A stretch of 64,000 nucleotides of DNA. It comes from Acidobacteriota bacterium. GTDB taxonomy: Bacteria > Acidobacteriota > Vicinamibacteria > Marinacidobacterales > Marinacidobacteraceae. Below, in pieces: positions 1-64,000 of the stretch. How positions within the stretch are numbered: the stretch's first letter is position 1; each line of letters begins with the position of its first letter. The notes beneath the pieces are model-generated. The model saw nothing but the letters and a program-made list of their open reading frames with translations, had not been told where the DNA came from and searched no databases. The position numbers were made by a program, and so were the translations under genes. The stretch lies in NCBI GenBank assembly GCA_022822745.1, contig JAJEAO010000077.1:5143-69142 (forward strand), given 5' to 3'.

Positions 1-1748
1 CGCACCGCGCGATCCTGCTGCCAGCCGTAGTGGATGGCCTTCGCCAGCGCGATGAATGTCGTCGGTGTCGTGATGAGGACATTCTTCCCGACCGCGAAGT
101 CGAACAGGTCGGGATCCGCCTGCATGGCCGTCGAGAAGATGGCTTCGCCCGGCACGAACATCACCACGATGTCGGGCGTCCCGCTGAGCGCGTCCCAGTA
201 GCGCTTGCTGGCGAGGTTTTCCACCTGCGCCCGAACCTGGCGCACGTGGGACTTGAGAGCCCGGGAGCGCTTCTCTTCGTCCGTCGCATCCACGACCCGA
301 AGATAGGCGTCGACCGGCGTCTTGGCATCCACCACGATCGCCTTGTCCCCCGGCAGGTGGAGGATCACGTCGGGACGAAGCGCGCCCTCGCTCCCGGGGA
401 GGGGGGACTGCTCCACGAAGTCCTGTCCGCGCACCAGTCCGGCCGCTTCGAGGACGCGCCGCAACTGGATCTCTCCCCACCGGCCGCGTGCTTCGGGGCG
501 TCGCAGGGCGGTGACCAGGCGCCCTGTCTCCTCCCGGAGCTCGGATTGCCCCTGCTTGAGGGACTGGACCTGCTCGCGGATCGCCTGGTAGGCCCCTTCG
601 CGCTTCGACTCGAGATCGCCCATCTGCTGGTCGAGCTGATCGAGCCGCTTCCGCAACGGGCTGACGAGCTGAGTGATCGCGGCCTGTCGCTTCTCCAGAT
701 CGTCGCCGGCGCTCGATCGGTGCCGTTTGAACTGCTCCTCGGCGAGCCGGAGAAAGTCCTTCCTGCTCTCCCGGAGCGCCTTGTCGGACAGGGCGCCGAA
801 GACCTCCTGCACCTGGTTTTCCAGTTTCCGGAGTTCGTCGAGACGCGCGTTATTGCCCGTCTGCTCGGCCTCCAGCCGTTCCTCGTGCCTGCGCCGCTCG
901 GTCGCCAGTTGCCGGGCGTGGGCCTCGCGCTCGGTGGCGAGGGTGGCTTCGGTCTCGGCCGCGCCGGAGCTGACCTGGAGCAGCTCGGCGTCGAGGCTCG
1001 ATGCGCGGGCCCGCACTTCGGCGAGTTCCTTCTCCAGCTTCGCGATGCGTTCGCCGCCAGCCGCCTCCGCCTTCCCGAGGGTCTCGATCTGCTCCTCCCG
1101 GGCTCGATGCTCGGCGGCCAGTTGGCGGGTGTGGGCTTCGCGCTCGGTGGCGAGCTGGACCGCATGCGCCTCGCGCTCGGTGGCGAGGGTGGCTTCGGCC
1201 TCGGCAGCGCTGGAGCTGACCTGCCGCAGCTCGGATTCGAGGTGCGAGGCTCGGGTCCGGGCCTCGGCGAGTTCCTTCTCCAGCTTCGCGATGCGATCGC
1301 GTGCCTCCTGGGTCGTTCGGCGCTGGGCCTCGAGCCGCTCCACCCCGGCGCGCTGCTCGGTCGCGAGGTGCCGGGCGATTCCTTCGCGCTCCGATTCGAG
1401 GGCGGCCTCGGCCTTCGCCGCGTTCTCGTTCGCCTGGCCGACCTCCCGCGCCCGACGTGCGAGCTCCTCTTCGAGCCCCGGGATCCTTGCCGCGGCCTGT
1501 TCGGCGCGGGCGAGGGACAGGCCCAGTTCCGTGTTCCGCTGTCGTTCCTCTCCGAGCCGGGTTTCGAGCCTCGACTTCTCCTCGGCCAGCTCGTCGAGAG
1601 CCGAGATCCGGCGTTTCCACTCCTCCACCCGAGCTTCCGTTCGTCGCCGTTCCCCTGTCGCGGCGGCGGAGCGGGCCTTGGGCAGGACGACGAACCAGAC
1701 CAGGACGGCGGCGAGCAGGACGCCTCCGAGGAAGAGCGCAAGTTCCAT
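1..1748 (-). CDS. rmuC: DNA recombination protein RmuC (start present, C-terminus runs off the left window edge)
   Basis: Absent from the ORF track because it is open to position 1. My translation from ATG at 1748 gives MELALFLGGVLLAAVLVWFVVL (TM helix), a long Ala/Glu/Arg coiled coil, then GRWGEIQLRRVLEAAGL, PDVILHLPGDKAIVVDAKTP, VMFVPGEAIF and ITTPTTFIALAKAI, which is the conserved RmuC core. Confidence 0.85.
   Translation of the reverse strand, partial: MELALFLGGVLLAAVLVWFVVLPKARSAAATGERRRTEARVEEWKRRISALDELAEEKSRLETRLGEERQRNTELGLSLARAEQAAARIPGLEEELARRAREVGQANENAAKAEAALESEREGIARHLATEQRAGVERLEAQRRTTQEARDRIAKLEKELAEARTRASHLESELRQVSSSAAEAEATLATEREAHAVQLATEREAHTRQLAAEHRAREEQIETLGKAEAAGGERIAKLEKELAEVRARASSLDAELLQVSSGAAETEATLATEREAHARQLATERRRHEERLEAEQTGNNARLDELRKLENQVQEVFGALSDKALRESRKDFLRLAEEQFKRHRSSAGDDLEKRQAAITQLVSPLRKRLDQLDQQMGDLESKREGAYQAIREQVQSLKQGQSELREETGRLVTALRRPEARGRWGEIQLRRVLEAAGLVRGQDFVEQSPLPGSEGALRPDVILHLPGDKAIVVDAKTPVDAYLRVVDATDEEKRSRALKSHVRQVRAQVENLASKRYWDALSGTPDIVVMFVPGEAIFSTAMQADPDLFDFAVGKNVLITTPTTFIALAKAIHYGWQQDRAV
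933..1295. repeat. In-frame 246-bp direct duplication inside the rmuC coiled coil (copies 933-1049 and 1179-1295)
   Basis: Two about 117-bp near-identical segments (ggtggcgagggtggcttcgg...gagttccttctccagcttcgcgatgcg) lie exactly 246 bp (82 codons) apart. The protein reads RIAKLEKELAE.R.RAS.L..EL.QVSS.AAE.EATLATEREAH twice. Confidence 0.8.
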
Positions 1749-1870
1749 GAGGCCAGTATCGGGGAAGGGGAGGACAGAACCTGACCGGGCCGGATTCCGT
1801 CGGGATCGGCCTTCCAGTCCGGCTCAGGCCGGGGGACGGTCGTCAGCCGGAGCGTGCTTCTGGAATCGGG

Positions 1871-2713
1871 TCAGCGCTTTCGCCGCAGGCGGTCGTAGGC
1901 GGGGGCGATGCGGCGGGGCGGGATCCCGGCGAGCCACGCGAGAAGGGTCGCGTAGTCGAGCGCGGCGGTGAGCGCGCCCCCGAGCCGCCGCCAGTGCTCG
2001 TCTCCGGTCGTCACCGGCGAGGTCGCGGGCCGCAACCGCCCGAACGCCCGGAGGCGGCGCGCGAACCCGGCGTCCTCCATGATCGGTTCCTCGGGAAACC
2101 CGGCGACCGCATCGAAGGCGCTTCGCCGACAGAAGATGGCCTGATCCCCGTAGGGCAGGCGAAGGAGTCGGGCCCGGAGGTTCGCCCCCCGAGCCCCGGC
2201 CCGGAGGAGCCGGCTCGCCGAGTCCACCCGCTGGGGGAACCAGCCGCCGACGACCTCCGGGCGGGCGAGCGCTCCGGCCACCTGTTCGGCGGCGTCCGGC
2301 GGGAGGCGGCAGTCGGCGTGGAGAAAGAGGAGCGCGTCTCCACCGGCCTCCCGGGCGCCGGCGTTCAGTTGCCGGGCGCGCCCCGGGAGGCAGCGCAGCA
2401 CGCGGGCGCCGGCGGACCTCGCGATGGCGGCGGTCCGATCGGAGCTGCCCCCGTCCACGACGACCACCTCGGCTTCGGAGGGCGTCGAGCGGATGGCGGC
2501 CTCCACATCGGATGCGGCGTCGAGCGTCGGGATCACGACGGCGAGGCGAAGCGGCCGGGGTCGCTGGGGGCCGCCGTCCCGATGCCGGGGAGGGGCGGCG
2601 CGAGGGTCGGGGAACGTGTGGTCTTTACCTCCGGGCGGGTCGCCCGGTAGAATTCTGCCTGTCTCCAGCGCCCCGCGGGCGCTTCGGATCTTCATGGGCG
2701 AATACCTCGGCAT
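1871..2713 (-). CDS. Family 2 glycosyltransferase (start uncertain)
   Basis: LAVVIPTLDAASDVEAAI, VVVDGGSSDRT, LLFLHADCRLP and LPYGDQAIFCRRSAF fit the GT2 fold. The first 60 aa are Pro/Arg-rich and overlap nuoA on the other strand. An in-frame GTG at 2536 (VIPTLD) is a plausible true start. Confidence 0.7.
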   Translation of the reverse strand: MPRYSPMKIRSARGALETGRILPGDPPGGKDHTFPDPRAAPPRHRDGGPQRPRPLRLAVVIPTLDAASDVEAAIRSTPSEAEVVVVDGGSSDRTAAIARSAGARVLRCLPGRARQLNAGAREAGGDALLFLHADCRLPPDAAEQVAGALARPEVVGGWFPQRVDSASRLLRAGARGANLRARLLRLPYGDQAIFCRRSAFDAVAGFPEEPIMEDAGFARRLRAFGRLRPATSPVTTGDEHWRRLGGALTAALDYATLLAWLAGIPPRRIAPAYDRLRRKR

Positions 2714-3122
2714 CCTCGTAGCGACCGTCTTCGGCGTGGCCTTCGTCGCGGTGACGCTGGCTGTTTCCTCGCTCGTCCGCCCGGTGAATCCTCTCCCGGC
2801 GAAGGCGATGCCGTACGAGTGCGGCGAAAACCCGGTCGGGACGCCGTGGGGGGTTCAGTTCAACATCCGGTTCTACGTGTTCGCGCTCGTGTTCCTCATC
2901 TTCGACGTGGAAGCGGTGATGCTGCTTCCGTGGGCCCTCGCCTACCTCGACCTCGGCCCGGGCGCCCTCGCAGCCGGGTTGCTGTTCCTCGGGATGCTGG
3001 TGCTCGGGCTCGCCGACGTCTGGGTGAAGGGCGATCTCGAATGGGTGCGCACCGAGGAGCGGCGCGCCCTGAAGCGCCGCGGCGCCTCTCCGGCGGCGGC
3101 CCCGACGGGAGGCTCGGCCTGA
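2694..3122 (+). CDS. nuoA: NADH-quinone oxidoreductase subunit A
   Basis: ATG at 2694 within ORF 2424..3122. Motifs: [27 protein letters not shown] and [22 protein letters not shown]. Confidence 0.9.
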
Positions 3123-3183
3123 GCCGCCCGAGGGCGGCGAAAGGCGACGCGTTCCCGGCTCGGGATCAGGGAAGGACGACGAT

Positions 3184-3719
<536 letters not shown>

Positions 3720-3723
<4 letters not shown>

Positions 3724-4271
3724 CCGGCGCCGGAATCATCGAGCGGCTGGCCGCGCGCCTCGCCCTCGGGGACGGAGCCTTCGAGGCGGACGCCGAGGCA
3801 GCCGACCCCTGGATCCGACTCCCGGGCGAACGCCTCCTCGAGGCGGCGAAGTTCCTCAAGTCGGATCCCGAGCTCGACTTCGACACGCTGCATTGCCTCT
3901 CGGGGGTGGACTGGCCGAAGGCCGATCCGCCCGCGATCGAAGTCGTGTACCACCTGTTCTCGCTGACCCGGAAGCACTGGATCGTGCTCAAGGTCCGGGT
4001 TCCCCGTTCGGGCGGGCGCCTGCCCACGCTGGAGGGCGTGTGGAAGGCGGCGAACTGGCACGAGCGCGAGACCTGGGACCTGTTCGGCGTGCGGTTCGAG
4101 GGACACTCCGACCATCGCCGGATCCTCCTTCCGGCGGACTGGCCCGGCCACCCGCTGCTTCGGGACTGGGAGTGGCCCGACACATGGCACAAGATCCCCG
4201 TGAAGCCCGGTCGCCAGATGCACGAGCGAGCCGAGACCGGCCAGATGAGCGGCGTGGGGCCCTTCGACTGA
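3720..4271 (+). CDS. nuoC: NADH-quinone oxidoreductase subunit C
   Basis: GTG at 3720 overlaps the nuoB stop (GTGA). Motifs: [31 protein letters not shown]. Confidence 0.85.
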
Positions 4272-4338
4272 ACCCCGTGCGCCGAATGAAGCCGAACCCG
4301 GTCCCGTCCGGCGCGAACCCGCCCGGAGTTCGCTCGCG

Positions 4339-5565
4339 ATGAGTTCTCCGCGCCTCCCCGGGTCCACCGGGTTCGACGGAGCTCCGACCGTCACGCTCTA
4401 CGACGAGGATCTGCCGCCCGACAACTCCTACGCGTTCTCGCCCGACGAGCTCGAAGAGGACGAGATGATCCTCAACATGGGGCCCCAGCACCCCTCGACC
4501 CACGGGGTGCTGCGGATCGAGCTCAAGACCGACGGCGAGATCATCAAGGACAGCCGCCCCCACATCGGCTACCTGCACCGCAACTTCGAGAAGCACGCCG
4601 AGAACATCGATTACCAGGGCGTCATCCCGTTCACCGACCGGATGGACTACGTGGGGTCCATGGGCAACAGCCTCGCCTACGCCCTGACGGTCGAGAAGCT
4701 CCTCGGCATCACGGTCGGCGAGCGGGTCGCCTGCATCCGGATCATCACCGCCGAGCTCCAGCGCATCGCCAGCCACCTCCTCGCGATGGGCACCTACGGG
4801 ATGGACATCGGGGCGTTCACCCCGTTCCTCCTCTGCTTCCAGCAGCGCGAGCGGGTTCTCGACCTGTTCGAATGGCTGTGCGGCGCCCGCCTGCTCTACA
4901 ACTACAACTGGGTGGGCGGCGTATCCCACGACCTTCCCGACGGCTGGACCGACCGCTGCGGTCGCTTCCTCGACGAGTTCGTTCCCGTGCTCGACGAAGT
5001 GGACCGGCTCCTCAGCCACAACAAGATCTTCATCCGCCGGACGGGCGACGTCGGGATCATCCCGCCGGAGATGGCGCGCGACTACGCGCTCTCCGGGCCG
5101 AACCTGCGCGGATCGGGAATCTCGTGGGATCTTCGTCGGGACGACCCCTACCTCGGCTACGAGGACTACGACTTCGACGTCATCACCGGGACCGGGGCGC
5201 ACGGGCCCATCGGCTCGTGCTGGGACCGCTACTTCGTCCGGGTCCGGGAGATGTACGAGAGCGTCAGGATCGTCCGCCAGGCGCTCGAGCGGTTGCCGGC
5301 GGAGGGGGATGTTCGCGAGAACGTGCCCCGCTTCATCCGTCCGTCTGCAGGCGAGGCCTACTGTCGCAGCGAGGCGCCCCGCGGCGAGCTCGGCTTCTAC
5401 ATCGTGGCCGACCAGAAGAAGCCGATCCCGTACCGGGTGAAGGGACGCTCTCCCTGCTTCGTGGCCATGGGCCTGTTCCACGAGATCACTCGGGGCGAGA
5501 TGATCGCGGACATCATCGCGATCATCGGCAGCCTCGACATCGTCCTGGGAGAAATCGACCGGTGA
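4339..5565 (+). CDS. nuoD: NADH-quinone oxidoreductase subunit D
   Basis: [29 protein letters not shown] and [12 protein letters not shown] are present. C-terminal DIVLGEIDR. Confidence 0.95.
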
Positions 5566-5588
5566 TCACCCGCTTCCGCCAGGTCGAA

Positions 5589-6713
5589 ATGCGGCTCATG
5601 GGGCCGCTGACCGCGATCCCGATCGTGCTCGCGACAGTCGTGCTCGTGACGATCGCGGCGCTGCCGTTCGTGTCGGCCGTGCTCTCCGAGTGGATTCGGG
5701 ATGCGGTTCCGGCGGGCCTGCAGCACGCCGTCGCGGTCACGCTCGGCACTGTCGGGTTCGTCGCGGTGCTGGCGCTGAACCCGATCTACGCGATCTGGCT
5801 CGAACGGAAGGTGGCGGCCCATGTCCAGGATCGGCTGGGGCCGATGCGGGTCGGATGGCACGGCCTGCTGCAGAGCTTCGCCGACGGCGTCAAGCTGCTG
5901 TTCAAGGAGGACCTGGTCCCGAAGGACGCGGACCGGGTGCTGTTCCGACTTGCGCCCATGGTCGCGATCGCCGGCGCCTTCGCGGCGTTCGTCGTCATCC
6001 CGTGGGGCGTGCGCGCGGACGGGGCCGTGCTCGCGGTCTCGAACCTGAACATCGGCGTCCTCTACTTCATCGCGATCACCTCGATCGGGGCGCTCTCGGT
6101 GCTGATGGCGGGCTGGGGATCGAACAACAAGTACGCCCTCTACGGGGGCATGCGCGCCGCCGCGCAGATGGTCAGCTACGAGATCCCGACCGCCATCCTG
6201 GTTCTCGTGGTCGTGGCGCAGGTCGGGAGCCTCTCGCTCCCCGAGATCGTGGCTGCGCAGGCGGGGGGCTTCCTCGGGATCTCCAACTGGCTCGTCTTCC
6301 AGCTCTTCCCGCTGAATCTGATCGCGTTCGTCCTGTTCTTCATCTGCGGTCTCGCCGAGACGAACCGCACGCCGTTCGACATCCCGGAGGCGGAGTCGGA
6401 GCTCGTCGCCGGGTTCCACACCGAGTACAGCGGGATGCGCTTCGCGTTCTTCTTCCTGGCCGAATACGGGAACATGCTGCTGATCTCGATGCTGGCGGCG
6501 CTCCTGTTCCTCGGCGGCTGGGTGGGTCCGGTGGGGTCGAATCCGCTCCTGCTGTTCGCCAAGGCGTTCGGCCTCGTGGTGGTGCAGATGTGGCTCCGCT
6601 GGACCCTGCCGCGGCTTCGGGTGGACCAGCTCATGGCGGTCTGCTGGAAGTACGTCATCCCGATTTCCTTCTTCCTCCTCGTCGTCGTCGCGGTGCTGAA
6701 GAGCATCCTCTGA
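5589..6713 (+). CDS. nuoH: NADH-quinone oxidoreductase subunit H
   Basis: [78 protein letters not shown] at 5589. An alternative GTG at 5562 overlaps the nuoD stop (GTGA). Confidence 0.9.
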
Positions 6714-6771
6714 GCCGCTCCGCCCTCCCGAACCCCAACCACTCGCCCCCTCGTATCCCCAGGACCCACGC

Positions 6772-7296
6772 ATGAAGCGCTATTTCCTCGACATCTGGGA
6801 GAGCCTCAGTACCGTCCTGATCGGCATGGGGGTCACCCTGCGCCATCTGTTCACCCGGTCGGTCACCCAGCAGTACACGGCCGACGAACTCCCGGAGGAG
6901 CGCTGGAAGTCGCCGCTCGACATCCCGAAGGAGTCGCTCATGGAGCGCTCCCGGATGCGGCTCCACGTCAAGATCGAGGACTGCATCGGCTGCAAGCAGT
7001 GCGAGCGGGCCTGTCCGGTGGACTGCATCCACATCGAGAACGAGAAGCGTCTCCGCACCTCTCCGCCGATCTTCGCGGCCACCGGGAGGGCGATCAAGCA
7101 GACCGTGGTTCAGTTCGACATCGACATGTCGCTGTGCTGCTACTGCCAGCTCTGCGTCTTCCCCTGTCCCACGGACTGCATCCAGATGACCCCCAACTTC
7201 GAGTTCGGCGGCGCGGCGAAGGGCGATCTGCTCTACCGCTTCGCCAAGGAACCGCGCACCGCGGCCGCTCCGACTCCCCCGGCGGCGGGCCGCTGA
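6772..7296 (+). CDS. nuoI: NADH-quinone oxidoreductase subunit I (2x[4Fe-4S])
   Basis: CIGCKQCERACPVDCI and CCYCQLCVFPCPTDCI. Confidence 0.9.
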   Translation: MKRYFLDIWESLSTVLIGMGVTLRHLFTRSVTQQYTADELPEERWKSPLDIPKESLMERSRMRLHVKIEDCIGCKQCERACPVDCIHIENEKRLRTSPPIFAATGRAIKQTVVQFDIDMSLCCYCQLCVFPCPTDCIQMTPNFEFGGAAKGDLLYRFAKEPRTAAAPTPPAAGR

Positions 7297-7315
7297 GCAG
7301 GCAACGGGAGGTTCC

Positions 7316-7822
7316 ATGGACATGACCGCAGCGCAGGTCGTCTTCTACGGCGCCTGTCTGGTGATGCTGGGCTCGGCCCTCTATGTCGTGCTCGGCCGGA
7401 ACCTGGTGCACTGCGCCTTCGCGCTGGTCGCGACGCTGGTCGGAGTCGCGGCGTTCTACGTGTTCCTCGGGGCCGACTTCCTCGCCGGAGCGCAGGTGCT
7501 CATCTACGTGGGCGGCATCCTGACCCTTCTCCTGTTCGGGGTGATGCTCACGAACCGGATCTACGACCTGAAGATCTCGACCGGGGCGGTTCAGGTGTTT
7601 CCGGGCGCGGTGGCCGCCGGCCTCGTGTTCGCGGTGCTGGTCTGGATCATCCGCTCGGTGGACTGGAACGCGATGGACACCGGCGCCCCCGGTCCCACGA
7701 GCGAGCCGCTCGGGAAGCTGCTCATCGGCGACTACCTGCTGCCCTTCGAGATCGCGTCGGTTCTCCTGCTCATCGCGCTGATGGGGGCCGCGATGCTGGT
7801 CCGGCGGAGGACCCGGCCGTGA
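7316..7822 (+). CDS. nuoJ: NADH-quinone oxidoreductase subunit J
   Basis: Hydrophobic 168-aa protein with GAQVLIYVGGILTLLLFGVML and LPFEIASVLLLIALMGA, in the expected operon position. Confidence 0.85.
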   Translation: MDMTAAQVVFYGACLVMLGSALYVVLGRNLVHCAFALVATLVGVAAFYVFLGADFLAGAQVLIYVGGILTLLLFGVMLTNRIYDLKISTGAVQVFPGAVAAGLVFAVLVWIIRSVDWNAMDTGAPGPTSEPLGKLLIGDYLLPFEIASVLLLIALMGAAMLVRRRTRP

Positions 7823-8124
7823 TTCCGCTCGAGCACTACCTCATCGTCTCGGCCGCCCTCTTCTCGGTGGGCGTCTTCGGCATCCTGACCCGCCGGAACG
7901 CGGTGAACGTCCTCATGTGCATCGAGTTGATCTTCAACTCGGCGAACATCAATCTCGTGGCTTTCTCCCGCTTCATCGAGGGCGCGCTCGGCGGACAGGT
8001 GTTCGCGCTCCTCGTGATCGTGGTGGCGGCCTGCGAAGCGGCGGTCGCCCTCGCCATCGTGATGTCGCTCTACCGCATCACGAAGCAGGTCAACCTGGAC
8101 AAGGCCGCGGAGCTGAAGGGGTAG
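7819..8124 (+). CDS. nuoK: NADH-quinone oxidoreductase subunit K
   Basis: GTG at 7819 overlaps the nuoJ stop. 101 aa, with LMCIELIFNSANINLVAF and AACEAAVALAIV. Confidence 0.9.
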   Translation: MIPLEHYLIVSAALFSVGVFGILTRRNAVNVLMCIELIFNSANINLVAFSRFIEGALGGQVFALLVIVVAACEAAVALAIVMSLYRITKQVNLDKAAELKG

Positions 8125-8128
8125 CCCG

Positions 8129-9613
8129 GTGTCCGACGCACTCGCCAGCCTGGGACGCTTCCTCCCCGAGCTCCTCCTCATGGGGGCGCTCGCCGTGGTC
8201 ATCGTCGCCGACCTCGCCACGCAAGCGTGGTCCCTCGCCAGGAGCCGCAACCTGTTGGTCGGGCTGACGCTCGCCGGCCTCGGAGCGGCGTTCGTCGCCT
8301 CGCTCGGCGAGCCGGGCGGCGGCAGCCTGTTCGCTTCCATGATCGCGGACGACGGGCTCCTCGGCGTCCTTCGACCGCTGTTCGCGCTGACGGCGATCTT
8401 CACGCTGCTCTTCAGCCTGCGGGCGAAGGAGCTCGACGGCGCGCGAATGGGCGAGATGGTCGCGCTGCTGCTGACTGTCACCGCCGCCCTGATGTGGATG
8501 GCCGGGTCCGTGAACCTGGTGATGATCTACCTCTCGCTCGAGACCGTCTCGGTGGCGTCCTACATCATGGTCGGCTACCGGAGTTCGGACCGCCTCTCGA
8601 ACGAGGCGTCGCTCAAGTACATCCTGTTCGGCGCCGTCTCGACCGGCGTGATGCTGTTCGGGCTGTCGCTGCTCTACGGCCTCACCGGAACCCTCGATCT
8701 CTACGGCGTTCGGGCCGCGCTCGCGGCCGAAGACGCCGGCCCGGCTCTGATCCTCGTCCTGCTCCTCGTGGCGGGAGGCATCGGCTTCAAGATCGCCGCC
8801 GTTCCGTTCCACTTCTGGTGCCCCGACGTGTACACCGGGGCGTCCACGCCGGTTACCGCGTTCCTGTCGGTGGGCCCGAAAGCCGCCGGGTTCGCGGTGC
8901 TCATCCGCTTCTTCTATTCCGGAATCGCGCAGCCGGGCGCCGACGGAACCTTCGCCGCGGTCGGCGGCGTGGACTGGCAGGGACTGATCATCGTCCTCGC
9001 CGTGGTCACGATGACGCTCGGGAATGTGGCGGCGCTGCTCCAGACGAACATGAAGCGGCTGCTCGCCTACTCCTCGATCGCGCACGCCGGGACGATCCTG
9101 ATCGGCGCCGCGGCCCTGAGCTCGGAAGGGATCGGGGCCATCGTCACGTATCTCGTCATCTACCTGTTCATGAACCTGGGCGCCTTCCTCGTCGTGATCC
9201 TGGTGCACCGGGTCACCGGGACGTTCGAGCTGGAGGGCTACGCCGGGTTCTGGAAGCGGTCGCCCCTGCTGACGGTCGCGATGGGGATCTTCCTCTTCTC
9301 GCTCATGGGGATCCCCCCGTTCGCCGGTTTCTTCGCCAAGCTGTATGTCTTCGCGGCGGCCGTCGAGGCGGAACTCGGCTGGCTGGCGGTCGTCGGCGTC
9401 CTGAACAGCGCCGTGGCGGCCTTCTACTACATCAAGGTGCTCCGGATCATGGCCGTGGATCCGGGCGACGGCGAACTCCCCGCCCTGCGCTTCAGTCGGC
9501 TCGACGGAGCGCTGCTGCTTGCCCTCGTGACGCCCAACGTCGTTGGGATACTATTCGGAGGCGCGCTGGAGCAGATCAGCGAGATCGCTCAGAGGCTGCT
9601 CGATCTGGCCTGA
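8129..9613 (+). CDS. nuoN: NADH-quinone oxidoreductase subunit N
   Basis: 494 aa. GFKIAAVPFHFWCPDVYTGASTPVTAFL and MKRLLAYSSIAHAGTILIG match the N-type antiporter-like subunit rather than L or M. Confidence 0.85.
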   Translation: MSDALASLGRFLPELLLMGALAVVIVADLATQAWSLARSRNLLVGLTLAGLGAAFVASLGEPGGGSLFASMIADDGLLGVLRPLFALTAIFTLLFSLRAKELDGARMGEMVALLLTVTAALMWMAGSVNLVMIYLSLETVSVASYIMVGYRSSDRLSNEASLKYILFGAVSTGVMLFGLSLLYGLTGTLDLYGVRAALAAEDAGPALILVLLLVAGGIGFKIAAVPFHFWCPDVYTGASTPVTAFLSVGPKAAGFAVLIRFFYSGIAQPGADGTFAAVGGVDWQGLIIVLAVVTMTLGNVAALLQTNMKRLLAYSSIAHAGTILIGAAALSSEGIGAIVTYLVIYLFMNLGAFLVVILVHRVTGTFELEGYAGFWKRSPLLTVAMGIFLFSLMGIPPFAGFFAKLYVFAAAVEAELGWLAVVGVLNSAVAAFYYIKVLRIMAVDPGDGELPALRFSRLDGALLLALVTPNVVGILFGGALEQISEIAQRLLDLA

Positions 9614-9654
9614 GCCGGCGCTCTCCCTCTCTTCTCTCTCCAAGATCGCTTCCC

Positions 9655-9661
9655 AAGGAGG
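9655..9661 (+). promoter_or_regulatory. Shine-Dalgarno (AAGGAGG) for the ferredoxin gene
   Basis: AAGGAGG lies 12 nt upstream of the ATG at 9674. Confidence 0.5.
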
Positions 9662-9673
9662 CCTTTCGCATCC

Positions 9674-9931
9674 ATGTCCTACTGGATTGCTGAGCCGTGC
9701 ATCGGAACCAAGGACACCGCCTGCGTGGATGTCTGCCCGGTGGACTGCATTCACCCGACGCCCGACGAAGATGACTTCGAGGATGTCGAACAGCTCTACA
9801 TCGACCCGGACACGTGCATCGACTGCGGCGCCTGCGAGCCCGCCTGCCCGGTGACGGCCATCTTCCCCGACGAAGAGCTCCCCGAGGAGTGGGACGAGTA
9901 CCGGGACATCAACACCGAGTTCTACCTCTGA
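9674..9931 (+). CDS. fdxA: 7Fe-type ferredoxin ([3Fe-4S][4Fe-4S] pattern)
   Basis: CIGTKDTACVDVCPVDCIHP followed by CIDCGACEPACPVTAI. 85 aa. Confidence 0.85.
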   Translation: MSYWIAEPCIGTKDTACVDVCPVDCIHPTPDEDDFEDVEQLYIDPDTCIDCGACEPACPVTAIFPDEELPEEWDEYRDINTEFYL

Positions 9932-10154
9932 GGGGCCGGATCGCCGCTCTCCGGCGCGGCGCCTCCGGTCGGTAGCCTGTTCCGGGGCATCGCCCTTCGC
10001 CTCCGGTTCCCGGCCGAATCTCGGGGCCGCGTCGCGCAATGGAGCGCCCCTCTCCCGGACGGTGCTTCCGGACCCGGGCCGGGCTGCGGTCAGCGGATTC
10101 GCCTCGCCACGCAACCGACTCCCTGACGCTTCGGTGGGTTCTTCCGTGAGCGGG

Positions 10155-11558
10155 ATGCCCCGGCGCGGCGGCTGGATGGGCCCGTGGGTGCGCCCCTGGA
10201 TGCGTCCGGCTCAGCGCGCGGGCCTCGCGGCGCTCCTTCTGACCGGGTTCGGCTGCGCGGCGCGAGGCGGCCTGGACCTTCCGGACGCGGCGGCGATCGC
10301 CGCCGGAGAGCGGGCCCGGGCGGCCATCGAGCAGGAGCGCGGTCTCTATCCGGACGAGGATCTCGCGGCCGAACTGGGCCGGATCGCCGAACCGGTTCTC
10401 GAGGCCGGGCTGGCGGCGCTCGACCCGAGGCCTTCCGCTTCGGCGGTGGGCCGGGGCTGGCGGCTGGCTGTCCTCGACGACCCCGAACCGGACGCGCTGC
10501 TGTTCGCCGACCGGTCCGTCTTCCTGACCCGGGGCGCCCTGGTCGCCCTGGATGGCGTCGCCGGTTTCGAAGCCCTGATGGGGGTGGCTGCCTCCCGATT
10601 CGGTGGCGGCGGCTTTCGGGCGGCGCGGGGCGAAGCCCTCGTGGAGCAGCCCCTGTCGCTGTCGCTCCCGCTCGTCGAGCAGTCCCAGTCGCCCACGCTC
10701 CCGCTCACTGCGCCCGAGACCCGTCCGGCGCCGGTCGAAGAGAGCGCCCCGTCACGACCCGAAGCCGATCCGGCGGAATGGATCGATCTCCTCGCCGGTC
10801 TCGTGTACGGCCACCGACCGGAGTTCGGCGCGGCGGTGGGCGCCCGGTTGCTGCTGCCGGTGGCGGATCTGCAGCTCGCTCTTCCCGGTGGACGCCGATT
10901 CGTGGCGGACGGCCGGCGGCGGTTCCGGGCGGCGGCTGGCGAGCAGGAGAGCCCCGACCCGTCGCTGACCGTGCGTGAAATGGCTCTCCCGGAGGGCGAG
11001 CCGCCGGTGGACGGTTCGCTGGCGGGGGAGCTTGACCTGTTCGACCGACTGGCCGCCCGGATTGCGGTGGACGCGGAGGCGGCGGGGAAGCAGGCGACGC
11101 TGGCGGAGGTCGTGCGCGTCCGCGGTTTCCCCGGTGTTCGGGCACGGTGGCGCGACGGGCTGGCCGCGTTCGGTTTCGTGGCCATCCTGCGAACTCCAGG
11201 GGCCTGGGTCGAACTCGCGGCGGAGTGCGGCCAGGCGAGCTTCGTCGAGTGCGAAACGGCGTTTCTGGGTCTGCTCGGCACGGCAGATCGGCTGTGGGAC
11301 GAGCCAGCGCCCGGTCCCCTCCGGCTCCGGGCGAGGGCGGTCGAGCGTCCGGGCCCGGGGCGCGAGGTGATCCGGCGGTTCGCGGCCACCAGCGAGGCTC
11401 CAGTCGGGGAGCTTCTTCGAGTGAACCACGCCTGGCTCGATCGCGAGTTCGCCGTCGGCGATCGGGTGCTCGTTCTGGAGCGCGATCCCGCCGCCGGTCC
11501 GGCGCCCGCATCCGGTCCGACATCGCCTCCGACATCGTCCGGGGGATCGCCCCCGTGA
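10155..11558 (+). CDS. Lipoprotein with a degenerate M48-like N-terminal region and no HExxH motif
   Basis: Signal peptide and lipobox-like LLLTGFGC. WRLAVLDDPEPDALLFADRSVFLTRGALVAL resembles the M48/BepA strand-turn preceding the catalytic helix, but I found no HExxH anywhere in the protein. The rest is unassigned. Confidence 0.55.
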   Translation: MPRRGGWMGPWVRPWMRPAQRAGLAALLLTGFGCAARGGLDLPDAAAIAAGERARAAIEQERGLYPDEDLAAELGRIAEPVLEAGLAALDPRPSASAVGRGWRLAVLDDPEPDALLFADRSVFLTRGALVALDGVAGFEALMGVAASRFGGGGFRAARGEALVEQPLSLSLPLVEQSQSPTLPLTAPETRPAPVEESAPSRPEADPAEWIDLLAGLVYGHRPEFGAAVGARLLLPVADLQLALPGGRRFVADGRRRFRAAAGEQESPDPSLTVREMALPEGEPPVDGSLAGELDLFDRLAARIAVDAEAAGKQATLAEVVRVRGFPGVRARWRDGLAAFGFVAILRTPGAWVELAAECGQASFVECETAFLGLLGTADRLWDEPAPGPLRLRARAVERPGPGREVIRRFAATSEAPVGELLRVNHAWLDREFAVGDRVLVLERDPAAGPAPASGPTSPPTSSGGSPP

Positions 11559-12670
11559 GCGGCGGGGCGACGACGGGTCGGCGCCGGTTTCCGATCCGGA
11601 TCCACACCTCGTGGCTCGTCCTGATGACTCTGCTCTCGGCGCTGTTCGCCGTCATCTACGTTCGGTCCGATCCGGCTCTGCCGACCGTCGCCGCCGTCGG
11701 GCTCGGGGGTCTCACCAGCCTGCTCCTGCTCGTGTCGGTGCTGCTCCACGAGGCGGCGCACGCCGTCGTGGCGTCGCGGGCGGGACTCGGAGTGAAGCGG
11801 ATCACGCTGAAGGTCCTCGGCGGGAGCACCGATCTCGTCCGCGAGCCCCCCGACCCGCGGTCCGAGCTGCGGATCGCGGTAGCCGGCCCGATCGCGACGC
11901 TGGTTCTCCTCGCCGGTTTCGCCCTCGTGGGGCTCGGCGCGGTCCCGACGCTGGACCCCGTCCGGGCCGTCGCCTCGAACCTGGCCCTGATCAACCTCCT
12001 GCTGCTGGCGTTCAACCTGATCCCGGCGATTCCTCTCGACGGAGGTCGCATCCTGCGCGCCGTCCTCTGGTCGGTCTGGGATCGCCCGGTCGCGGCGACC
12101 CGGGCGGTCACCGCCGCCGGACGCTCCTTCGGGCTGCTGTTCGTCGGGTTCGGGGTGCTCGCGCTGTTCGGCGCCGGCGCCGGAGGGGGCGGCGCCCAGC
12201 TCGTGTTCGGAGCGCTGTTCGTCCTTATCGGCTTCCACCTCCGGGGGCAGGCGGGCGAAATCACCCGGCATCTCTGGATCGCCGACACGCTCGGCGAGAT
12301 CACGGCCGGCCATCTGCTCGACTACCGGGTTCTCCCGGCGCAGCGAGGCGCCAGCGGCCACGAACTCGCGTCCATGGGCTCGCCGCACTCCGAGATTCCC
12401 GTCCTCGACGAGGATCGCCTCGTGGGCGCGGTCCGCGTCGCGGATCTGCACCGTCACCCTGCCGAGACCTGGGACGATCTGACGGCAGGCGGGCTCATGC
12501 GGACCGACATCACCGAGAAGACGGTCTCGCCGGGAGACGCAGCGACATCCCTGCTCCCGCTGTTCGCGGCCGGACGGCGTTCGATCGCGGTCCTCGACGG
12601 CGCCGAACTCGTGGGCTTCGTGACCGTGGAGACGCTCCGCAAGCGCCTGCTCCTCCACTCGGGGAACTGA
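11555..12670 (+). CDS. Site-2 protease family (M50) membrane metalloprotease with a C-terminal CBS pair
   Basis: GTG at 11555 overlaps the upstream stop (GTGA). LLHEAAHAVVA (HExxH), FNLIPAIPLDGGRIL, then a CBS-like tail (IPVLDEDRLVGAV, IAVLDGAELVGFVT). Confidence 0.85.
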   Translation: MSGGATTGRRRFPIRIHTSWLVLMTLLSALFAVIYVRSDPALPTVAAVGLGGLTSLLLLVSVLLHEAAHAVVASRAGLGVKRITLKVLGGSTDLVREPPDPRSELRIAVAGPIATLVLLAGFALVGLGAVPTLDPVRAVASNLALINLLLLAFNLIPAIPLDGGRILRAVLWSVWDRPVAATRAVTAAGRSFGLLFVGFGVLALFGAGAGGGGAQLVFGALFVLIGFHLRGQAGEITRHLWIADTLGEITAGHLLDYRVLPAQRGASGHELASMGSPHSEIPVLDEDRLVGAVRVADLHRHPAETWDDLTAGGLMRTDITEKTVSPGDAATSLLPLFAAGRRSIAVLDGAELVGFVTVETLRKRLLLHSGN

Positions 12671-12712
12671 TCCCCGCCCCGGCGCCCTGACTCCAGAGGA
12701 CCGAAGCTGACG

Positions 12713-13381
12713 ATGCCCCAGGCGGCTCCCCCGACCCCCCGCACCCGCGTTCGCCGCCTCCCCGCCCGCGGCGCCTACGACCGGTCGGCCATAGACCCCA
12801 TCCTCGATGAAGGGCTGGTGGCTCATGTGGGTTTCGTCCACGACGGGGCCCCGTTCGTGATCCCCATGGGCTACGCCCGCGACGGGGACCGGATCCTCCT
12901 CCATGGGTCGTCGGCGAGCCGCCTGATGCGTCTTCTCGCATCCGGCGTCGAGGCGGCGGTCGCGGTGACCCTCCTCGATGGTCTGGTGCTGGCCCGGTCG
13001 GCATTTCACCACTCGATGAACTACCGCTCGGTGGTCGTTCTCGGCCGCACGTCCGAAGTCCGGGACGAGGAGGCCAAGCGGCGCGCCCTCGATCGCCTCG
13101 TGGACCGGCTGGTGCCGGGCCGCGCGGCGGATTCCCGGCCGGCCAGCGAGATCGAGCTGCGCGCGACGCTCGTCGTCGAGATGCCCATCCACGAGGCCTC
13201 GGCCAAGGCGCGGAGCGGGCCTCCCGTGGACGACGACGAGGACCTGGAGCTGCCCCACTGGGCGGGGCTGCTGCCGGCGCGGACGGTCTGGGGGCCGCCG
13301 GCGGCGGCGCCGGATCTGCCGGCGGACATCGAGGCGCCCCCGTACGTGACCGGCTACGAGCGGCCGGGAAGGGCCGGATAG
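12713..13381 (+). CDS. Pyridoxamine 5'-phosphate oxidase-like flavin-binding protein
   Basis: Pattern RRLPARGAYDRSAIDPILDEGLVAHVGFVHDGAPFVIPMGYARDGDRILLHGS, plus HHSMNYRSVVVLGR. Confidence 0.7.
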   Translation: MPQAAPPTPRTRVRRLPARGAYDRSAIDPILDEGLVAHVGFVHDGAPFVIPMGYARDGDRILLHGSSASRLMRLLASGVEAAVAVTLLDGLVLARSAFHHSMNYRSVVVLGRTSEVRDEEAKRRALDRLVDRLVPGRAADSRPASEIELRATLVVEMPIHEASAKARSGPPVDDDEDLELPHWAGLLPARTVWGPPAAAPDLPADIEAPPYVTGYERPGRAG

Positions 13382-13394
13382 ACTTCGCCCGGCC

Positions 13395-14744
13395 ATGTCC
13401 AGCCCGAAGAATGCCTCGCGGGCGCGGCTCGGTCTCGCGCTCGCCGCCACCGGGTTCGGGGCGGCGGTCTCGGCCGTGCTGCTGCTTCGTCACCATGGAC
13501 TCGATGCCGGCGCGCTCGCCGCCGCGGCTTGCGATCCGACCTCCTCGGGATGCACCGAGGTGGCGGCGAGCTCGTGGTCGGCGGTTGCCGGAGTCCCGCT
13601 CGCCGCCATCGGCCTGGCGTTCTTCGTGTCGGTGGGAGCCCTGATCGCGCTGGCGCTTCTCGCCGGCCTCGAGCCCGCCAGCCGACCAGGTCGGCTGGCT
13701 CTGCTGCTCGTGGGGCTGGCGCTCCTGGTGGATGTCTTCCTGTTCGGGGTTCAGGCGTTTTCCATCGGCGCGTTCTGCTCGCTGTGCATCTGGACCTACG
13801 GCGCCAACGTGGTCGCGCTGTGGAGCCTGTGGCCCGCGGTCCGTCCGGGACAGCGGGCGCCGGCGTCAGGCCCGGCGGGAGATCGGGAACCGGCGTCAGC
13901 AGGCGCGGCGGGACAGCGGGAACCGGCTTCAGGCGCGGCGGTGGAGCGGCTCGCGGTTCGGGCGTTCTGGCTCGCGACCGGCATCGTGGTGGCGGCCGTC
14001 CTCGTGGTGAACGACGGCCTCCGCGAGCGCGGCGAGGCGGACGAGGTGGACGTCTCCATCCTCGGCGTCCGGTCGAAGGCGGGCGCATCGGAGGATCCGG
14101 CTCGGCCGCTTCCGCCGCTGAGCGCCGCCGGCGTGGCGCCGCAGTGGCGGAATCCGACCTTCCGGCAGGCGCGCGTCGAGAGCGTGAGCCTCGAGGGCGC
14201 CCCGCGCAAGGGGCCGGAGGGCGCTGCGGTGACGATCGTCACCTTCTCCGATTTCCTCTGCCCCTCCTGCCGCCGGTTCGCGCTCGCCTACGACCAGTAC
14301 TCCGACGGCCCCACCGGGCCCCATGTCGAGCTCTACTACCGGAACTACCCGCTTGATCCGACGTGCGCCAGCCACATCCCCCGGATGGTCCATCCCGGGG
14401 CGTGCCGGGTGGCCCTGGGCGCCGTGTGCGCCGACCGCCAGGGCAGGTTCTGGGACTATCACGACCGGGTGTACGTTTCGCCTCCGACGGATCCCGACCG
14501 GTCCGACGTGATCGGGATCGCCGAGGAGGCGGGGCTCGACCGGGCGAGGTTCGCGGCGTGTCTCGATGACCCGGGGGCGCAGGCGGCTCTCGACTTCGAC
14601 ATCTCCGAGGCGGTGCGCCTGCAGGTCACCGGCACCCCCACGATCTTCATCAACGGCCGCCGCCTCCAGAGTTCCCTGAACGAGTTCGCCGACGCCGTGC
14701 TCTGGGAGCTCGAAAAGGCGGGCATCGAAGTCCCGCAGGACTGA
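13395..14744 (+). CDS. VKOR-domain / DsbA-like thioredoxin fusion (disulfide bond formation)
   Basis: The N-terminal half has four TM helices, a loop Cys pair (CDPTSSGC) and FCSLCIWTY (CxxC in a TM helix). The C-terminal half has FSDFLCPSCRRF and TGTPTIFINGRRL, as in DsbA. Confidence 0.8.
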   Translation: MSSPKNASRARLGLALAATGFGAAVSAVLLLRHHGLDAGALAAAACDPTSSGCTEVAASSWSAVAGVPLAAIGLAFFVSVGALIALALLAGLEPASRPGRLALLLVGLALLVDVFLFGVQAFSIGAFCSLCIWTYGANVVALWSLWPAVRPGQRAPASGPAGDREPASAGAAGQREPASGAAVERLAVRAFWLATGIVVAAVLVVNDGLRERGEADEVDVSILGVRSKAGASEDPARPLPPLSAAGVAPQWRNPTFRQARVESVSLEGAPRKGPEGAAVTIVTFSDFLCPSCRRFALAYDQYSDGPTGPHVELYYRNYPLDPTCASHIPRMVHPGACRVALGAVCADRQGRFWDYHDRVYVSPPTDPDRSDVIGIAEEAGLDRARFAACLDDPGAQAALDFDISEAVRLQVTGTPTIFINGRRLQSSLNEFADAVLWELEKAGIEVPQD

Positions 14745-14755
14745 AGAGGAACCGC

Positions 14756-15160
14756 ATGCACGATGTGAACTACCTGGCCATCCTGGTCGCGGGGCTGGTC
14801 CCGATGGTCGTGGGCTCGCTCTGGTACGGCCCGCTGTTCGGCAAGCGCTGGCTGGAGCTCATGGAGACGACGGAGGAAGAGATCGCCGCCGGATTCAGCC
14901 CGCTGAAGACCTACGGCGTTTCCTTCCTGCTGGCGCTGGTCACGGCGTGGGTGCTCGCGCAGCTCCTCGCCGGACTCGGAGGCGGCGGACCGATGGCGGC
15001 CGTCCACGTCGTCCTGCTGCTCGTCGTCGGGATCGTGATCCCGATCGCGAACCAGTCGGTCGCGTTCGAACGGCGAAAGGCCGGGCTCGCCGTCCTCAGC
15101 GTCGGCTACAACCTGGTCGCGTTCCTCGGCCAGGCGATCCTGCTCTCCATCTGGAACTGA
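14756..15160 (+). CDS. DUF1761-like small membrane protein
   Basis: NYLAILVAGLVPMVVGSLWYGPLFGKRW. Four predicted TM segments. Confidence 0.6.
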   Translation: MHDVNYLAILVAGLVPMVVGSLWYGPLFGKRWLELMETTEEEIAAGFSPLKTYGVSFLLALVTAWVLAQLLAGLGGGGPMAAVHVVLLLVVGIVIPIANQSVAFERRKAGLAVLSVGYNLVAFLGQAILLSIWN

Positions 15161-15200
15161 CGCGGTAGCGGCGCGCGGCGGCCGGTTTCTTCCCGCCGGC

Positions 15201-15224
15201 GGGGGCGGCGCGGAGTCCGCCCCC
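15201..15224. terminator. GC hairpin between convergent genes (candidate bidirectional terminator)
   Basis: GGGGGCGG-cgcggagt-CCGCCCCC, a perfect 8-bp stem. There is no clear U-tract. Confidence 0.35.
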
Positions 15225-15502
15225 TACAGGCCAGCCGCCGCGCCGCAGGCCGCGACGGCGAGCCCGCACGCCGCCAGCGAGAAGGTCATCGCGGCGATCC
15301 CGAGCCCGAGGCCCCACCAGCCCATCCTGCTCCCGCGGCTGCCGGCGAGCGCACCGAGCACGATCGCGACCGGTCCGAACAGGAGTCCCAGGAACAGGAT
15401 GCCGAGAATGCCGAACACGAGGGCGAGGATCGCCATGGCTCGGGTCGAATCGGACGGCGGCGCCGCCGGAGGGGGCGGGCCGGGGGGAAGGGGGGCATCC
15501 AT
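15224..15502 (-). CDS. Small Pro-rich membrane protein (DUF4190-like)
   Basis: Pro-rich N-terminus, then MAILALVFGILGILFLGLLFGPVAIVLGALA and a second TM segment. Confidence 0.55.
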   Translation of the reverse strand: MDAPLPPGPPPPAAPPSDSTRAMAILALVFGILGILFLGLLFGPVAIVLGALAGSRGSRMGWWGLGLGIAAMTFSLAACGLAVAACGAAAGL

Positions 15503-15511
15503 GGCCGTCCC

Positions 15512-16900
15512 CTATGTCGTCTCGCCGGCGTAGAACTCGTTCGTCTTCTTCGCCACCACGCCGCCGAGGAACAGCAGCCCGATCAGGTTCGGGAACGCCA
15601 TGAAGCCGTTGAGCAGCGTGCCCACGTTCCAGACGGTCTCGACCGTGACGAGTCCGCCGATGAGAAGCAGCGCCACGTAGAGCACCCGGTAGGGGAAGAT
15701 GCCGGTCTGGCCGAACATGTACTCCCAGCAGGTCTCGCCGTAGTAGTACCAGCCGATGATCGTGGAGAAACCGAACAGGAACGAGCAGACCGCGATCACC
15801 ATCGGGGCGAGGAAGTCGCCGAAAGTCGAAGCGAAGGCGGCGGAGGTGAGATCCCCGCTCGCCGCCTGGTACTCGGCCGCGGTCCAGAGGCCGGAGGAGA
15901 GGATGGCGAAGGCGGTCATGCTGCAGACGACGATCGTGTCGATGAACACTTCGAAGACGCCCACGAGTCCCTGGTCGGTGGGGTGCTTCACCTGCGCGAT
16001 CCCGTGCGCGATCGGAGCGCTCCCGAGACCGGCCTCGTTCGAGAGGACGCCCCGGCTGATCCCGGCGGCGATGGCCTGGCGGACGCTCGCGCCGATGAAT
16101 CCGCCGGCGGCTGCCTGCGGCGAGAACGCGTGGGCGAAGATCGTGCCGAACACCTCGGGCAGCGAGTTGATGTTGATGACCAGGTAGGTGAGCGCCATTC
16201 CCAGGTAGATCACGAGCATCGTGGGAACCAGCTTCTCTGCCACCGACGCGATCCGCTTGATGCCTCCGAGCAGGACGGCGCCCACGGCTGCCGTGATGAG
16301 CAGTCCCGGCACCCACGGCGACACCTCGAGGCCGAAGCGCGAGGCCGCCTCCACGAACGTGCGAACGATCGTGTTCGACTGGGCCATGTTTCCGGTACCG
16401 AGCAGCGCCGTGGCCGCGCCGAACACGCAGAACATGATGGCGAGCGGTTTCGCGTAGCTCCTGCCCTTCAGACCGGCGACGATGTAGTACATCGGGCCGC
16501 TCGCGAAGTGTCCGTTTTCCTTCCGCGTCCGGTAGGTCACGCCGCAGACGGCCTCGGCGTACTTGGTGGCCATCCCCACGACCGCGGTCACCCACATCCA
16601 GAAGATCGCCCCCGGTCCGCCCACCAGGATCGCGGTGGCCACGCCCCCGATGTTCCCGTTGCCGACCGTCGAGGCGAGCGCGGTCGAGAGCGCCTGGAAC
16701 GGCGTGATCTCGCCCTCGGCGCCGTGCTGGTCGTGGCTCATGCCGCGGACCACCCGGCGGATGCCGGCGCCGAAGCCCCGAATCTGCACGAATCCGGTCC
16801 GGACCGTGAGATAGACCCCGCACACCACGAGCAGCAGCGGGAGGGCGTACCACTGGTAGATGGCGCTCGACGCCCAGGCGATGAATTCGTTGAAGTTCAT
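15512..16900 (-). CDS. Alanine/glycine:cation symporter (AGCS family)
   Basis: ITPFQALSTALASTVGNGNIGGVATAI, GGPGAIFWMW and SNEAGLGSAPIAHG. Confidence 0.9.
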   Translation of the reverse strand: MNFNEFIAWASSAIYQWYALPLLLVVCGVYLTVRTGFVQIRGFGAGIRRVVRGMSHDQHGAEGEITPFQALSTALASTVGNGNIGGVATAILVGGPGAIFWMWVTAVVGMATKYAEAVCGVTYRTRKENGHFASGPMYYIVAGLKGRSYAKPLAIMFCVFGAATALLGTGNMAQSNTIVRTFVEAASRFGLEVSPWVPGLLITAAVGAVLLGGIKRIASVAEKLVPTMLVIYLGMALTYLVININSLPEVFGTIFAHAFSPQAAAGGFIGASVRQAIAAGISRGVLSNEAGLGSAPIAHGIAQVKHPTDQGLVGVFEVFIDTIVVCSMTAFAILSSGLWTAAEYQAASGDLTSAAFASTFGDFLAPMVIAVCSFLFGFSTIIGWYYYGETCWEYMFGQTGIFPYRVLYVALLLIGGLVTVETVWNVGTLLNGFMAFPNLIGLLFLGGVVAKKTNEFYAGETT

Positions 16901-16931
16901 GGAACTCTCCGTGGTGACGGGAGGATCGGCA

Positions 16932-18311
16932 TCAGCTCGCGATCCGGAGCAGGATGAGGAAGACCAGCGCGGCGGGGGAGACGAACCGGATCAGGACTCC
17001 CCAGAGCTTCGGGCTCGGGAACCCGGGGCCCTCGCGCCGCAGCTCCTTGCCGGCGTGGGCCACGCCCCAGCGCCAGCCGACGAACAGGCTGATGAGCAGT
17101 CCGCCGATCGGCAGCGCCCACTCGTTCCACACGTTGACCATCAGGTCGAAGAACGAGCCCCCGATCACCGGCAGGTCGGCCAGCGCCGCCGGCCCGCCGC
17201 CGAACGAGAGGGCGCAGGGGATGGACACGACGAAGCAGAAGAGGCCCACGGTCGCCGCCGCCTTGCGGCGGGACCAGCGCCACTGGTCGATCGCGTGCGA
17301 GACCGGGACTTCGAGCAGCGAGATCGTCGAGGTGAACGCGGCGACCGACAGGAGCAGGAAGAAGGCGGCGCCGAAGATGAGCCCTCCCGGAAGCGTGGCG
17401 AACAGTTGCGGGAGCACCGCGAAGATCAGTCCGGGACCGCCGGTGGCCGGGTCGAAGCCCGCGATCGAAAAACCGGCAGGAAAGATGATGAATCCGGCAA
17501 GCAGGGCGATCAGGGTGTCGATCCCCACGATCGCCATGGCCGCCGACCGGATCTTGTGGGACCGGTGGAGGTAGCTGCCGTAGGTGATCAGGGCGCCCAT
17601 CCCGAGGCTGAGGGAGAAGAACGCCTGTCCCACCGCGGCTCCGAGGATTCCGGGATCGCGCAGTTGCGAGAGGTCGGGACGGAGGTAGTAGGCGAGGCCC
17701 TCGCCCGCGCCGGGGAGGGTCACGGCGCGGACGGCGAGGATCATGAGCAGCACGAACAGGACGGGCATCATGATCCGCGCCGCTGCTTCGATCCCCCGCT
17801 TGATCCCGCGGTTCACGCACCAGGCGGTCACCGCCAGGAACAGCCCGGTGGCGAAGATGTTGCGCCACGACTGGCCCGCCAGCTCCGTGAACAGTGCTCC
17901 GGAGGCCTCGGGGCCGCTCTCGAGGCCCCCGGTGACCGCGAGCCAGAGGTACTGCACCGTCCACCCGGCGATCACGGAGTAGAACGACAGGATGAAGGTG
18001 CCCGCGGAGACGGCCAGGATGCCGATGAGCCACCACGGCCCGGTGGGCGCCAGCCGGCGGACCGCCCCCATGGGGCCGAGCTGGCTGTAGCGGCCGACGA
18101 CGATCTCGCCGAGGAGGATCGGAGCGCAGATGAACAGGACCGCGACCAGATAGACGAGGACGAAGGCGGCGCCGCCTCCCTGGCCGACTTGGGTCGGGAA
18201 GCCCCAGATGTTGCCGAGTCCCACCGCCGAGCCGGTGGCGGCCAGGATGAAGCCGGTGCGCGAGCCCCAGCGGCCGCGGTCTTCAGACATGCTGTTTGCT
18301 CCCTCGGTCAC
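16932..18311 (-). CDS. Sodium-dependent transporter, SNF/NSS family
   Basis: WGSRTGFILAATGSAVGLGNIWGFP. About 12 TM segments. The start could also be the ATG at 18290 (MSEDRGRW). Confidence 0.9.
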   Translation of the reverse strand: MTEGANSMSEDRGRWGSRTGFILAATGSAVGLGNIWGFPTQVGQGGGAAFVLVYLVAVLFICAPILLGEIVVGRYSQLGPMGAVRRLAPTGPWWLIGILAVSAGTFILSFYSVIAGWTVQYLWLAVTGGLESGPEASGALFTELAGQSWRNIFATGLFLAVTAWCVNRGIKRGIEAAARIMMPVLFVLLMILAVRAVTLPGAGEGLAYYLRPDLSQLRDPGILGAAVGQAFFSLSLGMGALITYGSYLHRSHKIRSAAMAIVGIDTLIALLAGFIIFPAGFSIAGFDPATGGPGLIFAVLPQLFATLPGGLIFGAAFFLLLSVAAFTSTISLLEVPVSHAIDQWRWSRRKAAATVGLFCFVVSIPCALSFGGGPAALADLPVIGGSFFDLMVNVWNEWALPIGGLLISLFVGWRWGVAHAGKELRREGPGFPSPKLWGVLIRFVSPAALVFLILLRIAS

Positions 18312-18332
18312 GGCCCCGCAGGCGGCGCCGCG

Positions 18333-19196
18333 TCAGTCCTCGAGCCGCCGGACCTCGCCGGCGGGCGTGATACGGAAGATGGTCCGGGCGTGCGCATCGG
18401 CCACGAGCAGGTCGCCCCCGGGCAGAGCCGCGATGCCCTGGGGGCTGACGAGCGGCTCGCCCCGGACCAGCGCCGAGACCCGGCCTTCGGCGCTCACCCG
18501 CCAGATGCAGCGGGCGTAGCCGTCGGTGACATAGAACCCGCCGTCGGGCGCCAGCGCGAAGTCGTGCGGGAACTCGAACGGGGGTGATTCGATGAGCGGC
18601 GTGACGGCGTCCCCGTCGAGCCGCAGGATGTTCCGGTCCGTGAGAACGTGGATCGCGGCGCCGTCGGCCGCGACGAGGATGGCTCGGGGCGCTTCGATGC
18701 TGGCGACGTCCTCGATCCCGTCGGCGCCCACCCGCCTCAGGCGCTGGGTCACGCGGTCCACCGCGAGGATCTCCCCCGACGGCAACAGCGCGACGCCCCA
18801 CGGGGTCACGAACCGGTCGTCGTCCGGAATGCGCTGGATCGAATTCGTCGAGACCCGGTAGAGCCCCATCGTGGCGGGGTCGCTCGCCACCACGGCGCCG
18901 CTCGGCTCCGGGGCGAGATGCCGAATCCCGAACAGGGGCGTGCGGGGAAGACCCTCGCCTCGCGCCACGACTTCGAACGCGCCGCCGTTCCAGCGGAGCA
19001 GCGCCGCCGCCTCGAGATCGGCCACGAGCACCTGCCCATCAGCGCCTACCGCGACATCCACCGGATAGACCAGCTCCTCGGCCATGAGTGCCGGGGAAAA
19101 CAGCGTCGCGGCGAGCGCGACCGCGGCGATTCGCAGAACCGGATCGGGAATCGGGACGATTGGTGAGTCCGCCCGAAGGCCACGACGACAGTGCAA
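18333..19196 (-). CDS. Secreted NHL/SMP-30-like beta-propeller protein
   Basis: Signal peptide, then repeated blades (P.GVA....G.ILVAD.....I.R). Confidence 0.6.
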   Translation of the reverse strand: MHCRRGLRADSPIVPIPDPVLRIAAVALAATLFSPALMAEELVYPVDVAVGADGQVLVADLEAAALLRWNGGAFEVVARGEGLPRTPLFGIRHLAPEPSGAVVASDPATMGLYRVSTNSIQRIPDDDRFVTPWGVALLPSGEILAVDRVTQRLRRVGADGIEDVASIEAPRAILVAADGAAIHVLTDRNILRLDGDAVTPLIESPPFEFPHDFALAPDGGFYVTDGYARCIWRVSAEGRVSALVRGEPLVSPQGIAALPGGDLLVADAHARTIFRITPAGEVRRLED

Positions 19197-19406
19197 GGAA
19201 AGGGGTGGCCCGCGCCGGAAAACGAGTGTATCAGGCAGCCGGAGACGGCCGGACCGTAGGGTAAAATCAGGACTTTACGGGTGGGTGTTCCGGGTGCTCC
19301 CGGCGGAATCCCGGCGTTCGCTGCGACCGTCGGGGGCCCCGACGCCCGCCCTTCGCGTTCGAGCGAGTCCCGCGCCCCGGGGAAGACGGTTCTCCCGCGC
19401 CCCCGC

Positions 19407-19422
19407 GAGTCCCCGGGGACTC
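19407..19422. promoter_or_regulatory. Perfect 16-bp palindrome upstream of hppA
   Basis: GAGTCCCCGGGGACTC lies about 35 nt upstream of the hppA GTG, in the divergent intergenic region. Confidence 0.25.
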
Positions 19423-19455
19423 CCTTCCATCCGGTTGGCCTGAACGGAGGCATCC

Positions 19456-21498
<2,043 letters not shown>

Positions 21499-21501
<3 letters not shown>

Positions 21502-21789
21502 GGAGCGCGATAGGGAGCGCCGGGCTCCTATGGAGCGCCACTCTCCTATGGAGCGCCGCTCTCCTATGGAGCGCCGCTCTCCAGAGCGGCAATTCCCGAC
21601 ACGGACCCGGCCGGCGCGCTCGCCGGCTCGCCGGGCTCCTATGGAGCGCCACTCTCCTGGGGAGCGCCACTCTCCTATGGAGCGCCGCTCTCCAGAGCGG
21701 CAAATCTCGACCCCAGCCGGGCTCCATTGCGGTGCCGGTCTGGAGACCGGCCAGTTCTCCTGGTGGGGGCCTCCATAGAGGGACGCTCC
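21499..21789. repeat. Array of about 18-bp units carrying the palindrome GGAGCGCCGCTCC, arranged as two 74-bp blocks
   Basis: Blocks 21519-21592 and 21630-21703 are near-identical, 111 bp apart. Each holds three CTCCTATGGAGCGCCRCT units and ends in GCCGCTCT-CC-AGAGCGGC. Partial units (tagggagcgc twice) sit at 21499-21520. There is an inverted partial copy (ctccatagagggacgctcc) at 21771-21789 and a CCGGTCT-GG-AGACCGG hairpin at 21735-21750. Confidence 0.85.
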
Positions 21790-21837
21790 GCGCCGTGCCG
21801 GTTCTCGCGGTAGCGGCCCCGCCCGGCACAGGGCCGA

Positions 21838-24800
21838 ATGGGCTGGTACTTTCGTGGCTCCCCGTTCGTGGGAGCGCACAAGACCTTGCCGCCCGGCCCT
21901 CCCGACCACGACGCTGCCCGAGCCAGGAGCCGCGATGAGCCGCCGCTCCCGCCCTGCCTCTCGTTCGACCTCGAGGTGGGTGAGAAGGACGGAGGAATCC
22001 ACGCCGTAGGCGCGATCCGCTCGGATACCAGGAAGTCCTTCGAGCACTACGGCGCCCGCGACATGCGGAGGGCCCTCCTGCGACTTGATGAGTTGGCGAA
22101 CGGGGCGGAGTTCGTTCTCGGCCACAACATCATCAAGCACGACCTGCCGCTCCTGAAGAAGGCCGCGCCGAACCTCCGGCTGCTCCGCTTGCCCGCCCTG
22201 GACACGCTGCGGCTCAGTCCCCTCGCGTTCCCCCGGAATCCGTACCACCGCCTGGTCAAGCACTACAAGGACGGAGGCTTCCGAACCACGACCCGGAACA
22301 ACCCGAAGCACGATGCCAGGCTCGCGCTCGATCTGTTCCGCGAGGAGCGGGAGGCGCTGTCCGCGCAGGATTCCCATCGGCTCACCGCCTGGCACTGGCT
22401 GGCCGCGACGGAACCAGGCCAGGGCGCCCGGGGAATGGACCGCTTGTTCCACGATCTCCGCGGGCAGCCTCGGCCGTCGCGGCGCGAAGCGCAGGAAGCG
22501 GTCCGATTCTGCCTCGATCGCGACGGCGCGTGTCAGACCGCCGGGGAGGAGATCGTCGAGCGAGTCGACGGCCAGGGATGGCCGCTCGCCTACGCGCTCG
22601 CGTGGCTCTCGGTCGCTGGGGGGAACTCCGTCATGCCGCCGTGGGTGCGACGCGCGTTCCCGGAGGCGCCGCGTCTGATACGGAGGCTGTGCGACGAGAG
22701 GTGCGCTGACGCCGACTGCTGGTGGTGTCGGGAACGTCTCGATCCCGGCGAGGAACTGACGCGGTGGTTCGGCTTCGAGACCTTTCGCCCCGAACCCGCA
22801 ATGGAGGATGGCCGCCCGATGCAGGGCGCGATCGTCGAAGCCGCCATGAAGCGCCGACACCTTCTCGGGATCCTCCCCACCGGGGCCGGCAAGTCGGTCT
22901 GCTACCAGGTTCCCGCGCTGTCGCGTTACCAGCGGACAGGCGCCCTGACGGTCGTCATCTCGCCGCTGGTTGCACTCATGGCGGATCAGGTGGCTGGCCT
23001 GGAAAAGCGCGGGATCACCGGCTGCGTGACGGTGAACAGCCTCCTGTCCCTGCCGGAGCGCAGGGAAGTGCTGAACCGGATCCGGCTCGGCGACGCTGGA
23101 ATCGTGCTCATCGCTCCCGAGCAACTTCGCTCGCCGACGGTTCGCAGGGCTCTCGCCCAGCGCGAGATCGGCGGCTGGGTGCTCGACGAAGCCCATTGCC
23201 TGTCCTGGTGGGGTCACGACTTCCGCCCGGACTACCTCTACATCGGCCGCTTCATCCGCGAGCGGGCAAAGGAGGACGGGAGTGCGATTCCCCCGGTGAT
23301 GTGTCTCACGGCGACCGCGAAGCCGGACGTGAGGGACGACATCGCCCGCCACTTTCGCAAGAAAGTCGGGATCGAACTGCTCGTTTTCGACGGCGGCGCC
23401 GAGCGCAGGAACCTCAAGTTCGATGTTCGTGAAACGACCCGGTCGCAGAAGAATCGGCATGTCCTCGAATCCCTCGAGACACACCTCGATCCCGACACCC
23501 GAGATGGAGCCATCGTTTACTGCTCCACCAGGCGGAGGAGCGAGAGCGTCGCTGAATTCCTGAGAGAAGGCGGCTTCAAAGCGGCTCACTACCACGCGGG
23601 TATGAAGCCCGAGACCCGGAAGGAAGTCCAGGAGGACTTCATCCGCGGCGATCTCCGCGCGATCGCAGCGACGAACGCGTTCGGGATGGGGATCGACAAG
23701 CCGGATGTGCGCCTCGTGCTCCACGCCGATGCTCCGGGATCGCTCGAGAACTACTTGCAGGAGGCCGGGCGGGCCGGCCGTGACGGCGACCCGGCGCGAT
23801 GTGTCCTGCTCTACTCGCCGGACGACATCGAGCGGCAGTTCGGGCTGTCGGCGCGCTCGCGGCTCGCTCACTACGAGATCGTCGCAATCCTGAAGGCGCT
23901 GCGCTGCTTGGATCGTCGGAATCGGAGGCACGCGTCCAATGGAGATGTCGTGGTCACGTCGGGCGAGATCCTGCACGCCGACGCCGAAAGTGGATTCGAG
24001 CGGGACAGCGCCACCGACGACACCCGCACTCGAATGGCCGTCGCCTGGCTGGAAGAGGCTCATTTCCTCCAGCGCAACGAGAACGCCATCCGGGTCTTCC
24101 CGTCATCGCTCCGGGTTCTATCGCTTGAGAGGGCGGAAGCGAAGCTGAAGGCTGCCAGGGGACTTTCCGAATCGGACCGCGAGCGGCTGCTGTGTGTCAC
24201 CGGGGCCATTCTCGGAGCCGGTGCTGACGAAGGCATCACGACCGACGAATTGATGGGAAAGTGCGATCTGTCACCCGAACAGGTGACGCACACCCTCTCG
24301 AGACTCCACGGATTCGGCATCACGACGGCGAAGACGGCGATCACGGCCTACGTTCATCGCGCTGTCCCTGATTCGTCGGCTCGGCGACTCGAGGAGGCCC
24401 GGAACCTCGAAACCGCCCTGATCGCACATCTTCGCGAGGCAGCCCCGGACCTGACCGTGGGCGAGAGCTCTCGGCTGGATCTTCGGATCGCCGCGCAGCG
24501 ACTCCACGACGATGGAGCAACAGGGGCGCATCCAGCGCGTCTCTGGCGGATCGTCCGAAGCATTCGCTACGACGGACGCGGCGAGAAGCCGGATGCCGTG
24601 GGCAGTTGGGCGGCGCGGAAACTGGGTCCCTGGGCTGCGCGGATCACGCTGCGAAGGGACTGGGGAGACCTGAAGGCTCTCGCCGCGAATCGGCAGAGCA
24701 TCGCCCGGAGTCTGTTGACGCATCTGCTGGAACGGTTGCCGGAGGGCGCGCGGGGCAAGGATCTCCTCGCCGAGACGACACTGGAGGCGCTGGGTGGAGT

Positions 24801-27108
24801 GGTTCACAGCGACCTGTTCGCGAGTTTCGCCATGAACGCTGAGGAACTCACGCATCGAGCCATCCTCTGGCTCCACGAGCAGGACGTGATTCGCCTGCAC
24901 AAGGGGCTCGCGATCTTCCGCCCGGCGATGAGGATCCGGATGCAGTCGCGGAGGCGCCGGCAGGGCTACACGAAACGTGATTTCGAGCCCCTTCGATTCC
25001 ACTATCAGCGCCAGATCCTCCAGGTCCACGTGATGAAGGAGTTCGCCGAACGGGGCTCGAAGGCCGTGTCAGAGGCGCTCGCGCTGGCCACGGACTACTT
25101 CTCGATGGAAGAGAAGAAGTTCCTCGACCGCTGGATGCCGGGGCGGGAACAGGAGGTGCGCATTCAGACGACGCCGGAGTCGAAGCGGCGCATCGTCGAA
25201 GAGCTGCGGAACCCCGAGCAGGAAGCGATCGTTGCCGATGACCGGGACGACACCAACGTGCTCGTTCTGGCCGGCCCGGGCTCGGGGAAGACCCGCGTCC
25301 TGGTCCACCGCATCGCCTACCTGGTTCGGGTCCGGCGGGAGGATCCCGGAGGCATCGTGGCGTTGAGCTACAACCGCCATGCCGCGGCTCAGATCCGTCG
25401 CCGGCTTCTCGATCTCGTCGGTGACGATGCCCGGCGGGTGACAGTGCTCACGTGCCACGCGCTTGCGATGCGTCTCCTCGGGAGGACGTTCGCGGACCGC
25501 AAGGAACGGCTCGACGACGGCGCGTTTGCCAACCTGTTGCGCGAGGCGACGGCTCTCCTCGAAGGCAAGGATCTACCCCCGGAGGATCAGACGGAGGCGG
25601 CGGCGCGCCGGGAGCGACTTCTCGCGGGATTTCGATGGATCTTCGTGGACGAGTACCAGGACATCGGACCCGGGGAGTACGACTTGATCTCGGCGCTCGC
25701 CGGGCACACGCGCCAGGACGGCGACGAAAGGCTCAACTTGTTCGCGGTTGGCGATGACGACCAGAACATCTACTCGTTCAAGGGCGCCTCGGTGCGCTTC
25801 ATCCGTCGCTTCAACGAGGACTACGGGCCGAACGTTGCCTGCCTGACGCAGAACTACCGGTCCACGCGGCAGATCATCGAGGCTTCCAACGTTCTGATCT
25901 CGGCGGCGAAGGCGCGGATGAAGGGGTCGAAGCACGAGATCCGGATCAACACGGCTCGGCGGAGCGAGCCCCCGGGAGGCCGCTGGACGACTCTCGATCC
26001 GATGGCTCGCGGGAGGGGGCAGATCCTCCCGGCCGGGCGCGATTCTGCAGAGCAGGCCGTCGCGGTCGTGGAGGAACTGCGGCGGCTCGCCTCGCTCGAT
26101 CCGGACTGGGACTGGTCGCGCTGCGCCGTGGTGTCGCGGAAGAGGGAGCTTCTCGATCCTGTCCGCGCCGTCTGTGAGCCCGCTGGCATCCCGGTCCAGA
26201 TGGGCGACGAGAAGATGCCGCCTTTCTGGCGGTTACGGGAAACGCGGGAGTTTGTCGGCTGGCTCCGATCCGGAGAGTCGCGGGTCGTCGAGCCCGACGA
26301 GCTCAGCCAGTGGCTGGACGAAAGACCCTCCAATCCTTGGTGGGATCTCTTGCGGCAGGCTGTCGAGCAACACCACGAAGAGGCCGGGGCTGCCTCGCAC
26401 CCGGTAGGGCCCTTCGTCGAATGGCTGGCGGAGTGGGGGCACGAGGTGCGACGCCGCCAGCGGGGCCTCCTCCTGACGACGGCGCACCGCGCCAAAGGGC
26501 TGGAGTTCGACCACGTGGCCGTGCTCGATGGAGACTGGGACGGGGCATGGGACAACGAGGATGCCGACGCCCCACGACGGCTCTACTACGTTGCCATGAC
26601 CCGCGCCCGGGAGACGCTCCTCCTGGCCCGAATGGAGTCCCCGACCGCGCTGCAGGAGGATCTGCTGAAGCTGCCCAGCGTCCTGCGCCGCGACGCGAGG
26701 CCGAGGAAACCTGCCCCCTCCGCAGCTCACCTCCGCACGGTCCGACTCGGGATGAAGGATGTGGACCTGGGTTTCGCCGGGTGCTTCCGTGCTGGTCACC
26801 CGATCCACCGCCGAATCCGCGCCCTGAACCCGGGCGACGTACTGACCATCCGCGTCAACTTCCCGGGCTGGGATCTGCTCAACGGCTCCAGTCACCTGGT
26901 AGGCCGCCTCGCCATGAGGTTCCGACCCCCGAACGGCATGCGCTGCCGATCCGTCACGGTTGCGGCGATCGTCGCCTGGAGCCGCGCCGACACGAAGCCC
27001 AAGTACCTCGAGCGCTGCGACTGCGACGAATGGGAAGTCGTCCTCCCGGAACTCGTCTTCGAACCCGATGGCACTCCCGTGCTTCGCGTCCCGCATGGAG
27101 CCTCCTGA
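21838..27108 (+). CDS. Giant fusion protein: DEDD-type 3'-5' exonuclease + RecQ-family helicase + UvrD/PcrA-family helicase
   Basis: N-terminus: SFDLEVGE, GHNIIKHDLPLL and LDTLRLS (DnaQ-like exo motifs). RecQ core: ILPTGAGKSVCYQVPAL, VISPLVALMADQV, VLDEAHCLSWWGHDFRPDY, CLTATA, ATNAFGMGIDKPDVRLVLH and QEAGRAGRDG. UvrD core: VLAGPGSGKTRVLVHRIAYL, IFVDEYQDIGPGEY, FAVGDDDQNIYSFKGA, LTQNYRSTRQII, LLTTAHRAKGLEFDHV and YYVAMTRARETLLL. The start is uncertain (ATG 21838, GTG 21868 or TTG 21886). Confidence 0.85.
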   Translation: MGWYFRGSPFVGAHKTLPPGPPDHDAARARSRDEPPLPPCLSFDLEVGEKDGGIHAVGAIRSDTRKSFEHYGARDMRRALLRLDELANGAEFVLGHNIIKHDLPLLKKAAPNLRLLRLPALDTLRLSPLAFPRNPYHRLVKHYKDGGFRTTTRNNPKHDARLALDLFREEREALSAQDSHRLTAWHWLAATEPGQGARGMDRLFHDLRGQPRPSRREAQEAVRFCLDRDGACQTAGEEIVERVDGQGWPLAYALAWLSVAGGNSVMPPWVRRAFPEAPRLIRRLCDERCADADCWWCRERLDPGEELTRWFGFETFRPEPAMEDGRPMQGAIVEAAMKRRHLLGILPTGAGKSVCYQVPALSRYQRTGALTVVISPLVALMADQVAGLEKRGITGCVTVNSLLSLPERREVLNRIRLGDAGIVLIAPEQLRSPTVRRALAQREIGGWVLDEAHCLSWWGHDFRPDYLYIGRFIRERAKEDGSAIPPVMCLTATAKPDVRDDIARHFRKKVGIELLVFDGGAERRNLKFDVRETTRSQKNRHVLESLETHLDPDTRDGAIVYCSTRRRSESVAEFLREGGFKAAHYHAGMKPETRKEVQEDFIRGDLRAIAATNAFGMGIDKPDVRLVLHADAPGSLENYLQEAGRAGRDGDPARCVLLYSPDDIERQFGLSARSRLAHYEIVAILKALRCLDRRNRRHASNGDVVVTSGEILHADAESGFERDSATDDTRTRMAVAWLEEAHFLQRNENAIRVFPSSLRVLSLERAEAKLKAARGLSESDRERLLCVTGAILGAGADEGITTDELMGKCDLSPEQVTHTLSRLHGFGITTAKTAITAYVHRAVPDSSARRLEEARNLETALIAHLREAAPDLTVGESSRLDLRIAAQRLHDDGATGAHPARLWRIVRSIRYDGRGEKPDAVGSWAARKLGPWAARITLRRDWGDLKALAANRQSIARSLLTHLLERLPEGARGKDLLAETTLEALGGVVHSDLFASFAMNAEELTHRAILWLHEQDVIRLHKGLAIFRPAMRIRMQSRRRRQGYTKRDFEPLRFHYQRQILQVHVMKEFAERGSKAVSEALALATDYFSMEEKKFLDRWMPGREQEVRIQTTPESKRRIVEELRNPEQEAIVADDRDDTNVLVLAGPGSGKTRVLVHRIAYLVRVRREDPGGIVALSYNRHAAAQIRRRLLDLVGDDARRVTVLTCHALAMRLLGRTFADRKERLDDGAFANLLREATALLEGKDLPPEDQTEAAARRERLLAGFRWIFVDEYQDIGPGEYDLISALAGHTRQDGDERLNLFAVGDDDQNIYSFKGASVRFIRRFNEDYGPNVACLTQNYRSTRQIIEASNVLISAAKARMKGSKHEIRINTARRSEPPGGRWTTLDPMARGRGQILPAGRDSAEQAVAVVEELRRLASLDPDWDWSRCAVVSRKRELLDPVRAVCEPAGIPVQMGDEKMPPFWRLRETREFVGWLRSGESRVVEPDELSQWLDERPSNPWWDLLRQAVEQHHEEAGAASHPVGPFVEWLAEWGHEVRRRQRGLLLTTAHRAKGLEFDHVAVLDGDWDGAWDNEDADAPRRLYYVAMTRARETLLLARMESPTALQEDLLKLPSVLRRDARPRKPAPSAAHLRTVRLGMKDVDLGFAGCFRAGHPIHRRIRALNPGDVLTIRVNFPGWDLLNGSSHLVGRLAMRFRPPNGMRCRSVTVAAIVAWSRADTKPKYLERCDCDEWEVVLPELVFEPDGTPVLRVPHGAS

Positions 27109-27229
27109 CGGCCAGCGTCTCTTGCAACACTGGCCCACATGGCATGTCCCTGCGTGGCGGAGATTGGATACCTAGACTCGATGGCCGCGTGCGGTCTGAT
27201 AGCCTCATCCGGTCGGCCCGACGGAGTGT

Positions 27230-27496
27230 GTGCCGACCATGCGTGGCGTGACCATGGCGCTGTCAATCAGACTGTTTTCCGGGCCTTCTGACCCCCTGCG
27301 TCCCCTGCCTCCGTTTGTCGAGCAGCAGTTTGTCGAGCAGCAGCGTCTCGTCGCCGAGGTCTATGAACTCATGGCTCTCTGTGACCGGCTGGAGGCTGGT
27401 CTTGATGCCACGGACGGCACCCGGAATCGCCTTCTGCATGACACGCTGACGCCATCCGCGTACGAAGCTGCTACTGTCGGGGCGGTTGGGGCATGA
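27230..27496 (+). pseudogene. hsdS: Remnant of a type I restriction-modification specificity subunit (C-terminal conserved helix only)
   Basis: PLPPFVEQQ..RLVAEVYELMALCDRLEAGL matches the conserved HsdS C-terminal coiled-coil region (PPLxEQxxIVxxvdxLmalcDxLEa). There is no target-recognition domain upstream. It contains a perfect 15-bp tandem duplication. Confidence 0.6.
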
Positions 27497-28641
27497 TCCG
27501 CGTCTCGGTGCGCCCCGAGATGCTGCGCTGGGCTTGTGAGCGCGCGGGCCACGATGTGGCCCACTTCTCTGAGCGGGTGCCGCAACTGTCGGCCTGGATC
27601 CGGCGAGAGCGAAGGCCGACGCTGAAACAACTGGAGAAGATGGCGAGAGTCACCCACACTCCGCTCGGCTACCTGTTCCTCCGGGAGCCTCCCGACGAAC
27701 GCCTCCCCGTGGCTGACTACCGCACGGTGTCGGGCACCGCTGCAGCCAAGCCGGGTCCCGACCTGCTGGACACGCTGTACGCGATGCTGCGCCGCCAGGC
27801 CTGGTTGCGGGAGTCGCGCGTGGAGCACGAGGCGGAGCCACGGGCGTTCGTGGCGAGCGCCCGTCTCGCCGACGAGCCCGATGCGGCGGGGCGCGAGATG
27901 CGGCGGTCACTCGGCCTGGACGACGGATGGGCGGCCCGAGTCCGAACTTGGCAGGACGCTGTGGGTGAGTTGCGCCGTTCGATCGAGAACCTGGGCGTGA
28001 TGGCGGTGATCAACGGCGTGGTGGGGAACAACACCCATCGTCGACTGAGAGTGGAGGAGTTCCGCGGCTTCGCGCTCCCGGATCCCTACGCGCCGCTGAT
28101 TTTCGTGAACGGCGCCGATGCGAAATCGGCGCAGATGTTCACGCTTGCCCACGAACTGGCGCACATCTGGCTCGGCAGGGATGGGGTCTCCGGCTTCGAT
28201 GCCCTGCTTCCACACGGTACCGAGGTCGAGCACTGGTGCAATCGCGCGGCGGCTGAACTGCTCGCGCCCGCCCGGGAAGTCACGGCCCGGTGGATGGAGG
28301 TGAGACGGTCGCCGAGTCCGTTCGATTCGCTGGCGCGGTCGTTCAAGGTGAGCCCGGTCGTGGCCGCCCGTCGCGCTCTCGACCTCTCGCTCATCGGCCG
28401 CGGCGCCTTCTTCGCCTTCTACGAGCGGTACATGGAGCGGGAGGGCGAGAGCGGGACCAAGCCGACCGGGGGCGATTTCTTCAACAACCAGAACACGCGT
28501 GTTGGCGAGTTGTTCGCGACCCATGTTCTGCGCGCTGCGTTGGAGGGCCGAATCGGCTTCAAGGATGCCTATGACCTGACCGGGCTCCGCGGAGGAACGT
28601 TCCAGAAGTACGCCAGACGCTTGGGTTGGGATCTTCCATGA
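27493..28641 (+). CDS. ImmA/IrrE-family metallopeptidase with an N-terminal HTH-like region
   Basis: The ATG overlaps the hsdS-stub stop (ATGA). FTLAHELAHIWLG (HExxH) and WCNRAAAELLAP are present. The N-terminus resembles an XRE-like domain. Confidence 0.8.
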   Translation: MIRVSVRPEMLRWACERAGHDVAHFSERVPQLSAWIRRERRPTLKQLEKMARVTHTPLGYLFLREPPDERLPVADYRTVSGTAAAKPGPDLLDTLYAMLRRQAWLRESRVEHEAEPRAFVASARLADEPDAAGREMRRSLGLDDGWAARVRTWQDAVGELRRSIENLGVMAVINGVVGNNTHRRLRVEEFRGFALPDPYAPLIFVNGADAKSAQMFTLAHELAHIWLGRDGVSGFDALLPHGTEVEHWCNRAAAELLAPAREVTARWMEVRRSPSPFDSLARSFKVSPVVAARRALDLSLIGRGAFFAFYERYMEREGESGTKPTGGDFFNNQNTRVGELFATHVLRAALEGRIGFKDAYDLTGLRGGTFQKYARRLGWDLP

Positions 28642-29162
28642 GCGCGGATCGGGTCTTTCTCGTGGATTCGGATGTATTCATCACGGCAAAGAACCTGTAC
28701 TACGCGTTCGACATCTGCCCCGGGTTCTGGAAGAGCCTGCTCCATCATCACCAAGCCGGCCGCGTCTACAGCATAGACCGTGTGCGCGGCGAGCTCCTCG
28801 CGGGCAGCAAGACCGAGGATCTGGTGCGCTGGGTGAGGAGCGAGGTTCCGCAGGAGTTTTTCCTCCCCGTGGACACTGCTTCCGTGGCGAGCTCCTACAC
28901 GGACATCATGATGTGGGTCCAGCGCCACCCTCGGTACTTCGACTACGCGAAGGCAAAGTTCGCGACGGGCGCGGACGGCTGGCTGGTCGCGTACGCACGG
29001 GTCCACGGCGCAGTCGTCGTGACCAACGAGCAGAGCGCCCCGGAGTCCAGGAGAGAGGTGAAGCTTCCCGATCTATGCGCTCGTTTCCGAGTCCGACACG
29101 AGAACACGTTCGCCATGCTTCGCGCGCTGAAAGTGCAGTTCGATCAGACCGGAGACCACTGA
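28638..29162 (+). CDS. DUF4411-family (PIN-like) protein, the usual partner of ImmA/IrrE
   Basis: The ATG at 28638 overlaps the upstream stop (ATGA). VFLVDSDVFITAKNLYYAFDICPGFWKSLL, VYSIDRVRGEL, DGWLVAYARVHGAVVVTNE. Confidence 0.75.
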   Translation: MSADRVFLVDSDVFITAKNLYYAFDICPGFWKSLLHHHQAGRVYSIDRVRGELLAGSKTEDLVRWVRSEVPQEFFLPVDTASVASSYTDIMMWVQRHPRYFDYAKAKFATGADGWLVAYARVHGAVVVTNEQSAPESRREVKLPDLCARFRVRHENTFAMLRALKVQFDQTGDH

Positions 29163-29680
29163 TCGTCCCCGCGGAACCCGTGGGCGGTCGCATCCCGATC
29201 CGTCTGTCTCCGCAGCGCTCGGAGCATGCACTGACCTGGTTCAGACCCGGCCGCGGCACCTTCGAGCCCGCTGATGTGCTCTAGCCCGCGACGGTGCCGG
29301 CATCCCGCCGGTGGCAGTCATGCGTCCGGCGACGCCCGGAGCGTGCGGTCAAGCCTCAGGTTGTCGCGATCGGTTCAGGTCCGCCGTACCCACTGAGAGG
29401 TCGAAGATGAGGCTGGACACGGCGCGCCAACTAGGATAGGACATGGGATGAGATGGGAGCCGTGATCACGATGGAGGCTGTTGCCGGAGCTTGGCCGGGG
29501 AGGCAAGCGTGATTCCGGGCCGCGCCAGTTCCGTTGGCGTGAGGTCGCTCGTCGCCAATGTGCTCCTCGGCAAGGCCAAGGAGGAGGGCGACGCCTGCTG
29601 TGGAGACGACGCCGCCGCCGAGCCATCAACTCCGATGCGGCGCGGGGACTGGTTTCTCGGGGTCTTCCGAGAGCGCAGCG

Positions 29681-31501
29681 TCAAGAGGTTGCGGTACCTT
29701 GCAATGCTCCGTCCCTTGCCTTCACACCGGAGTATGAGATACCAAGGCTAGACGCGGATCCCGCACCTTGATCTGACCCGCGATCCGATATCCCGCCTAG
29801 AGCCTTGCTGAGTAGGTCTAGTTCCGATTTCAACCGGGAACAGAGCTCGTCGAAATGACCCCGGAAACCGTCATCCCTCCGCTGAATCTGCTGGAGAAAC
29901 TCATGCGCTCGTCTCCCCTTTGTGTGTGACATCACTGTCCTCGCACGTTGAAGCTCTCGGAGCCCACTGAGTTCAGAGCCCTGGGCCTCCGGTATAGTTT
30001 CCTGTACAAGTCGCCTCAGCAGCATCAGGCTCCCTTCTGCGGGCTTCGGCTTCATGCCACATTCGGTCGCCGTGTGACGCAGCCACTTCAGATCGAACCC
30101 CTCAATCAAGACGCTGGCTAGGGCACGACACTTCTCGCTCCATTCCTCGCGACTCTGCGTGAACATGGGCCGGATATCGGCGAGAGCTGATTCGTCTCGG
30201 CATATCCACCATGGAGTGCTCATCTTCTTCCATTCATGGAGCTTCCGCGTCACTGCGGACACGGCTGCATCTTGAGACTTCAAGTCCGTCCACTTGCCGG
30301 CGAAATCCATGGCGATGATGTCAGGTGAGAGCTGGGCCTTAGGGGCTTCGTTATAGCCCCTCCAGTGCATCTGTTCGCTATAGGGGAGTTGCCGCAAGTA
30401 GCGAAGGTAGGCATGGACCTGACCCGCCTCGTTGCGACCGATGGCTTGGAGTTCCCAGATGTCTTTGCATGTGATGGTTCGGCCGTTGATGACATACTTT
30501 CCGGAATCACTCTCATACTTGCGCAGAACCTCTGGTCGGAAGAAGGCCGGTGACATTTCATATGGCAAGCGGGGCCTCTTTTCTGCGTAGTTCGTAGTAG
30601 CGCTAGGATCCAGAGAAACTCTGACAACTTGTTCATGGCGCCAGTCGTGGGTCAAGAAGGACAGCGGTGGCCCTGACTCTCGAGGAAGGAGGCCGGAGTC
30701 CAGCGACGCAATGATGGCGGCTCGTGATTGGGAGAGGGGGAGAATCTGAACACCGCGCACATAGCCAGCATAGCCCGGATCCTCGAACCGACGGAATGTC
30801 AGAGTATCGTCTTTCTGTATGGGAGGTGGATCATGTCGTGGCCACATGGCAAACGTGTTCGGATCATACAGGTTGAAGTCAAACAGGCGTACTAGGGTCA
30901 GGTTGGCTGCGGCGAGGTACTGCTCAAGAGGATAGCGATAGAACGACACCACGGAGGGAGTTGACGATTCTCGATTGAGCGTTGCAGAGACGATGTCGAC
31001 GAGGTCGCCGTTTTCGTCCCTGAGCAGGAACCGACCACCGGGAGCGACGCAGGGAATCTCGGAGACGTGAGCGTACTCCTGGTGAACCTCGATCTGCAGT
31101 TCTCCTGATCCCGTGTTGGATATGGTGGTCCTGCGGTAAAGGAGAGAGTGTGCGCGAGACAGAGCGGCGGGGCGCCAGGGGCCGTCAGCGACGTCAACAT
31201 GAGAGTCCTGTGGAGCGCCGGAATAGACGTAGCCGATTCGCGTGGATGGAAGGCCGCCGTCCCAATCGAGCAGATCCGTGTCCCGGACTGATTGGAGGTC
31301 GAGGGTCGGCACGGCCACGGTGTGAATGAAGATGTGGGGTGACGCCACGTCGATGAGGAGTTGATCCTCGCGGGCATTCTGTCGAAGGAGACGAAGGTGA
31401 TCGACACCCTTGATCCAATGGGCGTGCTTTCCGGCACTGCTCGGAGGGGTATGAACGGCTTGGACTCGTCGGATGAGGTTCTTGTGTTCAAAGCGCGGCA
31501 T
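29681..31501 (-). CDS. Hypothetical protein, 606 aa, no family recognised
   Basis: Long ORF with varied, non-repetitive amino-acid composition in a visibly AT-richer segment. ATG at 31501 (MPRFEHKNLI). The ORF-track start at 31531 is also possible. The C-terminal helical region carries R-x4-H (RTVMSH). Confidence 0.65.
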   Translation of the reverse strand: MPRFEHKNLIRRVQAVHTPPSSAGKHAHWIKGVDHLRLLRQNAREDQLLIDVASPHIFIHTVAVPTLDLQSVRDTDLLDWDGGLPSTRIGYVYSGAPQDSHVDVADGPWRPAALSRAHSLLYRRTTISNTGSGELQIEVHQEYAHVSEIPCVAPGGRFLLRDENGDLVDIVSATLNRESSTPSVVSFYRYPLEQYLAAANLTLVRLFDFNLYDPNTFAMWPRHDPPPIQKDDTLTFRRFEDPGYAGYVRGVQILPLSQSRAAIIASLDSGLLPRESGPPLSFLTHDWRHEQVVRVSLDPSATTNYAEKRPRLPYEMSPAFFRPEVLRKYESDSGKYVINGRTITCKDIWELQAIGRNEAGQVHAYLRYLRQLPYSEQMHWRGYNEAPKAQLSPDIIAMDFAGKWTDLKSQDAAVSAVTRKLHEWKKMSTPWWICRDESALADIRPMFTQSREEWSEKCRALASVLIEGFDLKWLRHTATECGMKPKPAEGSLMLLRRLVQETIPEAQGSELSGLRELQRARTVMSHTKGRRAHEFLQQIQRRDDGFRGHFDELCSRLKSELDLLSKALGGISDRGSDQGAGSASSLGISYSGVKARDGALQGTATS

Positions 31502-31601
31502 GGGGAGCCTCCTGAGTGGCCACGGTGGCATAGAGCATCATATGTACTGGGAACGAAACTATGATACCATGGACTGCGCTCAGGGCAAGCGAAGGGGGCC
31601 G

Positions 31602-32732
31602 ATGGTGGAGATTGCGGCGAATCTGGCGCGGCTGCGCCTGGATCGCCGACTGACCCAGGCCCGCCTGGCTGAGCGGGCTGGACTGTCCCGGGTCGCCGTC
31701 GGCAAGATCGAGCGCGGCGCCGTCGTCCCGCGCGCCGGGACGCTGGTCGCGCTGGCGCGGGCTCTGGACGTGCCGGTTCGGGATCTGATCGCCCGCGTCC
31801 GGCCGCTGAGGAGCGTCCGGTTCCGAGCGCGTTCTCGACTGTACGGGCGGGAGCAGATTCTCGCCGAGGTCTCACGATGGCTGGATAACTATGGTGGGCT
31901 GGAGGACGCGCTCGGGAGGCGCCTCGAGTTCAGCCTCCGGGATCTCGTGACTCCGGGTTCTGTTGTCTCGCCTCCCGATGTCGCCCGCAGGGCCCGGGAG
32001 CGAGCGGCCCTGGATCGGGTCGCGCCGGTCGGGAACATCTGTCGGTTCCTGGAGGAGGCGGGAGTCAAGGTGCTCCTGCTCGACAAGAAGCGGGACTCCT
32101 TCTTCGGGTTGAGCGTCGGGCCGGAGGATCGGGGACCGGCAGTCGTAGTGAACGTCTGGGATCGGATCTCGGTCGAGCGCTGGATCTTCACCGCGGCCCA
32201 CGAGATGGGGCACCTGCTCCTGCATCCGATGGAGTTCGATCCCGAGGAGACCCGGCCCCCGAAGGCGACCGAGAAGGAGGCCGACAGTTTTGCCAGCCAT
32301 TTCCTGATGCCGGAACCCGCCTTCAAGCGGGAGTGGAACGCGACTCGTGGCACCTCGTTGCTCTGGCGCGTCCTCACGGTGAAGCGAATTTTCCGCGTGA
32401 GCTACCGGACGGTTCTGTTCCGTCTATACGAGACAGAGCGCGCCGGCGCCGGAGTCTGGGCCGCCTTCCAGACACAGCATCGGCGGTACCTCGGGCGAAC
32501 CCTGAAGAAGGCGGACGAGCCGAACCCACTCGGGAGGAGTGAGTTCTCCTGGAGTGCCCCTCGGGCGGGCGAACCGGCCGCCTTGTTGGAGCATGATTTC
32601 CGTGGATTCCGCCTCGTGCGGCTCGTCCGCCAAGCTGTCGAGCAGGGCCGGATTTCGCTCGGGCGCGCGGCCGAGATTCTGGGTCTCCCGTTGGAGGAAA
32701 TGCGGGTGCGCGCACGTGAGTGGGCCGAGTAG
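31602..32732 (+). CDS. XRE-family HTH fused to an ImmA/IrrE (M78) metallopeptidase domain
   Basis: ATG at 31602 preceded by GAAGGGGG. RLTQARLAERAGLSRVAVGKIERG (HTH_3), FTAAHEMGHLLLHP (HExxH) and EKEADSFASHFLMP. Confidence 0.85.
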   Translation: MVEIAANLARLRLDRRLTQARLAERAGLSRVAVGKIERGAVVPRAGTLVALARALDVPVRDLIARVRPLRSVRFRARSRLYGREQILAEVSRWLDNYGGLEDALGRRLEFSLRDLVTPGSVVSPPDVARRARERAALDRVAPVGNICRFLEEAGVKVLLLDKKRDSFFGLSVGPEDRGPAVVVNVWDRISVERWIFTAAHEMGHLLLHPMEFDPEETRPPKATEKEADSFASHFLMPEPAFKREWNATRGTSLLWRVLTVKRIFRVSYRTVLFRLYETERAGAGVWAAFQTQHRRYLGRTLKKADEPNPLGRSEFSWSAPRAGEPAALLEHDFRGFRLVRLVRQAVEQGRISLGRAAEILGLPLEEMRVRAREWAE

Positions 32733-32791
32733 ATCCTGCGCCGCAAGCACGACTCTGACGGACTGAATTCGGGGCTTGACGGGGCCGTCCC

Positions 32792-33976
32792 TCAGTCGGT
32801 CTTCGCCCAGATCGTGAGGCGGAGCTCCTCGCCGAAGAGCTCGTACGTGGGGCGGCGACCCGAGTGCGCTTCGCTCGCTTCGAGAATTCGGCGTACGCCT
32901 TCGCCGCGGGATTCGAGGAAGACGCGTGCCGTCCGGTGGCTGTGGATGCGCGAGAGGAAGTTCACGAGAAGCTGATTGCGGGTGAAGACACGGTAGGGCA
33001 TGTCGTCGAGCGTCATCGTGTTGGGTAGCTTGCCCGGGCTGTAGAGTTCGAGCCGGTCGCGGAAGAGGAACAGGCGAATCTTGGAGCCGTAGATCGAATA
33101 GTCGCGGTGCGCTACGGCGTTCACCACGGCTTCGGCCACGACATCGGGATCGAACGCCTTTTCGCCGGCACGGGACCGGATAAAGGCGACGGCGGCATCG
33201 ATCTGTTCGGGCACCGGGCCGCGAACTCGCTGTTCGTGGAGCAGGTCGTCCGAGGAGAGTCGCGTTCCCTCGTAGGAAGCCGCCTCGATCCATGCGCTTC
33301 GCAGGTGTTCCGTCGGCCGCTGTCCGAAGGTCAGGAGACCCGCCACCGTGGGGCGGTCCACGTGCTCCTCGTCACGAAGGATGACCCGAGCGTTGCGAAG
33401 CAGATCGAGCCAGGGGATGGTCGGTGAACGTCCGAAGAACGACTCCAGTCGGTTCCAGTCGAGGTCGTTGACGCTGGCTGCGAACACGGGCTGCTCGTCG
33501 AAGACGTAGCCTCGGCCGCGATCCTGGAAGAGTCGCGCCAGTTCGGGTGGGTCGAGGTCCCGCTTCGTCGAGCCCACGCGGATCGTGTAGCGGCCTCCGG
33601 CCGTGCGATGGACGAAGTTGCCCCGCGGGATCTCCGCCAGCAGGACGTGCCGCTCCTGTCCGGTCTCATCCGGCAGGAGTTCCCGACGCAGCGTCGGGCG
33701 AATGGGCGGGACGCTGTTGTTCGACGCGATGTTCACGAGCCAGGTCTCGACGAGGCCGACCCGTTCGGCCGGAATGCCCACGACCTCGCCTGAGTCGGCG
33801 ATGCCGAGCAGGAGGACTCCTCCGACGCCGTTGGCGAAGGCCACCATTTCCGCCGCCAGATCGTCACGGTTGGGTGAGATCACGCTTCGCTTGCCGAAGC
33901 GAATCTCCTTGAATTCCGTGCGGCTGTCCTCCCCAGCGCGGCACTGCCGGAGGATCGGTTCGCGAGCGTTCATCAT
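32792..33976 (-). CDS. AlbA_2 (Schlafen-like) DNA-binding domain + HATPase_c_4-like ATP-binding protein
   Basis: GEDSRTEFKE, LAAEMVAFANGVGGVLLLGI.DSGEVVGI, then AVVNAVAHRDYS and LELYSPGKLPN. Confidence 0.75.
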   Translation of the reverse strand: MMNAREPILRQCRAGEDSRTEFKEIRFGKRSVISPNRDDLAAEMVAFANGVGGVLLLGIADSGEVVGIPAERVGLVETWLVNIASNNSVPPIRPTLRRELLPDETGQERHVLLAEIPRGNFVHRTAGGRYTIRVGSTKRDLDPPELARLFQDRGRGYVFDEQPVFAASVNDLDWNRLESFFGRSPTIPWLDLLRNARVILRDEEHVDRPTVAGLLTFGQRPTEHLRSAWIEAASYEGTRLSSDDLLHEQRVRGPVPEQIDAAVAFIRSRAGEKAFDPDVVAEAVVNAVAHRDYSIYGSKIRLFLFRDRLELYSPGKLPNTMTLDDMPYRVFTRNQLLVNFLSRIHSHRTARVFLESRGEGVRRILEASEAHSGRRPTYELFGEELRLTIWAKTD

Positions 33977-34124
33977 GTGGTCAGCAGGTCTCCCGACCGC
34001 GTGTCTTGGCCGGGCTCACGGATGGTAGTCGGTCTCGGGGCGCAGGCAGGGTTCTGGGCCTGATGCCGCCGCTCTCAGGAACAACCGCGCTCGCGTGGCC
34101 ATTTGGCACCGACCGGAGGGGGAC

Positions 34125-37100
34125 TCAGAAGCGGACGGTGAAGCCGAGCTGGGCGCGGCGGGTGTCGCCGAGACCGGAGCGGAGCGAGCCGTCGAAGTTG
34201 AACAGGAGGGAGCCGGTCGCGGTATCGAGGAAGTTGTCGCTGTTCGTCAGGTTGAAGATCTCGAGGACCGGCTCGATGGCTGCGCCCGAGGGGAGGGGAA
34301 TCCGCCGCGACAGGCGCAGATCCCAGGTGAAGAAGGCGTTGTCGCGGCGCAGCGTGTTCCTTTCCAGGATGCTCCCGTCGGGGCAGATCCGGTCGGAAGG
34401 CTGGTTGGCCCGCTGCCCGGGGTTCGCGCACTGCTCCGAGACCGGAGAGGCGGAGAGGATCCGGATCACGTTGTTCCACTGGAGGCCGAGCGGAAGTTCG
34501 AGGAGCAGGTAGGCGCTGAGCTGATGGCGCCGGTCGCGGTCGGACCAGCCGAACTCGGGCGCCAGGTTCGAAGCATCGGCGTAGCGGAGCGTGAACGGAT
34601 CCCGCTCGTTGTCGTCGTCGGAGCGATCGAAGCCGAGGGTGTAGTGCGCTTCGAAGCTGAGCGGTCGGTTGCGAAGAGTGCTCCAGCCGCGGACGCCGAG
34701 CGTGAGCGCGTGGTAGCGGGAGCGGGCGCTGCTCTCGGCCACCGTGAGGGTGTTGATCCCGCCGCCGTCGGGATGTGTCCCCAGGCCGAAGGGAGAGCCG
34801 AACGCGGGGTCGTTGCGGTTCACGAAGCGGAAGAGCTGATCGGTTCGGGCGTGGACATAGCTTGCGCTCGCGGCGACGCCGTGACCGAGGTCGCGGTCGA
34901 GTCCGACGTGGAACGACCAGGTGCGCGGGAGCTCCAGATCGCGGTCGGCGACCTGGATGTCGGGAAGGAACGGGGGCGCGTCGCCGGCGATCCGTCTGTC
35001 GAGCGGGGGCACCGGGCCGAGGTGGGTGTCGGCGCTGCTGCGGAAGAGCGTCTGCTGGAAGGCCCCGTTCGTGGAGCGGTGCTGGGCGAAGACCAGCATG
35101 GGGATGCGGGCCACGTAGGCGCCGGCGGCCGCTCGGACTACGGTGGATCCATCGCCGGCGATGTCCCAGGCGAGGCCGAGCCGGGGCTGGAAGTTGTCGA
35201 GGTCGTCGGGGATCCGTCCGCTGGAAGGGAACGCCGGGTCGTCGAGGTAGGGAGCGAAGAAGGCGTCCTCCGGCTCGACGAAGACGTCCGGATGCCAGCT
35301 CCCGTCCCATCGGAGGCCGAGATCGAGGCTCAGTCGGTCCTTCGGATGCCAGGTGTCTTGCACGAACAGCCCGACTTCGGTGGTCTCGAAACTCTGCCGA
35401 CCCAGCTCCTGCGGAGGAACTCCGGGGACGGTGGCGGACTGCAGGTAGAGCAGCACCGGTCCCGTGATCCGCGTCCCCTCCGGGCAGGCGCCGGCGGTCC
35501 CGGCGGAGCCGTCCGAGCAGGTGACATAGCCGCTGCCGTGGGTCGCGAAGCCGATGAAACCGTCCACCGAGTCGAAGATGTAGCGACCGGCCGCGAGACC
35601 GATGAACTGCTGCTCGGCCCGGGTCCGGTTGTATTCCAGCCCGAGCTTGAACAGGTGGTTCCCGAGCGGCGCCGAGAGGTTCTCCACGATCTGCAGCCGA
35701 TCGTCGAAGGAGGGGTCGATCGGGAGGAAGAACGGGAGGCCGATCCGGAATCCGTCGTCGAAGTCCATCGTGATGTCCGGGAACGGCAGGCCGCCCAGCG
35801 CCGCGAGGGAGGGCGGCCCCGGGGGAAGCGCGGCGCCCGGCATCACCGGCCCCTCGTAGAGCCGCGGGCGGTCCTCCCGAGCCCACTGGACTCGCAGCTC
35901 GTTCGAGAATCCGTTCGACAGGAGCGACCGCAGGCTGCCGTTCACGGCGTGCGAGCGGACCTGCTCGATGCCGTTCGCCGACGCGCCCCAGGCGTCCACA
36001 TCGAAGGAGCCGTTCGCCTGCTCGGCGCGGCTGAGATTGACCTTGAGCGAAGCCTGGTGCCGTTCGCTCGGCTGGAAGTCGAGCTTGACGAGGAGCGCCC
36101 GGGCGTCATCGGTGCGGTGGATCGGGCCGAACTCGTCTTCGAAGAGGCCGGGCCAGCGCTCCTGGAGGAAGCGGTCGAGCGTCTCGAGTCGGGCCGGGTT
36201 GTGGACCTGCCGGTCCTGCTGCTTCCTCTCCCCGGCCGCCTGCTGGTCCCAGGCGGCGAAGAAGAACAGCCGGTCTCGCGCCAGCGGACCTCCGAGGGTG
36301 GCGCCCGTCTGGATGCGGTGGAACTCCGGTTTCCCGCCGCCGCGCTCGCTCGGGTAGCGAGCCGCGACGCCGTCCCACTGGCCGAAGAGATGGGCGGATC
36401 CACCGAGGTCGTTCGTTCCGGACTTCGTGACGACGTGGATGAAGCCGCCGGAAGACCGGCCGAACTCCGCGGAAGCTCCCTGGTTCACGATGACCAGCTC
36501 GGCGATGGCATCGCGGTTGAACGTGAACGCCGGGCGCTGTCCTCCGCGCTGCTCCCCGAAGAACGGGTTGTTGAAATCGGCCCCGTCCACGATGAAGTTG
36601 TTGAAGATGCCCCGTTGGCCGTTGATGTTCAGCTCGTCGCCGTCGGGGCCCTGGGAGATCGCGGCGCCGGGGGTGAGAAGCGCCAGGTCGAGGAAGTTCC
36701 GGCCGTTGCTCGGCACCGCGTCCACGACCTCCTCCCGGATCCGCTGGGAGCGGGTGGCGTCGGTGCGGTCCACCACGGAGGGCAGCTCGCCGAAGACGGT
36801 CACGGCCTCGCTCGTCACGAGGGGGAGGTCGAAGCGCAGGTCCAGCACCTCGCCGATCCGGAGGATGGCGCCCTCGACGCGTCCGGTTCCGAACGAGCCC
36901 TCGCCGATCGCGAGGATGTCGTAGATCCCCGGGGGGAGCAGCGACCGGACGAACACGCCGGACGGGGAGCACTCCACGGTCGTCACCAGGTCCGTGTCGC
37001 GGTTCGTGATCACGACCACCGCGCCCGGCGCCGGGTTGCCCAGCGGGTCGAGCACTTCCCCGCGGATCACGCCGGTCGTGGCGCCCGCCTGGGCGAACGT

Positions 37101-37223
37101 GGTCCCGGCCAGGGCGACCACGATGCCGGCGGCCGAGAGCGCTGCCGCGCCCACCATCCGGAACATCGATCTGCGCCTGGGGATCGCGGCCTGACCGGTT
37201 CCGGGGAACCGGAGGCGAGTCAT
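34125..37223 (-). CDS. TonB-dependent-receptor-like outer-membrane beta-barrel with an N-terminal CarboxypepD_reg domain
   Basis: The ATG at 37223 overlaps the upstream stop (ATGA). An alternative ATG is at 37166. Signal peptide ...ALAGTTFAQA, then GVIRGEVLDPLGNPAPGAVVVITN, NGRNFLDLALLTPG, INGQRGIFNNFIVDGADFNNPFFG, and C-terminal ...LGFTVRF. Confidence 0.85.
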   Translation of the reverse strand: MTRLRFPGTGQAAIPRRRSMFRMVGAAALSAAGIVVALAGTTFAQAGATTGVIRGEVLDPLGNPAPGAVVVITNRDTDLVTTVECSPSGVFVRSLLPPGIYDILAIGEGSFGTGRVEGAILRIGEVLDLRFDLPLVTSEAVTVFGELPSVVDRTDATRSQRIREEVVDAVPSNGRNFLDLALLTPGAAISQGPDGDELNINGQRGIFNNFIVDGADFNNPFFGEQRGGQRPAFTFNRDAIAELVIVNQGASAEFGRSSGGFIHVVTKSGTNDLGGSAHLFGQWDGVAARYPSERGGGKPEFHRIQTGATLGGPLARDRLFFFAAWDQQAAGERKQQDRQVHNPARLETLDRFLQERWPGLFEDEFGPIHRTDDARALLVKLDFQPSERHQASLKVNLSRAEQANGSFDVDAWGASANGIEQVRSHAVNGSLRSLLSNGFSNELRVQWAREDRPRLYEGPVMPGAALPPGPPSLAALGGLPFPDITMDFDDGFRIGLPFFLPIDPSFDDRLQIVENLSAPLGNHLFKLGLEYNRTRAEQQFIGLAAGRYIFDSVDGFIGFATHGSGYVTCSDGSAGTAGACPEGTRITGPVLLYLQSATVPGVPPQELGRQSFETTEVGLFVQDTWHPKDRLSLDLGLRWDGSWHPDVFVEPEDAFFAPYLDDPAFPSSGRIPDDLDNFQPRLGLAWDIAGDGSTVVRAAAGAYVARIPMLVFAQHRSTNGAFQQTLFRSSADTHLGPVPPLDRRIAGDAPPFLPDIQVADRDLELPRTWSFHVGLDRDLGHGVAASASYVHARTDQLFRFVNRNDPAFGSPFGLGTHPDGGGINTLTVAESSARSRYHALTLGVRGWSTLRNRPLSFEAHYTLGFDRSDDDNERDPFTLRYADASNLAPEFGWSDRDRRHQLSAYLLLELPLGLQWNNVIRILSASPVSEQCANPGQRANQPSDRICPDGSILERNTLRRDNAFFTWDLRLSRRIPLPSGAAIEPVLEIFNLTNSDNFLDTATGSLLFNFDGSLRSGLGDTRRAQLGFTVRF

Positions 37224-39235
37224 CTGCCGGGAGACGGCTGCAGGCGATTGAGGAGGGTCTGCGCCTCCTGGGCGAAGGGGTCGTCCGCCGGCACGTCCCG
37301 GAGAAGAGTCACCGCTTCCCCAAATCGCTGCTGGGACAGACGCGTGACCGCCATGAAGAAGCGGATGCCGGGCTGGTCGGGGTTCAGGGCGTAGCTGCGT
37401 TCGAAGGCCTGGCCGGCGGCGTCCGGATTGCCGTCGAGGACATGGAACCGCCCGAGGTTCAATTGCTGGGGGGCGTCGTCGGCGTAGAAGTTGCCGCGGA
37501 TCGCGTGGAGCCGCTTCGCCTGTTCGAAGCTGGCCTCCGCCTCTCCGCTCAGTTCCCGGATGCCCAGGTTCAGAAGCGAGATCGCCGTGTTCATCCGGAC
37601 GACCTGGCTTTCGTCCTCGATGCGCTCCGCTATCGTCTCCCGAACGCCCGGGAAATCGGCGTCTCCGGACTCGCCGAGTTTCAGCGACGCCACCGCGCGA
37701 ACCAGCGGATGCGGGTCGTTCGCAGCGTCCACCAGCGCGGTCGTAGCCCTCGGATGGGTTTCCGGGTTCGTCAGATAGCGGCCCAGGTGTCCGGCGGCGT
37801 TCGCGCGGTTCACCGGTCCTTCCGCCGGGTCGGCGGCGATCGCGAGCAACTGGTCGAGCGCCTCCCGGCTCAGTTCCCGAGCGCCCGAGTAGGCGTCGGC
37901 GCGGCGTTCGATCCTCGCCCGTCTCGGGGTGTCCCCGCCCCACCACTCGTCCATGCGGGCGACCGCCCATTCCGGAGTCTCGGCGGTGTGGCATTCGTTG
38001 CACGCGTTCGGGATCCCGTATCGCGCGGTGTTGCGAGGGGAGGGGATCGAGATGCTGTGGTCGCGCATCTTCGCCCGAATGCTCGTCACGCTGCGCGGCA
38101 TGTGGCACTCCACGCAGGAACTCCCGGCGCTGTCCGCAGCGTGGAACGTGTGCTCCGTCAGGTCCGCTCCGATCGCTTCATGGCAGCCGGTGCAGAGGGC
38201 GTTGTTCGTGGGCAGGAGCTGCTCGTTCCTTTCGATATCGGGACGATGCGGATCGATGTGACAACTGGTGCAGGCCACCCCTCCTTCCACGAAGCACTTG
38301 CTCTGCCAGATGCCGAGCGTGTTCGTGGAAAAGCGCCTTGTCTTCCCGTCCGGATACCAGGTCGGATCTTCCGAGGGCTCCTGGGTGTATTCGAGAAGCG
38401 GGAAGAAGTAGTCGAAGTAGCTGTCTCCGGCGGAGAAGCCGAACGCCATCTGGTCGCGGAACGAGTGGCACTGAGCGCAGACCATCGAGTTCGTTTCGTG
38501 GTCGAGGCGGGTCTGCTGGACGATGTGGATGTCCGGATCCTCCCCGTACCGGTCCAGGTTCTGGTACTTGTCCACATGGCGGCTGCCGGGTCCGTGGCAG
38601 CGTTCGCATGTCGTGCCGAAGTCCAGCCAGCTCGTGTCGTAGCGCTCCTCGCCCGGCCGGTAGCCCTTGACCTGATCGCTCACGTGGCAGCCGAAACAGT
38701 TCTTGTTCCAGAGCTGCACCGGGATGATTCCCTCGCGCTGGTCCGGGGCGGCGATCTCCAGGTTGTGGAACCACTCGCGGCGAAGCACGTCCCATGTCGG
38801 CGGCAGAACGATGACCCGGCCGTCCTCGAGCGTGGTCAGATAGTGCTGGATGCGGCGGTTGCCGAGGGTGTAGTCCACCCGGTGTTCGATCGGCTCGCCG
38901 GTGAAGAACGACTCGGTGATGAAGTAGCGCGAGCCGCTTCGGCGCACGGCGTACGGCAGGCCGCGCAGCCGCAGCGATCCGGCGCTGAAGTCGCCGCGCA
39001 CCCCCTGCGCCGTGGCCGGCTGGACCATCTTGGAGTGCCGCGATGCGGTCCAGGCGTCGTGGGCCGCCTCGTGGCAGACGACGCATTCGGCGTTTCCCAC
39101 CATCATCGCCGGCTGCTCGGCGAGCGGGACGGGCGCAGGCTCCGGCTGCATTGCTGGGGGCTGGCCGGCCCCGAGGGCGAAGAGGGCGAGCGCCGCGACC
39201 GCGGCGGTTCCGGCGCAGGCGAGCGGCAGCCTCAT
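37220..39235 (-). CDS. Secreted octaheme c-type cytochrome fused to HEAT-like and TPR repeats
   Basis: The ATG at 39235 overlaps the upstream stop (ATGA). Signal peptide MRLPLACAGTAAVAALALFALGA. Eight CxxCH motifs (CVVCH, CFGCH, CERCH, CAQCH, CTSCH, CTGCH, CVECH, CNECH). The C-terminal third is helical repeats. Confidence 0.85.
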   Translation of the reverse strand: MRLPLACAGTAAVAALALFALGAGQPPAMQPEPAPVPLAEQPAMMVGNAECVVCHEAAHDAWTASRHSKMVQPATAQGVRGDFSAGSLRLRGLPYAVRRSGSRYFITESFFTGEPIEHRVDYTLGNRRIQHYLTTLEDGRVIVLPPTWDVLRREWFHNLEIAAPDQREGIIPVQLWNKNCFGCHVSDQVKGYRPGEERYDTSWLDFGTTCERCHGPGSRHVDKYQNLDRYGEDPDIHIVQQTRLDHETNSMVCAQCHSFRDQMAFGFSAGDSYFDYFFPLLEYTQEPSEDPTWYPDGKTRRFSTNTLGIWQSKCFVEGGVACTSCHIDPHRPDIERNEQLLPTNNALCTGCHEAIGADLTEHTFHAADSAGSSCVECHMPRSVTSIRAKMRDHSISIPSPRNTARYGIPNACNECHTAETPEWAVARMDEWWGGDTPRRARIERRADAYSGARELSREALDQLLAIAADPAEGPVNRANAAGHLGRYLTNPETHPRATTALVDAANDPHPLVRAVASLKLGESGDADFPGVRETIAERIEDESQVVRMNTAISLLNLGIRELSGEAEASFEQAKRLHAIRGNFYADDAPQQLNLGRFHVLDGNPDAAGQAFERSYALNPDQPGIRFFMAVTRLSQQRFGEAVTLLRDVPADDPFAQEAQTLLNRLQPSPGR

Positions 39236-40905
39236 CGGGGCGCCTCCTCGATTCGATGGACCTGGCGGGCGGTCGGAGCCTCGATCCGGCTCGTCGCCCC
39301 GGAGGGCCAGGCGATCACGGCTTCGGCGGGCCGCCCCGCCGGGCCGAGGCCGAAGACGACCTCGAGCTGGTTCTGACTGGCGTACCCGGTCGCGCTCTTG
39401 ACGAACCGGGTCTCGGCGCGGGAGCCGCCGGCGGTCTCGATCATCAGGGTGATCTTCGCACCGATCGCGTCCGGGTTCGAATCGGAACCCCGGAGCCGGA
39501 ACCCGATCCAGTCGTTCGCGCTGCCTCCCTCGTTCCGGAACAGGCGCCCGGGTCCGCCGTTCTCGCTCACCGCGAGGTCGAGGTCGCCGTCGCCGTCGAT
39601 GTCCGCGAAGGCGGCGCCGCGAGCGACCATCGGACGGGCGAGGTCGGGCGATTCGGGGGTGGCGTCCGCGAACCTCCCGTTTCCCAGGTTCCGGAACAGG
39701 TGCGGACTCTGCCGGTAGGTGACCCGCTGCTGGACCGCGGCGATGTCGTTTTCCACATGCCCGTTGGCGATGAAGATGTCCTGGCGTCCATCGAGGTCGT
39801 AGTCGAAGAAGAACGCGCCGAAGGCGAGTGTGAGCAGGCTCTCGCGGCCGATCCCGGCGACCGGCGCCTGGTCGATGAAGAACCCGACGCCCTCGTTCCG
39901 GTAGAGGGAGACCATCTCGTTCGAGAAGTTGCCGATCACCAGGTCGGGGAATCCGTCCCCGTCGTAGTCGGAGGCGTCGATGCCCATCGCGCCGCGGGCG
40001 GCGCCGTTTTCGGCGAATGCGATCCCGGCGAGGACGCCCACATCCTCGAACACCCCGCCGCCGAGATTCCGGTAGAGCGCGTTCGGCTGGGTGTCGTTGG
40101 CCACGGCGAGGTCGAGGCGCCCGTCCGCATCGTGGTCGAAGACGGCGACGCCCAGGCCCTTGGCCGTCGGGTCGAGGAGCCCGGCTTCGGCGGTGACGTC
40201 GCTGAAGCCCCCGTGGCCATCGTTCCGATAGAGGGCGGCGCTCGCGCCGCGATAGGACTCGGGGGTGCAGTAGCTCTTGTTCGAGCCGTCGAGGGCGCAG
40301 AAGATGTCGGTCTCGACCGACCACTCGACGTAGTTCAGGACGAACAGGTCGAGATCCGAGTCGCCGTCGGCGTCGAACCAGGTGGCGCCGCTCGAGAAAC
40401 CGGGATGCGCGACGGCTTCCGCCGCCGGCGCTTCCGAAAAGACGCCGCCGCGGTTTTCGAGGAGGCGGTTCGGGCCGAGCGCGGCGAGGTAGAGGTCGGG
40501 GTCGCCGTCGGCGTCGTAGTCCCCCGCGGCGGCCCCGATGCCGTAGAGGGGAAAATCGAGTCCGGCGGCGGCGGTCCGGTCCTCGAAGGTGCCGTCGCCA
40601 CGGTTGATGTAGAGGGCGGCGGTGGGTTCGGACCCGTCAGCACGGCGCTCCGGCCAGCGTCGGCTGTTCACGAAGAGGAGATCCTCGTCGCCATCCCCAT
40701 CGGCGTCGAAGAAGACGACTCCGCTGCCCATCGTCTCCGGCAGGTACTTCTTTCCGAAGGCGCCGTTCTCGTGGACGAAGGCGATCCCGGCTTCCTCGGT
40801 GATCTCGACGAACCGGACTTCCGCGGCTTCGGCTGCCCCGGCCAGGAGGAAGACGAGAGCGGCGGCCGCGAATCGAGGGAGCCGGGGGGACGCCATTCGC
40901 TTCAT
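39232..40905 (-). CDS. CRTAC1-family protein (FG-GAP/VCBS repeats + ASPIC/UnbV domain)
   Basis: Signal peptide, repeated FFDADGDGDEDL, DYDADGDPDL, FDADGDSDLDL, DHDADGRLDL, DYDGDGFPDL, DYDLDGRQDI and DIDGDGDLDL, then NDWIGFRLRGSDSNPDAIGAKI. Confidence 0.85.
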   Translation of the reverse strand: MKRMASPRLPRFAAAALVFLLAGAAEAAEVRFVEITEEAGIAFVHENGAFGKKYLPETMGSGVVFFDADGDGDEDLLFVNSRRWPERRADGSEPTAALYINRGDGTFEDRTAAAGLDFPLYGIGAAAGDYDADGDPDLYLAALGPNRLLENRGGVFSEAPAAEAVAHPGFSSGATWFDADGDSDLDLFVLNYVEWSVETDIFCALDGSNKSYCTPESYRGASAALYRNDGHGGFSDVTAEAGLLDPTAKGLGVAVFDHDADGRLDLAVANDTQPNALYRNLGGGVFEDVGVLAGIAFAENGAARGAMGIDASDYDGDGFPDLVIGNFSNEMVSLYRNEGVGFFIDQAPVAGIGRESLLTLAFGAFFFDYDLDGRQDIFIANGHVENDIAAVQQRVTYRQSPHLFRNLGNGRFADATPESPDLARPMVARGAAFADIDGDGDLDLAVSENGGPGRLFRNEGGSANDWIGFRLRGSDSNPDAIGAKITLMIETAGGSRAETRFVKSATGYASQNQLEVVFGLGPAGRPAEAVIAWPSGATSRIEAPTARQVHRIEEAPR

Positions 40906-41867
40906 CGTGGAGAGACCCCGACCGACTCCGTTGCCACCGGCCGCCAGCCTCGGCCGCGGTGTCCGAAATCGAATTCGTCGGGGTGGATCATCTCGGCGAG
41001 GATCTCGAGCGTTTCCGCGAGCCGGGGGCCCGGCCGGTTGAAGTACCAGTTGCCGTCCGCCACGAACACGCGGCCTCGCCGGACCGCGCGCAGGCTGCGC
41101 CAGCCCGGCTGCGACTCGAGGATCGGGAGATCCTCCAGGGTGCGCTCGATGGGGAACCCGCACGGTGCGATGACGATGATGTTCGGGTCGGCGTCCCGAA
41201 CCTGCTCCCATTCCATCCACGGCGAGTGCCGTCCGGCGGCGCCGAAGAGGTTCTCGCCCCCGGCCATCTCGACGAGCTCGGGCATCCAGTTGCCGCCCGC
41301 CATGAGCGGATCCACCCACTCGATCAGCGCGACTCCCGGCCGCCGGTCGAGTCGGCGAGCCGCCCTTGCGACGGCGCCCATCCGCCCCCGGAGATGCCCG
41401 ACGAGACGGTCGCCGTCGGCCTCGGAACCGATCGCCCGAGCGACTCGGGCCACGTCGTGGAGCACGTCGTCCAACGAGTTCGGCGCGAGCGGCACGAGCT
41501 CCGGAGCAATCCCCGGGAGTTGCCGGAGCGCGGACTCCACATCGCGCAGGCTGACGGCGCAGACTTCGCACTGCGTCTGCGTGATCACGTGGGTCGGCTG
41601 AAGACTCTCGAGCACCTCGAGCCGCACCTCGTAAACCCCCAGCGCGTCGAGCGGGTCGGCTCCCAGCACGGCGGCCTTGACCTGGGCATCGATCTCGCCG
41701 CTCGGGACATCCACGTCGATCCGAGGCGCGGTCGCCACCGGCAGGTCGCCGACATCCGCGGGGAAATCGCACTCGTGGGAGCGCCCCACCAGTCGGTCCC
41801 GGTAACCGAGGGCGCACACGATCTCGGTGGCGCTCGCGATCAGGGAGAGAACGCGCGGATCGGACAA
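40902..41867 (-). CDS. BtuF/FhuD-like (Peripla_BP_2) binding-protein homologue with no obvious signal peptide
   Basis: RVLSLIASATEIVCALGYRDRLVGRSHECDFP, PTHVITQTQCEVCAV, NIIVIAPCGF, NRPGPRLAETLEILAEMIHP. The stop overlaps the CRTAC1 start (ATGA). Confidence 0.7.
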   Translation of the reverse strand: MSDPRVLSLIASATEIVCALGYRDRLVGRSHECDFPADVGDLPVATAPRIDVDVPSGEIDAQVKAAVLGADPLDALGVYEVRLEVLESLQPTHVITQTQCEVCAVSLRDVESALRQLPGIAPELVPLAPNSLDDVLHDVARVARAIGSEADGDRLVGHLRGRMGAVARAARRLDRRPGVALIEWVDPLMAGGNWMPELVEMAGGENLFGAAGRHSPWMEWEQVRDADPNIIVIAPCGFPIERTLEDLPILESQPGWRSLRAVRRGRVFVADGNWYFNRPGPRLAETLEILAEMIHPDEFDFGHRGRGWRPVATESVGVSPR

Positions 41868-42063
41868 GGTGGGCTCCAGGGGGATCGGGCAGCCTCGCGC
41901 CCGTCAGCCCGCGAGGCTCCGAGACTCTACTGCCCCCCCGGGGCAAACGAGTCGAAGGACAGGGGCGCCCCGCCCGCTCCGCCAGGCGAGCCGATCCAGG
42001 GATCCGCCGTGAGGCTTCGCAGGAATGCTGTTCGCAGGATTCTTCCGTGGAATACTCCCGGGA

Positions 42064-42294
42064 ATGCGAATCACCGCCAAGGGACAGGTGACGATCCCGG
42101 TGCGACTCCGGCGACGCCTGGGGCTTCTGCCGGGCACGGAAGTTCGCTTTGACGAAGTGGAGGGGGCCGCAGTGATTCGACCGGGCGTCAGGAAGCGGGA
42201 GCTCATCGAAGAGCGCCTGAGACAGGTGAGTGGCGTGGCCGGCCCGGGCCCCGCCACAGACGAAGTGCTGCGGCTCACGCGCGGGAAGCGCTGA
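42064..42294 (+). CDS. AbrB/MazE/SpoVT-family antitoxin-like DNA-binding protein (no cognate toxin adjacent)
   Basis: MRITAKGQVTIPVRLRRRLGLLPGTEVRF is a typical SpoVT/AbrB swapped-hairpin N-terminus. Confidence 0.65.
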   Translation: MRITAKGQVTIPVRLRRRLGLLPGTEVRFDEVEGAAVIRPGVRKRELIEERLRQVSGVAGPGPATDEVLRLTRGKR

Positions 42295-42353
42295 CTCTGT
42301 CCGGAGGCTGCTTCCGGGCTGAACACCCTCGGCGCCGGCGGGCGTCTCGCCTG

Positions 42354-42698
42354 TCAGTGCGTCCGGTCGCGGGGGAGCAGGAGCGCCTGCGCCTGGACTC
42401 GAAGCCCGACCTCGCGGGTTACATGCGCGGGGATGGTGAGCCGCTCCAGCGCCCGCGGTTCCACCTTCACTGCTCCAGAGCCGTACGACTTGCCGACGAA
42501 GGGGAGTCCCGCCAGCGTGTCGGGGTGGTGAAGGCTCGCCGTGAAGGCCTCGAGGAACTCGGCGCTGTCCGACTTCGGATACACACAGGAGAAGTTGCTC
42601 AGGGGAACGACGCCGGCGTGGTTCCGCAGGAATCGGGTGTTTCGGCGGCCCAGGTAGGCGAACAGCAGGGGAGGGGGCCGGCGATGTTGCTTCGTCAT
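42354..42698 (-). pseudogene. 114-aa ORF resembling only the C-terminal part of an N6-adenine DNA methyltransferase
   Basis: NTRFLRNHAGVVPLSNFSCVYPK...FVGKSYGSGAVKVEPRALERLTIP resembles the (R)xYGGGxxKxEPxxLxxLxIP tail of gamma-class MTases. No SAM-binding or NPPY/DPPY region is present. The ATG at 42698 overlaps the upstream stop (ATGA). Confidence 0.4.
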
Positions 42699-45463
42699 CC
42701 GTTCGGGGGAGTCGGTTCGCGGGGGAAGTCGCCGGTGTGTTCGTGGATCGGCAGGCTCTGGTTGTTGTCTTCGGGGTGCGTGCGGCGGTACTCGCCGGTG
42801 AGGAACTGCGCCGACTCGTCCGCCTTGAAGCGGAGGTAGAGCGCGCGGTGCGCGGCGGCGCGCTCCGGATCCCGCAGGCCCTGGTAGGAGAGCATCAGGT
42901 TGTAGTGGGCTTCGAGATCCTCCGGGTCGATGCGAAGCGTTCGCTCGAGCGTTTCGACGGCGGCTGCGTAGTCGCGCTTCAGGAAGAGGAGCCGTCCGAC
43001 CTGGTTGTTCACGACGCGGTCCCGCGGGTGCGCTTCGAGCACGGTGCGGAGATCCGCGAGGGCGTCGTCGTACTCCCCGAGAGCCTTCCTCGCCATCGCC
43101 CGGAAGAAGAGCGCCCGCGGGAGCCGGGGAGCGAGTGCGAGGGCTCGCTCCAGGGCGGCGAGAGCCTGCTCCGGGTCGCCTTCCTGGATGTGAACGCGAG
43201 CCAGGTTGACTCCCGCGTCGGGGTAGGTGGGGGCGAGTTCCTCCACGCGACGAAACGCCGCCTCGGCGCCGCGCAGGTCCCCGGCGAGGAGCAGGGCGAT
43301 CCCGTAGTCGTTGAAGCGGAGCGCCCGTTCGAGGCCCGGCTCGGCGGCTTCGGGGGCCGGGCTCGAGGCGGATCCCGCCACCGGCAGATCCACCTCGGCT
43401 GAGGCCATCTCGACCACCGGGACCACCGGCGCGGCGCGGTCCGGATCCAGCTCGACGGTCCGATCGTCGAAGTGGGGCGTCACCTCGCCGTCGTCGCGGA
43501 GCGAGCCGCGGAAGACCCACTGCGTGTGCGCCCACTGGAACTTGCGGTAGTTCAGCCGCGCGGTCAATCGGACCGGCCCCTCGATGTCCTCGGGGATTCG
43601 GACCCGGTAGCGCACCGCGTGGGCGGCGCCGGGGGGGATCTGGGAGATGTAGAGCGCGCTGCGCGCCGCCCAGGCGTTTCGCTTGTCGATCGGGTTGCCG
43701 CGACCGTCGAGGAGAAGGGACCGGAAGAAGTGCGCCGAAGGGTCCACCGGGGCGTCGCCGGCGCTCATCGGCGGCTCGTCCGGGTGGCCGGTGAACCCGC
43801 TCCAGTAGAACGGGACGCCGCGGCCGTCCTCGGCCCGAAACTCCACCCACGCCTCCTGGGCGTCCACGGTCCCGCTCGGGAAGAAATGTCCCACGCCGCG
43901 GGTCCGCACGACGACATCCACCCGGACCGACTCCCCGGGGATCAGCGCCGGGCGCGCCTCGTCGAGGGGAGCGGTCACCTCGCCGACCGGTCCCGCCGCC
44001 GGATAGCGCGCCGGGGCGGCGAGCGCCTCCTCCCCCACGGCGAAGGTGGAAGCCAGCGCGAGGGGATCCGTCCCCCGCGGATCGGCGCCGGGGTCGGCCG
44101 GGGGCGGGCCGTGGCCTTCGTCGCGCACCAGCGCGAAGATGTCCACCGTGACCTGCCCGGCGCGCAGGAAATCCCGAACGGCGTCGAGCTGGTCGTCGAG
44201 CCCGAAATGGGTGGGAAGCGCGGTGTTGGCGGCGGCGAACCGGTGCGAGCGGATCAGGCCGTCGGGCGCCGCCGGGTCCTCCCCGGGAACCTCCGGCATG
44301 TGACACCCGGCGCAGGTCTCGGGACGGTCGGGGTAGTAGAACGAGCGGGCGCCCTCGCCGGAGACGCCGCTCGCCTGCCAGTTGTCGTAGCTGTTGAATC
44401 CGCGCAGCCAGCGGTAGTGGTTCACCGGCTCGTCGAGATGGACCTTGTGGCAGGAGGAGCAGAACGCCGAGCTGTCCCCGGTGTGGAGCGGCTTCAGGAA
44501 CGCGGTCCGATGCGGTTCGGGATCGAGGTGGAGGACGAGGTCGTGGAGGGTCCGGAGCAGCGGGTCCTCCGAAGCTGCGAGGTCGTGGAGATCCGGGTAC
44601 TCGATCACGAAGCCGGCGTTGCCGGCGGTGTCCTTGATCCGGCTCACCGCGTGGCAGGAGACGCAGCCGAGGCCGGCGCTCGCGGCCGGCCGATCCACGA
44701 TCTCGGCGAGGGGCCGATCCATGGCGCCGCTGAACAGGAGCGCGTGGTCATGGCATCCCGCGCACCACTTCGACGGCTGGACTCCCACGACCTCCTGCAT
44801 GTACTCGATCGAGCGGCGGTACCACGGGTTGTCGAAGGAGGCGAACCGATGCGCCGACTCGCTCCACTCGCGGGTGATGTCGCCGTGGCAGCGCCCGCAG
44901 GCCTCGCTCCCGAGGAAGAACTCCTCGGGGATCCGTCCTCCGTGCGCGGTCTCGGCCGCCGAAGGGAAGAACGGTCCCTCCGCGCCGCCCATCGCCTCTC
45001 CGGCCATCGTGGCCGGTGGGAGCCCGGCGTTCAGCACCGGTCCGGTTTCGGGGAGCGCCCGCCGCAACCCGCCGCCGATCGGGAGGGCGATGGCGACCAG
45101 GAGCGGCGCGAGGAGGAGCCGTCGGCGGGCCAGCAGGAGCAGGAGGCCCGCTGCCGCCGCCAGGTGGGCCACGAGGAGCGGCCGGCTGGAGGCCGCGCCG
45201 CCCACGACGGCGAGCAACGCGCCGGTCACCGCGGTGAGCGAGCCGGCGAGCAGGAAGAGCCGCCGCAGCGGATCCTTCCGCAGCGCGGCGCGGATTCCCT
45301 TCCAGCTCCAGAGCGCGAGCTTGACGGCCGCGATCCCGAGGACGGGATGGAGGAGGATCTGCGCCGCGTGGAAGAAGTCCGCTCCCCGGTCCGCGAGGAG
45401 GAGGCCGGCGTTGAGGAGCAGGAGCGCGGTGACTCCGAGGAGAAGACGCTGCTTCCGTTTCAC
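42695..45463 (-). CDS. Membrane-anchored pentaheme c-type cytochrome with C-terminal TPR repeats
   Basis: GTG at 45463. Several N-terminal TM helices. CGRCH, CAGCH, CVSCH, CSSCH and CAGCH. The C-terminal TPR run includes AEAAFRRVEELAPTYPDAGVNLARVHIQEGDPEQALAALERAL. Confidence 0.8.
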   Translation of the reverse strand: MKRKQRLLLGVTALLLLNAGLLLADRGADFFHAAQILLHPVLGIAAVKLALWSWKGIRAALRKDPLRRLFLLAGSLTAVTGALLAVVGGAASSRPLLVAHLAAAAGLLLLLARRRLLLAPLLVAIALPIGGGLRRALPETGPVLNAGLPPATMAGEAMGGAEGPFFPSAAETAHGGRIPEEFFLGSEACGRCHGDITREWSESAHRFASFDNPWYRRSIEYMQEVVGVQPSKWCAGCHDHALLFSGAMDRPLAEIVDRPAASAGLGCVSCHAVSRIKDTAGNAGFVIEYPDLHDLAASEDPLLRTLHDLVLHLDPEPHRTAFLKPLHTGDSSAFCSSCHKVHLDEPVNHYRWLRGFNSYDNWQASGVSGEGARSFYYPDRPETCAGCHMPEVPGEDPAAPDGLIRSHRFAAANTALPTHFGLDDQLDAVRDFLRAGQVTVDIFALVRDEGHGPPPADPGADPRGTDPLALASTFAVGEEALAAPARYPAAGPVGEVTAPLDEARPALIPGESVRVDVVVRTRGVGHFFPSGTVDAQEAWVEFRAEDGRGVPFYWSGFTGHPDEPPMSAGDAPVDPSAHFFRSLLLDGRGNPIDKRNAWAARSALYISQIPPGAAHAVRYRVRIPEDIEGPVRLTARLNYRKFQWAHTQWVFRGSLRDDGEVTPHFDDRTVELDPDRAAPVVPVVEMASAEVDLPVAGSASSPAPEAAEPGLERALRFNDYGIALLLAGDLRGAEAAFRRVEELAPTYPDAGVNLARVHIQEGDPEQALAALERALALAPRLPRALFFRAMARKALGEYDDALADLRTVLEAHPRDRVVNNQVGRLLFLKRDYAAAVETLERTLRIDPEDLEAHYNLMLSYQGLRDPERAAAHRALYLRFKADESAQFLTGEYRRTHPEDNNQSLPIHEHTGDFPREPTPPNG

Positions 45464-45464
45464 C

Positions 45465-45485
45465 AGCCTCCAGCCTCCAGCCTCC
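45465..45485 (-). promoter_or_regulatory. (GGAGGCT)x3 tandem repeat giving three Shine-Dalgarno-like motifs before the cytochrome GTG
   Basis: The plus strand reads AGCCTCC x3 immediately upstream (minus sense) of the GTG at 45463. It fills the 25-nt gap after the TVP38 gene stop. Confidence 0.4.
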
Positions 45486-45488
45486 GGC

Positions 45489-46187
45489 TCAGTCCGAGGA
45501 TGCGGATGTGGCGGAGTCCACCCCGGCGTCCCGGAGGGCGCGGCGCGCGATCCGGGTGATCAGCACCGTGACCAGCACGAACGCTCCGAGGCCGACGATC
45601 TGAAGCGCCAGTTGCAGCGCGTCCTCGGTCCCGGATGCCGTCCGGGCCACGTTGCCGCCGAGCCAGCCCAGGTAGATGTAGAGGCAGGTTCCCGGGAGGA
45701 TGCCGGTCGCCGAAGCCAGCACGTAGGGTCCGAAGCGGACGCCGGTGAGGCCGTAGGCGTAGTTCAGGAAGGTGAACGGGAACACCGGCGTGAGGCGGGT
45801 GAGGAACACGATCATGCCGCCCTTCGCCGACACCGCGCGGTCCACCGCGGCGAAACCGGGCTTGCCGGCGACGAACCGGCGGACCCGTTCCCGACCGAGG
45901 CGCCGGGCCGCGAGAAACGCGAGGGTCAGCCCGGCGGTCGCACCCACCCAGACCGCCGCGGTGCCCTGGACCGGTCCGAACACCAGCCCGGCGAGGAGAG
46001 TCAGCGCCGAGCCGGGGACCGCGAACACGGTGGCCACGGCGTAGATTCCGGCGAAGGCGGCGAGCCCCGCGGGGCCGAGTGCGGCGGCGGCGCGGCCCGC
46101 CGCCTCGAGCCAGGCGCCCACCGGGAGGACGATCAGCAGGGCCACGATCAGCGCGAGCACGGCGCCCGCGATCAGGAACTTCTTCAA
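45489..46187 (-). CDS. TVP38/TMEM64 (DedA-related, SNARE-associated) membrane protein
   Basis: VPGSALTLLAGLVFGPVQGTAAVWVGATAGLTLAFLAAR, RLTPVFPFTFLNYAYGLT. Confidence 0.8.
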   Translation of the reverse strand: MKKFLIAGAVLALIVALLIVLPVGAWLEAAGRAAAALGPAGLAAFAGIYAVATVFAVPGSALTLLAGLVFGPVQGTAAVWVGATAGLTLAFLAARRLGRERVRRFVAGKPGFAAVDRAVSAKGGMIVFLTRLTPVFPFTFLNYAYGLTGVRFGPYVLASATGILPGTCLYIYLGWLGGNVARTASGTEDALQLALQIVGLGAFVLVTVLITRIARRALRDAGVDSATSASSD

Positions 46188-47638
46188 CGTCGCCTCCGGT
46201 AGAGCCAGGTGAAGATGGCCTTCGCGCGGGGCGTGAGCCGGGTGCGCTGGTAGGCGTCTCCGACCCGCTGCGCCGCCTGCGCCCAGGTCGGGTAGGCGTG
46301 GATCGTTCCGGAGATGCCCGAGAGCCCGACTCCGTGTTTCGCCGCGACCAGCAGCTCATGCAGGATTTCTCCGGCGCGGGCGCCGACGACGGTCGCGCCA
46401 AGGATCCGGTCCTTCCCCGCCGCCGTGACGACCTTCACGAAGCCCCGCTCGGACGACTCGGTGATCGCCCGGTCGAGGTCGTCGTTCGGAAAGCGGTGCA
46501 CCGCGATCGCCGTTCCGTTCTCTTCGGCATCCGCTTCCCGCAGCCCGAAGTGGGCGATCTCCGGGTCCACGTAGGTGACCCACGGGACATGGCGGTAATC
46601 GGCCTTCGCTCGCGGGACCGGCCAGGGGAGGAGGACGTTGCGGACCACGATGCGGGCCTGGTAGTCGGCGGTGTGAGTGAATCGGTAGGGCCCCGCCACA
46701 TCCCCGAGCGCGTAGATGCCCGGCACGTTCGTGCGCAGGGAGGCGTCCACCGGGATGCCGCGGCGGGCGTCATGGCGGACTCCGGCGGCGTCGAGGCCGA
46801 GGTCGTTCACGTTCGGCGAGCGCCCGGTGGCGACGAGGAGCCGCTCGGCGGTGACCGTCCGCCGGCCCGCCGGCGTTTCCACATCGGCGCGGAGGCCGCC
46901 GCCCGGGTCCGCGGAGAAGGAGCGCACCCGGGCCCGGTTCACGATCTCGATGCCTTCGTCGCGGAAGGTCCGGTGGAGGACTTCGGAAGCCTCGGGATCG
47001 TCCCGCGAGAGCAGGTGCTCGACATCGGTCACGATGGTCACCTCGACGCCGATCCGGGCCATGACCTGGCCCATCTCGCAGCCGATGGGGCCGCCGCCGA
47101 GGACCAGGAGGGACTTCGGGGCGGTCTCCTGCCCGTCGAAGAACGTCTCGTTCGTGAGGAAGGGGATCTCGTCGAGGCCGGGAATGGGGGGGATCCAGGG
47201 ACGGGTTCCGGTCGCGATCGCGAAGTTCGCGCCCCGAAGGCGGGTCCCGTCGTCGAGTTCGACTTCGCGCGAGCTGACGAATCGGGCGCGAGCCTCGAAG
47301 ACGTCCACGCCGAGCCCGGTGAACCGCTCGACCGAGTCGTTCGGCGCGATCGCGGCGCGACGGCTCCGCATGTATTCGAACACCCGGTCGAAGTCGATCC
47401 GGGGCTCTTCGACCTCGATCCCGAAGCGGGGAGCGCGGCGGACAGCCTTGGCCGCCTTCGCCGCGGCGATCAGCGCCTTCGAGGGAACACAGCCGTAGTT
47501 GAGACAATCGCCCCCCATGAGGCGGGACTCCACCAGTGCGACCCGTCCCCCGAGACCCGCCGTGCCCGCCGCAGTCACGAGGCCCGCGGTCCCCGCGCCG
47601 ATGACGACGATGTTGTATCGCCCCTCGCCCTTCTTCAT
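46184..47638 (-). CDS. Pyridine nucleotide-disulfide oxidoreductase (dihydrolipoamide dehydrogenase / mercuric reductase-like)
   Basis: VVIGAGTAGLV, GGDCLNYGCVPSK (redox-active disulfide), LLVLGGGPIGCE, and the C-terminal dimerisation region HAYPTW. The stop overlaps the TVP38 start (ATGA). Confidence 0.85.
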   Translation of the reverse strand: MKKGEGRYNIVVIGAGTAGLVTAAGTAGLGGRVALVESRLMGGDCLNYGCVPSKALIAAAKAAKAVRRAPRFGIEVEEPRIDFDRVFEYMRSRRAAIAPNDSVERFTGLGVDVFEARARFVSSREVELDDGTRLRGANFAIATGTRPWIPPIPGLDEIPFLTNETFFDGQETAPKSLLVLGGGPIGCEMGQVMARIGVEVTIVTDVEHLLSRDDPEASEVLHRTFRDEGIEIVNRARVRSFSADPGGGLRADVETPAGRRTVTAERLLVATGRSPNVNDLGLDAAGVRHDARRGIPVDASLRTNVPGIYALGDVAGPYRFTHTADYQARIVVRNVLLPWPVPRAKADYRHVPWVTYVDPEIAHFGLREADAEENGTAIAVHRFPNDDLDRAITESSERGFVKVVTAAGKDRILGATVVGARAGEILHELLVAAKHGVGLSGISGTIHAYPTWAQAAQRVGDAYQRTRLTPRAKAIFTWLYRRRR

Positions 47639-47739
47639 CCGGATCGCTCCCCGCCCGTGGCCCCGGAAACTCTATTCGTTTCGCCGGCCCCGATTTCGCG
47701 GCCGCGGGCTGCTCCGCTGACCGACCGGGCAAGCGATCC

Positions 47740-48438
47740 TTGGCAACCGACCCGTCGAAGCGCGCCGGGGGCGTCATCCCGAGCCGGGGAGTTCTCGGGA
47801 TCGACGAAGCCGGACGAGGCGCCGCGCTCGGTCCGCTCGTCGTCGCGGGCGTCGTCCTGGATCCCCGCAAGGCCGGGGCGCTGACCCGGCTCGGCGTGCG
47901 CGATTCGAAGCGGGTGGGCTCCGGGGAGGCGGCGCGCACCCGGCGTCGCGCCCTCGCCGCTCATGTGCGCCGTCTCGCGGAGTTCGTGGCGGTTGAAGTC
48001 TTCGACGCCGCCGAAGTGGACCGATTCGTCGAGTCCGGTGGCCTGAACCAGCTCGAACGAAACGCCGCCGAGGCGATCCTTCACCAGGTCGGACCGGTGC
48101 ACCGGGTCGTGGCGGATGGACGCCGACTGTTCGAGGCGCTCGCCGCCCGTCATCCGAACTTCGAGGCGGTGGACCGGGCCGAAGCGCGTCACGTCGCGGT
48201 GGCGGCTGCGAGCGTCGTGGCGAAGGATCACCGGGACGCGCTGTTCCGGCGGATCTGCGACGGCTACCGCGACCGGTTCGGCGATGTGAGGGGTGGCGGG
48301 TACGTGAATCGCGCCACCGAGGCCTTTCTCCGTCGCTTCCACGACGCGACCGGGGATCTTCCCCCGGAGACCCGCCGGAGCTGGAGCTGGGAGGTCGTTC
48401 GGGAACTCGCCGGGCCGCGTTCGCTCTGGGACGAGTAG
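47740..48438 (+). CDS. rnhB: Ribonuclease HII
   Basis: TTG start per the ORF track. GIDEAGRGAALGPLVVAGVVL, DSKR, ADGR, ASVVAK. Confidence 0.8.
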   Translation: MATDPSKRAGGVIPSRGVLGIDEAGRGAALGPLVVAGVVLDPRKAGALTRLGVRDSKRVGSGEAARTRRRALAAHVRRLAEFVAVEVFDAAEVDRFVESGGLNQLERNAAEAILHQVGPVHRVVADGRRLFEALAARHPNFEAVDRAEARHVAVAAASVVAKDHRDALFRRICDGYRDRFGDVRGGGYVNRATEAFLRRFHDATGDLPPETRRSWSWEVVRELAGPRSLWDE

Positions 48439-48453
48439 AACCGTCCCGACCCG

Positions 48454-49059
48454 TCAGCGCCCGGCTCGGACGGCCCGCGCCAGGACTTCGAAGTGGCGCC
48501 GGGCGCGCGGCTCGAGCGACCGGTTGTAGAGGATCGCGGCGGGGTGGTAGAGGGCGATGAAGCGGTAGGCCGGCCACGGTGCGAGCCGGAAGAACCGCCC
48601 GACCTGCGCTCCGAGCGGGCCCTTCGCCCGTTCCGGAGCGAAGCGGCGCAGCGCCGTCGCTCCGAGGAGCGCGATGATCCGGGCGGGCGCGAGAGCCAGT
48701 TGCCGCTCGAGAAACGGGCGGCAGGCGGCGACCTCCGGGCCCCGCGGCGTCCGGTTCGCGGGGGGCCGGCATTTCACCACGTTGACGATGAGCAGATCCC
48801 GGTCGGAGCGGATCCCGGCCGCCTCGCACAGGCCGTCCAGGAGTCGGCCGGAGCGTCCGCAGAACGCCCGACCCGATGCGTCCTCCGCGGCGCCCGGCGC
48901 CTCGCCCACCGCGATGACGGGGGCTTCGGGGTTGCCGCGGTCCACCACGATTCGGGTTCGTTCGCGGGCGAGCGCGCACTGGCGGCAGTCGCTCCCCGCC
49001 AGCCGTTCCCGGAACGTGGCGTAGTCGCGGGCGTCGAGCACGGCGGCCGCGTCGGGCAC
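48454..49059 (-). CDS. Uracil-DNA glycosylase, family 4
   Basis: CRQCAL, VIAVGEAPGAAEDASGRAFCGRSG, VNVVKCRPP.NR.P, ALYHPA. Confidence 0.85.
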   Translation of the reverse strand: MPDAAAVLDARDYATFRERLAGSDCRQCALARERTRIVVDRGNPEAPVIAVGEAPGAAEDASGRAFCGRSGRLLDGLCEAAGIRSDRDLLIVNVVKCRPPANRTPRGPEVAACRPFLERQLALAPARIIALLGATALRRFAPERAKGPLGAQVGRFFRLAPWPAYRFIALYHPAAILYNRSLEPRARRHFEVLARAVRAGR

Positions 49060-49074
49060 GGACCGGGCTGCGCC

Positions 49075-50634
49075 TCAGCCGTCCCGATGTTCGCCGAAGA
49101 CGGCTCGGAGCCCGTCGCTGATCTCGCCGACGGTGGCTCGTCGCTCCACCGCTTCCAGGATCGGCGGCATCAGGTTGCCGCCGGCCGCTGCGACCCGGCG
49201 CACTTCGACGACGGCGGCCTCGGCCGCCACGCCGTCGCGGCTCGCCCGCGCGCGCCGCACCGCCTCCACCTGGGCAGCCTCCTCCGCCGGGTCGATGGCG
49301 AAGGGTTCGACCGGCGTTCCCGCCCCCTCCCGGGCGAACCGGTTGACGCCGACGACGACCTCGCGCCCGGCATCCCGATCCTGCTGGTAGGCGTAGGCGG
49401 CTTCCTGGATCCGGGCCTGGACGAAACCGGACTCCACCGCGGCGGCGGCCCCGCCCAGCCGGTCCACCTGGGTGATCCACGCTTCCGCCTCCGCCTCCAG
49501 CTCGTCGGTGAGCGCCTCGACGGCCCACGAGCCCCCGAGGGGATCCGTGGTCGCCGCCACGCCGCTCTCGAACGCGATGACCTGCTGCGTCCGGAGGGCG
49601 AGGCGGGCCGTGTCGGAGGTCGGGAGGCCCAGGGCCTCGTCGAGGGCGTTCGTGTGGAGCGACTGGGTTCCGCCGAGGACGGCGGCCAGCGCTTCGAGGG
49701 TGGTGCGCACGACGTTCACCTCGGGCTCGGCCGCGGTCAGCGTGGAGCCCGCGGTCTGGGCGTGGAATCGGAGCATCTGCGCCCGGGGGCTGGCGGAGCC
49801 GAAGCGCTCCCGAAGGAGCCGGGCCCACAGGCGCCGGGCAGCGCGAAACTTGGCGATCTCCTCGAGGAAGTCCCGGTGGGCGTTGAAGAAGAAGGACACC
49901 CGCGGCGCCACGTGGTCCACATCGAGTCCCCGCGCCACCGCCTCGCCGACGTAGGCGAGGCCGGCGGCGAGCGTGAACCCGACTTCCTGCGCCGCGGTGC
50001 AGCCCGCCTCGCGCATGTGGTAGCCGCTCACGCTCACCGGATTGAATCGCGGCAGTTCCCGGCGGCACCACTCGATCACGTCTCCGGCCAGCCGCATCGA
50101 GGGGCCCGGCGGGAAGATCCAGGTTCCGCGAGCCGCGTACTCCTTCAGGATGTCGTTCTGCACCGTCCCGGCGATCCGCTCCGGCGGCGTCCCCTGCCGA
50201 CGGGCGACGGCGGCGTAGAGCGCGACCAGGATCGCGGCGGTCGCGTTGATCGTCATCGAGGTGGACACCCGGTCCAGCGGGATGCCGGAGAACAGCGTCT
50301 CCATGTCGTCCAGGGAGTCGATCGCGACGCCCACGCGGCCCACTTCCCCGGCGGCGAACGGATGATCCGAGTCGTAGCCGATCTGGGTGGGGAGGTCGAA
50401 GGCGACCGAGAGGCCCGTCTGTCCCTGCTCCAGCAGCGCCCGGTAGCGCCGATTCGAGGCGGCCGCCCCGGCGTAGCCGGCATACTGCCGCATCGTCCAC
50501 AGCCGCTCGCGATACCCGCCGCGGCGTACGCCCCGGGTGAAGGGGAACTCTCCGGGGCGTCCGATGTCCCGTTCCGCGCGGGGCGGGTCGTCCGGCCGGT
50601 AGAGAGGACGCAGCGGACGTCGCGACCGGGTCAC
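49075..50634 (-). CDS. Methylmalonyl-CoA mutase family, catalytic (TIM barrel) subunit only
   Basis: GTG at 50634 overlaps the upstream stop (GTGA). [55 protein letters not shown]-like [12 protein letters not shown], and [24 protein letters not shown]. No B12-binding domain at the C-terminus. Confidence 0.85.
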
Positions 50635-51080
50635 TCGCGATCGCTCTCCGGTGGGCGCCCGGGCGCGCAGATGAACCCGCAGACGATGATCTGATCCCCC
50701 CAGATCTCGGAGCGGCCCGGATCCAGCGGACAGAACTGGACCAGTTCCTCCTCGAAGAACAGCGGACAGGCTTCCGCGAGTTCCGGGCCGATCTCGCCGG
50801 GATTGCTGATCGTGAGTTCGAGCCGCCGCGCGGTGGGCTCCCATCCCTGGGCCTCGCCGAGCGCGACCAGGTCCAGGCGGAGCCGCTCGACCAGCGGTCG
50901 GGCGTCGTCAGCCGAGAGCTCCCGATCGTGGATCCGCTGCAGGATCGCGCGGGCGCGCTCGCGCAGTCCTTCGAGCGAAGCGCCGGGGTTCTGCGCGGCC
51001 ACGGCGGCCCCGCCGCAGAGGGCGAGGGCCATCGCGGTCCGCGCGAGCCCCCGTCGGATTCCGGGCGTCGGCCGGATCAC
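50631..51080 (-). CDS. Small secreted hypothetical protein
   Basis: GTG at 51080 overlaps the upstream stop (GTGA). Signal-like [17 protein letters not shown]. Cys-containing C-terminus. No family recognised. Confidence 0.45.
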
Positions 51081-52024
51081 TGGAGCGGCTGGGTGGACGG
51101 GGGCTTCCACAGCGCCGCCTCGCCGCGGTGCTCCACGAGCCACTCCCGCAGCGGCACGTCGGCGGGCTGGGGCTGATACCAGCCGACCTCGGTCCGTCCA
51201 TCGCCGAGGAGCTGGCGGAGAACCGGGTCGCAGCGCGCGAGGAGCCGGGGTGGAGCGTGGGTGTAGTCGAGGGGCCGCAGCCACCGGAAGCTGTAGCCGA
51301 AGAACAGCGCCTTGCGCACCGTGTCGGAGAGGTTCCGTCCGTGGCGGTGCCACAGCCGCCGGTCGAAGATCGTGGCGTCGCCGGGGGCGGCGCAGAGCCG
51401 GGTCACCCCGTCCCAGCCCGGATCGTTCGCCTCGGCGGGGGGCGCGTCGAGGTGGTGGCTCCCGGGGACGGCCTCCATCGCCCCCGCATCGGGGATCCGG
51501 GTGTCCGTCAGCCAGTAGGCCACCTTCACCGACAGCCGCGGCGCCGGGCGCTCGAGTTCGAGCACCGGGCGGCCGCTGTCCTGGTGCCAGACCGGTCTCC
51601 GGCACTGCGCCCCGCCCCAGGTCTCGGGCGGGTACTCCACGAGATGGGAGATGTAGAGCTGGATGTTCCAGCCGAGGATGTCCCAGACCTTGGGGAAGGT
51701 GCGGGCCCAGTCCACGAGTTCCACGAATGCGGGATCGAACCGGATGACCGAGAAGCGGGACACCATGTCGGCGGGACGCAACCCGTGCCGGGCGCGCTCG
51801 TCCGCCACCAGCCGGTCGGCGGCCTCGGTGAGCCGCTCCACGTCCCGGGAATCCAGGGCGCCGGGAATCGTCAGAAAGCCGTCGCGCTCGAACGCGGCGC
51901 GCTCCTCCGCGGTCAGGACGGCGGCGAGGTGGTCGTCGCCGAGCCCGCCGAAGCGCCGTCCGCCGAGCCGGAAATGCAGCGTCGCCTCCGCCGGTTCCAC
52001 GGGGGGTTCGACGAGGCGGGCCAT
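51077..52024 (-). CDS. Phytanoyl-CoA dioxygenase (PhyH) family Fe(II)/2-oxoglutarate oxygenase
   Basis: FERDGFLTIPGAL, WHQDSG, AVPGSHH, GDATIFDRRLWHRHGRN. ATG at 52024. An upstream ATG at 52090 is possible. Confidence 0.75.
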   Translation of the reverse strand: MARLVEPPVEPAEATLHFRLGGRRFGGLGDDHLAAVLTAEERAAFERDGFLTIPGALDSRDVERLTEAADRLVADERARHGLRPADMVSRFSVIRFDPAFVELVDWARTFPKVWDILGWNIQLYISHLVEYPPETWGGAQCRRPVWHQDSGRPVLELERPAPRLSVKVAYWLTDTRIPDAGAMEAVPGSHHLDAPPAEANDPGWDGVTRLCAAPGDATIFDRRLWHRHGRNLSDTVRKALFFGYSFRWLRPLDYTHAPPRLLARCDPVLRQLLGDGRTEVGWYQPQPADVPLREWLVEHRGEAALWKPPSTQPLQ

Positions 52025-52118
52025 GGGCGCGATGGGGGGATGGGGTGGGTCGGGTCCGGCGGGCGGTCGGGTCGCGGCTGCGACCGGCATCGTCCGCAGG
52101 CGGTTAGTATTGTGGATC

Positions 52119-52757
52119 GTGAGTCGCCGCCGGCGCCTGCAGCTCCTTGCCGGATGGGCCGTGTTCCTCCTGCTCGGCGCCAGCATCTACCTCGGGCCCT
52201 ATTTCGCCGCGTGGCGCATCCGCGAAGCGGTCGCCGAGGGGGACACGCAGACGCTCAGCGAGTTCGTGGACTTCGCCGCCGTCCGCGAGAACCTGAAGGC
52301 GGAGCTGCGCCGGACCGTGGGAGCCTCGCAGCGCGCGCGCGAGCGGGAGGCCGGAGCCGAGGAGGAAACGGCGCCGGCTCCGGCGGAACCGGAGGATGTG
52401 CGCGCCACTCTCTCGAGTCAGCTCGCTGTCGCGATGGGGGAGGCGCTAATCGACCGTTACGCCACGCCCGAGGGCGTGGATCAGGCGCTCGGCGACCGGC
52501 CGGCCGACGAAGGCTGGGGATCCTTCCTCGATCTGGCCGGGCCGCGGGAGGATGGGGCGCGGGTCTCGGTCCGCGCCGAGTACGACGGGTGGAGCGACTT
52601 CAGCGTCCGGCTCGCGACCCGGCCGCGCGACGATGCGGAGACGGCCGCGGAGGAATCGGTCTGGGCCGACATCCTGTTCGAACGACAGGGCATCTGGGCG
52701 TGGCGCGTCACCGGCGCCCGGGTGAGTCCGGCGACGATTCCCCATCTCGTCCGATAG
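52119..52757 (+). CDS. DUF2939-like membrane-anchored protein
   Basis: GTG at 52119. An N-terminal TM helix, then YLGPYFAAWRIREAVAEGDTQTLSEFVDFAAVRENLKAEL. Confidence 0.5.
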   Translation: MSRRRRLQLLAGWAVFLLLGASIYLGPYFAAWRIREAVAEGDTQTLSEFVDFAAVRENLKAELRRTVGASQRAREREAGAEEETAPAPAEPEDVRATLSSQLAVAMGEALIDRYATPEGVDQALGDRPADEGWGSFLDLAGPREDGARVSVRAEYDGWSDFSVRLATRPRDDAETAAEESVWADILFERQGIWAWRVTGARVSPATIPHLVR

Positions 52758-52794
52758 GACGCTCCCGGAGCGGCAGCCGACGGGCGCCTGGAGA

Positions 52795-53688
52795 TCACGC
52801 CTTGCGGGTTGCCCTCCTCTCGGCGCGGCGCAGCGAGGGCACTCCGGTCGCGCCGGGCGCTTCCACGGTGAGGGCCGCCGCCGCGGCCGCCAGTCGTCCC
52901 GCTTCGGGGAGCGGTCGTCCGCGCCAGCGCGCGATGGCCAGCGCCGCGGCGAAGACATCGCCGGCGCCCGTCGGGTCGAGCTCCCGGGCCGGGGCCGGCG
53001 GAATGGGCTCCGCCGAACGGTCCGGCCCGAAGAGCCAGGCCCCCCGGCGACCGCGAGTGACCGCGACCCAGGGGGTTCGCAACGCCTCGATGTCGCCGGG
53101 CGAGGCCGCATCCTGTTCCGACAGGCACGCCAGGTCCACGGAGGCCAGGCGCGTCGCGAGTCCGGGCGGGAGCGGGCGCCGGTGGACTCGCCCCGCCCCG
53201 TCGATCCGGCGCAGGAAGCCCTGGAGGGCTGCTCCGGCGAAGCCGGGTCGTCCCGCTTCGCGGTCCTCGGCGGGGCGGGGAAGCGGGGCGCCGCCCGGGG
53301 CGATTTCATCCACCACGGGGGCCCACAGGACCGCCGAGCCGGGAGGCAGTCCGGCGACCTCGCGGTGAATCTCGCGGTCCGGAATCGGCTCGGCCCGGCT
53401 GCGGACCCGCTGCGCCCGCGAACCGTCGGCGCCGTAGGTGTTGACGAACCGGGTCCGGTCGCGCGAGGGAATGCGCCGGATCTCGATTCCGGCGAGCGAC
53501 TCGAACCACGGAAAGCCGCGATCCACCGAGGTCAGCAGGGTCGTGGGGACGCCGAACCGATGGGCGAGCAGGCTGGCGTAGGCGGCGGCGCCGCCGAGCC
53601 GCCCCTTTCCGGACCGGGGATCCACGTCTTCCGTGACATGGCCGACGACCAGAAGTCGCGGCGGCGGATCGGCTGAGTCGGGTGGCAT
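52795..53688 (-). CDS. PfkB-family carbohydrate/nucleoside kinase
   Basis: LLVVGHVTEDV, and the C-terminal DPTGAGDVFAAALA anion-hole motif. Confidence 0.75.
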   Translation of the reverse strand: MPPDSADPPPRLLVVGHVTEDVDPRSGKGRLGGAAAYASLLAHRFGVPTTLLTSVDRGFPWFESLAGIEIRRIPSRDRTRFVNTYGADGSRAQRVRSRAEPIPDREIHREVAGLPPGSAVLWAPVVDEIAPGGAPLPRPAEDREAGRPGFAGAALQGFLRRIDGAGRVHRRPLPPGLATRLASVDLACLSEQDAASPGDIEALRTPWVAVTRGRRGAWLFGPDRSAEPIPPAPARELDPTGAGDVFAAALAIARWRGRPLPEAGRLAAAAAALTVEAPGATGVPSLRRAERRATRKA

Positions 53689-54350
53689 CGTTGCTCGTCT
53701 GGACGTCCCTCGTGGCGCCCTTCCGCCGCCGGGCGCTGATTTCCGCCGGCGGAGCGGTGCTGGGGGCGCTCTTCTATCTTCATCTGGCCCGCTTCTACGG
53801 GTGGTCGCTGCCCTGGATGCTCGGGGGTCTGGTCGTGGCTGCGCTCCTGCTGCGCTCCCTCGGCAGCGGCCTGTGGGCGTGGTCGCGCCAGCCGTTCGCG
53901 GAGTGCGATCTGGGGCTGGTCGAGGCGGCCGCGCCGGGCGGCCGGGTCCGCGCCGTGGTCCGGGTGCGGGCGCGCCGCCCGATCGAGATCCGGCGCGCCA
54001 CCGCGCGGCTCGTCCTCGAAAGCCGCGCGACCGGGGGGGAGACACGACGGCTGTGCCGCGTCGAGCGCGCGCTGTCCCTTGGAGATCGCCTCGATCGGGA
54101 CGATCGGGCCGAGTCCGAAGTTGCGCTTCCGGTTCCGGCGGACGCGCCGTTTTCGTTCCGCTCCTTCGGTCGCGAGGCCCGAATCCGCTGTCTCGTTCGC
54201 GTCCGGATCGACACCGCCGCTCCCGAGGAGGGAGAGACCGTCCGGCGAGCGGCGGGAAGCGGATTCCCGCCGGTGGATCAGGAGATCGAAGTGCTGATCG
54301 CGCCGGGTCCGGAGGGTCAGGATTCCAGCCGGACCACGATGGCCTCGTAG
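53682..54350 (+). CDS. Hypothetical membrane protein
   Basis: Two N-terminal TM helices, then a beta-rich region. Start uncertain: the GTG at 53682 overlaps the divergent kinase start by 7 bp. Confidence 0.4.
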
Positions 54351-54949
54351 CCGCCGCCCCGGATGCCGGAGGCGAGCGCCCGGGCCTCGGAGCGTCGGGA
54401 GAACCGCCCGATGCGGACCCGGTGGACTCCGTCGCCCGCGACGACTTCGGAACGGCCGTAGCCGCGCTCCCGAAGCTGCTGGCTGATGTCGGTCGCGGTC
54501 TGCCGGGACCGGAACGCCCCTACCTGCACCGTGTACACCGTGGGCGGCGCCGGCGACACCACCCGGACCTGCACCGGGGCCACGCCCCGTTCGAGCATGC
54601 CGAGCCGGCGAGCCGCCTCGTGCGAAAGGTCGATGATCCGGTGGTCCACGAAGGGCCCCCGGTCGTTGATCCGGACCTCGATCGCCTTGCCGGTGGTGAG
54701 ATCGGTGACGCGGACCTTCGTGCCGAAGGGCAGGGACGGATGTGCGGCCGTCATCTGTCCCGGATCCATCGGTTCCCCGCTCGCCGTGGGTCGACCGCGT
54801 TCCGCGATGCCGTACCAGGACGCGGTCCCGACCTCGTCGACCTCGCTGACCGCGGGCGCCCGCACGACGGAGCAGCCGCCGAGCAGCGTGACGACGCCGG
54901 CCGCGAGAAGCGAGCCGCGCCACGGCGCGAACCGGAAACGGCGGGGCAT
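54317..54949 (-). CDS. rlpA: Septal ring lytic transglycosylase RlpA-family lipoprotein with a SPOR domain
   Basis: Lipobox LLGGC. ASWYG...[49 protein letters not shown] (DPBB fold). C-terminal [14 protein letters not shown] (SPOR). Confidence 0.85.
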
Positions 54950-55527
54950 CAACGGCTCCGGTAGCGCGCCGCCTTCCAGGGCGCGCCGCCGCGGGGAATC
55001 GAAAGGGAACGCCACCGCGGGGCGGCGCGTCGCGCCAGAAGCACGATCTGGCCGGTGTGATAGGCGAGGTGGACGACCTGCCGGGTGATCGCCTCCTGGA
55101 TGCGGAACGCCTCGCCGCGGATCCGGACCGTGCGTCCCAGGTGTTCCTCGCCGAGACCCGCCAGGGCGCCTTCCATCACGGCGAAGGCCTGATCCCACTC
55201 CGCCAGCAGCCGGGCCCGGTCCAGGTCCGCGCGCGGCTCGAATTCACTCTCCCGATCCCGATCCGGCTTTTCTCCGTCGGTGGTCAGGAAGTTCTTCCAC
55301 CTCGACCGGAGGTTGCCCGCGAGGTGTCGCACGAGGATGGCGATCGAGTTGCCGTCAGGCGTCGGCCGCTCGTGGAGGGCCTCGTCGGTGGGCACCTGCG
55401 AGATCGCGTTCTCGGCGAGCCGGCGCAGCCGCCGGAATTCGAAGCGGGCGTTGTCGAGGAAGACGCGGGCTGGCGGCTCGTCGCCCCGTCCGGCGCCAGG
55501 AGCGTCTGGTGGCGAGTCTTGGCGCAT
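54949..55527 (-). CDS. DinB-superfamily protein (DUF1572-like)
   Basis: [51 protein letters not shown]. Confidence 0.7.
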
Positions 55528-55913
55528 GGGGAACAAACGGGGAGGGGAGAGTAGAGGAAGCCGCGAAGCGCTGTATGGGGCCGCGATCTTCGCACACGCC
55601 ACGGACTCCCGACCGTTCCGCCTGACAACCAGGGAGTGGTCGGCGACGGGAGGCCGAACGAAGACACCGCGCCTGTCGGCCGATGGCGAGAAGCCGATCC
55701 GACCTGACACAGCTCAAGCGACATGTGAACTATACCGGTGTTTTTCTCGGGGAGCCAGGAACTTGCGGAAGCAGACGCGCGCCTCCGGCTGGAGCCTCGG
55801 GGAAACGGAGCGCTTCGAGACCGGGCCGCGCGAGCGGTCTTCCGGAGCGCGCTCGATCCAGACGCGCCCGGCGCCCTTCCCGAACGCGCCGGTCGCGGGT
55901 ACGATTGGTCCCC

Positions 55914-57131
55914 ATGTCGAAGCCCGGTCCGATGTCGAGGCGGCGGTTTCTGTCGTCGGCGCCTGCCGCCGGCGCGGGGCTGGCTGCGGTGGGGAGTCTG
56001 GTCGAGGCGGGAGGCCGGGAGCGGCGACAGCCCGCCGCTGCGCTCGAGGGAAAGACCGGCCTTCGCATCCTCAGCGAGCGGCCGGTGAATGCGGAGACCG
56101 TGGTCACGGACCTCGATCCTCGGCGCACGTCGAACGACAAGCACTTCGTGCGCAACAACGGCGAGGTGCCGGAGCGGGCGCTCTCGGGCGACCTCGGCGG
56201 CTGGGTGCTCGAAGTCGTGGGCGAAGTGGAGTCCGAACTCCGACTGGGTCTGGACGACATCCGCGCCGGCTTCGAGAACGTCACGGCTTCGCTCGTCCTC
56301 GAATGCGCCGGAAACGGGCGCGCCGCGTTTCGTCCCATGGTGGCGGGGAATGCGTGGTGGCTCGGCGCCGTCGGGTGCGCCCGCTACACCGGCGTGCGGC
56401 TGCGGGACGTTCTCGCGTCCGCCGGAATCCGGGACACGGCGGTTTATGTGGCCTGGTACGGGGAGGATCCCCACTTGAGCGGGGACGCCGCCGAGGTCCC
56501 CATTTCCCGCGGAGTGCCCCTGTCGAAGGCGATGGACGAGTCCACCCTGCTGGCGTGGGAGATGAACGGCGAGCCGCTTCCCCCGCACCACGGTTTTCCG
56601 TTGCGGATCGTCGCCCCGGGCTACCCGGCGTCCGCGAGCGGGAAGTGGCTCACTCGGCTGTGGGTTCGGGACCGGGTTCACGACGGACCGAAGATGACCG
56701 GCTTCTCCTACCGTGTGCCGCGCTACCCGGTGGCGCCGGGCGCGGATGTGCCCGAGGAGGACATGCAGATCATCGGGGAGATGCCGGTGAAGTCGCTGAT
56801 CACCCGGCCCGCCACCGGCATCCAGCACCCGGCGGTCACACCCTTGCCGGTGCGCGGCTGGGCGTGGGCCGGAGGCGGCCCGGTCCACGCCGTCCATGTC
56901 AGCTCGGATTTCGGAGCCACCTGGATCGAGTGCCGACTGCAGGAGCCGGAGAACCGGTTCGCCTGGCAGCGGTTCGAGGCCACGGTCGGCTTCGATATCG
57001 CCGGACACTACGAGATCTGGGCTCGGGCCACGGACCACCGGGGCCGCACACAGCCCATGGTCGTGCCGGGATGGAATCCGCGCGGTTACCTCAACAACGC
57101 GATGCATCGCATCGCGGTCACGGCGGTGTGA
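55914..57131 (+). CDS. sorA: Sulfite dehydrogenase/oxidase-family molybdopterin subunit (Tat-exported)
   Basis: Tat motif SRRRFLSS. HFVRNNG, LECAGNGR, the moco-binding region, then the C-terminal dimerisation domain (VSSDFGATW). Confidence 0.8.
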   Translation: MSKPGPMSRRRFLSSAPAAGAGLAAVGSLVEAGGRERRQPAAALEGKTGLRILSERPVNAETVVTDLDPRRTSNDKHFVRNNGEVPERALSGDLGGWVLEVVGEVESELRLGLDDIRAGFENVTASLVLECAGNGRAAFRPMVAGNAWWLGAVGCARYTGVRLRDVLASAGIRDTAVYVAWYGEDPHLSGDAAEVPISRGVPLSKAMDESTLLAWEMNGEPLPPHHGFPLRIVAPGYPASASGKWLTRLWVRDRVHDGPKMTGFSYRVPRYPVAPGADVPEEDMQIIGEMPVKSLITRPATGIQHPAVTPLPVRGWAWAGGGPVHAVHVSSDFGATWIECRLQEPENRFAWQRFEATVGFDIAGHYEIWARATDHRGRTQPMVVPGWNPRGYLNNAMHRIAVTAV

Positions 57132-57136
57132 ACGAG

Positions 57137-57550
57137 ATGAAGAGACCTGTTTTCCTGGCGCTCCTGCTGGTTGCGGCCGTCCCGCTTGCGGGCGTCGCGC
57201 AGCCGGCCGCGGACAACCTGAAAGACGGCGAGCATGTCGAGATCGTGCGCTCCAACTGCCTCGCCTGCCACGACGACAGCTACATCACCTCGGCCCGGTT
57301 CGAGCGCAGCGAATGGGACGAGCTCCTCGACGTGATGGTGGGCATGGGAATGGAGCCGCTCGACGACGACACGCGCGGCAAGGTCCTGGACTACCTGGAG
57401 ACGGCCCAGGGGCCCGACAGCGGCGAGGCGGAGAGCGGCGGGAGCTCTGCCCTCGCGCCGGATTGGCCGTGGGGGCAGCCTCTCTATCCGCCGAACCCGG
57501 TGGACTGGTCGCGGCCTGCCGGGGCGGCGGCATCCGGACCGGGGCGTTAG
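57137..57550 (+). CDS. sorB: Monoheme cytochrome c partner of the sulfite dehydrogenase
   Basis: Signal peptide MKRPVFLALLLVAAVPLAGVAQP and a single CLACH. It lies 6 nt after the sorA-like stop. Confidence 0.65.
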   Translation: MKRPVFLALLLVAAVPLAGVAQPAADNLKDGEHVEIVRSNCLACHDDSYITSARFERSEWDELLDVMVGMGMEPLDDDTRGKVLDYLETAQGPDSGEAESGGSSALAPDWPWGQPLYPPNPVDWSRPAGAAASGPGR

Positions 57551-57825
57551 CCCGGGTTTTCCGGTCCCGAGTGGACCGGGTCCGAGCCGGCGCCGTCGGT
57601 CGCCGCGGACTCGGGAAGGCGTCGGAAGGGCTGGATGGAGCGCAGACCTCCACCCCGCCGGCGGTGTTCCGCGGCGTAGCCGCCACCGGGAAATCCGGGG
57701 TTCGTCAGGGTACGCTCGCCCTGCCGAGTCCCCTCGCGGCGGAGGTTCCGCGCCCTTCGGCATGGCCGGGTCGGGATGCCTCCGGCAGGGTCGCGGGCGG
57801 CTCTCCGTAGAATCAGGCGGCGCGT

Positions 57826-58650
57826 ATGGGCATCTGGGGAACGATCATCGGCGGCGCCCTCGGGTGGAGCCTCGGCGGCCCGCTCGGGGCGATGCTGGGC
57901 GCCGCCATCGGGTCGAACCTGGGAGCGAGGCCCCGAACCGATGCCTGGCGCCCGTCCGGTTCGGGGCGCGTTTCGCCGCCGCCCCCGCCTCCGCCGCGCC
58001 GCGATCCCCTCGAGGAGCGGCGGCTCGCGTTCTTCGTGGCCACGTTCGGCGTCATGGGCCACATCGCCAAGGCCGATGGCCGGGTCAGCGAGGAGGAAGT
58101 CCGTCTCGCCCGCGAAGTCATCGCGGGCCTCGCGATGGGGGAGCACGAGCGCAACCTCGCGATCCGGCTGTTCAACGAGGGGAAGTCATCGCGTTTCGAC
58201 CTCCAGGGGGCGCTCACCCAGCTCGCCCAGGTGGTCGGGCGGCGCCGGAACCTGCTGCGGAGTTTCGTGGAACTCCAGTGGAAGGCAGCCTGGGCCGACG
58301 GCGAGGTTCACCCGGCGGAGCGGAGAATCCTCGATTCCATCGGGCACTTCCTCGGCTTTTCGGCGGCCGAGATGGCCCAGATGGAACGGGTCGCCGCGGC
58401 CACGTTCGAGCCCCGTCGTCGCTCTCCCGACGAGACGCTCGCGGAGGCCTACGCGGTTCTCGGCGTGCCCCGCGAGGCTTCCGACGACGAGCTCCGCACC
58501 GCCTATCGCCGGCTGATGCGGCAGCACCATCCCGACCGGCTCGCGGCCCTGGGTCTCCCCGAGGAGATGAAGGACGAGGCGACCCGGCGGACGCAGGACA
58601 TCCAGAAGGCCTACCAGGTCATCCGCGCCGCGCGGCGCCGCGCCGCCTGA
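57826..58650 (+). CDS. djlA: Co-chaperone DjlA (TM + TerB-like domain + C-terminal J domain)
   Basis: Gly-rich N-terminal TM segment, AKADGRVSEEEV, WADGEVHPAERRIL, and the J domain AYAVLGVPREASDDELRTAYRRLMRQHHPD. Confidence 0.85.
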   Translation: MGIWGTIIGGALGWSLGGPLGAMLGAAIGSNLGARPRTDAWRPSGSGRVSPPPPPPPRRDPLEERRLAFFVATFGVMGHIAKADGRVSEEEVRLAREVIAGLAMGEHERNLAIRLFNEGKSSRFDLQGALTQLAQVVGRRRNLLRSFVELQWKAAWADGEVHPAERRILDSIGHFLGFSAAEMAQMERVAAATFEPRRRSPDETLAEAYAVLGVPREASDDELRTAYRRLMRQHHPDRLAALGLPEEMKDEATRRTQDIQKAYQVIRAARRRAA

Positions 58651-59089
58651 CCCGGTTCGGCTGGCTTCGCCCGGCGTAGGTTCTGCCCCCGAACCGATAG
58701 CCGCCGCGTCGCTTCGGGATGCGGCTGGCGAGCTGCTGGCGCGAGATCCCGGGGATCCGCACCAGTTTCCACGGCGTGCGGCTGCCGGTCAGGATCTCGA
58801 TCCTGCGAGGAGCGGTCCCGGTGATGCGTCCGAGGAGCGTTCGCAGGCGCAGGTTGTCGTAACCGCGCTCTCGCTGCGGGCGGACCCACGCTCTCAGCGT
58901 GCCGTCCCCGCGGAGCGACACCCGCTCCTCGCTCGCGCCCGCCCGGACGCGGACCCGCACGACCACGCCGCGGAGGTCTGCGAACCGCGGAAAGGCGTCG
59001 CGCCGGTCGCGCGAACGGGGGCGAGTGGTGGCCCGGAGCGGCTTGCGCCGAAAGGACGGAGCGGGAGAGGGAATCGATCGCGAGGCCAT
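58619..59089 (-). CDS. DUF167 (YggU-like) protein with extended termini
   Basis: VVVRVRVRAGASEERVSLRGDGTLRAWVRPQRERGYDNLRLRTLLGRITGTAPRRIEILTGSRTPWKLVRIPG follows the YggU pattern. Both ends are uncertain. The 3' end overlaps djlA convergently by 32 bp. Confidence 0.5.
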   Translation of the reverse strand: MASRSIPSPAPSFRRKPLRATTRPRSRDRRDAFPRFADLRGVVVRVRVRAGASEERVSLRGDGTLRAWVRPQRERGYDNLRLRTLLGRITGTAPRRIEILTGSRTPWKLVRIPGISRQQLASRIPKRRGGYRFGGRTYAGRSQPNRVRRRGAARRG

Positions 59090-59985
59090 CACCAGCCGGT
59101 GGTCCGCGAGGCGCGGAGCACTGGCGCCGCACCCGGGCCGAGAGACGGAAGGAAGACTCCCGCAGTCTAGCGCGCCGTTCCGATCGCTGTGGCCCGATGG
59201 GCCCGCCTCGCTCCGGGTGATGCGGCGGAGAGCCGCTCGATGTCCGGTGGTCCTGATGGACGCCCCGCCGATCCGATCCTGCGGGGACAAGCGGTTCTTC
59301 ATTACGCCCGGCCCGTGGACTCGCCGGCCCACGACTTGGGTGGATCGGTTCGAGGACCGGGAAGGGAAGCCGCAACTCGTATTGCGGGCGTAATTGCAGG
59401 GGGCGTCGGATAGGGCGCGAGCGTGGGCTCGGGAGGGGCGGCGTGGATCGGGGCGTCGTCCGGCCGTCGAACGGGTTGGAAAGAGAAGACGGTGGCCGAG
59501 TGCAAGGTCGTGAGAGGGGATCCCGAGCGGACAATCCTGGAGCGGGTGCGGCAGATCGCCCGCGCGGGGACGGTTCGGGGCGCCTGATGGTGTTCGACCG
59601 TCGGGAGCGGCTGAACCGGGAGGAGCGGATCTTCGCGCGGAAGGCGGCGTCGGGAGCCGGCGCCGTCCGCCGCCTGCGGCATGTCGCCATCAGGACGCTG
59701 TCGGCGCCATGGCCGGCGCGCCAGCCTCCGACTCGCCAGCTCCTGAGTTCCACCCGTCAGGCTTCCAGAGTCGAGGCGGAGTCCGACTGCAATGCCCTCG
59801 CCGGCCAGAATCGCCGTCTTCTCGGTGGCCATTCCGGCTGCCGCACCAGATCCGCGACCGGCTGCGCGAAACGACAGATCCCCGAGGGCGTCCGCTCCTG
59901 GACAAGGACCAGGGCTGAGCGGTCGTCCGTCGGGATGGCTGGCTCTCTCGCTCCGCGGTCCCGGCCGCTCCTGCGGTAGGGGCGT

Positions 59986-60192
59986 GGCCGAGGTGTTTCG
60001 GGAGGGCTGTCACCGGTTCCCGCATCTGTCGAGTGGGGCCGGATGCGGCGCATCCCGAATCCCGGACTGTCCCGCGAATGGGGTGGGGGCGTCTGCCTTC
60101 CGGGCCCCGTTCGCCGGGCTCCGGGCCGGCGCGGCCGGGATGTCGGGACGGACCTTGGCTGTTCCCGTTCGACAGTCGGATGATCCATCCCG
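59986..60192 (+). repeat. Leader copy 1 of a 571-bp-offset segmental duplication
   Basis: Near-identical to 60557-60763. Contains the 15-bp palindrome GGATGCG-G-CGCATCC at 60041-60055. Confidence 0.8.
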
Positions 60193-60486
60193 ATGACCGT
60201 GCAACTCATGGCCATCATCGGTGCCGGCGTCGCCGCCGTCGCCCTCATCCTCAGCGTCGCGGCGTACGTCGCCGGCTGGCAGGAGGCGATCCGCGAGGAG
60301 CTTCGCGCCGGACTCGAAGCAGCCCGGACCGACCGGAGTGCGCTCCGGGCGGAAATGCGACAGGTCCGGGAGGCTCTCCGCTCCGTCCGGCGGGAAATCC
60401 ATGCTCTCGGAGAGCGGGTCGCCCGGATCGAGGCAGCTCTGCGTCGCTCCCCGGGGGACATCGAGTCAGACGAAGCCTCTCGCTGA
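60193..60486 (+). CDS. Small N-terminally TM-anchored coiled-coil protein (paralogue A)
   Basis: MTVQLMAIIGAGVAAVALILSVAAYVAG, then an AIREELRAGLEAARTDRSALRAEMRQVREALRSVRREIHALGERVARIEAAL helix. Confidence 0.65.
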   Translation: MTVQLMAIIGAGVAAVALILSVAAYVAGWQEAIREELRAGLEAARTDRSALRAEMRQVREALRSVRREIHALGERVARIEAALRRSPGDIESDEASR

Positions 60487-60556
60487 CGGCAGGGTCTCGC
60501 TCTCGCAGGATCAGGGATCAGGGACTCGCACCGGGTGGATCTTGGGGTAGAGTCCG

Positions 60557-60763
60557 GGCCGAAGTGTTTCGGGAGGGCTGCCACTGGTTCCGCCATCTGT
60601 CGGGTGGGGCCGGATGCGGCGCATCCCGAATCCCGAACCGTCCCGCGAACGGGGCGGAAACGCATGGCTCCTGGGCACCGTTCGCCAGGTTTCGATCCGG
60701 CGCGGCCGGGAGGTCGGGACGGACCTTGGATGTTCCCGTTCGACAGTCGGTTGTTCCATCCCC
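60557..60763 (+). repeat. Leader copy 2 of the segmental duplication
   Basis: Aligns with 59986-60192 with scattered substitutions. The same palindrome occurs at 60612-60626. Confidence 0.8.
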
Positions 60764-61213
60764 ATGACCAGACCACTCATGGCCACCATCGGCGTCGGCG
60801 CCACCGTCGCCGCCCTCATCGTCAGTGTCGCGGCGTACGTCACCGGCGGGCAGCATGCGATCCGCGAGGATCTTCGCGCCGGTCAGCAGGCGATCCGCGA
60901 GGAACTCCGCGCTGGGCAGCATGCGATCCGCGAGGAACTCCGCGCTGGGCAGCATGCGATCCGCGAGGAGCTTCGCGCCGGACTCGAAGCAGCCCGGACC
61001 GAGCGGGACGCGATCCGCGAGGAGCTTCGCGCCGGGCTCGAAGATGCCCGGACCGACCGGAGTGCGATCCGGGCGGAGATTCGACAGATCTGGGAGGCGC
61101 TCCGCTCCGTCCGGCAGGAAGTCCATGCGCTCGGAGAGCGAGTCGCCCGGATCGAGGGAGCCCTGCGTCTCTCCGCGGAGGAGGATGTCGGGCCGGGCGA
61201 ATCGTCTCGCTGA
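60764..61213 (+). CDS. Small N-terminally TM-anchored coiled-coil protein (paralogue B, repeat-expanded)
   Basis: MTRPLMATIGVGATVAALIVSVAAYVTG, then AIRE(D/E)LRAGQ(Q/H) 11-residue units, then the same RSAIRAEIRQIWEALRSVRQEVHALGERVARIEGAL tail as paralogue A. Confidence 0.65.
   Translation: MTRPLMATIGVGATVAALIVSVAAYVTGGQHAIREDLRAGQQAIREELRAGQHAIREELRAGQHAIREELRAGLEAARTERDAIREELRAGLEDARTDRSAIRAEIRQIWEALRSVRQEVHALGERVARIEGALRLSAEEDVGPGESSR
60857..60988 (+). repeat. 33-bp in-frame tandem repeat (hendecad AIREELRAGQH)
   Basis: GCGATCCGCGAGGA... recurs at 60857, 60890, 60923 and 60956, exactly 33 bp apart. Diverged 54-bp units follow at 61010 and 61064. Confidence 0.85.
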
Positions 61214-61635
61214 TATCGGTCTCCGGGCGCCGCGGGGCCGCGCGGGACGGATCGCGCCGAAGGCGCGGTCGTGCGGTTCGTCCCCGGCACTCCTCCAGGG
61301 CGCGAGCCGGATAGATCGAGGACACGCCCGGCGTCGGCGTGTCGGTGACCAGGGTCATGCCAGTGTCGTGCAGGTCGAGGCCGGGAGTGTTCTCCGGAGT
61401 CGCGCCCGTGCGGTGAAACTCGACGATGGCCTCGACGCCGCGAGACGCCATCCGGAGGCACAACTGCGCGGCGGGGCTGGATCGCGGTCCGGCGTCCGAT
61501 CTCGGCCCGCGTCCTCCACGGGACGGCGAGGCTGGGTCGGATCCGGGTCGGACTCTCCCCGAGCTCGATGCGACATCGGACCGGCCGCGTCGGCAGCGTT
61601 CGGCCGGGTCGGCCCGGCTCGGAACCGCTCGGGGC

Positions 61636-62040
61636 TCATTGTCCGGCACAGGTCGCATGTGTTGCAGGACCGGGGGCAGTTGCTCCCGCCGAAGGTCGAT
61701 CGGCAGGATGTGCGGTGACACTTGCTGCGGTAGTACCCGGGGTTTCGGCCGATGCGACTGGTGGGGGAGCGGGCGGGACGGGGCGGTCTGGCGCCAGGCT
61801 GGCCCTCGACCTCCACGCGAGGTGTAGTGCCATAGCTGTCTGTGGCGTGTCGTAACTCTCAACGCCACAACGAGTTGCAAAATCAGACTGTCGAAGATGA
61901 GTCAGACCGGCCTCGATCCCGATGGTCGGCGCCGGCGACGACCGGACGAGCGCGATGGGCGTCGCCGATTCCGAGCCGCAGCCGGCGACGAGGGAGAGGG
62001 CGAATCCGGCAGCCCGGATCCGGCCCCTCGGGAGGTCCAC
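61636..62040 (-). CDS. Possible small lipoprotein (weak call)
   Basis: Lipobox-like ALSLVAGCGSES, 9 nt downstream of the M14 gene stop. The C-terminal half is Pro/Ala-rich and may be non-coding. Confidence 0.3.
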   Translation of the reverse strand: MDLPRGRIRAAGFALSLVAGCGSESATPIALVRSSPAPTIGIEAGLTHLRQSDFATRCGVESYDTPQTAMALHLAWRSRASLAPDRPVPPAPPPVASAETPGTTAASVTAHPADRPSAGATAPGPATHATCAGQ

Positions 62041-62048
62041 GGGCGCGG

Positions 62049-64000
62049 TCAGCGCTCGGGATCTCCCTCGTCCGTCTCCTCCTCTTCCTCGGGCGGCTCC
62101 GGAGGCCGCGGGCGGTCCAGGCGGAGAGACACGCCACCGAAGAACTCGCTCGCGTTCCGGTTCACCTGGTGGTCACCGTCCAGCAGATACTGCAGAACCG
62201 CGCGATCCCACGAGAGGCCGGCGGACGCCACCAGCTTCATCCAGTCACCGCGCGCCGGCTCGTCCGGCGCTTCGGTCCCGCCCGACCAGATCGTGATGCG
62301 CGGGTCGTAGGAGAAGCCGCCGCCCCGTCCCCGCCCGGAGGCCCGACGTCCCTTGATCGGCATCTGGATGTTCACGCCGTCGTGAATGTCCCAGCGGAAG
62401 GACTCCGGGTCGAACTGGATCCCGTAGCGGCGGTAGCGGTCGTAGTTGCGGCGGTTCATGGCTGCCACTGGCCCGTTGGTCTGGATGGCGTCGGTGATGT
62501 AGCCCCGGATCTTCAGCGCCTCTTCCTTGTGGCGGGGCAGTTCCGGGTCGTCCACGACCTCGAAGCCGGGCATGAACCAGCCCTTGTTGAGACCCCAGTT
62601 CCGTTCCGTGCGGCGGCCGGCGCGCACCAGACCGCTGAACTCGCTGAACAACTGGACGAGCTGGTGCGCCGGGTAGCCGTGCGGATTCAGGACGATGTCG
62701 GGGAGCCACATCCGCCACAGGCGGGGACGCACTTCGGCCTCCGGGTAGATCGGCATCGGCTGGCCGGCGTCGGACGTCGAGTCCATTCCGAGGGACGCCC
62801 AGTAGCCGGCGTGGAGGATGTGCTCCGGGTTGACCTGGTGCATGTCCCAGGCGATCTGGGCGCCGTCCGGGTTCTGGATGGGGTGGATGACCACGTTCAC
62901 CCGGTCGAGGGCCTTCTTCACCTCGGGATCGGTGAGCAGCATCTCGGCGAGGCGCAGGACATGGGAGGTCGAGGAGACCTCGTTGGCGTGCTGTCGGGCG
63001 GTGTAGAGGATCGTGGGCTTCAGCAGACTGGCCTTGCGGGCCGACATGTGGCTCGCCTCCACCGGCGGCATCAGGTCCATGGCCCAGGTGGAGCGCCCCA
63101 GGTAGCTCTCGCCGATCCGGTACACGGTGGCTTCGGGGAACTCGGACATCCGGGCGAGGATTCCGTAGGCCTCGGGAGGAGAGATCGGCGTGTCCCACTG
63201 GACGAGCTGGTCGTCGTCGCCCGTTTCGTCGCGAAACGCCATGATGTCCGGGAAGGGCGGAGGAGCCCCGTTCGCGGGCAGGCTCGCGGTGCGGCGGCTG
63301 TCGGGATCGTCTTCCCAGGTCCATCCGGCGGACAGATCCAGCCGACCGAGCCCGGTGAACGCCAGCGCCTCCCGGTACATCCCGGCCTCCCGAAGGTCGC
63401 CGAGAAGCTCCAGGGTCCGGGTCGCCTGTTCGGCCGAGAGGATGCGGGCGTCCGCCTGATCCTCGCCGTGGCGGTCCACGTAGTAGGCGTGCTCGTCGGC
63501 GTCCGTGTCCACCTTGACCCGCAGCCGAAGGTGCGCGACGCCGGCTTCTCCCGCCCGGACACCGAGCGAAAGCGCCCGTGGCCGCTCGACCTCGACCTTC
63601 GAGAGGTTCCGACGCACGGAGCCGGTCCGTCCGTCCGCCGCCGCGTAGTCCACGACCACGGCCGGTCGGCTGGTCCGGAATCCGGTGAACCGGATCTGCG
63701 CCGTTCCGGGAGTCCCGTCCTGCTTCGGGTGCATCCAGGGGAGGACCCGACCCGGATAGGTCAGCTCGGTTCCCATGGTGTTCCGGCCGATGAGTCGCCA
63801 GAAGGTGTGAGTGACGAAGTAGATGTCCTCGTGGAGCGCGTCGTGGGTGGACTCGATCTCCTGCTCGAGTCCGAGCAGCCGCTCCGGTTCGGACAGCGAC
63901 AGATCCACGCGGAGCTCGCCGAAGTAGGGCGCGTCCGCGGGCCCCCGCGGCTTCCCCTCGTGGAGTTCCATCACGTAGTCGTACATCCGGGCGAGCGTGT
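62049..64000 (-). CDS. M14-family zinc carboxypeptidase-like protein (N-terminus beyond the right window edge)
   Basis: ARQHANEVSSTSH (HxxE zinc ligands), IHPIQNPDGAQ and LNPHGYP. The frame stays open upstream of the ATG at 63986 to position 64000. Acidic C-terminal tail. Confidence 0.75.
   Translation of the reverse strand, partial: TLARMYDYVMELHEGKPRGPADAPYFGELRVDLSLSEPERLLGLEQEIESTHDALHEDIYFVTHTFWRLIGRNTMGTELTYPGRVLPWMHPKQDGTPGTAQIRFTGFRTSRPAVVVDYAAADGRTGSVRRNLSKVEVERPRALSLGVRAGEAGVAHLRLRVKVDTDADEHAYYVDRHGEDQADARILSAEQATRTLELLGDLREAGMYREALAFTGLGRLDLSAGWTWEDDPDSRRTASLPANGAPPPFPDIMAFRDETGDDDQLVQWDTPISPPEAYGILARMSEFPEATVYRIGESYLGRSTWAMDLMPPVEASHMSARKASLLKPTILYTARQHANEVSSTSHVLRLAEMLLTDPEVKKALDRVNVVIHPIQNPDGAQIAWDMHQVNPEHILHAGYWASLGMDSTSDAGQPMPIYPEAEVRPRLWRMWLPDIVLNPHGYPAHQLVQLFSEFSGLVRAGRRTERNWGLNKGWFMPGFEVVDDPELPRHKEEALKIRGYITDAIQTNGPVAAMNRRNYDRYRRYGIQFDPESFRWDIHDGVNIQMPIKGRRASGRGRGGGFSYDPRITIWSGGTEAPDEPARGDWMKLVASAGLSWDRAVLQYLLDGDHQVNRNASEFFGGVSLRLDRPRPPEPPEEEEETDEGDPER

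What the first reader, a model, noticed from the sequence alone, without database searches (positions are those of the whole stretch)
21499..33976. Defence-type accessory island between hppA and a TonB-receptor operon
Every callable gene in this 12.5-kb stretch belongs to a nucleic-acid surveillance or immunity class. These are the exonuclease-RecQ-UvrD giant, an hsdS stub, two ImmA/IrrE peptidases, DUF4411, an unknown 606-aa protein and an AlbA_2/Schlafen-like ATPase. Both flanks are ordinary energy, transport and envelope genes. Hand-counted 60-nt lines inside 30.4-30.9 kb give about 50-58% GC, against about 60-78% in lines sampled outside. The left border is a dense palindromic repeat array. 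I see no integrase, transposase or tRNA, so the acquisition route is unclear.
Basis: partly seen in the sequence, partly recalled or inferred. Interest (0 to 1): 0.7.

Follow-up and report, generated by a model that had tools for sequence, protein, structure and literature searches.

The report
Decaying defence-gene hotspot beside a giant helicase
This stretch of an uncultured acidobacterial chromosome is a swap-prone slot that holds toxin-antitoxin and restriction leftovers plus two widespread proteins of unknown function; it is an ordinary kind of defence/accessory hotspot, not one freshly imported 12.5-kb island.

Summary

- The 1756-aa exonuclease-RecQ-UvrD gene sits at the same place, right after hppA, in all four nearest relatives.
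- The truly variable part is about 7 kb (27069-34118), between the last 13 codons of that gene and the end of the TonB-type receptor gene.
- Five related genomes show four different cargo states there, all starting at the same left junction.

The window's cargo is mosaic and partly decayed.
- A dead hsdS 3' stub is fused to an intact ImmA/IrrE + DUF4411 (PIN-like) cassette. This is a Rosmer-like toxin-antitoxin pair that sits inside a type I R-M operon on an Acetobacter plasmid.
- A 606-aa gene has clearly foreign composition (GC3 0.64 against 0.89).
- A RosmerTA-antitoxin-like gene has lost its usual PIN-like partner.
- An AlbA_2/HATPase_c_4 gene completes the set.

PADLOC HMMs gave antitoxin, domain-level and stub-level hits only. 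No partner or effector gene needed to complete a named system was found.

The 606-aa protein and the giant helicase belong to large, cross-phylum, plasmid-borne families with no Pfam or solved-structure match for the former. They are candidate defence genes, but this is unproven.

The parts
19456..21501 (+). Left flank: hppA, the membrane pyrophosphatase. It is conserved in all relatives.
   Evidence: Pfam H_PPase, E 6e-268. Homologues at 88-96% identity occur in Acidobacteriota MAGs.
21500..21837 (.). REP-like palindromic repeat array. Two ~111-nt blocks lie at 21518-21611 and 21629-21722. Each has three 18-nt CTCCTATGGAGCGCCRCT units and the palindrome GCCGCTCTCCAGAGCGGC. A third palindrome lies at 21734-21751.
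   Evidence: Repeats are described. Folding gives z = -4.3. There is no Rfam match. The array is absent from this spot in L087 and L092. The same repeats lie between the AlbA_2 remnant and the receptor gene in L091.
21838..27108 (+). Giant 1756-aa protein with three catalytic modules: a DEDD-type 3'-5' exonuclease (~40-180), a RecQ-like SF2 helicase (~320-690) and a UvrD-like SF1 helicase (~1120-1600). There is also a Cys cluster at 289-297 and a conserved C-terminal domain. It is conserved within the clade and forms the left anchor of the variable slot.
   Evidence: Domain hits are. Catalytic residues are invariant across 12 homologues. The gene occupies the same locus in L087, L091, L092 and L183. 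The family has >7000 hits at ~60% identity across phyla and occurs on plasmids.
27069..27108 (+). Recurrent left junction. Homology with all four relatives stops at 27068/27069, 13 codons before the giant's stop codon.
   Evidence: blastn; alignment A5.
27230..27496 (+). Dead 3' remnant of a type I R-M specificity gene (hsdS). Its stop codon overlaps the start of the next gene. It contains a perfect 15-nt tandem duplication at 27313-27342.
   Evidence: PADLOC Specificity_I, E 5e-7. GC3 is 0.663. An Acetobacter plasmid shows the intact arrangement hsdM-hsdS-[ImmA-DUF4411]-Abi-hsdR with the same hsdS/ImmA overlap.
27493..28641 (+). HTH + M78 Zn-peptidase of the ImmA/IrrE type (382 aa, HELAH at residue 220). 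It is the predicted antitoxin/regulator of the cassette.
   Evidence: Pfam Peptidase_M78, E 3e-12, and a weak HTH_3 hit. PADLOC capP and RmrA hits. Plasmid homologues at 40-43% identity are followed by DUF4411 in 3 of 3 cases.
28638..29162 (+). DUF4411 PIN-like protein (174 aa). It is the predicted nuclease toxin, and its start overlaps the upstream gene.
   Evidence: Pfam DUF4411, E 7e-43. It was classified as a PIN-like candidate toxin of HTH/DUF955/PIN systems (PMC5499597).
29681..31501 (-). 606-aa protein of unknown function and unmatched fold. It is the strongest composition outlier and appears to be a stand-alone accessory gene.
   Evidence: No family hit. GC is 0.575 and GC3 is 0.636. 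The family comprises 2071 clusters. Sixty-two loci show no conserved neighbour. One representative is fused to TIR. A homologue lies next to CBASS genes on a P. aeruginosa megaplasmid. Models have pLDDT 79 and 92.6 and find no PDB or BFVD match.
31502..31601 (.). Divergent AT-richer intergenic region between the 606-aa gene and the second M78 gene. It has a promoter-like site on the minus strand (31588-31561) and an imperfect inverted repeat, CATCATA...TATGATA.
   Evidence: These are consensus matches only, not evidence of function.
31602..32732 (+). RmrA-like HTH_3 + M78 protein (376 aa from the ATG at 31602, which follows GAAGGGGG; the longest ORF starts at 31473). HEMGH lies at residue 200. 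It is an orphan: the usual downstream ~170-aa PIN-like partner is missing.
   Evidence: PADLOC RmrA, E 2e-32. Plasmid homologues are followed by a ~170-aa 'MLLIVDANVLIDY...' protein in 3 of 3 cases. No trace of that partner is found in the window or the sisters. A remnant of its last 58 codons persists in L087, L091 and L092.
32792..33976 (-). SLFN_AlbA_2 + HATPase_c_4 protein (394 aa, COG2865-type). It is shared with L087 and L092, reduced to a 52-codon remnant in L091, and absent in L183.
34125..37235 (-). Right flank: a TonB-type outer-membrane barrel gene with native composition. It is the first gene of an operon conserved in the clade. The start is approximate, taken from the 1023-1036-aa calls in the sister genomes.
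   Evidence: Pfam OMP_b-brl_4, CarboxypepD_reg and Plug. GC3 is 0.907. It is 90-91% identical at the protein level to the sisters. L183 homology resumes at 34118.

Best explanation
The region is a chromosomal variable hotspot in a small clade of uncultured Acidobacteriota.

Anchors and slot.
- The conserved anchors are the giant exonuclease-RecQ-UvrD gene, which follows hppA in every clade member, and the TonB-type receptor operon.
- The roughly 7-kb slot between them (window 27069-34118) exchanges cargo. The likely route is homologous recombination through the anchors, followed by erosion through deletion.

What the window's slot holds: leftovers of at least three separate acquisitions.
- (a) A fragment of a type I R-M locus. 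Only the hsdS 3' end survives, but the embedded two-gene cassette is intact: an HTH/ImmA-IrrE peptidase plus the DUF4411 PIN-like nuclease.
- (b) A recently arrived, low-GC, stand-alone 606-aa gene of unknown function.
- (c) An RmrA-like HTH/M78 gene that has lost its PIN-like toxin, together with an AlbA_2/HATPase_c_4 gene.

Likely mechanism of the one complete module (inferred by analogy with RosmerTA, not shown).
- The HTH-peptidase represses and/or neutralises the PIN-like nuclease.
- Infection or another trigger removes that control.
- The nuclease then stops growth, which amounts to abortive infection or addiction.

The giant helicase and the 606-aa protein.
- Both are single-gene accessory functions of unknown role.
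- The giant has all catalytic motifs for 3'-5' exonuclease activity and two 3'-5' helicase motors. I infer it unwinds and degrades DNA ends or forks, either of invading DNA or in repair.
For: Shown:
- The giant occupies the same locus in L087, L091, L092 and L183.
- All four share an identical left junction at window 27068/27069.
- Five genomes show four cargo states.
  - Window: the full set.
  - L087 and L092: M78_2 remnant plus AlbA_2.
  - L091: M78_2 remnant, AlbA_2 remnant and REP-like repeats.
  - L183: ABC_membrane_3 plus an NmrA fragment.
- Five more distant relatives (hppA 88-91% identical) have hppA followed by DjlA, PALP and Tricorn instead.
- Composition is graded. Flanks have GC3 0.89, most island genes 0.80-0.82 and the 606-aa gene 0.64.
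- The ImmA-DUF4411 pair is conserved in 3 of 3 plasmid contexts. One of these is inside a type I R-M operon with the same hsdS/ImmA overlap.
- M78_2 homologues carry a ~170-aa PIN-like partner in 3 of 3 cases, and that partner is missing here.
- PADLOC gives RmrA E 2e-32 for M78_2 and no effector hit.

From the literature:
- HTH/DUF955/PIN systems are predicted toxin-antitoxin-like systems (PMC5499597).
- RosmerTA pairs a Zn-peptidase antitoxin with a variable toxin, including PIN-like partners.
Against: - No gene here has been tested experimentally.
- PADLOC HMMs gave antitoxin, domain-level and stub-level hits only. No partner or effector gene needed to complete a named system was found, so 'defence' rests on context.
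- L183's cargo is not defence-related, so the slot is a general variable site.
- Direction of events is inferred from five genomes without a phylogeny. The M78_2 remnant favours deletion in the sister genomes. However, L183 and the sisters share a few bases (CCCGAA) just after the junction that the window lacks. The window's cargo could therefore be the replacement.
- Relatives are MAG or metagenome contigs, so mis-assembly at repeats cannot be excluded.
- No recombinase or att-like site was found.
Confidence: 0.75

Rival explanations
1. One reading: the whole 21.5-34.0 kb span, giant helicase included, is one horizontally acquired defence island in which every gene has an immune role.
For: - The whole span has lower GC and GC3 than the flanks.
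- The giant is absent after hppA in five more distant relatives.
- The giant family is plasmid-borne and spread across phyla.
- PADLOC gives defence-type domain hits.
Against: - The giant is fixed at this locus in all four nearest relatives while the cargo to its right differs.
- Composition is heterogeneous inside the span, with GC3 from 0.64 to 0.82. This argues for several events.
- The same rearrangement also brought the native-composition receptor operon next to hppA.
- No complete known system is present.
Confidence: 0.12
2. The cargo is the eroded remnant of an integrated plasmid or ICE segment, and the toxin-antitoxin-type genes served element maintenance (addiction) rather than anti-phage defence.
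For: - Homologues of the ImmA-DUF4411 cassette occur on plasmids, many of them conjugative or mobilizable. They sit next to relaxase, T4SS and other toxin-antitoxin genes.
- Homologues of M78_2, the 606-aa protein and the giant also occur on plasmids.
- Signs of decay are present: the hsdS stub and the orphan antitoxin.
Against: - There is no integrase, relaxase, replication gene, tRNA or att-like direct repeat in or around the span.
- Different cargo sharing one junction fits flank-mediated exchange better than site-specific integration.
- Addiction and defence roles are not mutually exclusive.
Confidence: 0.2
3. The giant exonuclease-RecQ-UvrD protein is a DNA repair or recombination enzyme of the host rather than an immune protein, and it merely borders the hotspot.
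For: - It is conserved at the locus across the clade.
- The family is unusually well conserved: about 60% identity across phyla and 78% mean column identity, with every catalytic motif invariant.
- It has no conserved partner gene.
- PGAP names it a RecQ family helicase.
- Established knowledge: the exonuclease + RecQ architecture recalls the eukaryotic WRN repair protein.
Against: - It diverges much faster than its neighbours. It is 74% identical at the protein level to the sisters, against 96% for hppA and 90% for the receptor.
- Two of five copies are disrupted: a frameshift in L092 and two ORFs in L183.
- GC3 is below the core genes.
- The distribution is patchy, with plasmid copies sitting among toxin-antitoxin and CRISPR genes.
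Confidence: 0.35
4. The 606-aa protein is the toxin or effector controlled by the divergently transcribed RmrA-like gene, forming a non-canonical Rosmer-type pair.
For: - The two genes are head-to-head with a ~100-nt AT-richer spacer. The spacer carries a promoter-like site and an imperfect inverted repeat.
- RmrA partners are known to be highly variable.
- The 606-aa family has an invariant Rx4H motif in a helical C-terminal domain.
Against: - None of 62 other loci of the family has an M78 neighbour. Neighbours are heterogeneous.
- M78_2 homologues pair with a co-directional ~170-aa PIN-like protein.
- The two genes differ strongly in composition: GC3 0.64 against 0.80.
- The fold search of the C-terminal domain found no HEPN match.
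Confidence: 0.1

Closest known systems
Defence islands and variable defence hotspots between conserved core genes (concept of Makarova et al. 2011; from my own knowledge)
   Same: - A cluster of toxin-antitoxin and restriction-type genes sits between housekeeping genes.
- Content differs between close relatives.
- Composition is atypical.
- Decayed fragments lie beside intact modules.
   Different: - PADLOC HMMs found no complete recognised system.
- The nearest relative carries non-defence cargo in the same slot.
- There are no mobility genes.
- The left anchor is itself an accessory-type giant helicase.
RosmerTA (RmrT/RmrA) and the HTH-DUF955(M78)-PIN three-component toxin-antitoxin-like systems (Millman 2022; Ernits 2023, PMC10440598; Matelska 2017, PMC5499597)
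   Same: - An HTH + Zn-peptidase (HExxH) gene directly overlaps a small PIN-like gene (27493-29162).
- The second M78 gene hits PADLOC RmrA at E 2e-32.
   Different: - DUF4411 matches no PADLOC RmrT model.
- The strongly RmrA-like gene has no toxin next to it.
- No toxicity or defence data exist.
Type I restriction-modification loci with embedded ImmA/IrrE-DUF4411 cassettes (for example Acetobacter vaccinii plasmid NZ_CP043507.1)
   Same: The hsdS 3' end overlaps the ImmA/IrrE start, and DUF4411 follows.
   Different: hsdM, hsdR and most of hsdS are gone, so there is no R-M function.
WRN-type exonuclease-RecQ helicases, PsyrT/DpdF (RecQ-like) and GajB/UvrD defence helicases
   Same: - The giant has a DEDD exonuclease fused to a RecQ-type motor, as in WRN.
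- It shows domain-level similarity to DpdF/PsyrT (E 1e-88 to 1e-117 over ~350 residues).
- It shows domain-level similarity to GajB (E 7e-52).
   Different: - A second, UvrD-type motor lies on the same 1756-aa chain.
- No PsyrA, Dpd or GajA partner genes are present.
- Matches cover only part of each PADLOC profile.
- I found no described system with this architecture.
COG2865-type AlbA_2 (Schlafen core) + HATPase_c_4 proteins
   Same: The two-domain architecture is the same. From memory, such genes are common in defence islands and next to R-M genes.
   Different: The role is uncharacterised. The only PADLOC hits are partial matches to Argonaute-associated fusion proteins.

Membership tests
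Defence island / variable hotspot | Content differs between close relatives while the flanks are conserved | tested here: met
   Five genomes show four cargo states, all with the same left junction at 27068/27069.
Defence island / variable hotspot | Contains recognised defence systems | tested here: inconclusive
   PADLOC hits were limited to RmrA (E 2e-32), capP-like, the Specificity_I stub and helicase domain-level matches. No effector or partner models matched, so no complete system was found.
Defence island / variable hotspot | Atypical base composition or codon usage | tested here: met
   GC3 is 0.64-0.82 against 0.890 +/- 0.038 for 29 flanking genes.
Genomic island acquired by site-specific integration | Integrase or transposase, a tRNA or att site, and flanking direct repeats | tested here: not met
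   No tRNA. No integrase or transposase domains. No convincing flanking direct repeats.
RosmerTA | Antitoxin with an HTH and an M78 Zn-peptidase domain (HExxH) | tested here: met
   M78_2 hits RmrA at E 2e-32, has HTH_3 at E 2e-12 and carries HEMGH. M78_1 hits RmrA at E 6e-10 and carries HELAH.
RosmerTA | Adjacent co-directional toxin gene (RmrT) | tested here: inconclusive
   M78_1 is followed by an overlapping DUF4411 PIN-like gene, but it hits no PADLOC RmrT model. M78_2 has no partner, and the ~170-aa PIN-like partner of its homologues is absent.
RosmerTA | Toxicity neutralised by the antitoxin, and phage protection | not testable with these tools
   This needs expression and plaque assays.
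Type I restriction-modification | hsdM, hsdS and hsdR all present | tested here: not met
   Only an 88-codon hsdS 3' remnant with GC3 0.663 is present. No methylase or R subunit is in the span.
PsyrTA / Dpd / Gabija (for the giant helicase) | Full-length match plus the partner genes (PsyrA; DpdA-K; GajA) | tested here: not met
   Hits cover only the RecQ-like or UvrD-like cores. No partner is present in the window or in homologue contexts.
HEPN RNase (C-terminal domain of the 606-aa protein) | Rx4-6H motif in an all-helical domain with the HEPN fold | tested here: inconclusive
   R521-x4-H526 is invariant or nearly so in 43 sequences. The domain model has pLDDT 92.6 and is all-helical, but Foldseek against PDB gives nothing below E 0.7. 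No Pfam hit.

The most novel reading that the evidence does not exclude
The 606-aa protein may represent a new single-gene immune family with a fold not yet seen in solved structures.
- The family has about 2000 clusters at 50% identity, spread across many phyla.
- No Pfam model matches, and there is no PDB or BFVD structural match.
- Neighbourhoods are highly variable.
- It is occasionally fused to, or adjacent to, TIR domains.
- A homologue sits beside CBASS genes on a Pseudomonas megaplasmid.
- It may act through its invariant Rx4H site.

In parallel, the exonuclease-RecQ-UvrD giant may be an undescribed one-protein nuclease-helicase system against invading DNA.
Probability: 0.3. Interest if true: 0.65.

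Novelty: new member of a known kind. Interest (0 to 1): 0.35.

Why it matters
As a locus it is a routine example of how accessory and defence genes accumulate, swap and decay at a fixed chromosomal slot. It is useful mainly as a clean five-genome illustration in a little-studied phylum.

Its practical value is as a pointer to two large uncharacterised families, both good candidates for experimental defence screens.
- One is the 606-aa protein with no recognisable fold.
- The other is the ~1750-aa exonuclease-RecQ-UvrD fusion.

It also documents an ImmA/IrrE-DUF4411 cassette travelling inside type I R-M operons.

Tried and rejected
- **Genome-contig scan with hppA.** The patterns were too conserved. 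Relatives were recovered instead through the protein search and exact look-ups.
- **Full-length model of the 606-aa protein against PDB and BFVD.** Nothing at E <= 1e-3.
- **HEPN idea for its C-terminal domain.** The Rx4H motif is real. A high-confidence domain model found only generic helical bundles, so the idea is kept only as a weak hypothesis.
- **Profile of the family against PDB sequences and Pfam on 43 members.** Nothing.
- **A conserved partner for the 606-aa gene.** None was found. The 176-aa neighbour seen in L082 and L084 is absent from the window.
- **606-aa + M78_2 as a pair.** Rejected as unlikely (see rivals).
- **Target-site duplications or long inverted repeats around the cargo.** Only short chance-level matches.
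- **Rfam on the whole window.** No family.
- **Simple inversion to explain why DjlA lies 36 kb from hppA.** The PALP, Tricorn and SSF genes of the relatives are not in the window. The rearrangement is more complex and was left unresolved.
- **Literature search for an exonuclease-RecQ-UvrD defence system.** Nothing relevant.
- **Literature search for AlbA_2/HATPase_c_4.** Nothing relevant.

Full report
**Source and gene map**

The window is part of a 243-kb metagenome scaffold, ENA ERZ23491076 scaffold_57. It comes from an uncultured member of the Acidobacteriota. The closest named hppA homologues, at 91% identity, are from 'Acidobacteria bacterium' MAGs.

The genome is about 70% GC. I therefore called genes by third-position GC and checked them against Pfam, PADLOC and NCBIfam.

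- hppA lies at 19456-21501.
- A 1756-aa protein lies at 21838-27108. It has a RecQ-type core at residues 326-650 and a UvrD-type core at 1125-1600. Its N-terminus gives a weak DEDD-exonuclease signal: DNA_pol_B_exo1, E 8e-4, with D44, E46, D102 and D159 invariant in the family.
- An 88-codon hsdS remnant lies at 27230-27496 (PADLOC E 5e-7). Its sequence reads 'LPPFVEQQ..RLVAEVYELMALCDRLEAGL'.
- An HTH/M78 gene lies at 27493-28641, overlapping a DUF4411 gene that ends at 29162.
- A 606-aa gene with no family hit lies on the minus strand at 29681-31501.
- A second HTH/M78 gene ends at 32732.
- An AlbA_2 + HATPase_c_4 gene lies at 32792-33976 on the minus strand.
- A TonB-type barrel gene follows from 34125.

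Both peptidases keep HExxH. There is no tRNA in the window. No integrase or transposase domain appears in any gene or leftover ORF.

**Composition**

The span has GC 0.652, against 0.698 and 0.709 on the two sides. The 500-bp minimum is 0.55, at 30.5 kb. Outside windows average 0.705 (sd 0.029, minimum 0.624).

Twenty-nine flanking genes have GC3 0.890 +/- 0.038.
- The giant, both M78 genes, DUF4411 and AlbA_2 have 0.80-0.82, about 2 sd low.
- The 606-aa gene has 0.636, which is 6.6 sd low.
- The hsdS stub has 0.663.
- The receptor gene is native at 0.907.

The deviation is real but graded, which already argues against a single acquisition.

**Left border**

The hppA-giant spacer (21500-21837) holds two ~111-nt blocks. 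Each has three 18-nt units, CTCCTATGGAGCGCCRCT, and the palindrome GCCGCTCTCCAGAGCGGC. A third palindrome follows.
- The spacer folds far better than shuffled sequence, z = -4.3.
- It matches no Rfam family.
- It is absent from this spacer in L087 and L092.
- In L091 the same repeats sit at the other end of the slot, between the AlbA_2 remnant and the receptor gene.

I read it as a REP- or MITE-like dispersed element. I could not test whether it is dispersed in the full genome.

**Synteny: the key result**

Four nearest relatives share the arrangement hppA, then giant, then cargo, then receptor operon:
- L087, whose hppA is 96% identical.
- L091.
- L092.
- L183, whose giant is 92% identical at the nucleotide level.

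In every one of them, homology with the window stops at 27068/27069, 13 codons before the giant's stop (alignment).

To the right of that junction the cargo differs:
- L087 and L092 have about 100 nt, then a remnant of the last 58 codons of the second M78 gene (window 32621-32743), then AlbA_2.
- L091 has the same M78 remnant, only the first 52 codons of AlbA_2, and the REP-like repeats.
- L183 has 1.7 kb of unrelated cargo, an ABC_membrane_3 protein and an NmrA fragment. Homology resumes at window 34118, the very end of the receptor gene.

Five more distant relatives (hppA 88-91% identical) instead have hppA followed by DjlA, PALP, Tricorn and SSF. Their DjlA matches window 57.8-58.6 kb in the opposite orientation. 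The other genes are not in the window.

Three conclusions follow:
- The giant helicase and the receptor operon came to lie beside hppA through a clade-specific rearrangement.
- The giant is fixed in the clade.
- The swappable slot is about 27069-34118.

Protein identity between the window and the three sisters is 96% for hppA, 90-91% for the receptor, 84-85% for AlbA_2 and only 74% for the giant. Two giant copies are disrupted: L092 has a frameshift and L183 is split into two ORFs.

**The cargo modules**

(a) hsdS stub with the ImmA/IrrE-DUF4411 cassette.
- Plasmid homologues of the first M78 protein (40-43% identical) are followed by an overlapping DUF4411 gene in 3 of 3 contexts inspected.
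- On an Acetobacter vaccinii plasmid the pair lies inside a type I R-M operon: hsdM-hsdS-[ImmA-DUF4411]-Abi-hsdR. There the hsdS stop overlaps the ImmA start, exactly as with the window's stub.
- The window segment 27.2-29.2 kb is therefore a fragment of such a locus.
- DUF4411 is a PIN-like domain. It was predicted to be the toxin of three-component HTH/DUF955/PIN systems (PMC5499597).
- RosmerTA is the experimentally shown case of a Zn-peptidase antitoxin with variable toxins, including PIN-like partners.

(b) The second M78 gene.
- It probably starts at 31602, behind GAAGGGGG.
- It is strongly RmrA-like (E 2e-32).
- Its plasmid homologues are followed in 3 of 3 cases by a ~170-aa PIN-like protein.
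- No trace of that partner exists in the window or the sisters.
- It is therefore an orphan antitoxin or regulator.

(c) AlbA_2 + HATPase_c_4 is a COG2865-type gene of unknown role.

(d) The 606-aa gene is treated next.

**The 606-aa family**
- It has at least 346 close hits in the 90%-clustered collection. It has 2071 clusters at 50% identity at E <= 1e-3, with a uniform length of ~570 aa.
- Members occur in Acidobacteriota, Spirochaetales, Chloroflexota and Truepera. Homologues lie on Pseudomonas, Rhodococcus and Streptomyces plasmids. None is in the phage collection.
- None of 43 members hits Pfam.
- A full-length AlphaFold model (pLDDT 79) finds nothing in PDB or BFVD at E <= 1e-3. Neither does a C-terminal domain model with pLDDT 92.6.
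- In 62 loci there is no conserved neighbour and no M78 neighbour. Pfam scans of 130 neighbours are heterogeneous. TIR_2 and SEC-C are the most recurrent at 3 each, alongside integrases, relaxases and YgjP.
- One representative is an N-terminal TIR fusion.
- On a P. aeruginosa megaplasmid the homologue sits beside SAVED, nucleotidyltransferase, ThiF and JAB genes, a CBASS-type set. In close relatives it sits next to an SNF2 + Eco57I-like pair and toxin-antitoxin genes.
- An invariant motif, LR-x2-Q-x2-R-[ST]-x3-H-x2-G, lies in the helical C-terminal domain and resembles the HEPN Rx4H signature. The fold search did not support HEPN.

I conclude it is a stand-alone accessory gene, recently acquired here. 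It is plausibly immune-related, but this is unproven.

**The giant family**
- More than 7000 hits were returned, typically 1700-1770 aa and about 60% identical across Alphaproteobacteria, Spirochaetes, Nitrospinae and Acidobacteriota. PGAP names them 'RecQ family ATP-dependent DNA helicase'.
- Twelve diverse members align with 78% mean column identity. All exonuclease, RecQ and UvrD motifs are invariant, as is a Cys cluster.
- Copies lie on plasmids and in chromosomal spots rich in toxin-antitoxin, transposase or CRISPR genes. They have no conserved partner.
- PADLOC hits (DpdF, PsyrT, GajB) cover only the motor cores.
- I found no paper describing this architecture.
- Mechanism is inferred only. 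Two 3'-5' motors plus a 3'-5' exonuclease suggest unwinding coupled to degradation of DNA ends or forks. Whether the target is invading DNA or damaged host DNA cannot be decided here.

**Verdict**

This is a variable, compositionally atypical slot rich in toxin-antitoxin and restriction-type genes. It is nested and mosaic, not one island, and its left 42% is a clade-conserved gene.

It is an ordinary kind of feature, a new member of a known kind. It contains one intact Rosmer-like cassette, several decayed pieces, and two large uncharacterised families that deserve experimental screening.

Noticed in passing
window 57826-58650 (and 21.5-57.8 kb as a whole): The DjlA/TerB-DnaJ gene directly follows hppA in five more distant relatives. 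In the window it lies 36 kb away in the opposite orientation. The PALP, Tricorn and SSF neighbours of those relatives are not in the window. This is a clade-specific rearrangement more complex than one inversion.
   Followed up: partly
L091 15776-15953: The REP-like palindromes and an 18-nt unit from the window's hppA-giant spacer occur in a sister genome at the opposite border of the slot. There they sit where AlbA_2 has been deleted. They might mark or mediate deletions.
   Followed up: partly
P0447 (representative of the 606-aa family): A 761-aa member carries an N-terminal TIR domain (TIR_2, E 1.5e-17) fused to the family. TIR genes are also neighbours in L157 and L142.
   Followed up: partly
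window 27313-27342: There is a perfect 15-nt tandem duplication (GTTTGTCGAGCAGCA x2) inside the dead hsdS remnant. It duplicates the 'FVEQQ' codons.
   Followed up: no
L092 14524-14536; L183 1377/1378: The giant helicase gene is interrupted in two of five clade members. L092 has a frameshift and L183 is split into 430-aa and 1318-aa ORFs. This may be pseudogenisation or assembly error.
   Followed up: no
window 22702-22728 (giant residues 289-297): An invariant Cys cluster (C289, C294, C297, with H301 nearly invariant) lies between the exonuclease and RecQ modules. It may be a zinc-binding element not covered by any Pfam hit.
   Followed up: no
L185 12145-13002; L088 14106-14819; L090 13702-14407: In the more distant relatives a PhdYeFM/PIN toxin-antitoxin pair is inserted at different positions just downstream of hppA. 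The neighbourhood of hppA attracts toxin-antitoxin genes in that clade too.
   Followed up: no
window 922-1391; 60847-61083: Long tandem repeats lie outside the finding. One has period 246 nt x 1.9 copies. Others have periods of 33 nt and 54 nt x 2.4-4.1 copies, with 79-90% matches. They are probably within coding sequence.
   Followed up: no
L087 4576-5649; L092 2467-3540: Two sister genomes carry an AAA_16 ATPase gene between DUF1761 and the Na/Ala symporter gene. The window has only a 92-aa ORF there, so this is a second small variable spot upstream of hppA.
   Followed up: no

Follow-up and report, generated by a model that had tools for sequence, protein, structure and literature searches.

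Does one bacterial gene encode an exonuclease and two helicases in a single polypeptide and, if so, what might such a protein do? The window (the whole 64-kb stretch of DNA that was analysed) raises this question at positions 21838..27108 of the + strand, where the initial annotation had placed a DEDD exonuclease, a RecQ helicase and a UvrD helicase in a single 1756-aa frame. An independent gene call returns a complete gene with identical coordinates (1756 aa, stop codon included); the ORF begins with ATG, contains no internal stops, and has codon-position GC values of 0.70/0.48/0.82, the coding pattern for DNA of ~68% GC, which is absent from an overlapping antisense ORF of 1598 aa (19267..24063). 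The GC3 of 0.82 compares with ~0.9 for the flanking genes. Scans of positions 21400-27600 found neither promoter nor terminator, and there are no tRNA genes within the window. Because the frame is intact, its composition is that of coding DNA, and more than 100 full-length homologue clusters (~1700-1770 aa; 60-74% identity; 97-99% coverage) share it, the gene is not an assembly fusion; the three enzyme modules in one frame are a real architecture, conserved across full-length homologues, which occur at ~20 genomic loci and in 26 plasmid records. A literature search found no description of an exonuclease-RecQ-UvrD fusion.

The product is one large ATP-driven DNA helicase-nuclease of five modules: exonuclease, Cys4 helical module, RecQ core, linker, and UvrD core with a HIRAN-like tail. 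In an alignment of 30 homologues, which was used to score motif conservation, mean column identity is 77% and all helicase/ATPase motifs of both motors are invariant. Thus the complete motif sets initially claimed for three enzymes stand for RecQ and UvrD, whereas the exonuclease is without its canonical catalytic histidine; likewise, the DEAD, Helicase_C, UvrD-helicase and UvrD_C models match, but no exonuclease model rises above threshold. The N-terminus, linker and tail have no matches to PDB sequences or Pfam, and for the N-terminus and tail structure prediction alone is informative. Searches for other architectures with each of these parts singly return almost exclusively fragments of the same family, the sole exception being a protein that combines a UvrD motor with the tail (P0360).

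Residues 306-667 (22753..23838, + strand) are confirmed as a RecQ-family SF2 helicase core by sequence models, PDB matches and motif conservation: Pfam assigns DEAD to 326-499 and Helicase_C to 545-650; the NCBIfam model recQ_fam (TIGR00614) reaches 304.2 bits (cutoff 219.8); RecQ, BLM, WRN and RECQ1/5 are matched in the PDB with E-values of 1e-51 to 1e-68; and motif 0, GxGKS (Walker A K352), DEAH (450-453), TAT and QxxGRAGR are invariant in the 30 homologues. The RecQ equivalog model TIGR01389, at 346 bits, falls short of its cutoff of 640. PDB RecQ alignments end at residue ~664-693, and no HRDC domain is matched in Pfam at E<=0.1. The following linker of ~450 aa (residues 668-1117; 23839..25188, + strand) matches no Pfam family or PDB sequence, in agreement with the initial annotation, which had left it unassigned; it is strongly conserved and is found solely in the exonuclease-RecQ-UvrD family. 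There are no conserved cysteines in residues 666-1117 of the 30 homologues; the linker therefore lacks the four-Cys zinc subdomain of RecQ.

The second motor, residues 1118-1600 (25189..26637, + strand), is a UvrD/PcrA-type SF1A helicase core by the same three lines of evidence. Pfam places UvrD-helicase (PF00580; 131.8 bits, cutoff 23) and AAA_19 (PF13245; 78 bits, cutoff 25.1) at 1125-1315 and UvrD_C (PF13361; 52.8 bits, cutoff 25.6) at 1545-1598; UvrD1, PcrA and UvrD are matched in the PDB at E-values of 1e-31 to 1e-35; and AGPGSGKT (K1151), DEYQD, GDDDQNIY, NYRS, AKGLEF and YVAMTRA are invariant in the 30 homologues. The UvrD, PcrA and Rep equivalog models all score far under their cutoffs; therefore this half is a member of the family but an orthologue of none of the three. 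The two motors had been described as being of opposite family. They do belong to different superfamilies, but their polarity is not opposite: characterised RecQ and UvrD enzymes both translocate 3'->5'.

The N-terminal domain (residues ~38-180; 21949..22377, + strand) is confidently predicted to have a DnaQ-type DEDD exonuclease fold, on the basis of AlphaFold, Foldseek, hhalign against E. coli epsilon, and conservation. A model of residues 26-325 (pLDDT 88.3) matches DnaQ-fold exonucleases in the PDB with probability 1.0 and E-values of 2e-4 to 5e-2, among them 8h2f, 9ii8, the exonuclease of T7 DNAP, Cap18 (7t2s), RNase T and epsilon; target-normalised TM scores against the Cas2-DnaQ domain, Cap18, epsilon and RNase T are 0.5-0.6. 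The motifs comprise Exo I (D44/E46), Exo II (H96-N97..D102, NxxxxD) and Exo III (D159), and there is an invariant loop, P135-Y136-H137..K141-H142-Y143-D145. D44, E46, D102 and D159 are invariant in the 30 homologues and are kept in the ~30%-identical Bacteroides and Nostoc clades. The fifth catalytic residue expected in Exo III (His of DEDDh, Hx4D, or Tyr of DEDDy, Yx3D) is absent: N154 (N-x4-D) aligns with His162 of epsilon in the hhalign comparison, and this asparagine is invariant in all clades examined. The best Pfam match to the N-terminus is DNA_pol_B_exo1 (E=0.049; 13.4 bits, cutoff 23), and the N-termini of the homologues likewise bear no recorded Pfam domain. Hence the DEDD exonuclease assignment holds as regards the fold and the four carboxylates, while sequence HMMs are silent and, because the general-base histidine is replaced by asparagine, exonuclease activity is not assured.

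Between the exonuclease-like domain and RecQ, the model and conservation delimit an all-helical module (residues ~181-305; 22378..22752, + strand) that contains a near-invariant segment, LAYALAWLSVAGGNSVMPPWV, and four invariant cysteines (C232, C289, C294 and C297) arranged as CxxxxCxxC plus one distal Cys, which probably form a zinc site. It is here, rather than in the tail, that conserved cysteines are located; the tail does contain cysteines, as originally reported, but these are not conserved across the family.

Structure prediction gives, in place of a Cys motif, a beta-rich C-terminal domain (residues ~1633-1743; 26734..27066, + strand; pLDDT 91.5) with near-invariant residues G1648, H1657, G1666, D1667, W1732 and E1733, joined to the UvrD core by a poorly conserved connector (1601-1632). 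Foldseek matches it to HIRAN, Rad5 and HamB entries in the PDB (probability 0.44-0.77; E>0.1; TM 0.3-0.45), with HLTF HIRAN and Rad5 at probability 0.30-0.75, E 0.2-0.9 and TM 0.3-0.44, and to two 'HIRAN domain' proteins in BFVD (probability 0.92-0.98; E 6e-3 to 3e-2), so that HIRAN is the sole recurring annotated structural match in two independent libraries. Pfam HIRAN (PF08797) has no match at E<=10 in 13 tail sequences, and hhalign against HLTF HIRAN is not significant (probability 0.2%, reported as 0.23; E-value 0.26), so the HIRAN reading comes solely from Foldseek. On these weak structural matches, the tail is probably a HIRAN-like beta-domain and a candidate binder of DNA 3' ends.

The family is large, uncharacterised, bacterial and horizontally spread: it comprises at least several hundred 90%-identity clusters in at least eight phyla and on many plasmids, and full-length identities of 37-62% extend over Alpha-, Beta- and Gammaproteobacteria, Acidobacteriota, Dehalococcoidia, Acidimicrobiia, Binatia and Verrucomicrobia. 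When the six-frame ORFs of 22 loci were compared all against all by BLAST, no conserved partner gene emerged; the family travels alone via plasmids and variable genome regions, and a role against foreign DNA is plausible for this reason. The 26 plasmid records with a full-length copy include a conjugative Nostoc plasmid and a mobilizable Rhizobium plasmid, although most of the matching plasmids are typed as non-mobilizable. Carriers of homologues include Thiothrix (pTfr153, WP_207249163) and Pseudomonas sp. S30 among the proteobacteria, and the cultured Tritonibacter scottomollicae DSM 25328 and Cereibacter azotoformans. Carriage by phages was considered and rejected, as in no phage record does the match extend over more than 21% of the protein.

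We tentatively propose, with somewhat more doubt than conviction, that the protein is a stand-alone mobile helicase-nuclease for DNA 3' ends and forks, the likeliest benefit of which is to restrict replication of foreign DNA rather than to serve core repair. We infer a focus on 3' ends by reasoning from the modules, since every recognisable one is concerned with 3' ends of DNA or translocates 3'->5'. The tail, as modelled, would seize a free 3'-OH end, whether on a nascent strand at a fork, in a D-loop, in a rolling-circle intermediate or on linear DNA; the UvrD motor would board the 3'-ended strand and strip or unwind it; the RecQ motor would migrate the branch or regress the fork on the second arm; and the putative exonuclease would trim the freed 3' end. 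Replication of phage or plasmid DNA could thereby be restricted, by analogy with the attack of RecBCD/AddAB, Nhi, Hna and Gabija on invader DNA. The least secure step is the last: defence against mobile DNA is only weakly favoured over repair.

Gene neighbourhoods illustrate why. The window neighbours include an ImmA/IrrE (M78)-DUF4411 pair, an RmrA-like gene, a Schlafen-type (AlbA_2) gene and, at ~27290-27460, a C-terminal fragment of HsdS, which bears out the restriction-modification remnant reported beside the gene. Other loci have, separately, CRISPR I-D, RES and BrnT toxins, or a type I restriction-modification system plus HNH; PADLOC, applied to 129 genes that neighbour the homologues at 19 loci, recognises Hma (two), PDC-S01 (two), RmrA (two), DRT, Hhe, and type I and type IV restriction enzymes. 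By raw counts, taken without a control set, a clear defence system is present at 3-4 of the ~15 individually inspected loci, toxin-antitoxin genes at ~9 and IS elements or integrases at ~7. Thus, IS, toxin-antitoxin and some defence genes do lie near homologues, a context that would fit the anti-phage or anti-plasmid role first suggested, but several loci have unremarkable metabolic or housekeeping surroundings (e.g., GreA, GcrA and L31), and in this lineage the gene is retained in synteny under purifying selection. Two further points count against defence: no partner, immunity or sensor gene was found for the helicase-nuclease, and the conservation of the family is unusually high for a defence gene.

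The nearest relative is encoded at the same site, adjoining an H+-PPase gene, and is 74.5% identical, compared with 85-97% for the flanking genes; dN/dS is 0.21, and dS is 0.83 versus 0.39-0.63 for the flanks. The gene is under purifying selection in this lineage and kept at a syntenic site, which fits stable vertical retention, as would be expected of a useful accessory to housekeeping. To the right of the gene synteny is lost between the two close relatives, and the small downstream ORFs of the window and of the relative's locus (L082) are unrelated. Xenologous replacement at the H+-PPase site, considered as an explanation for the identity gap, is not supported; divergence in place is equally possible, because dS exceeds the flanking values just ~1.7x and dN/dS is as low as 0.21.

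These observations bear on a competing explanation that is unlikely, but less so than the others: that the protein is an accessory genome-maintenance enzyme, analogous to WRN and HLTF, which remodels or resects stalled host forks or recombination intermediates, and which was acquired horizontally and retained because it improves tolerance of DNA damage. RecQ, UvrD, DnaQ-type exonuclease and HIRAN are all classical modules of fork processing and repair, and high conservation, purifying selection, syntenic retention in a related genome, the housekeeping (GreA, GcrA, L31) or metabolic surroundings of some loci, and frequent occurrence on large megaplasmids and chromids of rhizobia and Paracoccus all accord with such a function. 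It is harder to reconcile with the patchy distribution and cross-phylum identities of 55-60%, a base composition atypical of the host, and the frequent adjacency of IS, toxin-antitoxin and defence genes; nor do homologues sit consistently in core repair loci, there being neither linkage to repair operons nor a conserved neighbour.

Another explanation concerns the mechanism and is compatible with either biological role: the DnaQ-like domain may be catalytically dead and have an end-binding or regulatory function, leaving a nuclease-free two-motor machine for translocation or protein displacement. The invariant asparagine at the DEDDh general-base position in each clade examined points this way, as do the subthreshold scores of all exonuclease HMMs and the presence of inactive DnaQ folds among the structural matches (e.g., Exuperantia, 5l80). 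We nevertheless consider it improbable, given that invariance of D44, E46, D102 and D159 over sequences that are 27-74% identical is hard to explain without metal binding, and that a base could come from the nearby invariant His/Tyr-rich loop (H137, H142, Y143). Whichever is correct, a His-to-Asn exchange in an otherwise intact DEDD site is a clean enzymological question.

To the same improbable degree, the preferred reading of restriction of foreign DNA might extend to an unrecognised single-gene immune effector, in which a HIRAN-like sensor would grip the 3' end of the nascent DNA of an invader, two coupled 3'->5' motors (RecQ-type and UvrD-type) would reverse or dismantle its replication fork, and a non-canonical 'DEDD-N' exonuclease would then degrade the strand, as a bacterial counterpart of the combined activities of WRN and HLTF directed against phages and plasmids.

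More doubtful still is a service function for mobile elements, in which the gene would be plasmid or ICE cargo that processes the element's own DNA (replication, conjugative handling of single-stranded DNA, recombination) or counters host nucleases. Full-length copies in the 26 plasmid records, including the conjugative Nostoc and mobilizable Rhizobium plasmids, and integrases, ParA, SSB and transposases among the neighbours would suit this function, but most matching plasmids are typed as non-mobilizable, many copies sit in chromosomes away from any element boundary or tRNA gene, no phage genome has the gene, and the inspected loci show no linkage to relaxase or replication genes. Finally, the idea that a frameshift in sequencing or assembly merged two or three separate genes has a negligible probability and is already refuted for this window, for although many relatives in the databases are short pieces within long contigs and the corresponding region of Nostoc pNPUN02 is annotated as three consecutive genes, more than 100 independent clusters of full-length proteins share the frame, which recurs on plasmids as well as in complete genomes, and the linker is conserved to the same extent as the catalytic cores.

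If it functions as proposed, the protein would represent a widespread, unstudied way for one chain to couple two helicase superfamilies with a nuclease and a 3'-end reader, and a tractable bacterial model for WRN-like and HLTF-like cooperation on forks; if protective, it would be a new single-gene addition to the anti-phage and anti-plasmid repertoire.

Of known proteins, WRN likewise has an N-terminal DEDD-superfamily 3'-5' exonuclease fold followed by a RecQ-family DEAH core in one chain, and residues 326-676 have WRN chains among their best sequence matches in the PDB. The order of exonuclease and RecQ noted in the initial annotation is thus a true parallel, but the exonuclease of WRN is of the DEDDy (DNA_pol_A_exo1) type whereas that of the present family resembles DnaQ/epsilon and has Asn in place of the base, and the family lacks the RQC zinc subdomain and HRDC domain and has in addition an SF1A motor and a HIRAN-like tail. 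Because the exonuclease is not DEDDy and the RQC zinc module and HRDC are absent, WRN is an analogue rather than a relative, and the likeness is convergent architecture, not orthology. DinG of Staphylococcus aureus and Bacillus subtilis, with its DnaQ-like N-terminus, also joins an epsilon-like DEDD exonuclease to an SF2 helicase in a single chain, and S. aureus DinG (9ii8, 8zef) is a top structural match of the N-terminal model; its motor, however, is XPD-like and moves 5'->3', and it has a single motor and a canonical DEDDh exonuclease, in contrast to two motors and a DEDD site with Asn.

RecBCD, AddAB and AdnAB, which are innate barriers to linear foreign DNA, likewise apply two helicase motors and a nuclease to DNA ends using UvrD-like SF1A modules, and AddA and RecB profiles match residues 1209-1377. 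These are multi-subunit enzymes with motors of opposite polarity (RecB, RecD) or with one dead motor, and with PD-(D/E)xK nucleases, whereas the protein described here is a single chain in which an SF2 and an SF1A motor, each predicted to translocate 3'->5', are joined to a DnaQ-fold nuclease. Consistent with the earlier statement that no named defence system is defined by this fusion, no PADLOC model matches over its full length; matches of the whole protein are partial (GajB to the UvrD half, DpdF and PsyrT to the RecQ half), and likeness to Gabija, PsyrTA (RqlHI) and Dpd is confined to shared helicase cores (positions 14-355 of 610 in the DpdF profile). None of the obligatory partners (GajA; PsyrA; the dpd cluster) lies beside the helicase, and no gene family is common to the flanks of the 22 loci. 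Current defence annotators label the family merely as a generic 'RecQ family helicase'. HLTF and Rad5 resemble the protein in that a HIRAN-type domain, here a candidate one, is fused to an ATP-driven DNA motor, the similarity being structural only and of low TM; in HLTF and Rad5 the HIRAN domain is N-terminal and accompanied by a Snf2 dsDNA translocase and a RING domain, whereas here the domain is C-terminal to the UvrD motor. By this analogy, the predicted HIRAN-like tail suggests capture of nascent 3' ends at forks.

The helicase gene (window 21838-27108, + strand) is an uninterrupted frame of 1756 codons with an ATG start; its limits agree with those of an independent gene call on the source contig. 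Long chance ORFs are frequent in DNA of ~68% G+C, as in the window; the codon-position composition of this frame (GC1/2/3 = 0.70/0.48/0.82) is the coding signature for this DNA. An overlapping antisense ORF of 1598 aa (19267-24063, - strand), which covers the H+-pyrophosphatase (H+-PPase) gene and the 5' part of the helicase gene, has non-coding codon-position GC and is rejected as a high-GC artefact; ORF length by itself is therefore not evidence of a gene, whereas codon-position composition is. Because the first 25-35 residues are unconserved among homologues, the true start may lie slightly further downstream, which would leave all domains unaffected.

Searches with the whole protein return over 100 clusters with lengths of 1700-1770 aa (60-62% identity, 97-99% coverage) and one more at 74% identity, named members being labelled 'RecQ family ATP-dependent DNA helicase'; 30 full-length homologues, when aligned, have a mean column identity of 77%. 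The species-representative genomes scanned contain ~20 full-length loci (37-61% identity), in Rhodobacterales, Pseudomonadales, other Gammaproteobacteria and the betaproteobacterial Ca. Methylophosphatis, and outside the Proteobacteria in Acidobacteriota, Dehalococcoidia, Acidimicrobiia, Binatia and Verrucomicrobiia. Plasmid records carry the gene at >=80% coverage in 26 cases (Thiothrix, Cereibacter, Rhizobium, Paracoccus, Sulfitobacter, Croceicoccus and Allochromatium among them), Nostoc, Calothrix and Bacteroides replicons carry versions ~30% identical, and matches in phage records never extend beyond the RecQ core. Plasmid carriage and such high identity between phyla point to horizontal spread of the family. 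The fusion of exonuclease, RecQ and UvrD in a single polypeptide, as first reported, is real, old and widespread; the joining of separate genes by misassembly is ruled out by the full-length clusters and by their spread across phyla and plasmids. Many relatives (P0121-P0240, P0391-P0509) are fragments of 280-730 aa on contigs that can reach several Mb, and the helicase region of Nostoc pNPUN02 (locus L093, 7728-12746) is annotated as three consecutive genes; these reflect either frequent pseudogenisation or gene splitting, or indel errors in long-read assemblies.

The exonuclease escapes sequence searches: the best Pfam match is DNA_pol_B_exo1 (E=0.049), a PDB sequence search gives no match, and no homologue has a recorded Pfam annotation at its N-terminus. 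Residues 26-325, modelled with a 40-sequence alignment (mean pLDDT 88.3, pTM 0.85), have as top Foldseek matches in the PDB exclusively DnaQ-fold exonucleases: the Cas2-associated DnaQ domain 8h2f (E 2e-4, probability 1.0, target TM 0.61), the exonuclease domains of S. aureus DinG and T7 DNA polymerase, the CBASS exonuclease Cap18, RNase T and E. coli epsilon. The sequence carries fitting motifs, DLE (D44, E46), GHNxxxxD (H96, N97, D102) and NDPxxDA (D159), and all four carboxylates (D44, E46, D102, D159) are invariant in the 30-homologue alignment; the N-x4-D form is kept even in the Bacteroides and Nostoc clades at only 30% identity. Profile alignment to E. coli epsilon pairs D159 with Asp167 and the invariant Asn154 with the general-base His162. 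The DnaQ fold and metal site of the DEDD exonuclease proposed in the initial annotation are conserved, but its canonical fifth catalytic residue is not, and sequence HMMs do not detect the domain. The predicted exonuclease activity is likely, and an invariant loop nearby (P135, Y136, H137, K141, H142, Y143, D145) may contribute.

Both motors are confirmed by sequence HMMs, in agreement with their initial assignment. Pfam places DEAD at residues 326-499 and Helicase_C at 545-650, the curated NCBIfam model of the RecQ family (TIGR00614) is passed at 304 bits against a cutoff of 219.8, and PDB sequence matches of residues 307-693 are RecQ, BLM, WRN and RECQ1/5; UvrD-helicase/AAA_19 lies at residues 1125-1315 and UvrD_C at 1545-1598, with residues 1118-1361 matching UvrD1, PcrA, UvrD and Rep. 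The protein falls far below the cutoffs of the NCBIfam equivalog models for RecQ, UvrD, PcrA and Rep. Since all catalytic motifs of both motors are invariant among the 30 full-length homologues, both ATPases are expected to be active.

Ahead of the RecQ core, a region modelled as helical (residues 181-305) contains four invariant cysteines (C232, C289, C294, C297) that probably form a zinc site, whereas that of canonical RecQ lies behind the core. The linker between the motors (residues 668-1117) equals the catalytic cores in conservation and has no conserved cysteine; it matches nothing in Pfam, nor in the PDB as a 9-sequence profile, and, used by itself as a database query, it finds solely fragments of this family with Helicase_C or UvrD-helicase next to it. 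The tail (residues ~1633-1743), preceded by a poorly conserved connector, is modelled as a compact beta-rich domain (pLDDT 91.5); it does contain cysteines, as first pointed out, but these are incidental because they are not conserved family-wide. Foldseek gives the tail no significant PDB match; its only recurrent annotated matches are the HIRAN domains of HLTF (4s0n, 4xzg, 6kcs) and Rad5 (probability 0.3-0.75), the Hachiman helicase HamB also has a matching domain, and a viral structure library yields two 'HIRAN domain' proteins (probability 0.98 and 0.92). Sequence-profile tests of the tail for HIRAN are negative, and a HIRAN-like identity is moderately supported. The tail occurs solely behind the UvrD module of this family; P0360, a protein of 828 aa, has a UvrD helicase, the same tail (residues 556-665) and ~160 further residues but no exonuclease-RecQ half, which suggests that UvrD plus tail is an independent evolutionary module.

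The gene follows the H+-PPase gene and a patch of 18-bp repeats. The repeat unit, containing GGAGCGCCGCTCTCC, forms intergenic clusters at 21514-21693 and 9938-10055; it has nine matches at <=2 mismatches (1.9 expected by chance), seven of them in two tandem runs immediately upstream of the helicase gene. Similar repeats lie downstream of the helicase gene in L082, the related contig of the nearest relative (helicase 74.5% identical). The repeats look like REP/MITE-type elements. In L082 the gene occupies the same position after the same H+-PPase, with flanking proteins 85-97% identical; given the shared site and a dN/dS of 0.21, purifying selection has kept the gene in place along this lineage. 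Its evolution is faster than that of the neighbouring genes (dS 0.83 versus 0.39-0.63), and it lies where a variable region begins: L082 lacks the five-gene block of the window (27.2-34 kb) and its right flank is unrelated. The G+C of the region starting at the gene (22-34 kb), like the GC3 of the gene, is below that of the flanks.

Within this block, the initial report of a restriction-modification remnant is borne out by an HsdS C-terminal fragment (27290-27460, + strand), all of whose tblastn matches fall under 'restriction endonuclease subunit S' genes and which is an orphan, with no hsdM or hsdR nearby. Next come an ImmA/IrrE-type M78 peptidase (382 aa) and an overlapping DUF4411 gene (174-178 aa; 27493-29162, + strand), which look like a toxin-antitoxin-like or defence-like pair. 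A protein of 606-616 aa with no Pfam or PADLOC (defence-system model) match (29681-31531, - strand) is divergent to an HTH and M78 peptidase gene (31473-32732, + strand) matching the Rosmer RmrA models (E 2e-32), and the two may form a Rosmer-like system with a novel partner. An AlbA_2/Schlafen and HATPase_c_4 gene (32792-33976, - strand) lies ~6 kb downstream of the helicase gene. Such a gene is also found ~6 kb 3' of the helicase in an unrelated homologue locus (L094, 19074-20282), which could be coincidence or loose association.

An all-versus-all comparison of six-frame ORFs from 22 loci finds no flanking gene family in common: the helicase gene travels alone. Its surroundings include IS4 and IS110 transposases with HicAB, PemK and Phd; IS6, IS630 and IS66 elements with HipA and VapC; and CRISPR type I-D with a WYL gene, RES and BrnT toxins, a complete type I restriction-modification system with HNH, and an integrase-bearing island of hypothetical genes; elsewhere they are wholly metabolic or housekeeping. 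PADLOC models (E<=1e-10) run on 129 neighbour genes from 19 loci detect, among others, Hma, PDC-S01 and RmrA (two loci each), a DRT reverse transcriptase, Hhe, and restriction enzymes of types I and IV; by these raw counts, the neighbourhoods resemble accessory, conflict-rich ones. Of the loci inspected one by one, only a minority have a clear defence system beside them.

On single-stranded DNA, RecQ and UvrD/PcrA enzymes move 3'->5', DnaQ-type exonucleases remove nucleotides from 3' ends, and HIRAN domains bind free 3'-OH ends, directing fork reversal. It is firm which domains the protein has and that both ATPase sites and the DEDD metal site are intact; by inference, every module would be directed at 3' ends. 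The tail would capture a 3' terminus, whether at a fork, a D-loop, a rolling-circle intermediate or a linear end. The UvrD motor would load onto that strand and the RecQ motor act on the other arm, and the exonuclease would then trim the released strand. The motors do belong to different superfamilies, as the phrase 'opposite family' had implied, but their expected polarity is the same, so the protein is not a bipolar machine of the RecBCD type.

The biological role is the weakest step of this explanation. Lone carriage, patchy distribution across phyla, plasmids, and IS, toxin-antitoxin and defence neighbours lead us to favour, tentatively, action against foreign DNA, as the initial annotation proposed; several ordinary loci, syntenic retention, high conservation and purifying selection weigh against it and support an accessory role in fork repair as the less likely alternative. 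A function serving mobile elements themselves is a further, still less likely possibility. The initial observation is thus confirmed, and its interpretation supported in part.

PADLOC matches of the protein to DpdF, PsyrT and GajB cover helicase cores only, and the partner genes of those systems are absent beside the helicase gene, in keeping with the initial statement that no named defence system is defined by this fusion; the literature searched, with incomplete coverage, holds no description of it, which is absence of evidence only. The protein resembles WRN in uniting exonuclease and RecQ, and DinG-exonuclease fusions in uniting exonuclease and helicase, but belongs with neither, having no RQC zinc module or HRDC and an exonuclease that is neither DEDDy nor DEDDh; the WRN architecture first proposed therefore holds only as a likeness. 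RecBCD and AddAB likewise combine two motors with a nuclease, but their subunit make-up, the fold of their nuclease and the logic of their motor polarity are different. Details new here are the His-to-Asn change at the DEDD site, the Cys4 cluster ahead of RecQ and the tail with its HIRAN-like fold. The protein is attractive for experiment, although its parts are individually familiar and its function is a prediction; it represents an uncharacterised, widespread family whose unusual but modular architecture fits the helicase-nuclease theme.

Follow-up and report, generated by a model that had tools for sequence, protein, structure and literature searches.

The window considered here, i.e., the whole stretch of 64,000 nucleotides from an Acidobacteriota bacterium that was analysed, harbors an island in which two genes are transcribed divergently, with start codons 100 bp apart (ATG 31501 and ATG 31602). 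One encodes a 606-aa protein of an unnamed superfamily (hereafter T606), and the other a repressor-peptidase (hereafter ImmA2), whose downstream neighbour is a convergent AlbA_2 gene. A second gene of the same type (ImmA1) and a large helicase fusion are found on the other side of T606 (Table 1). No RNA elements were detected between 27.0 and 34.5 kb, nor any tRNA gene in the window that could have served as an integration site.

Table 1. Coordinates of the features of the island, in positions of the window (L096, L177 and L180 are related loci described in the text)
Feature	Coordinates	Strand	Basis
1756-aa RecQ/DpdF-like and UvrD/GajB-like helicase fusion, island edge beside the H+-PPase gene	21838..27108	+	Pfam, PADLOC
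Second HTH/M78 gene (ImmA1), overlapping a DUF4411 PIN-like gene, same island	27493..29162	+	Pfam, gene calls
Apparently replaced cassette, no nucleotide homology to L177	29360..31600		blastn
T606 (606 aa, unnamed superfamily, candidate defence effector)	29681..31501	-	ORF, Shine-Dalgarno box, homologue N-termini
T606 C-terminal all-helical domain, residues 396-580, putative HEPN-like effector	29762..30316	-	AF2 domain model
Codons R521-T-V-M-S-H526, invariant Arg/His pair (Rx4-5H motif)	29924..29941	-	Translation
T606 middle beta/alpha domain, residues 280-395	30317..30664	-	Alignments, translation, secondary structure
T606 N-terminal mixed alpha/beta region, residues 1-279, proposed sensor	30665..31501	-	Secondary structure, hhalign
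Shine-Dalgarno AGGAGG of T606	31508..31513	-	Sequence reading; 6 nt upstream of ATG 31501
Operator-like inverted repeat ATCATA-N17-TATGAT	31537..31565		Inverted-repeat search; family motif ATCAT-N19-ATGAT
Predicted sigma-70-like T606 promoter: TTGCCC, 16 nt, TG-extended TATCAT	31561..31588	-	1 site versus 0.0 expected (shuffles)
ImmA2, 376-aa HTH_3 and M78 (HExxH) repressor-peptidase, CapH-CapP-fusion-like	31602..32732	+	Pfam, PADLOC, PDB
Gap in place of the regulator's PIN partner gene, 57-59 bp	32733..32791		Comparison with relatives
AlbA_2/Schlafen and HATPase_c_4 gene, conserved hotspot flank	32792..33976	-	Pfam; syntenic in L096, L177, L180

From its first ATG, the reading frame of T606 covers 29681..31531 on the minus strand (616 aa), and the 606-aa form starting at ATG 31501 is backed by the N-termini of 30 homologues. 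The start of ImmA2 at ATG 31602 is backed in turn by 35 homologues of 376-381 aa, hence the 100 bp between both starts; an automatic gene call places it instead at ATG 31542, which would leave 40 bp to the T606 start. The original prediction, made from the sequence, had described this divergent layout and spacing correctly, as well as the AT-richness of T606, which is the lowest-GC 1.8-kb stretch of the window (GC 0.575, versus 0.694 for the whole window). Its GC3 is 0.636, compared with 0.81 for ImmA2 and 0.93 for the H+-PPase gene.

One search retrieved 346 homologues of T606 at E<=1e-3, mostly of about 570 aa, and relatives are encoded in 279 of 185,579 GTDB species genomes; this number and this species spread indicate that T606 is a real gene and no chance ORF, in agreement with the protein-like character first attributed to it. 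Members of the superfamily are solitary proteins of about 530-575 aa, and include an E. coli-type sister subfamily (2207 matches, among them E. coli, B. pseudomallei and X. citri) whose alignment (A6) matches that of the T606 family (A1) with an hhalign probability of 99.9% over 521 columns. E. coli WP_052318713.1 and P. syringae WP_007250370.1 are two of the relatives. The T606-type gene is single-copy per genome in E. coli, and the 80 GTDB loci of T606 homologues each come from a separate genome record. An identity of T606 as an insertion sequence or transposon was rejected, based on its single copy per genome and the absence of terminal inverted repeats.

That the protein could not be assigned to any family is confirmed by searches of the annotation libraries (Pfam 2025, NCBIfam 2026, PHROGs and PADLOC 2.0), in which T606 has no match, and by fold searches, as its full-length model (pLDDT 76) retrieved nothing below E 0.01 and no meaningful TM-score from PDB and BFVD. 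Likewise, Pfam at E<=10 gave nothing consistent for 30 members of the family and 10 of the sister subfamily, the PDB sequence search with full-length and C-domain profiles gave no match, and a literature search on the accession numbers of family members returned no papers.

Three regions are distinguished along T606. Conservation of the N-terminal one with the E. coli-type subfamily extends along its entire length (hhalign, A1 versus A6), and no fold match was found for it. The middle domain comprises the most conserved portion of the protein (DWRN, ATTNY, SPAFFRPEVL, NEAGQVHAY and EQxHW..NExPK), and the 68-aa central block encoded at 30341-30544 on the minus strand, which had been singled out as conserved-looking, falls within it. 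The C-terminal domain is modelled by AF2 as 8 helices (pLDDT 88.9, pTM 0.82); its profile matches 771 clusters at 50% identity and, when run against a representative library, all 150 matches listed belong to the T606 family, with no known domain linked to them.

This last domain contains LRELQRARTVMSH (29924-29962, minus strand), in which an R-x4-H spacing had been noted, as weak evidence, to be compatible with a HEPN-type RNase motif. Both residues, R521 and H526, are invariant in 30 members of the family, with the x4 spacing in the clade of the window and x5 in the others, and the same holds for 3 distant plasmid relatives (20-28% identity), in which no other basic or His residue is invariant. 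The equivalent in the E. coli-type subfamily, R478-x5-H484, is invariant as well, and so is an upstream glutamate (E453) within each of the two subfamily alignments. According to the AF2 models, helix 512-525 has R521 in its final turn, the loop behind it begins with H526, and the next helix spans 530-542. In HEPN domains, the Rx4-6H motif is found where core helix 3 gives way to the loop leading to helix 4 (Anantharaman et al. 2013, PMC3710099); in a domain predicted to be all-alpha, the T606 pair would lie at exactly this position.

The likeness to HEPN proteins thus includes an all-helical domain, an R-x4-5-H at a predicted helix end and loop start, the upstream Glu, and conflict or defence contexts. 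The Arg is followed by a polar residue, which in the T606 family is S/T (N in one relative) and not the typical N/D/H. T606 differs from HEPN families (PMC3710099) by having no profile or structural match to any of them: no HEPN profile was matched in Pfam by the 30 and 10 members mentioned above, nor by T606 in PADLOC and NCBIfam, the PDB sequence search recovered no HEPN family, and Foldseek with the C-domain model, a tool that is weak on small helical bundles, reached at best E 0.3 against PDB with no HEPN in the top 50. The motif of the original prediction stands as a conserved pair at a predicted position of the HEPN kind, while its link to a HEPN family found no counterpart among profiles or folds; it is from motif and modelled position that we infer a possible HEPN-like chemistry.

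ImmA2 is, as anticipated, a fusion of an XRE-type HTH and an M78 peptidase (Pfam HTH_3, 1.8e-12; Peptidase_M78, 2.1e-14), and H200-E201-x-x-H204 is invariant in its family, in which mean column identity is 77%. Fourteen RmrA models of PADLOC match it (best 2.2e-32), followed by capP (3e-15) and capH (2e-7); it also matches, weakly but specifically, CapP (7t5t, 1e-4) and CapH (7t5u, 3e-4) in PDB and, below threshold, the spr1629 repressor/antitoxin family of NCBIfam, and its C-terminal 120 aa show a weak UPF0175 match and nothing else. In a metagenome scan, homologues were recovered with an alignment as query, and none with the single protein. The capH and capP genes precede immune operons from which they are divergently read, and also occur as fusions; ssDNA or DNA damage activates the system (Lau et al. 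2022, 10.1101/2022.04.27.489752; Calloji et al. 2026, PMC13228613). A GAF domain, a cysteine-switch loop and repressor cleavage stimulated by ssDNA are further traits of CapH/CapP. ImmA2 resembles them in its HTH and HExxH M78 peptidase, in its placement ahead of a candidate immune gene that is read in the other direction from a common promoter region, and in a palindromic operator-like repeat near the promoter. It differs in being a single polypeptide of a distinct and highly conserved clade (60-93% identity), in the PIN gene usually found downstream, of which no mention was found in Lau 2022 and PMC13228613, and in its cargo, which is here T606 and not CBASS.

The genes surrounding the regulator were compared among its homologues. 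[quoted passage not shown] The regulator is of the repressor-peptidase type that controls immune operons, in line with the type that had been proposed. A divergent neighbour within 400 nt is present at 29 of 64 regulator loci (about 45%) and absent at the other 35, and a co-directional PIN-domain gene abuts the regulator downstream in at least 35 of the 64 evaluable homologues. At the same chromosomal site as in the window, the orthologue of L096 (77% identity) faces a patatin-CBASS operon. In the 95%-identical relative L177, which aligns with the window by blastn at 28898-29359, 31601-32735 and 32792-33993, the position of T606 is occupied by a CD-NTase operon and small ORFs; because of this operon at the same place, the T606-ImmA2 pairing looks like a recent cassette replacement, as judged from aligned sequences. 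The sequences found opposite the conserved repressor-peptidase at this hotspot are CBASS, T606 or IS elements. On the other side of ImmA2, bases 4787-5309 of L177 (the PIN partner region) are absent from the window, where tblastn detected no remnant of the PIN partner.

Among 54 non-redundant sequences upstream of regulator homologues, 17 contain the motif ATCAT-N19-ATGAT (shuffles: mean 2.0, maximum 6), with a perfect copy 65 nt upstream of the ImmA2 ATG in the window, and perfect copies in L096 and L180; none of the 80 upstream regions of T606 homologues contains a perfect one. In orthologues with the same motif, 68-230 bp separate the regulator from the CBASS genes that it faces. In the window, the predicted -10 box of T606 overlaps the right arm of the repeat, and towards the regulator there is a poor -35 element. 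Since the palindrome of the regulator is central in the 100-bp region and overlaps this box, T606 is probably repressed by ImmA2.

Do T606 and ImmA2 form a conserved module, as originally proposed? The genomic contexts of their relatives argue otherwise. None of the 80 T606-homologue loci, nor any of the extra contexts examined, has an XRE-ImmA neighbour, and none of 81 loci of the ImmA2 family has a T606 homologue; in addition, the difference in GC3 (0.64 versus 0.81) shows, as far as composition can tell, that T606 did not co-evolve with ImmA2. No other conserved partner emerged when every island protein was used as a phmmer query, when neighbours were clustered all against all, when jackhmmer was started from DUF4238 and from the recurrent neighbours (about 330 aa), or when Pfam and PADLOC were run on 118 immediate neighbours. 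The two small downstream genes are confined to one closely related clade.

The expected location of homologues in variable, defence-type islands was found, on a qualitative tally: they sit amid toxin-antitoxin, restriction-modification and transposase genes and CBASS remnants, with HigB/ParE/PIN toxin-antitoxin pairs, AAA_14/DUF4143, AlbA_2, SNF2 with Eco57I, nSTAND and type I S subunits as neighbours, and transposases/integrases among the commonest. On a megaplasmid of P. aeruginosa, one relative adjoins SAVED, nucleotidyltransferase and ThiF genes; in a GMT island, another opens the cargo behind GmtY-Z-X; and the E. coli T606-type gene lies antisense between genes V and S of P2-like prophages. 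Some relatives adjoin a gene of DUF4238, which conferred T7 resistance (Rousset 2022).

The family in defence islands and P2-like prophages, the invariant Arg/His pair and the CBASS-type slot together make T606 a good candidate for a new antiviral gene. The explanation we favour, though tentatively and without calling it probable, is that T606 is a newly captured immune effector in a cargo slot regulated by ImmA2, with a HEPN-like RNase activity induced by damage. T606 would be a single-protein effector of the abortive-infection type, whose N-terminal and middle domains may sense an infection cue and whose C-terminal helical domain may use Arg521 and His526 as a HEPN-like, metal-independent RNase site. 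It was apparently inserted lately opposite ImmA2, displacing the CBASS operon of sister genomes, and would be kept repressed until DNA damage or an ssDNA signal leads the peptidase domain to inactivate the repressor. What the analysis shows is the membership in the family and the invariant residues, the variable-island, prophage and GMT contexts, the exchange of the slot with CBASS, and the operator motif; the antiviral function, the RNase chemistry and the repression by ImmA2 are inferred.

T606 could then be a functional analogue of ApeA, from outside the ApeA family. ApeA brings about abortive infection as a single HEPN protein (Gao 2020; Juozapaitis et al. 2026, 10.64898/2026.01.26.701840). 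Both are solitary genes of similar size (about 530-575 aa for T606 relatives, with the HEPN region of Ec2ApeA reaching residue 583), with a helical domain that is enlarged and C-terminal, behind N-terminal and middle domains without a catalytic role, an Arg/His pair roughly 50-80 residues from the C-terminus (R521 in Ec1ApeA, R502 in Ec2ApeA, R521 in T606), and defence contexts. Unlike ApeA, which consists mostly of alpha-helices, T606 has many beta-strands in its N-terminal half. T606 had no ApeA match in PADLOC, which is expected to hold ApeA models, nor in Pfam, in a copy not confirmed to hold HEPN_Apea and ApeA_NTD1. An identity as ApeA was rejected, as hhalign probabilities were 0.1-0.2% when A1 and A6 were compared with residues 1-400 of the Ec1-4, Pa1 and Thr1 ApeA proteins. 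By name, T606 is linked to ApeA solely through the UniRef label of one distant relative, which was probably machine-generated.

Could the adjacency of T606 and ImmA2 be accidental instead, ImmA2 being the orphaned regulator or antitoxin of a two-gene ImmA-PIN module without its PIN toxin, and T606 being an independent defence-type gene with its own promoter, outside the control of ImmA2? The mutual absence of both families from each other's loci and their differing GC3 suggest that it could, and the PIN gene that abuts so many regulator homologues is lost in the window, while a good part of these homologues (35 of 64) have no divergent neighbour at all. Nevertheless, the only room for a T606 promoter is the 100-bp region centred on the conserved palindrome of the regulator, which the predicted -10 box overlaps, and orthologues with the same operator face CBASS across the gaps given above, like the characterised CapH/CapP; we regard an accidental adjacency as rather unlikely, if far from negligible. 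More improbable is that T606 belongs to the accessory or selfish repertoire (anti-defence, DNA/RNA binding or element maintenance) and hitch-hikes in variable regions. No family, fold or experiment links T606 to any function, its neighbours are often transposases/integrases, and its association with defence is qualitative, all of which such a role would accommodate. It fits poorly with a gene that has no terminal repeats, occurs once per E. coli genome and in 80 separate GTDB genome records, and occupies sites recognised as cargo positions (behind the GMT trio, antisense within the V-S gap of P2, and where sister genomes have CBASS). An invariant Arg/His pair in a helical domain, as predicted for T606, is moreover typical of toxin RNases.

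The best PADLOC matches of ImmA2, to RmrA models (2e-32), and its sub-threshold resemblance to the spr1629 repressor/antitoxin family could also point to a toxin-antitoxin pair of the RosmerTA type, in which the HTH-peptidase would neutralise the T606 protein directly. This is very improbable: no RmrT toxin is adjacent to ImmA2, as T606 matches neither RmrT nor any other PADLOC model and the other neighbour is the convergent AlbA_2 gene; both genes are divergent and not co-transcribed, with compositions that show separate origins; and T606 homologues exist without such a partner in more than 80 loci, suggesting that T606 needs no antitoxin.

Beyond this locus, the reading of T606 as a captured effector can be extended to a bolder one, held with still more reserve, in which the T606 superfamily would represent widespread and so far unrecognised single-protein anti-phage effectors, with sensor domains of novel fold and a HEPN-like RNase domain that stays hidden from current profile and fold libraries, and regulators resembling CapH-CapP fusions would be a portable, damage-inducible platform whose cargo is swapped with CBASS. 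The superfamily considered there has thousands of members, from Acidobacteria to the P2 prophages of E. coli. If T606 is an immune effector, a sizeable family that Pfam, NCBIfam, PHROGs and PADLOC do not name would be added to those known; representatives that lend themselves to testing exist in P2-like prophages of E. coli and on Pseudomonas plasmids. The locus also illustrates, in a natural setting, how cargo is exchanged at a single chromosomal hotspot, a matter relevant to the reuse of damage-responsive regulators by different immune systems, and it suggests a search strategy in which anything located opposite an ImmA2-family regulator is taken as a candidate defence gene.

The ORF of T606, the 606-aa protein, is real and most probably begins at ATG 31501, which has an AGGAGG box 6 nt before it and whose equivalent Met begins 30 homologues. 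The divergent gene ImmA2 carries the predicted XRE-type HTH and M78 peptidase (Pfam HTH_3, 1.8e-12; Peptidase_M78, 2.1e-14), and its close homologues (376-381 aa) start in 35 of 35 cases at the residue matching ATG 31602. The two start codons are thus 100 bp apart, as had been estimated; an automatic gene call chose ATG 31542 for ImmA2, giving a 40 bp gap instead. Translation places the LRELQRARTVMSH peptide and the 68-residue central block where they had been read. No 1.8-kb stretch of the window is lower in GC than T606 (GC 0.575, GC3 0.636, compared with a GC3 of about 0.81 in other island genes and 0.93 in the neighbouring H+-PPase), in agreement with its description as the AT-richest segment. 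The observation behind the original prediction is confirmed, and its interpretation partly supported.

Coordinates of T606, ImmA2 and associated features (window positions unless a locus is named; L001, L086 and L092, T606-homologue loci; L181/L182, Streptomyces/Rhodococcus plasmids; L190, E. coli prophage; other L numbers, loci of regulator relatives)
Feature	Position	Strand	Description
T606 ORF	29681-31531	-	606 aa from ATG 31501
T606 N-terminal region	residues 1-279		mixed alpha/beta (AlphaFold2)
T606 middle domain	residues 280-395		beta/alpha, contains most conserved block (AlphaFold2)
T606 C-terminal domain	residues 396-577		all-helical (AlphaFold2)
T606 tail	residues 577-606; 29681-29770	-	low confidence, without counterpart in homologues
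ImmA2	31602-32732	+	HTH_3 and Peptidase_M78
Inverted repeat, perfect copy	31537-31565		65 nt ahead of ATG 31602
Predicted T606 promoter, -10 box	31566-31561	-	TATCAT, TG-extended
Replaced cassette	29360-31600		contains T606
Second HTH/Peptidase_M78 gene and DUF4411 gene	27493-29162	+	382 aa and 178 aa, 16-nt overlap
Fusion gene	21838-27108	+	1756 aa
AlbA_2/Schlafen and HATPase_c_4 gene	32792-33976	-	adjoins ImmA2
Site of missing PIN gene	32733-32791		cleanly absent
Two small genes after T606	L001 9745-10865; L086 9722-10677; L092 8480-9435		176 aa and 97-142 aa
AlbA_2 and HATPase_c_4-type gene	L086 4441-6069; L092 18162-18483		near T606 homologues
DUF4238 gene	L181 5891-6901; L182 5810-6823		adjoins distant T606 relatives
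WP_052318713.1	L190 2501-4132		543 aa, E. coli superfamily member
PIN gene	L096 7115-7642; L177 4768-5295		CBASS-facing regulators
Protein in CD-NTase position	L097 5754-6980; L099 5684-6793; L106 5768-6910; L111 1-630		about 400 aa
Cargo opposite regulator	L096		77% identity; patatin-CBASS operon, 68 bp away
Cargo opposite regulator	L177		95% nucleotide identity; CD-NTase operon and three small ORFs
Cargo opposite regulator	L180		76% identity; 232-aa unknown gene and IS elements

As the original prediction held, T606 cannot be assigned through Pfam, NCBIfam, PHROGs or PADLOC, and Pfam at E<=10 gave nothing consistent across 30 family members; it is a member of a large family that no resource names. 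One search of a 5.8-billion-protein collection recovered 346 homologues, most of about 570 aa and "hypothetical" wherever they carry a name, from Acidobacteriota, Chloroflexota, Spirochaetota, Pseudomonadota, Planctomycetota, Nitrospirota and Truepera; a relative is present in 279 GTDB species genomes, and T606-type genes also occur on three IMG/VR viral contigs. More distant relatives (20-28% identity, tblastn) lie on plasmids of Pseudomonas, Rhodococcus and Streptomyces, and the P. syringae one, used as a query, opened a second subfamily of about 530 aa (2207 matches), with hosts including E. coli, Burkholderia pseudomallei, Xanthomonas citri, Acinetobacter and cyanobacteria. Profile-profile comparison aligns the two subfamilies from end to end (99.9% probability, E 6e-35, 521 columns), and the C-terminal domain profile alone matched 771 clusters at 50% identity. 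Because T606, akin to the P. syringae member (tblastn E 2e-14), matches none of the 5027 PADLOC models, a model covering the superfamily is unlikely to exist.

What could such a protein do? The full-length AlphaFold2 model (pLDDT 76, pTM 0.51) divides as listed in the table, and the C-terminal domain modelled alone reaches pLDDT 88.9 and pTM 0.82. The last 30 residues, Gly/Ser-rich, with pLDDT <50 and found in no homologue, may be a read-through created on cassette insertion. The R-x4-H pair of the original prediction, R521/H526, is indeed conserved: the 30-member alignment shows no exception (spacing x4 within the window's clade, x5 elsewhere), nor do the distant plasmid relatives, and the E. 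coli-type subfamily has the pair, equally invariant, as R478-x5-H484. As no further basic or histidine residue is invariant in the distant-relative alignment, this pair is the best candidate for a putative catalytic site. In both models helix 512-525 has R521 in its final turn, and the loop after it opens with H526; the HEPN Rx4-6H motif likewise spans a helix end and the start of the following loop (Anantharaman et al., PMC3710099). The HEPN proposal therefore draws on the conserved motif, on where it is predicted to sit and on the helical nature of the domain, while no profile matched and Foldseek against PDB and BFVD gave no meaningful match for either the full-length or the C-domain model. 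A HEPN-type RNase is a possible, tentative identity for the T606 superfamily.

ApeA, likewise solitary, combines N-terminal and middle domains with an enlarged split HEPN domain whose catalytic Arg lies at 502 or 521, and it acts through ligand activation, tRNA anticodon cleavage and abortive infection (Juozapaitis et al. 2026, bioRxiv 10.64898/2026.01.26.701840). One distant T606 relative bears the UniRef label 'ApeA N-terminal domain-containing', which Pfam did not reproduce. Membership of that family is rejected by the lack of a match in Pfam or in PADLOC, which is expected to contain ApeA models, and by hhalign probabilities of 0.1-0.2% with six studied ApeA proteins, each represented by its first 400 aa; moreover, beta strands abound in the N-terminal half of T606, unlike in the largely helical ApeA. 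ApeA would nonetheless be its nearest functional analogue. The lack of an RmrT-like partner and the solitary nature of T606 homologues rule out RosmerTA.

The original prediction also took T606 and its XRE-ImmA neighbour for an immunity module, an arrangement that is not conserved: no HTH/M78 gene lies within 8 kb of a T606 homologue at any of 80 GTDB loci. No neighbour family is common to more than 7 of these loci, and each Pfam family is represented at most 3 times in 118 immediate neighbours, the commonest being integrases, DDE transposases, N6/N4 methyltransferases, type I S subunits and AlbA_2. Homologues are found with a Y1 transposase, an integrase fragment, DUF2442/DUF4160 and HigB/HTH (Truepera); with HigB/HTH; with Gp49/HTH, DUF2442/DUF4160, ParE and HicB; with AlbA_2/HATPase_c_4, AAA_14/DUF4143 and nSTAND; or with PIN/PhdYeFM, AAA_14/DUF4143 and SNF2 with an Eco57I-like giant protein. 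On a P. aeruginosa megaplasmid the relative adjoins SAVED, nucleotidyltransferase and ThiF genes, that of R. fascians is close to Phd/RelE and RES, and that of P. syringae is the first cargo gene behind the GmtY-GmtZ-GmtX trio, GMT islands being reported as rich in defence cargo. DUF4238 genes, one product of which conferred T7 resistance (Rousset et al. 2022), directly adjoin relatives on Streptomyces and Rhodococcus plasmids; none was seen beside a homologue among the 80 GTDB loci. The E. coli subfamily gene (11 of 5,426 complete genomes, single copy per genome) sits in P2-like prophages (L183/L190), in antisense orientation in the gap that separates baseplate gene V from morphogenesis gene S. 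Such surroundings are the pattern expected for a solitary defence-type cargo gene, a qualitative association, and we lean towards the superfamily being an immune effector.

The V-S gap differs from the old/tin and fun(Z) hotspots described in papers on P2 hotspots. Among the sponge-associated Acidobacteria that form the window's closest clade (46-53% identity), two small genes are conserved behind T606, the 176-aa one overlapping its stop codon; the window and the other 78 loci lack both.

T606 lies in an island (21.8-34.0 kb) bounded by the H+-PPase gene and a TonB-dependent receptor gene. The syntenic L096, L177 and L180 share the TonB receptor and AlbA_2/HATPase_c_4 flank (L180 also cytochrome and FG-GAP genes) and carry different cargo opposite the regulator (table). 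Nucleotide homology with L177 stops at 29359 and returns exactly at the regulator start codon, 31601, so T606 lies in a replaced cassette; a second break falls where L177 carries a PIN gene. The locus is a hotspot with cargo turnover, and T606, given its low GC3, is the newest arrival. T606 and ImmA2 are thus no conserved module, having been joined recently by cassette exchange. The island also holds an intact ImmA-PIN-type pair (the second HTH/M78 gene and DUF4411) besides the orphan ImmA2. At its edge, beside the H+-PPase gene, the 1756-aa fusion protein combines a weak N-terminal exonuclease-like region, a RecQ/DpdF-like DEAD helicase (PADLOC DpdF, 2e-117) and a UvrD/GajB-like helicase; the AlbA_2/Schlafen gene adjoins ImmA2 in 4 of 4 syntenic genomes, and its type recurs near T606 homologues in sponge-associated Acidobacteria.

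ImmA2 itself belongs to a strongly conserved family (1921 matches at E<=1e-20, the best 120 sharing 60-93% identity) with an invariant HExxH; its best PADLOC matches are RmrA (2e-32), capP (3e-15) and capH (2e-7), and its profile matches CapP (7t5t) and CapH (7t5u) in the PDB. Among 81 loci of its relatives, 64 of them evaluable, a divergent upstream neighbour within 400 nt occurs at 29 of the 64, and in at least 11 distinct loci this is a CBASS operon (with SMODS CD-NTases, Cap2-type E2/E1/JAB proteins, patatin, and an AAA+ ATPase with a small second gene among the components), which bears out the reading of the neighbour as a repressor-peptidase serving immune cargo; KAP NTPase and Y2 transposase genes occur as well. 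CapH/CapP likewise lie upstream of an immune operon on the opposite strand and share its promoter, and CapH-CapP fusions are known, with cleavage triggered by ssDNA or DNA damage (Lau et al. 2022, bioRxiv 10.1101/2022.04.27.489752; Calloji et al. 2026, PMC13228613); by sequence and position, ImmA2 resembles such a fusion. The family differs in its usual PIN partner, none having been found described for CapH/CapP, nor any CBASS/divergent HTH-peptidase/PIN layout: a co-directional gene of about 170 aa abuts or overlaps the regulator stop codon in at least 35 of the 64 loci, and 6 of 10 tested partners contain a PIN domain. CBASS-facing members have it too; the window holds neither this gene nor a remnant. 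At L097, L099, L106 and L111 the place of the CD-NTase, upstream of a Cap2-type E2/E1/JAB gene, is taken by a protein of about 400 aa without Pfam match; it may represent either a CD-NTase that has diverged or a new opening gene for an operon resembling type II CBASS.

An inverted repeat, ATCAT-N19-ATGAT, with 19 as the dominant spacing, occurs in 17 of 54 non-redundant regions upstream of regulator homologues (<=1 mismatch; mean 2.0, maximum 6 in shuffled sequences) and in none of 80 upstream of T606 homologues. Besides that of the window, perfect copies lie 72 nt (L096) and 70 nt (L180) ahead of the regulator start codons. Scanning 31300-31800 returned one sigma-70-like promoter (0.0 expected), on the T606 strand, whose -10 box overlaps the right arm of the repeat. 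A repressor bound there would plausibly shut off both divergent promoters, and control of T606 by ImmA2 at this locus comes close to an even chance. T606 is a genuine uncharacterised protein with defence-type surroundings and an invariant HEPN-like dyad, and its neighbour is an immune-operon regulator.
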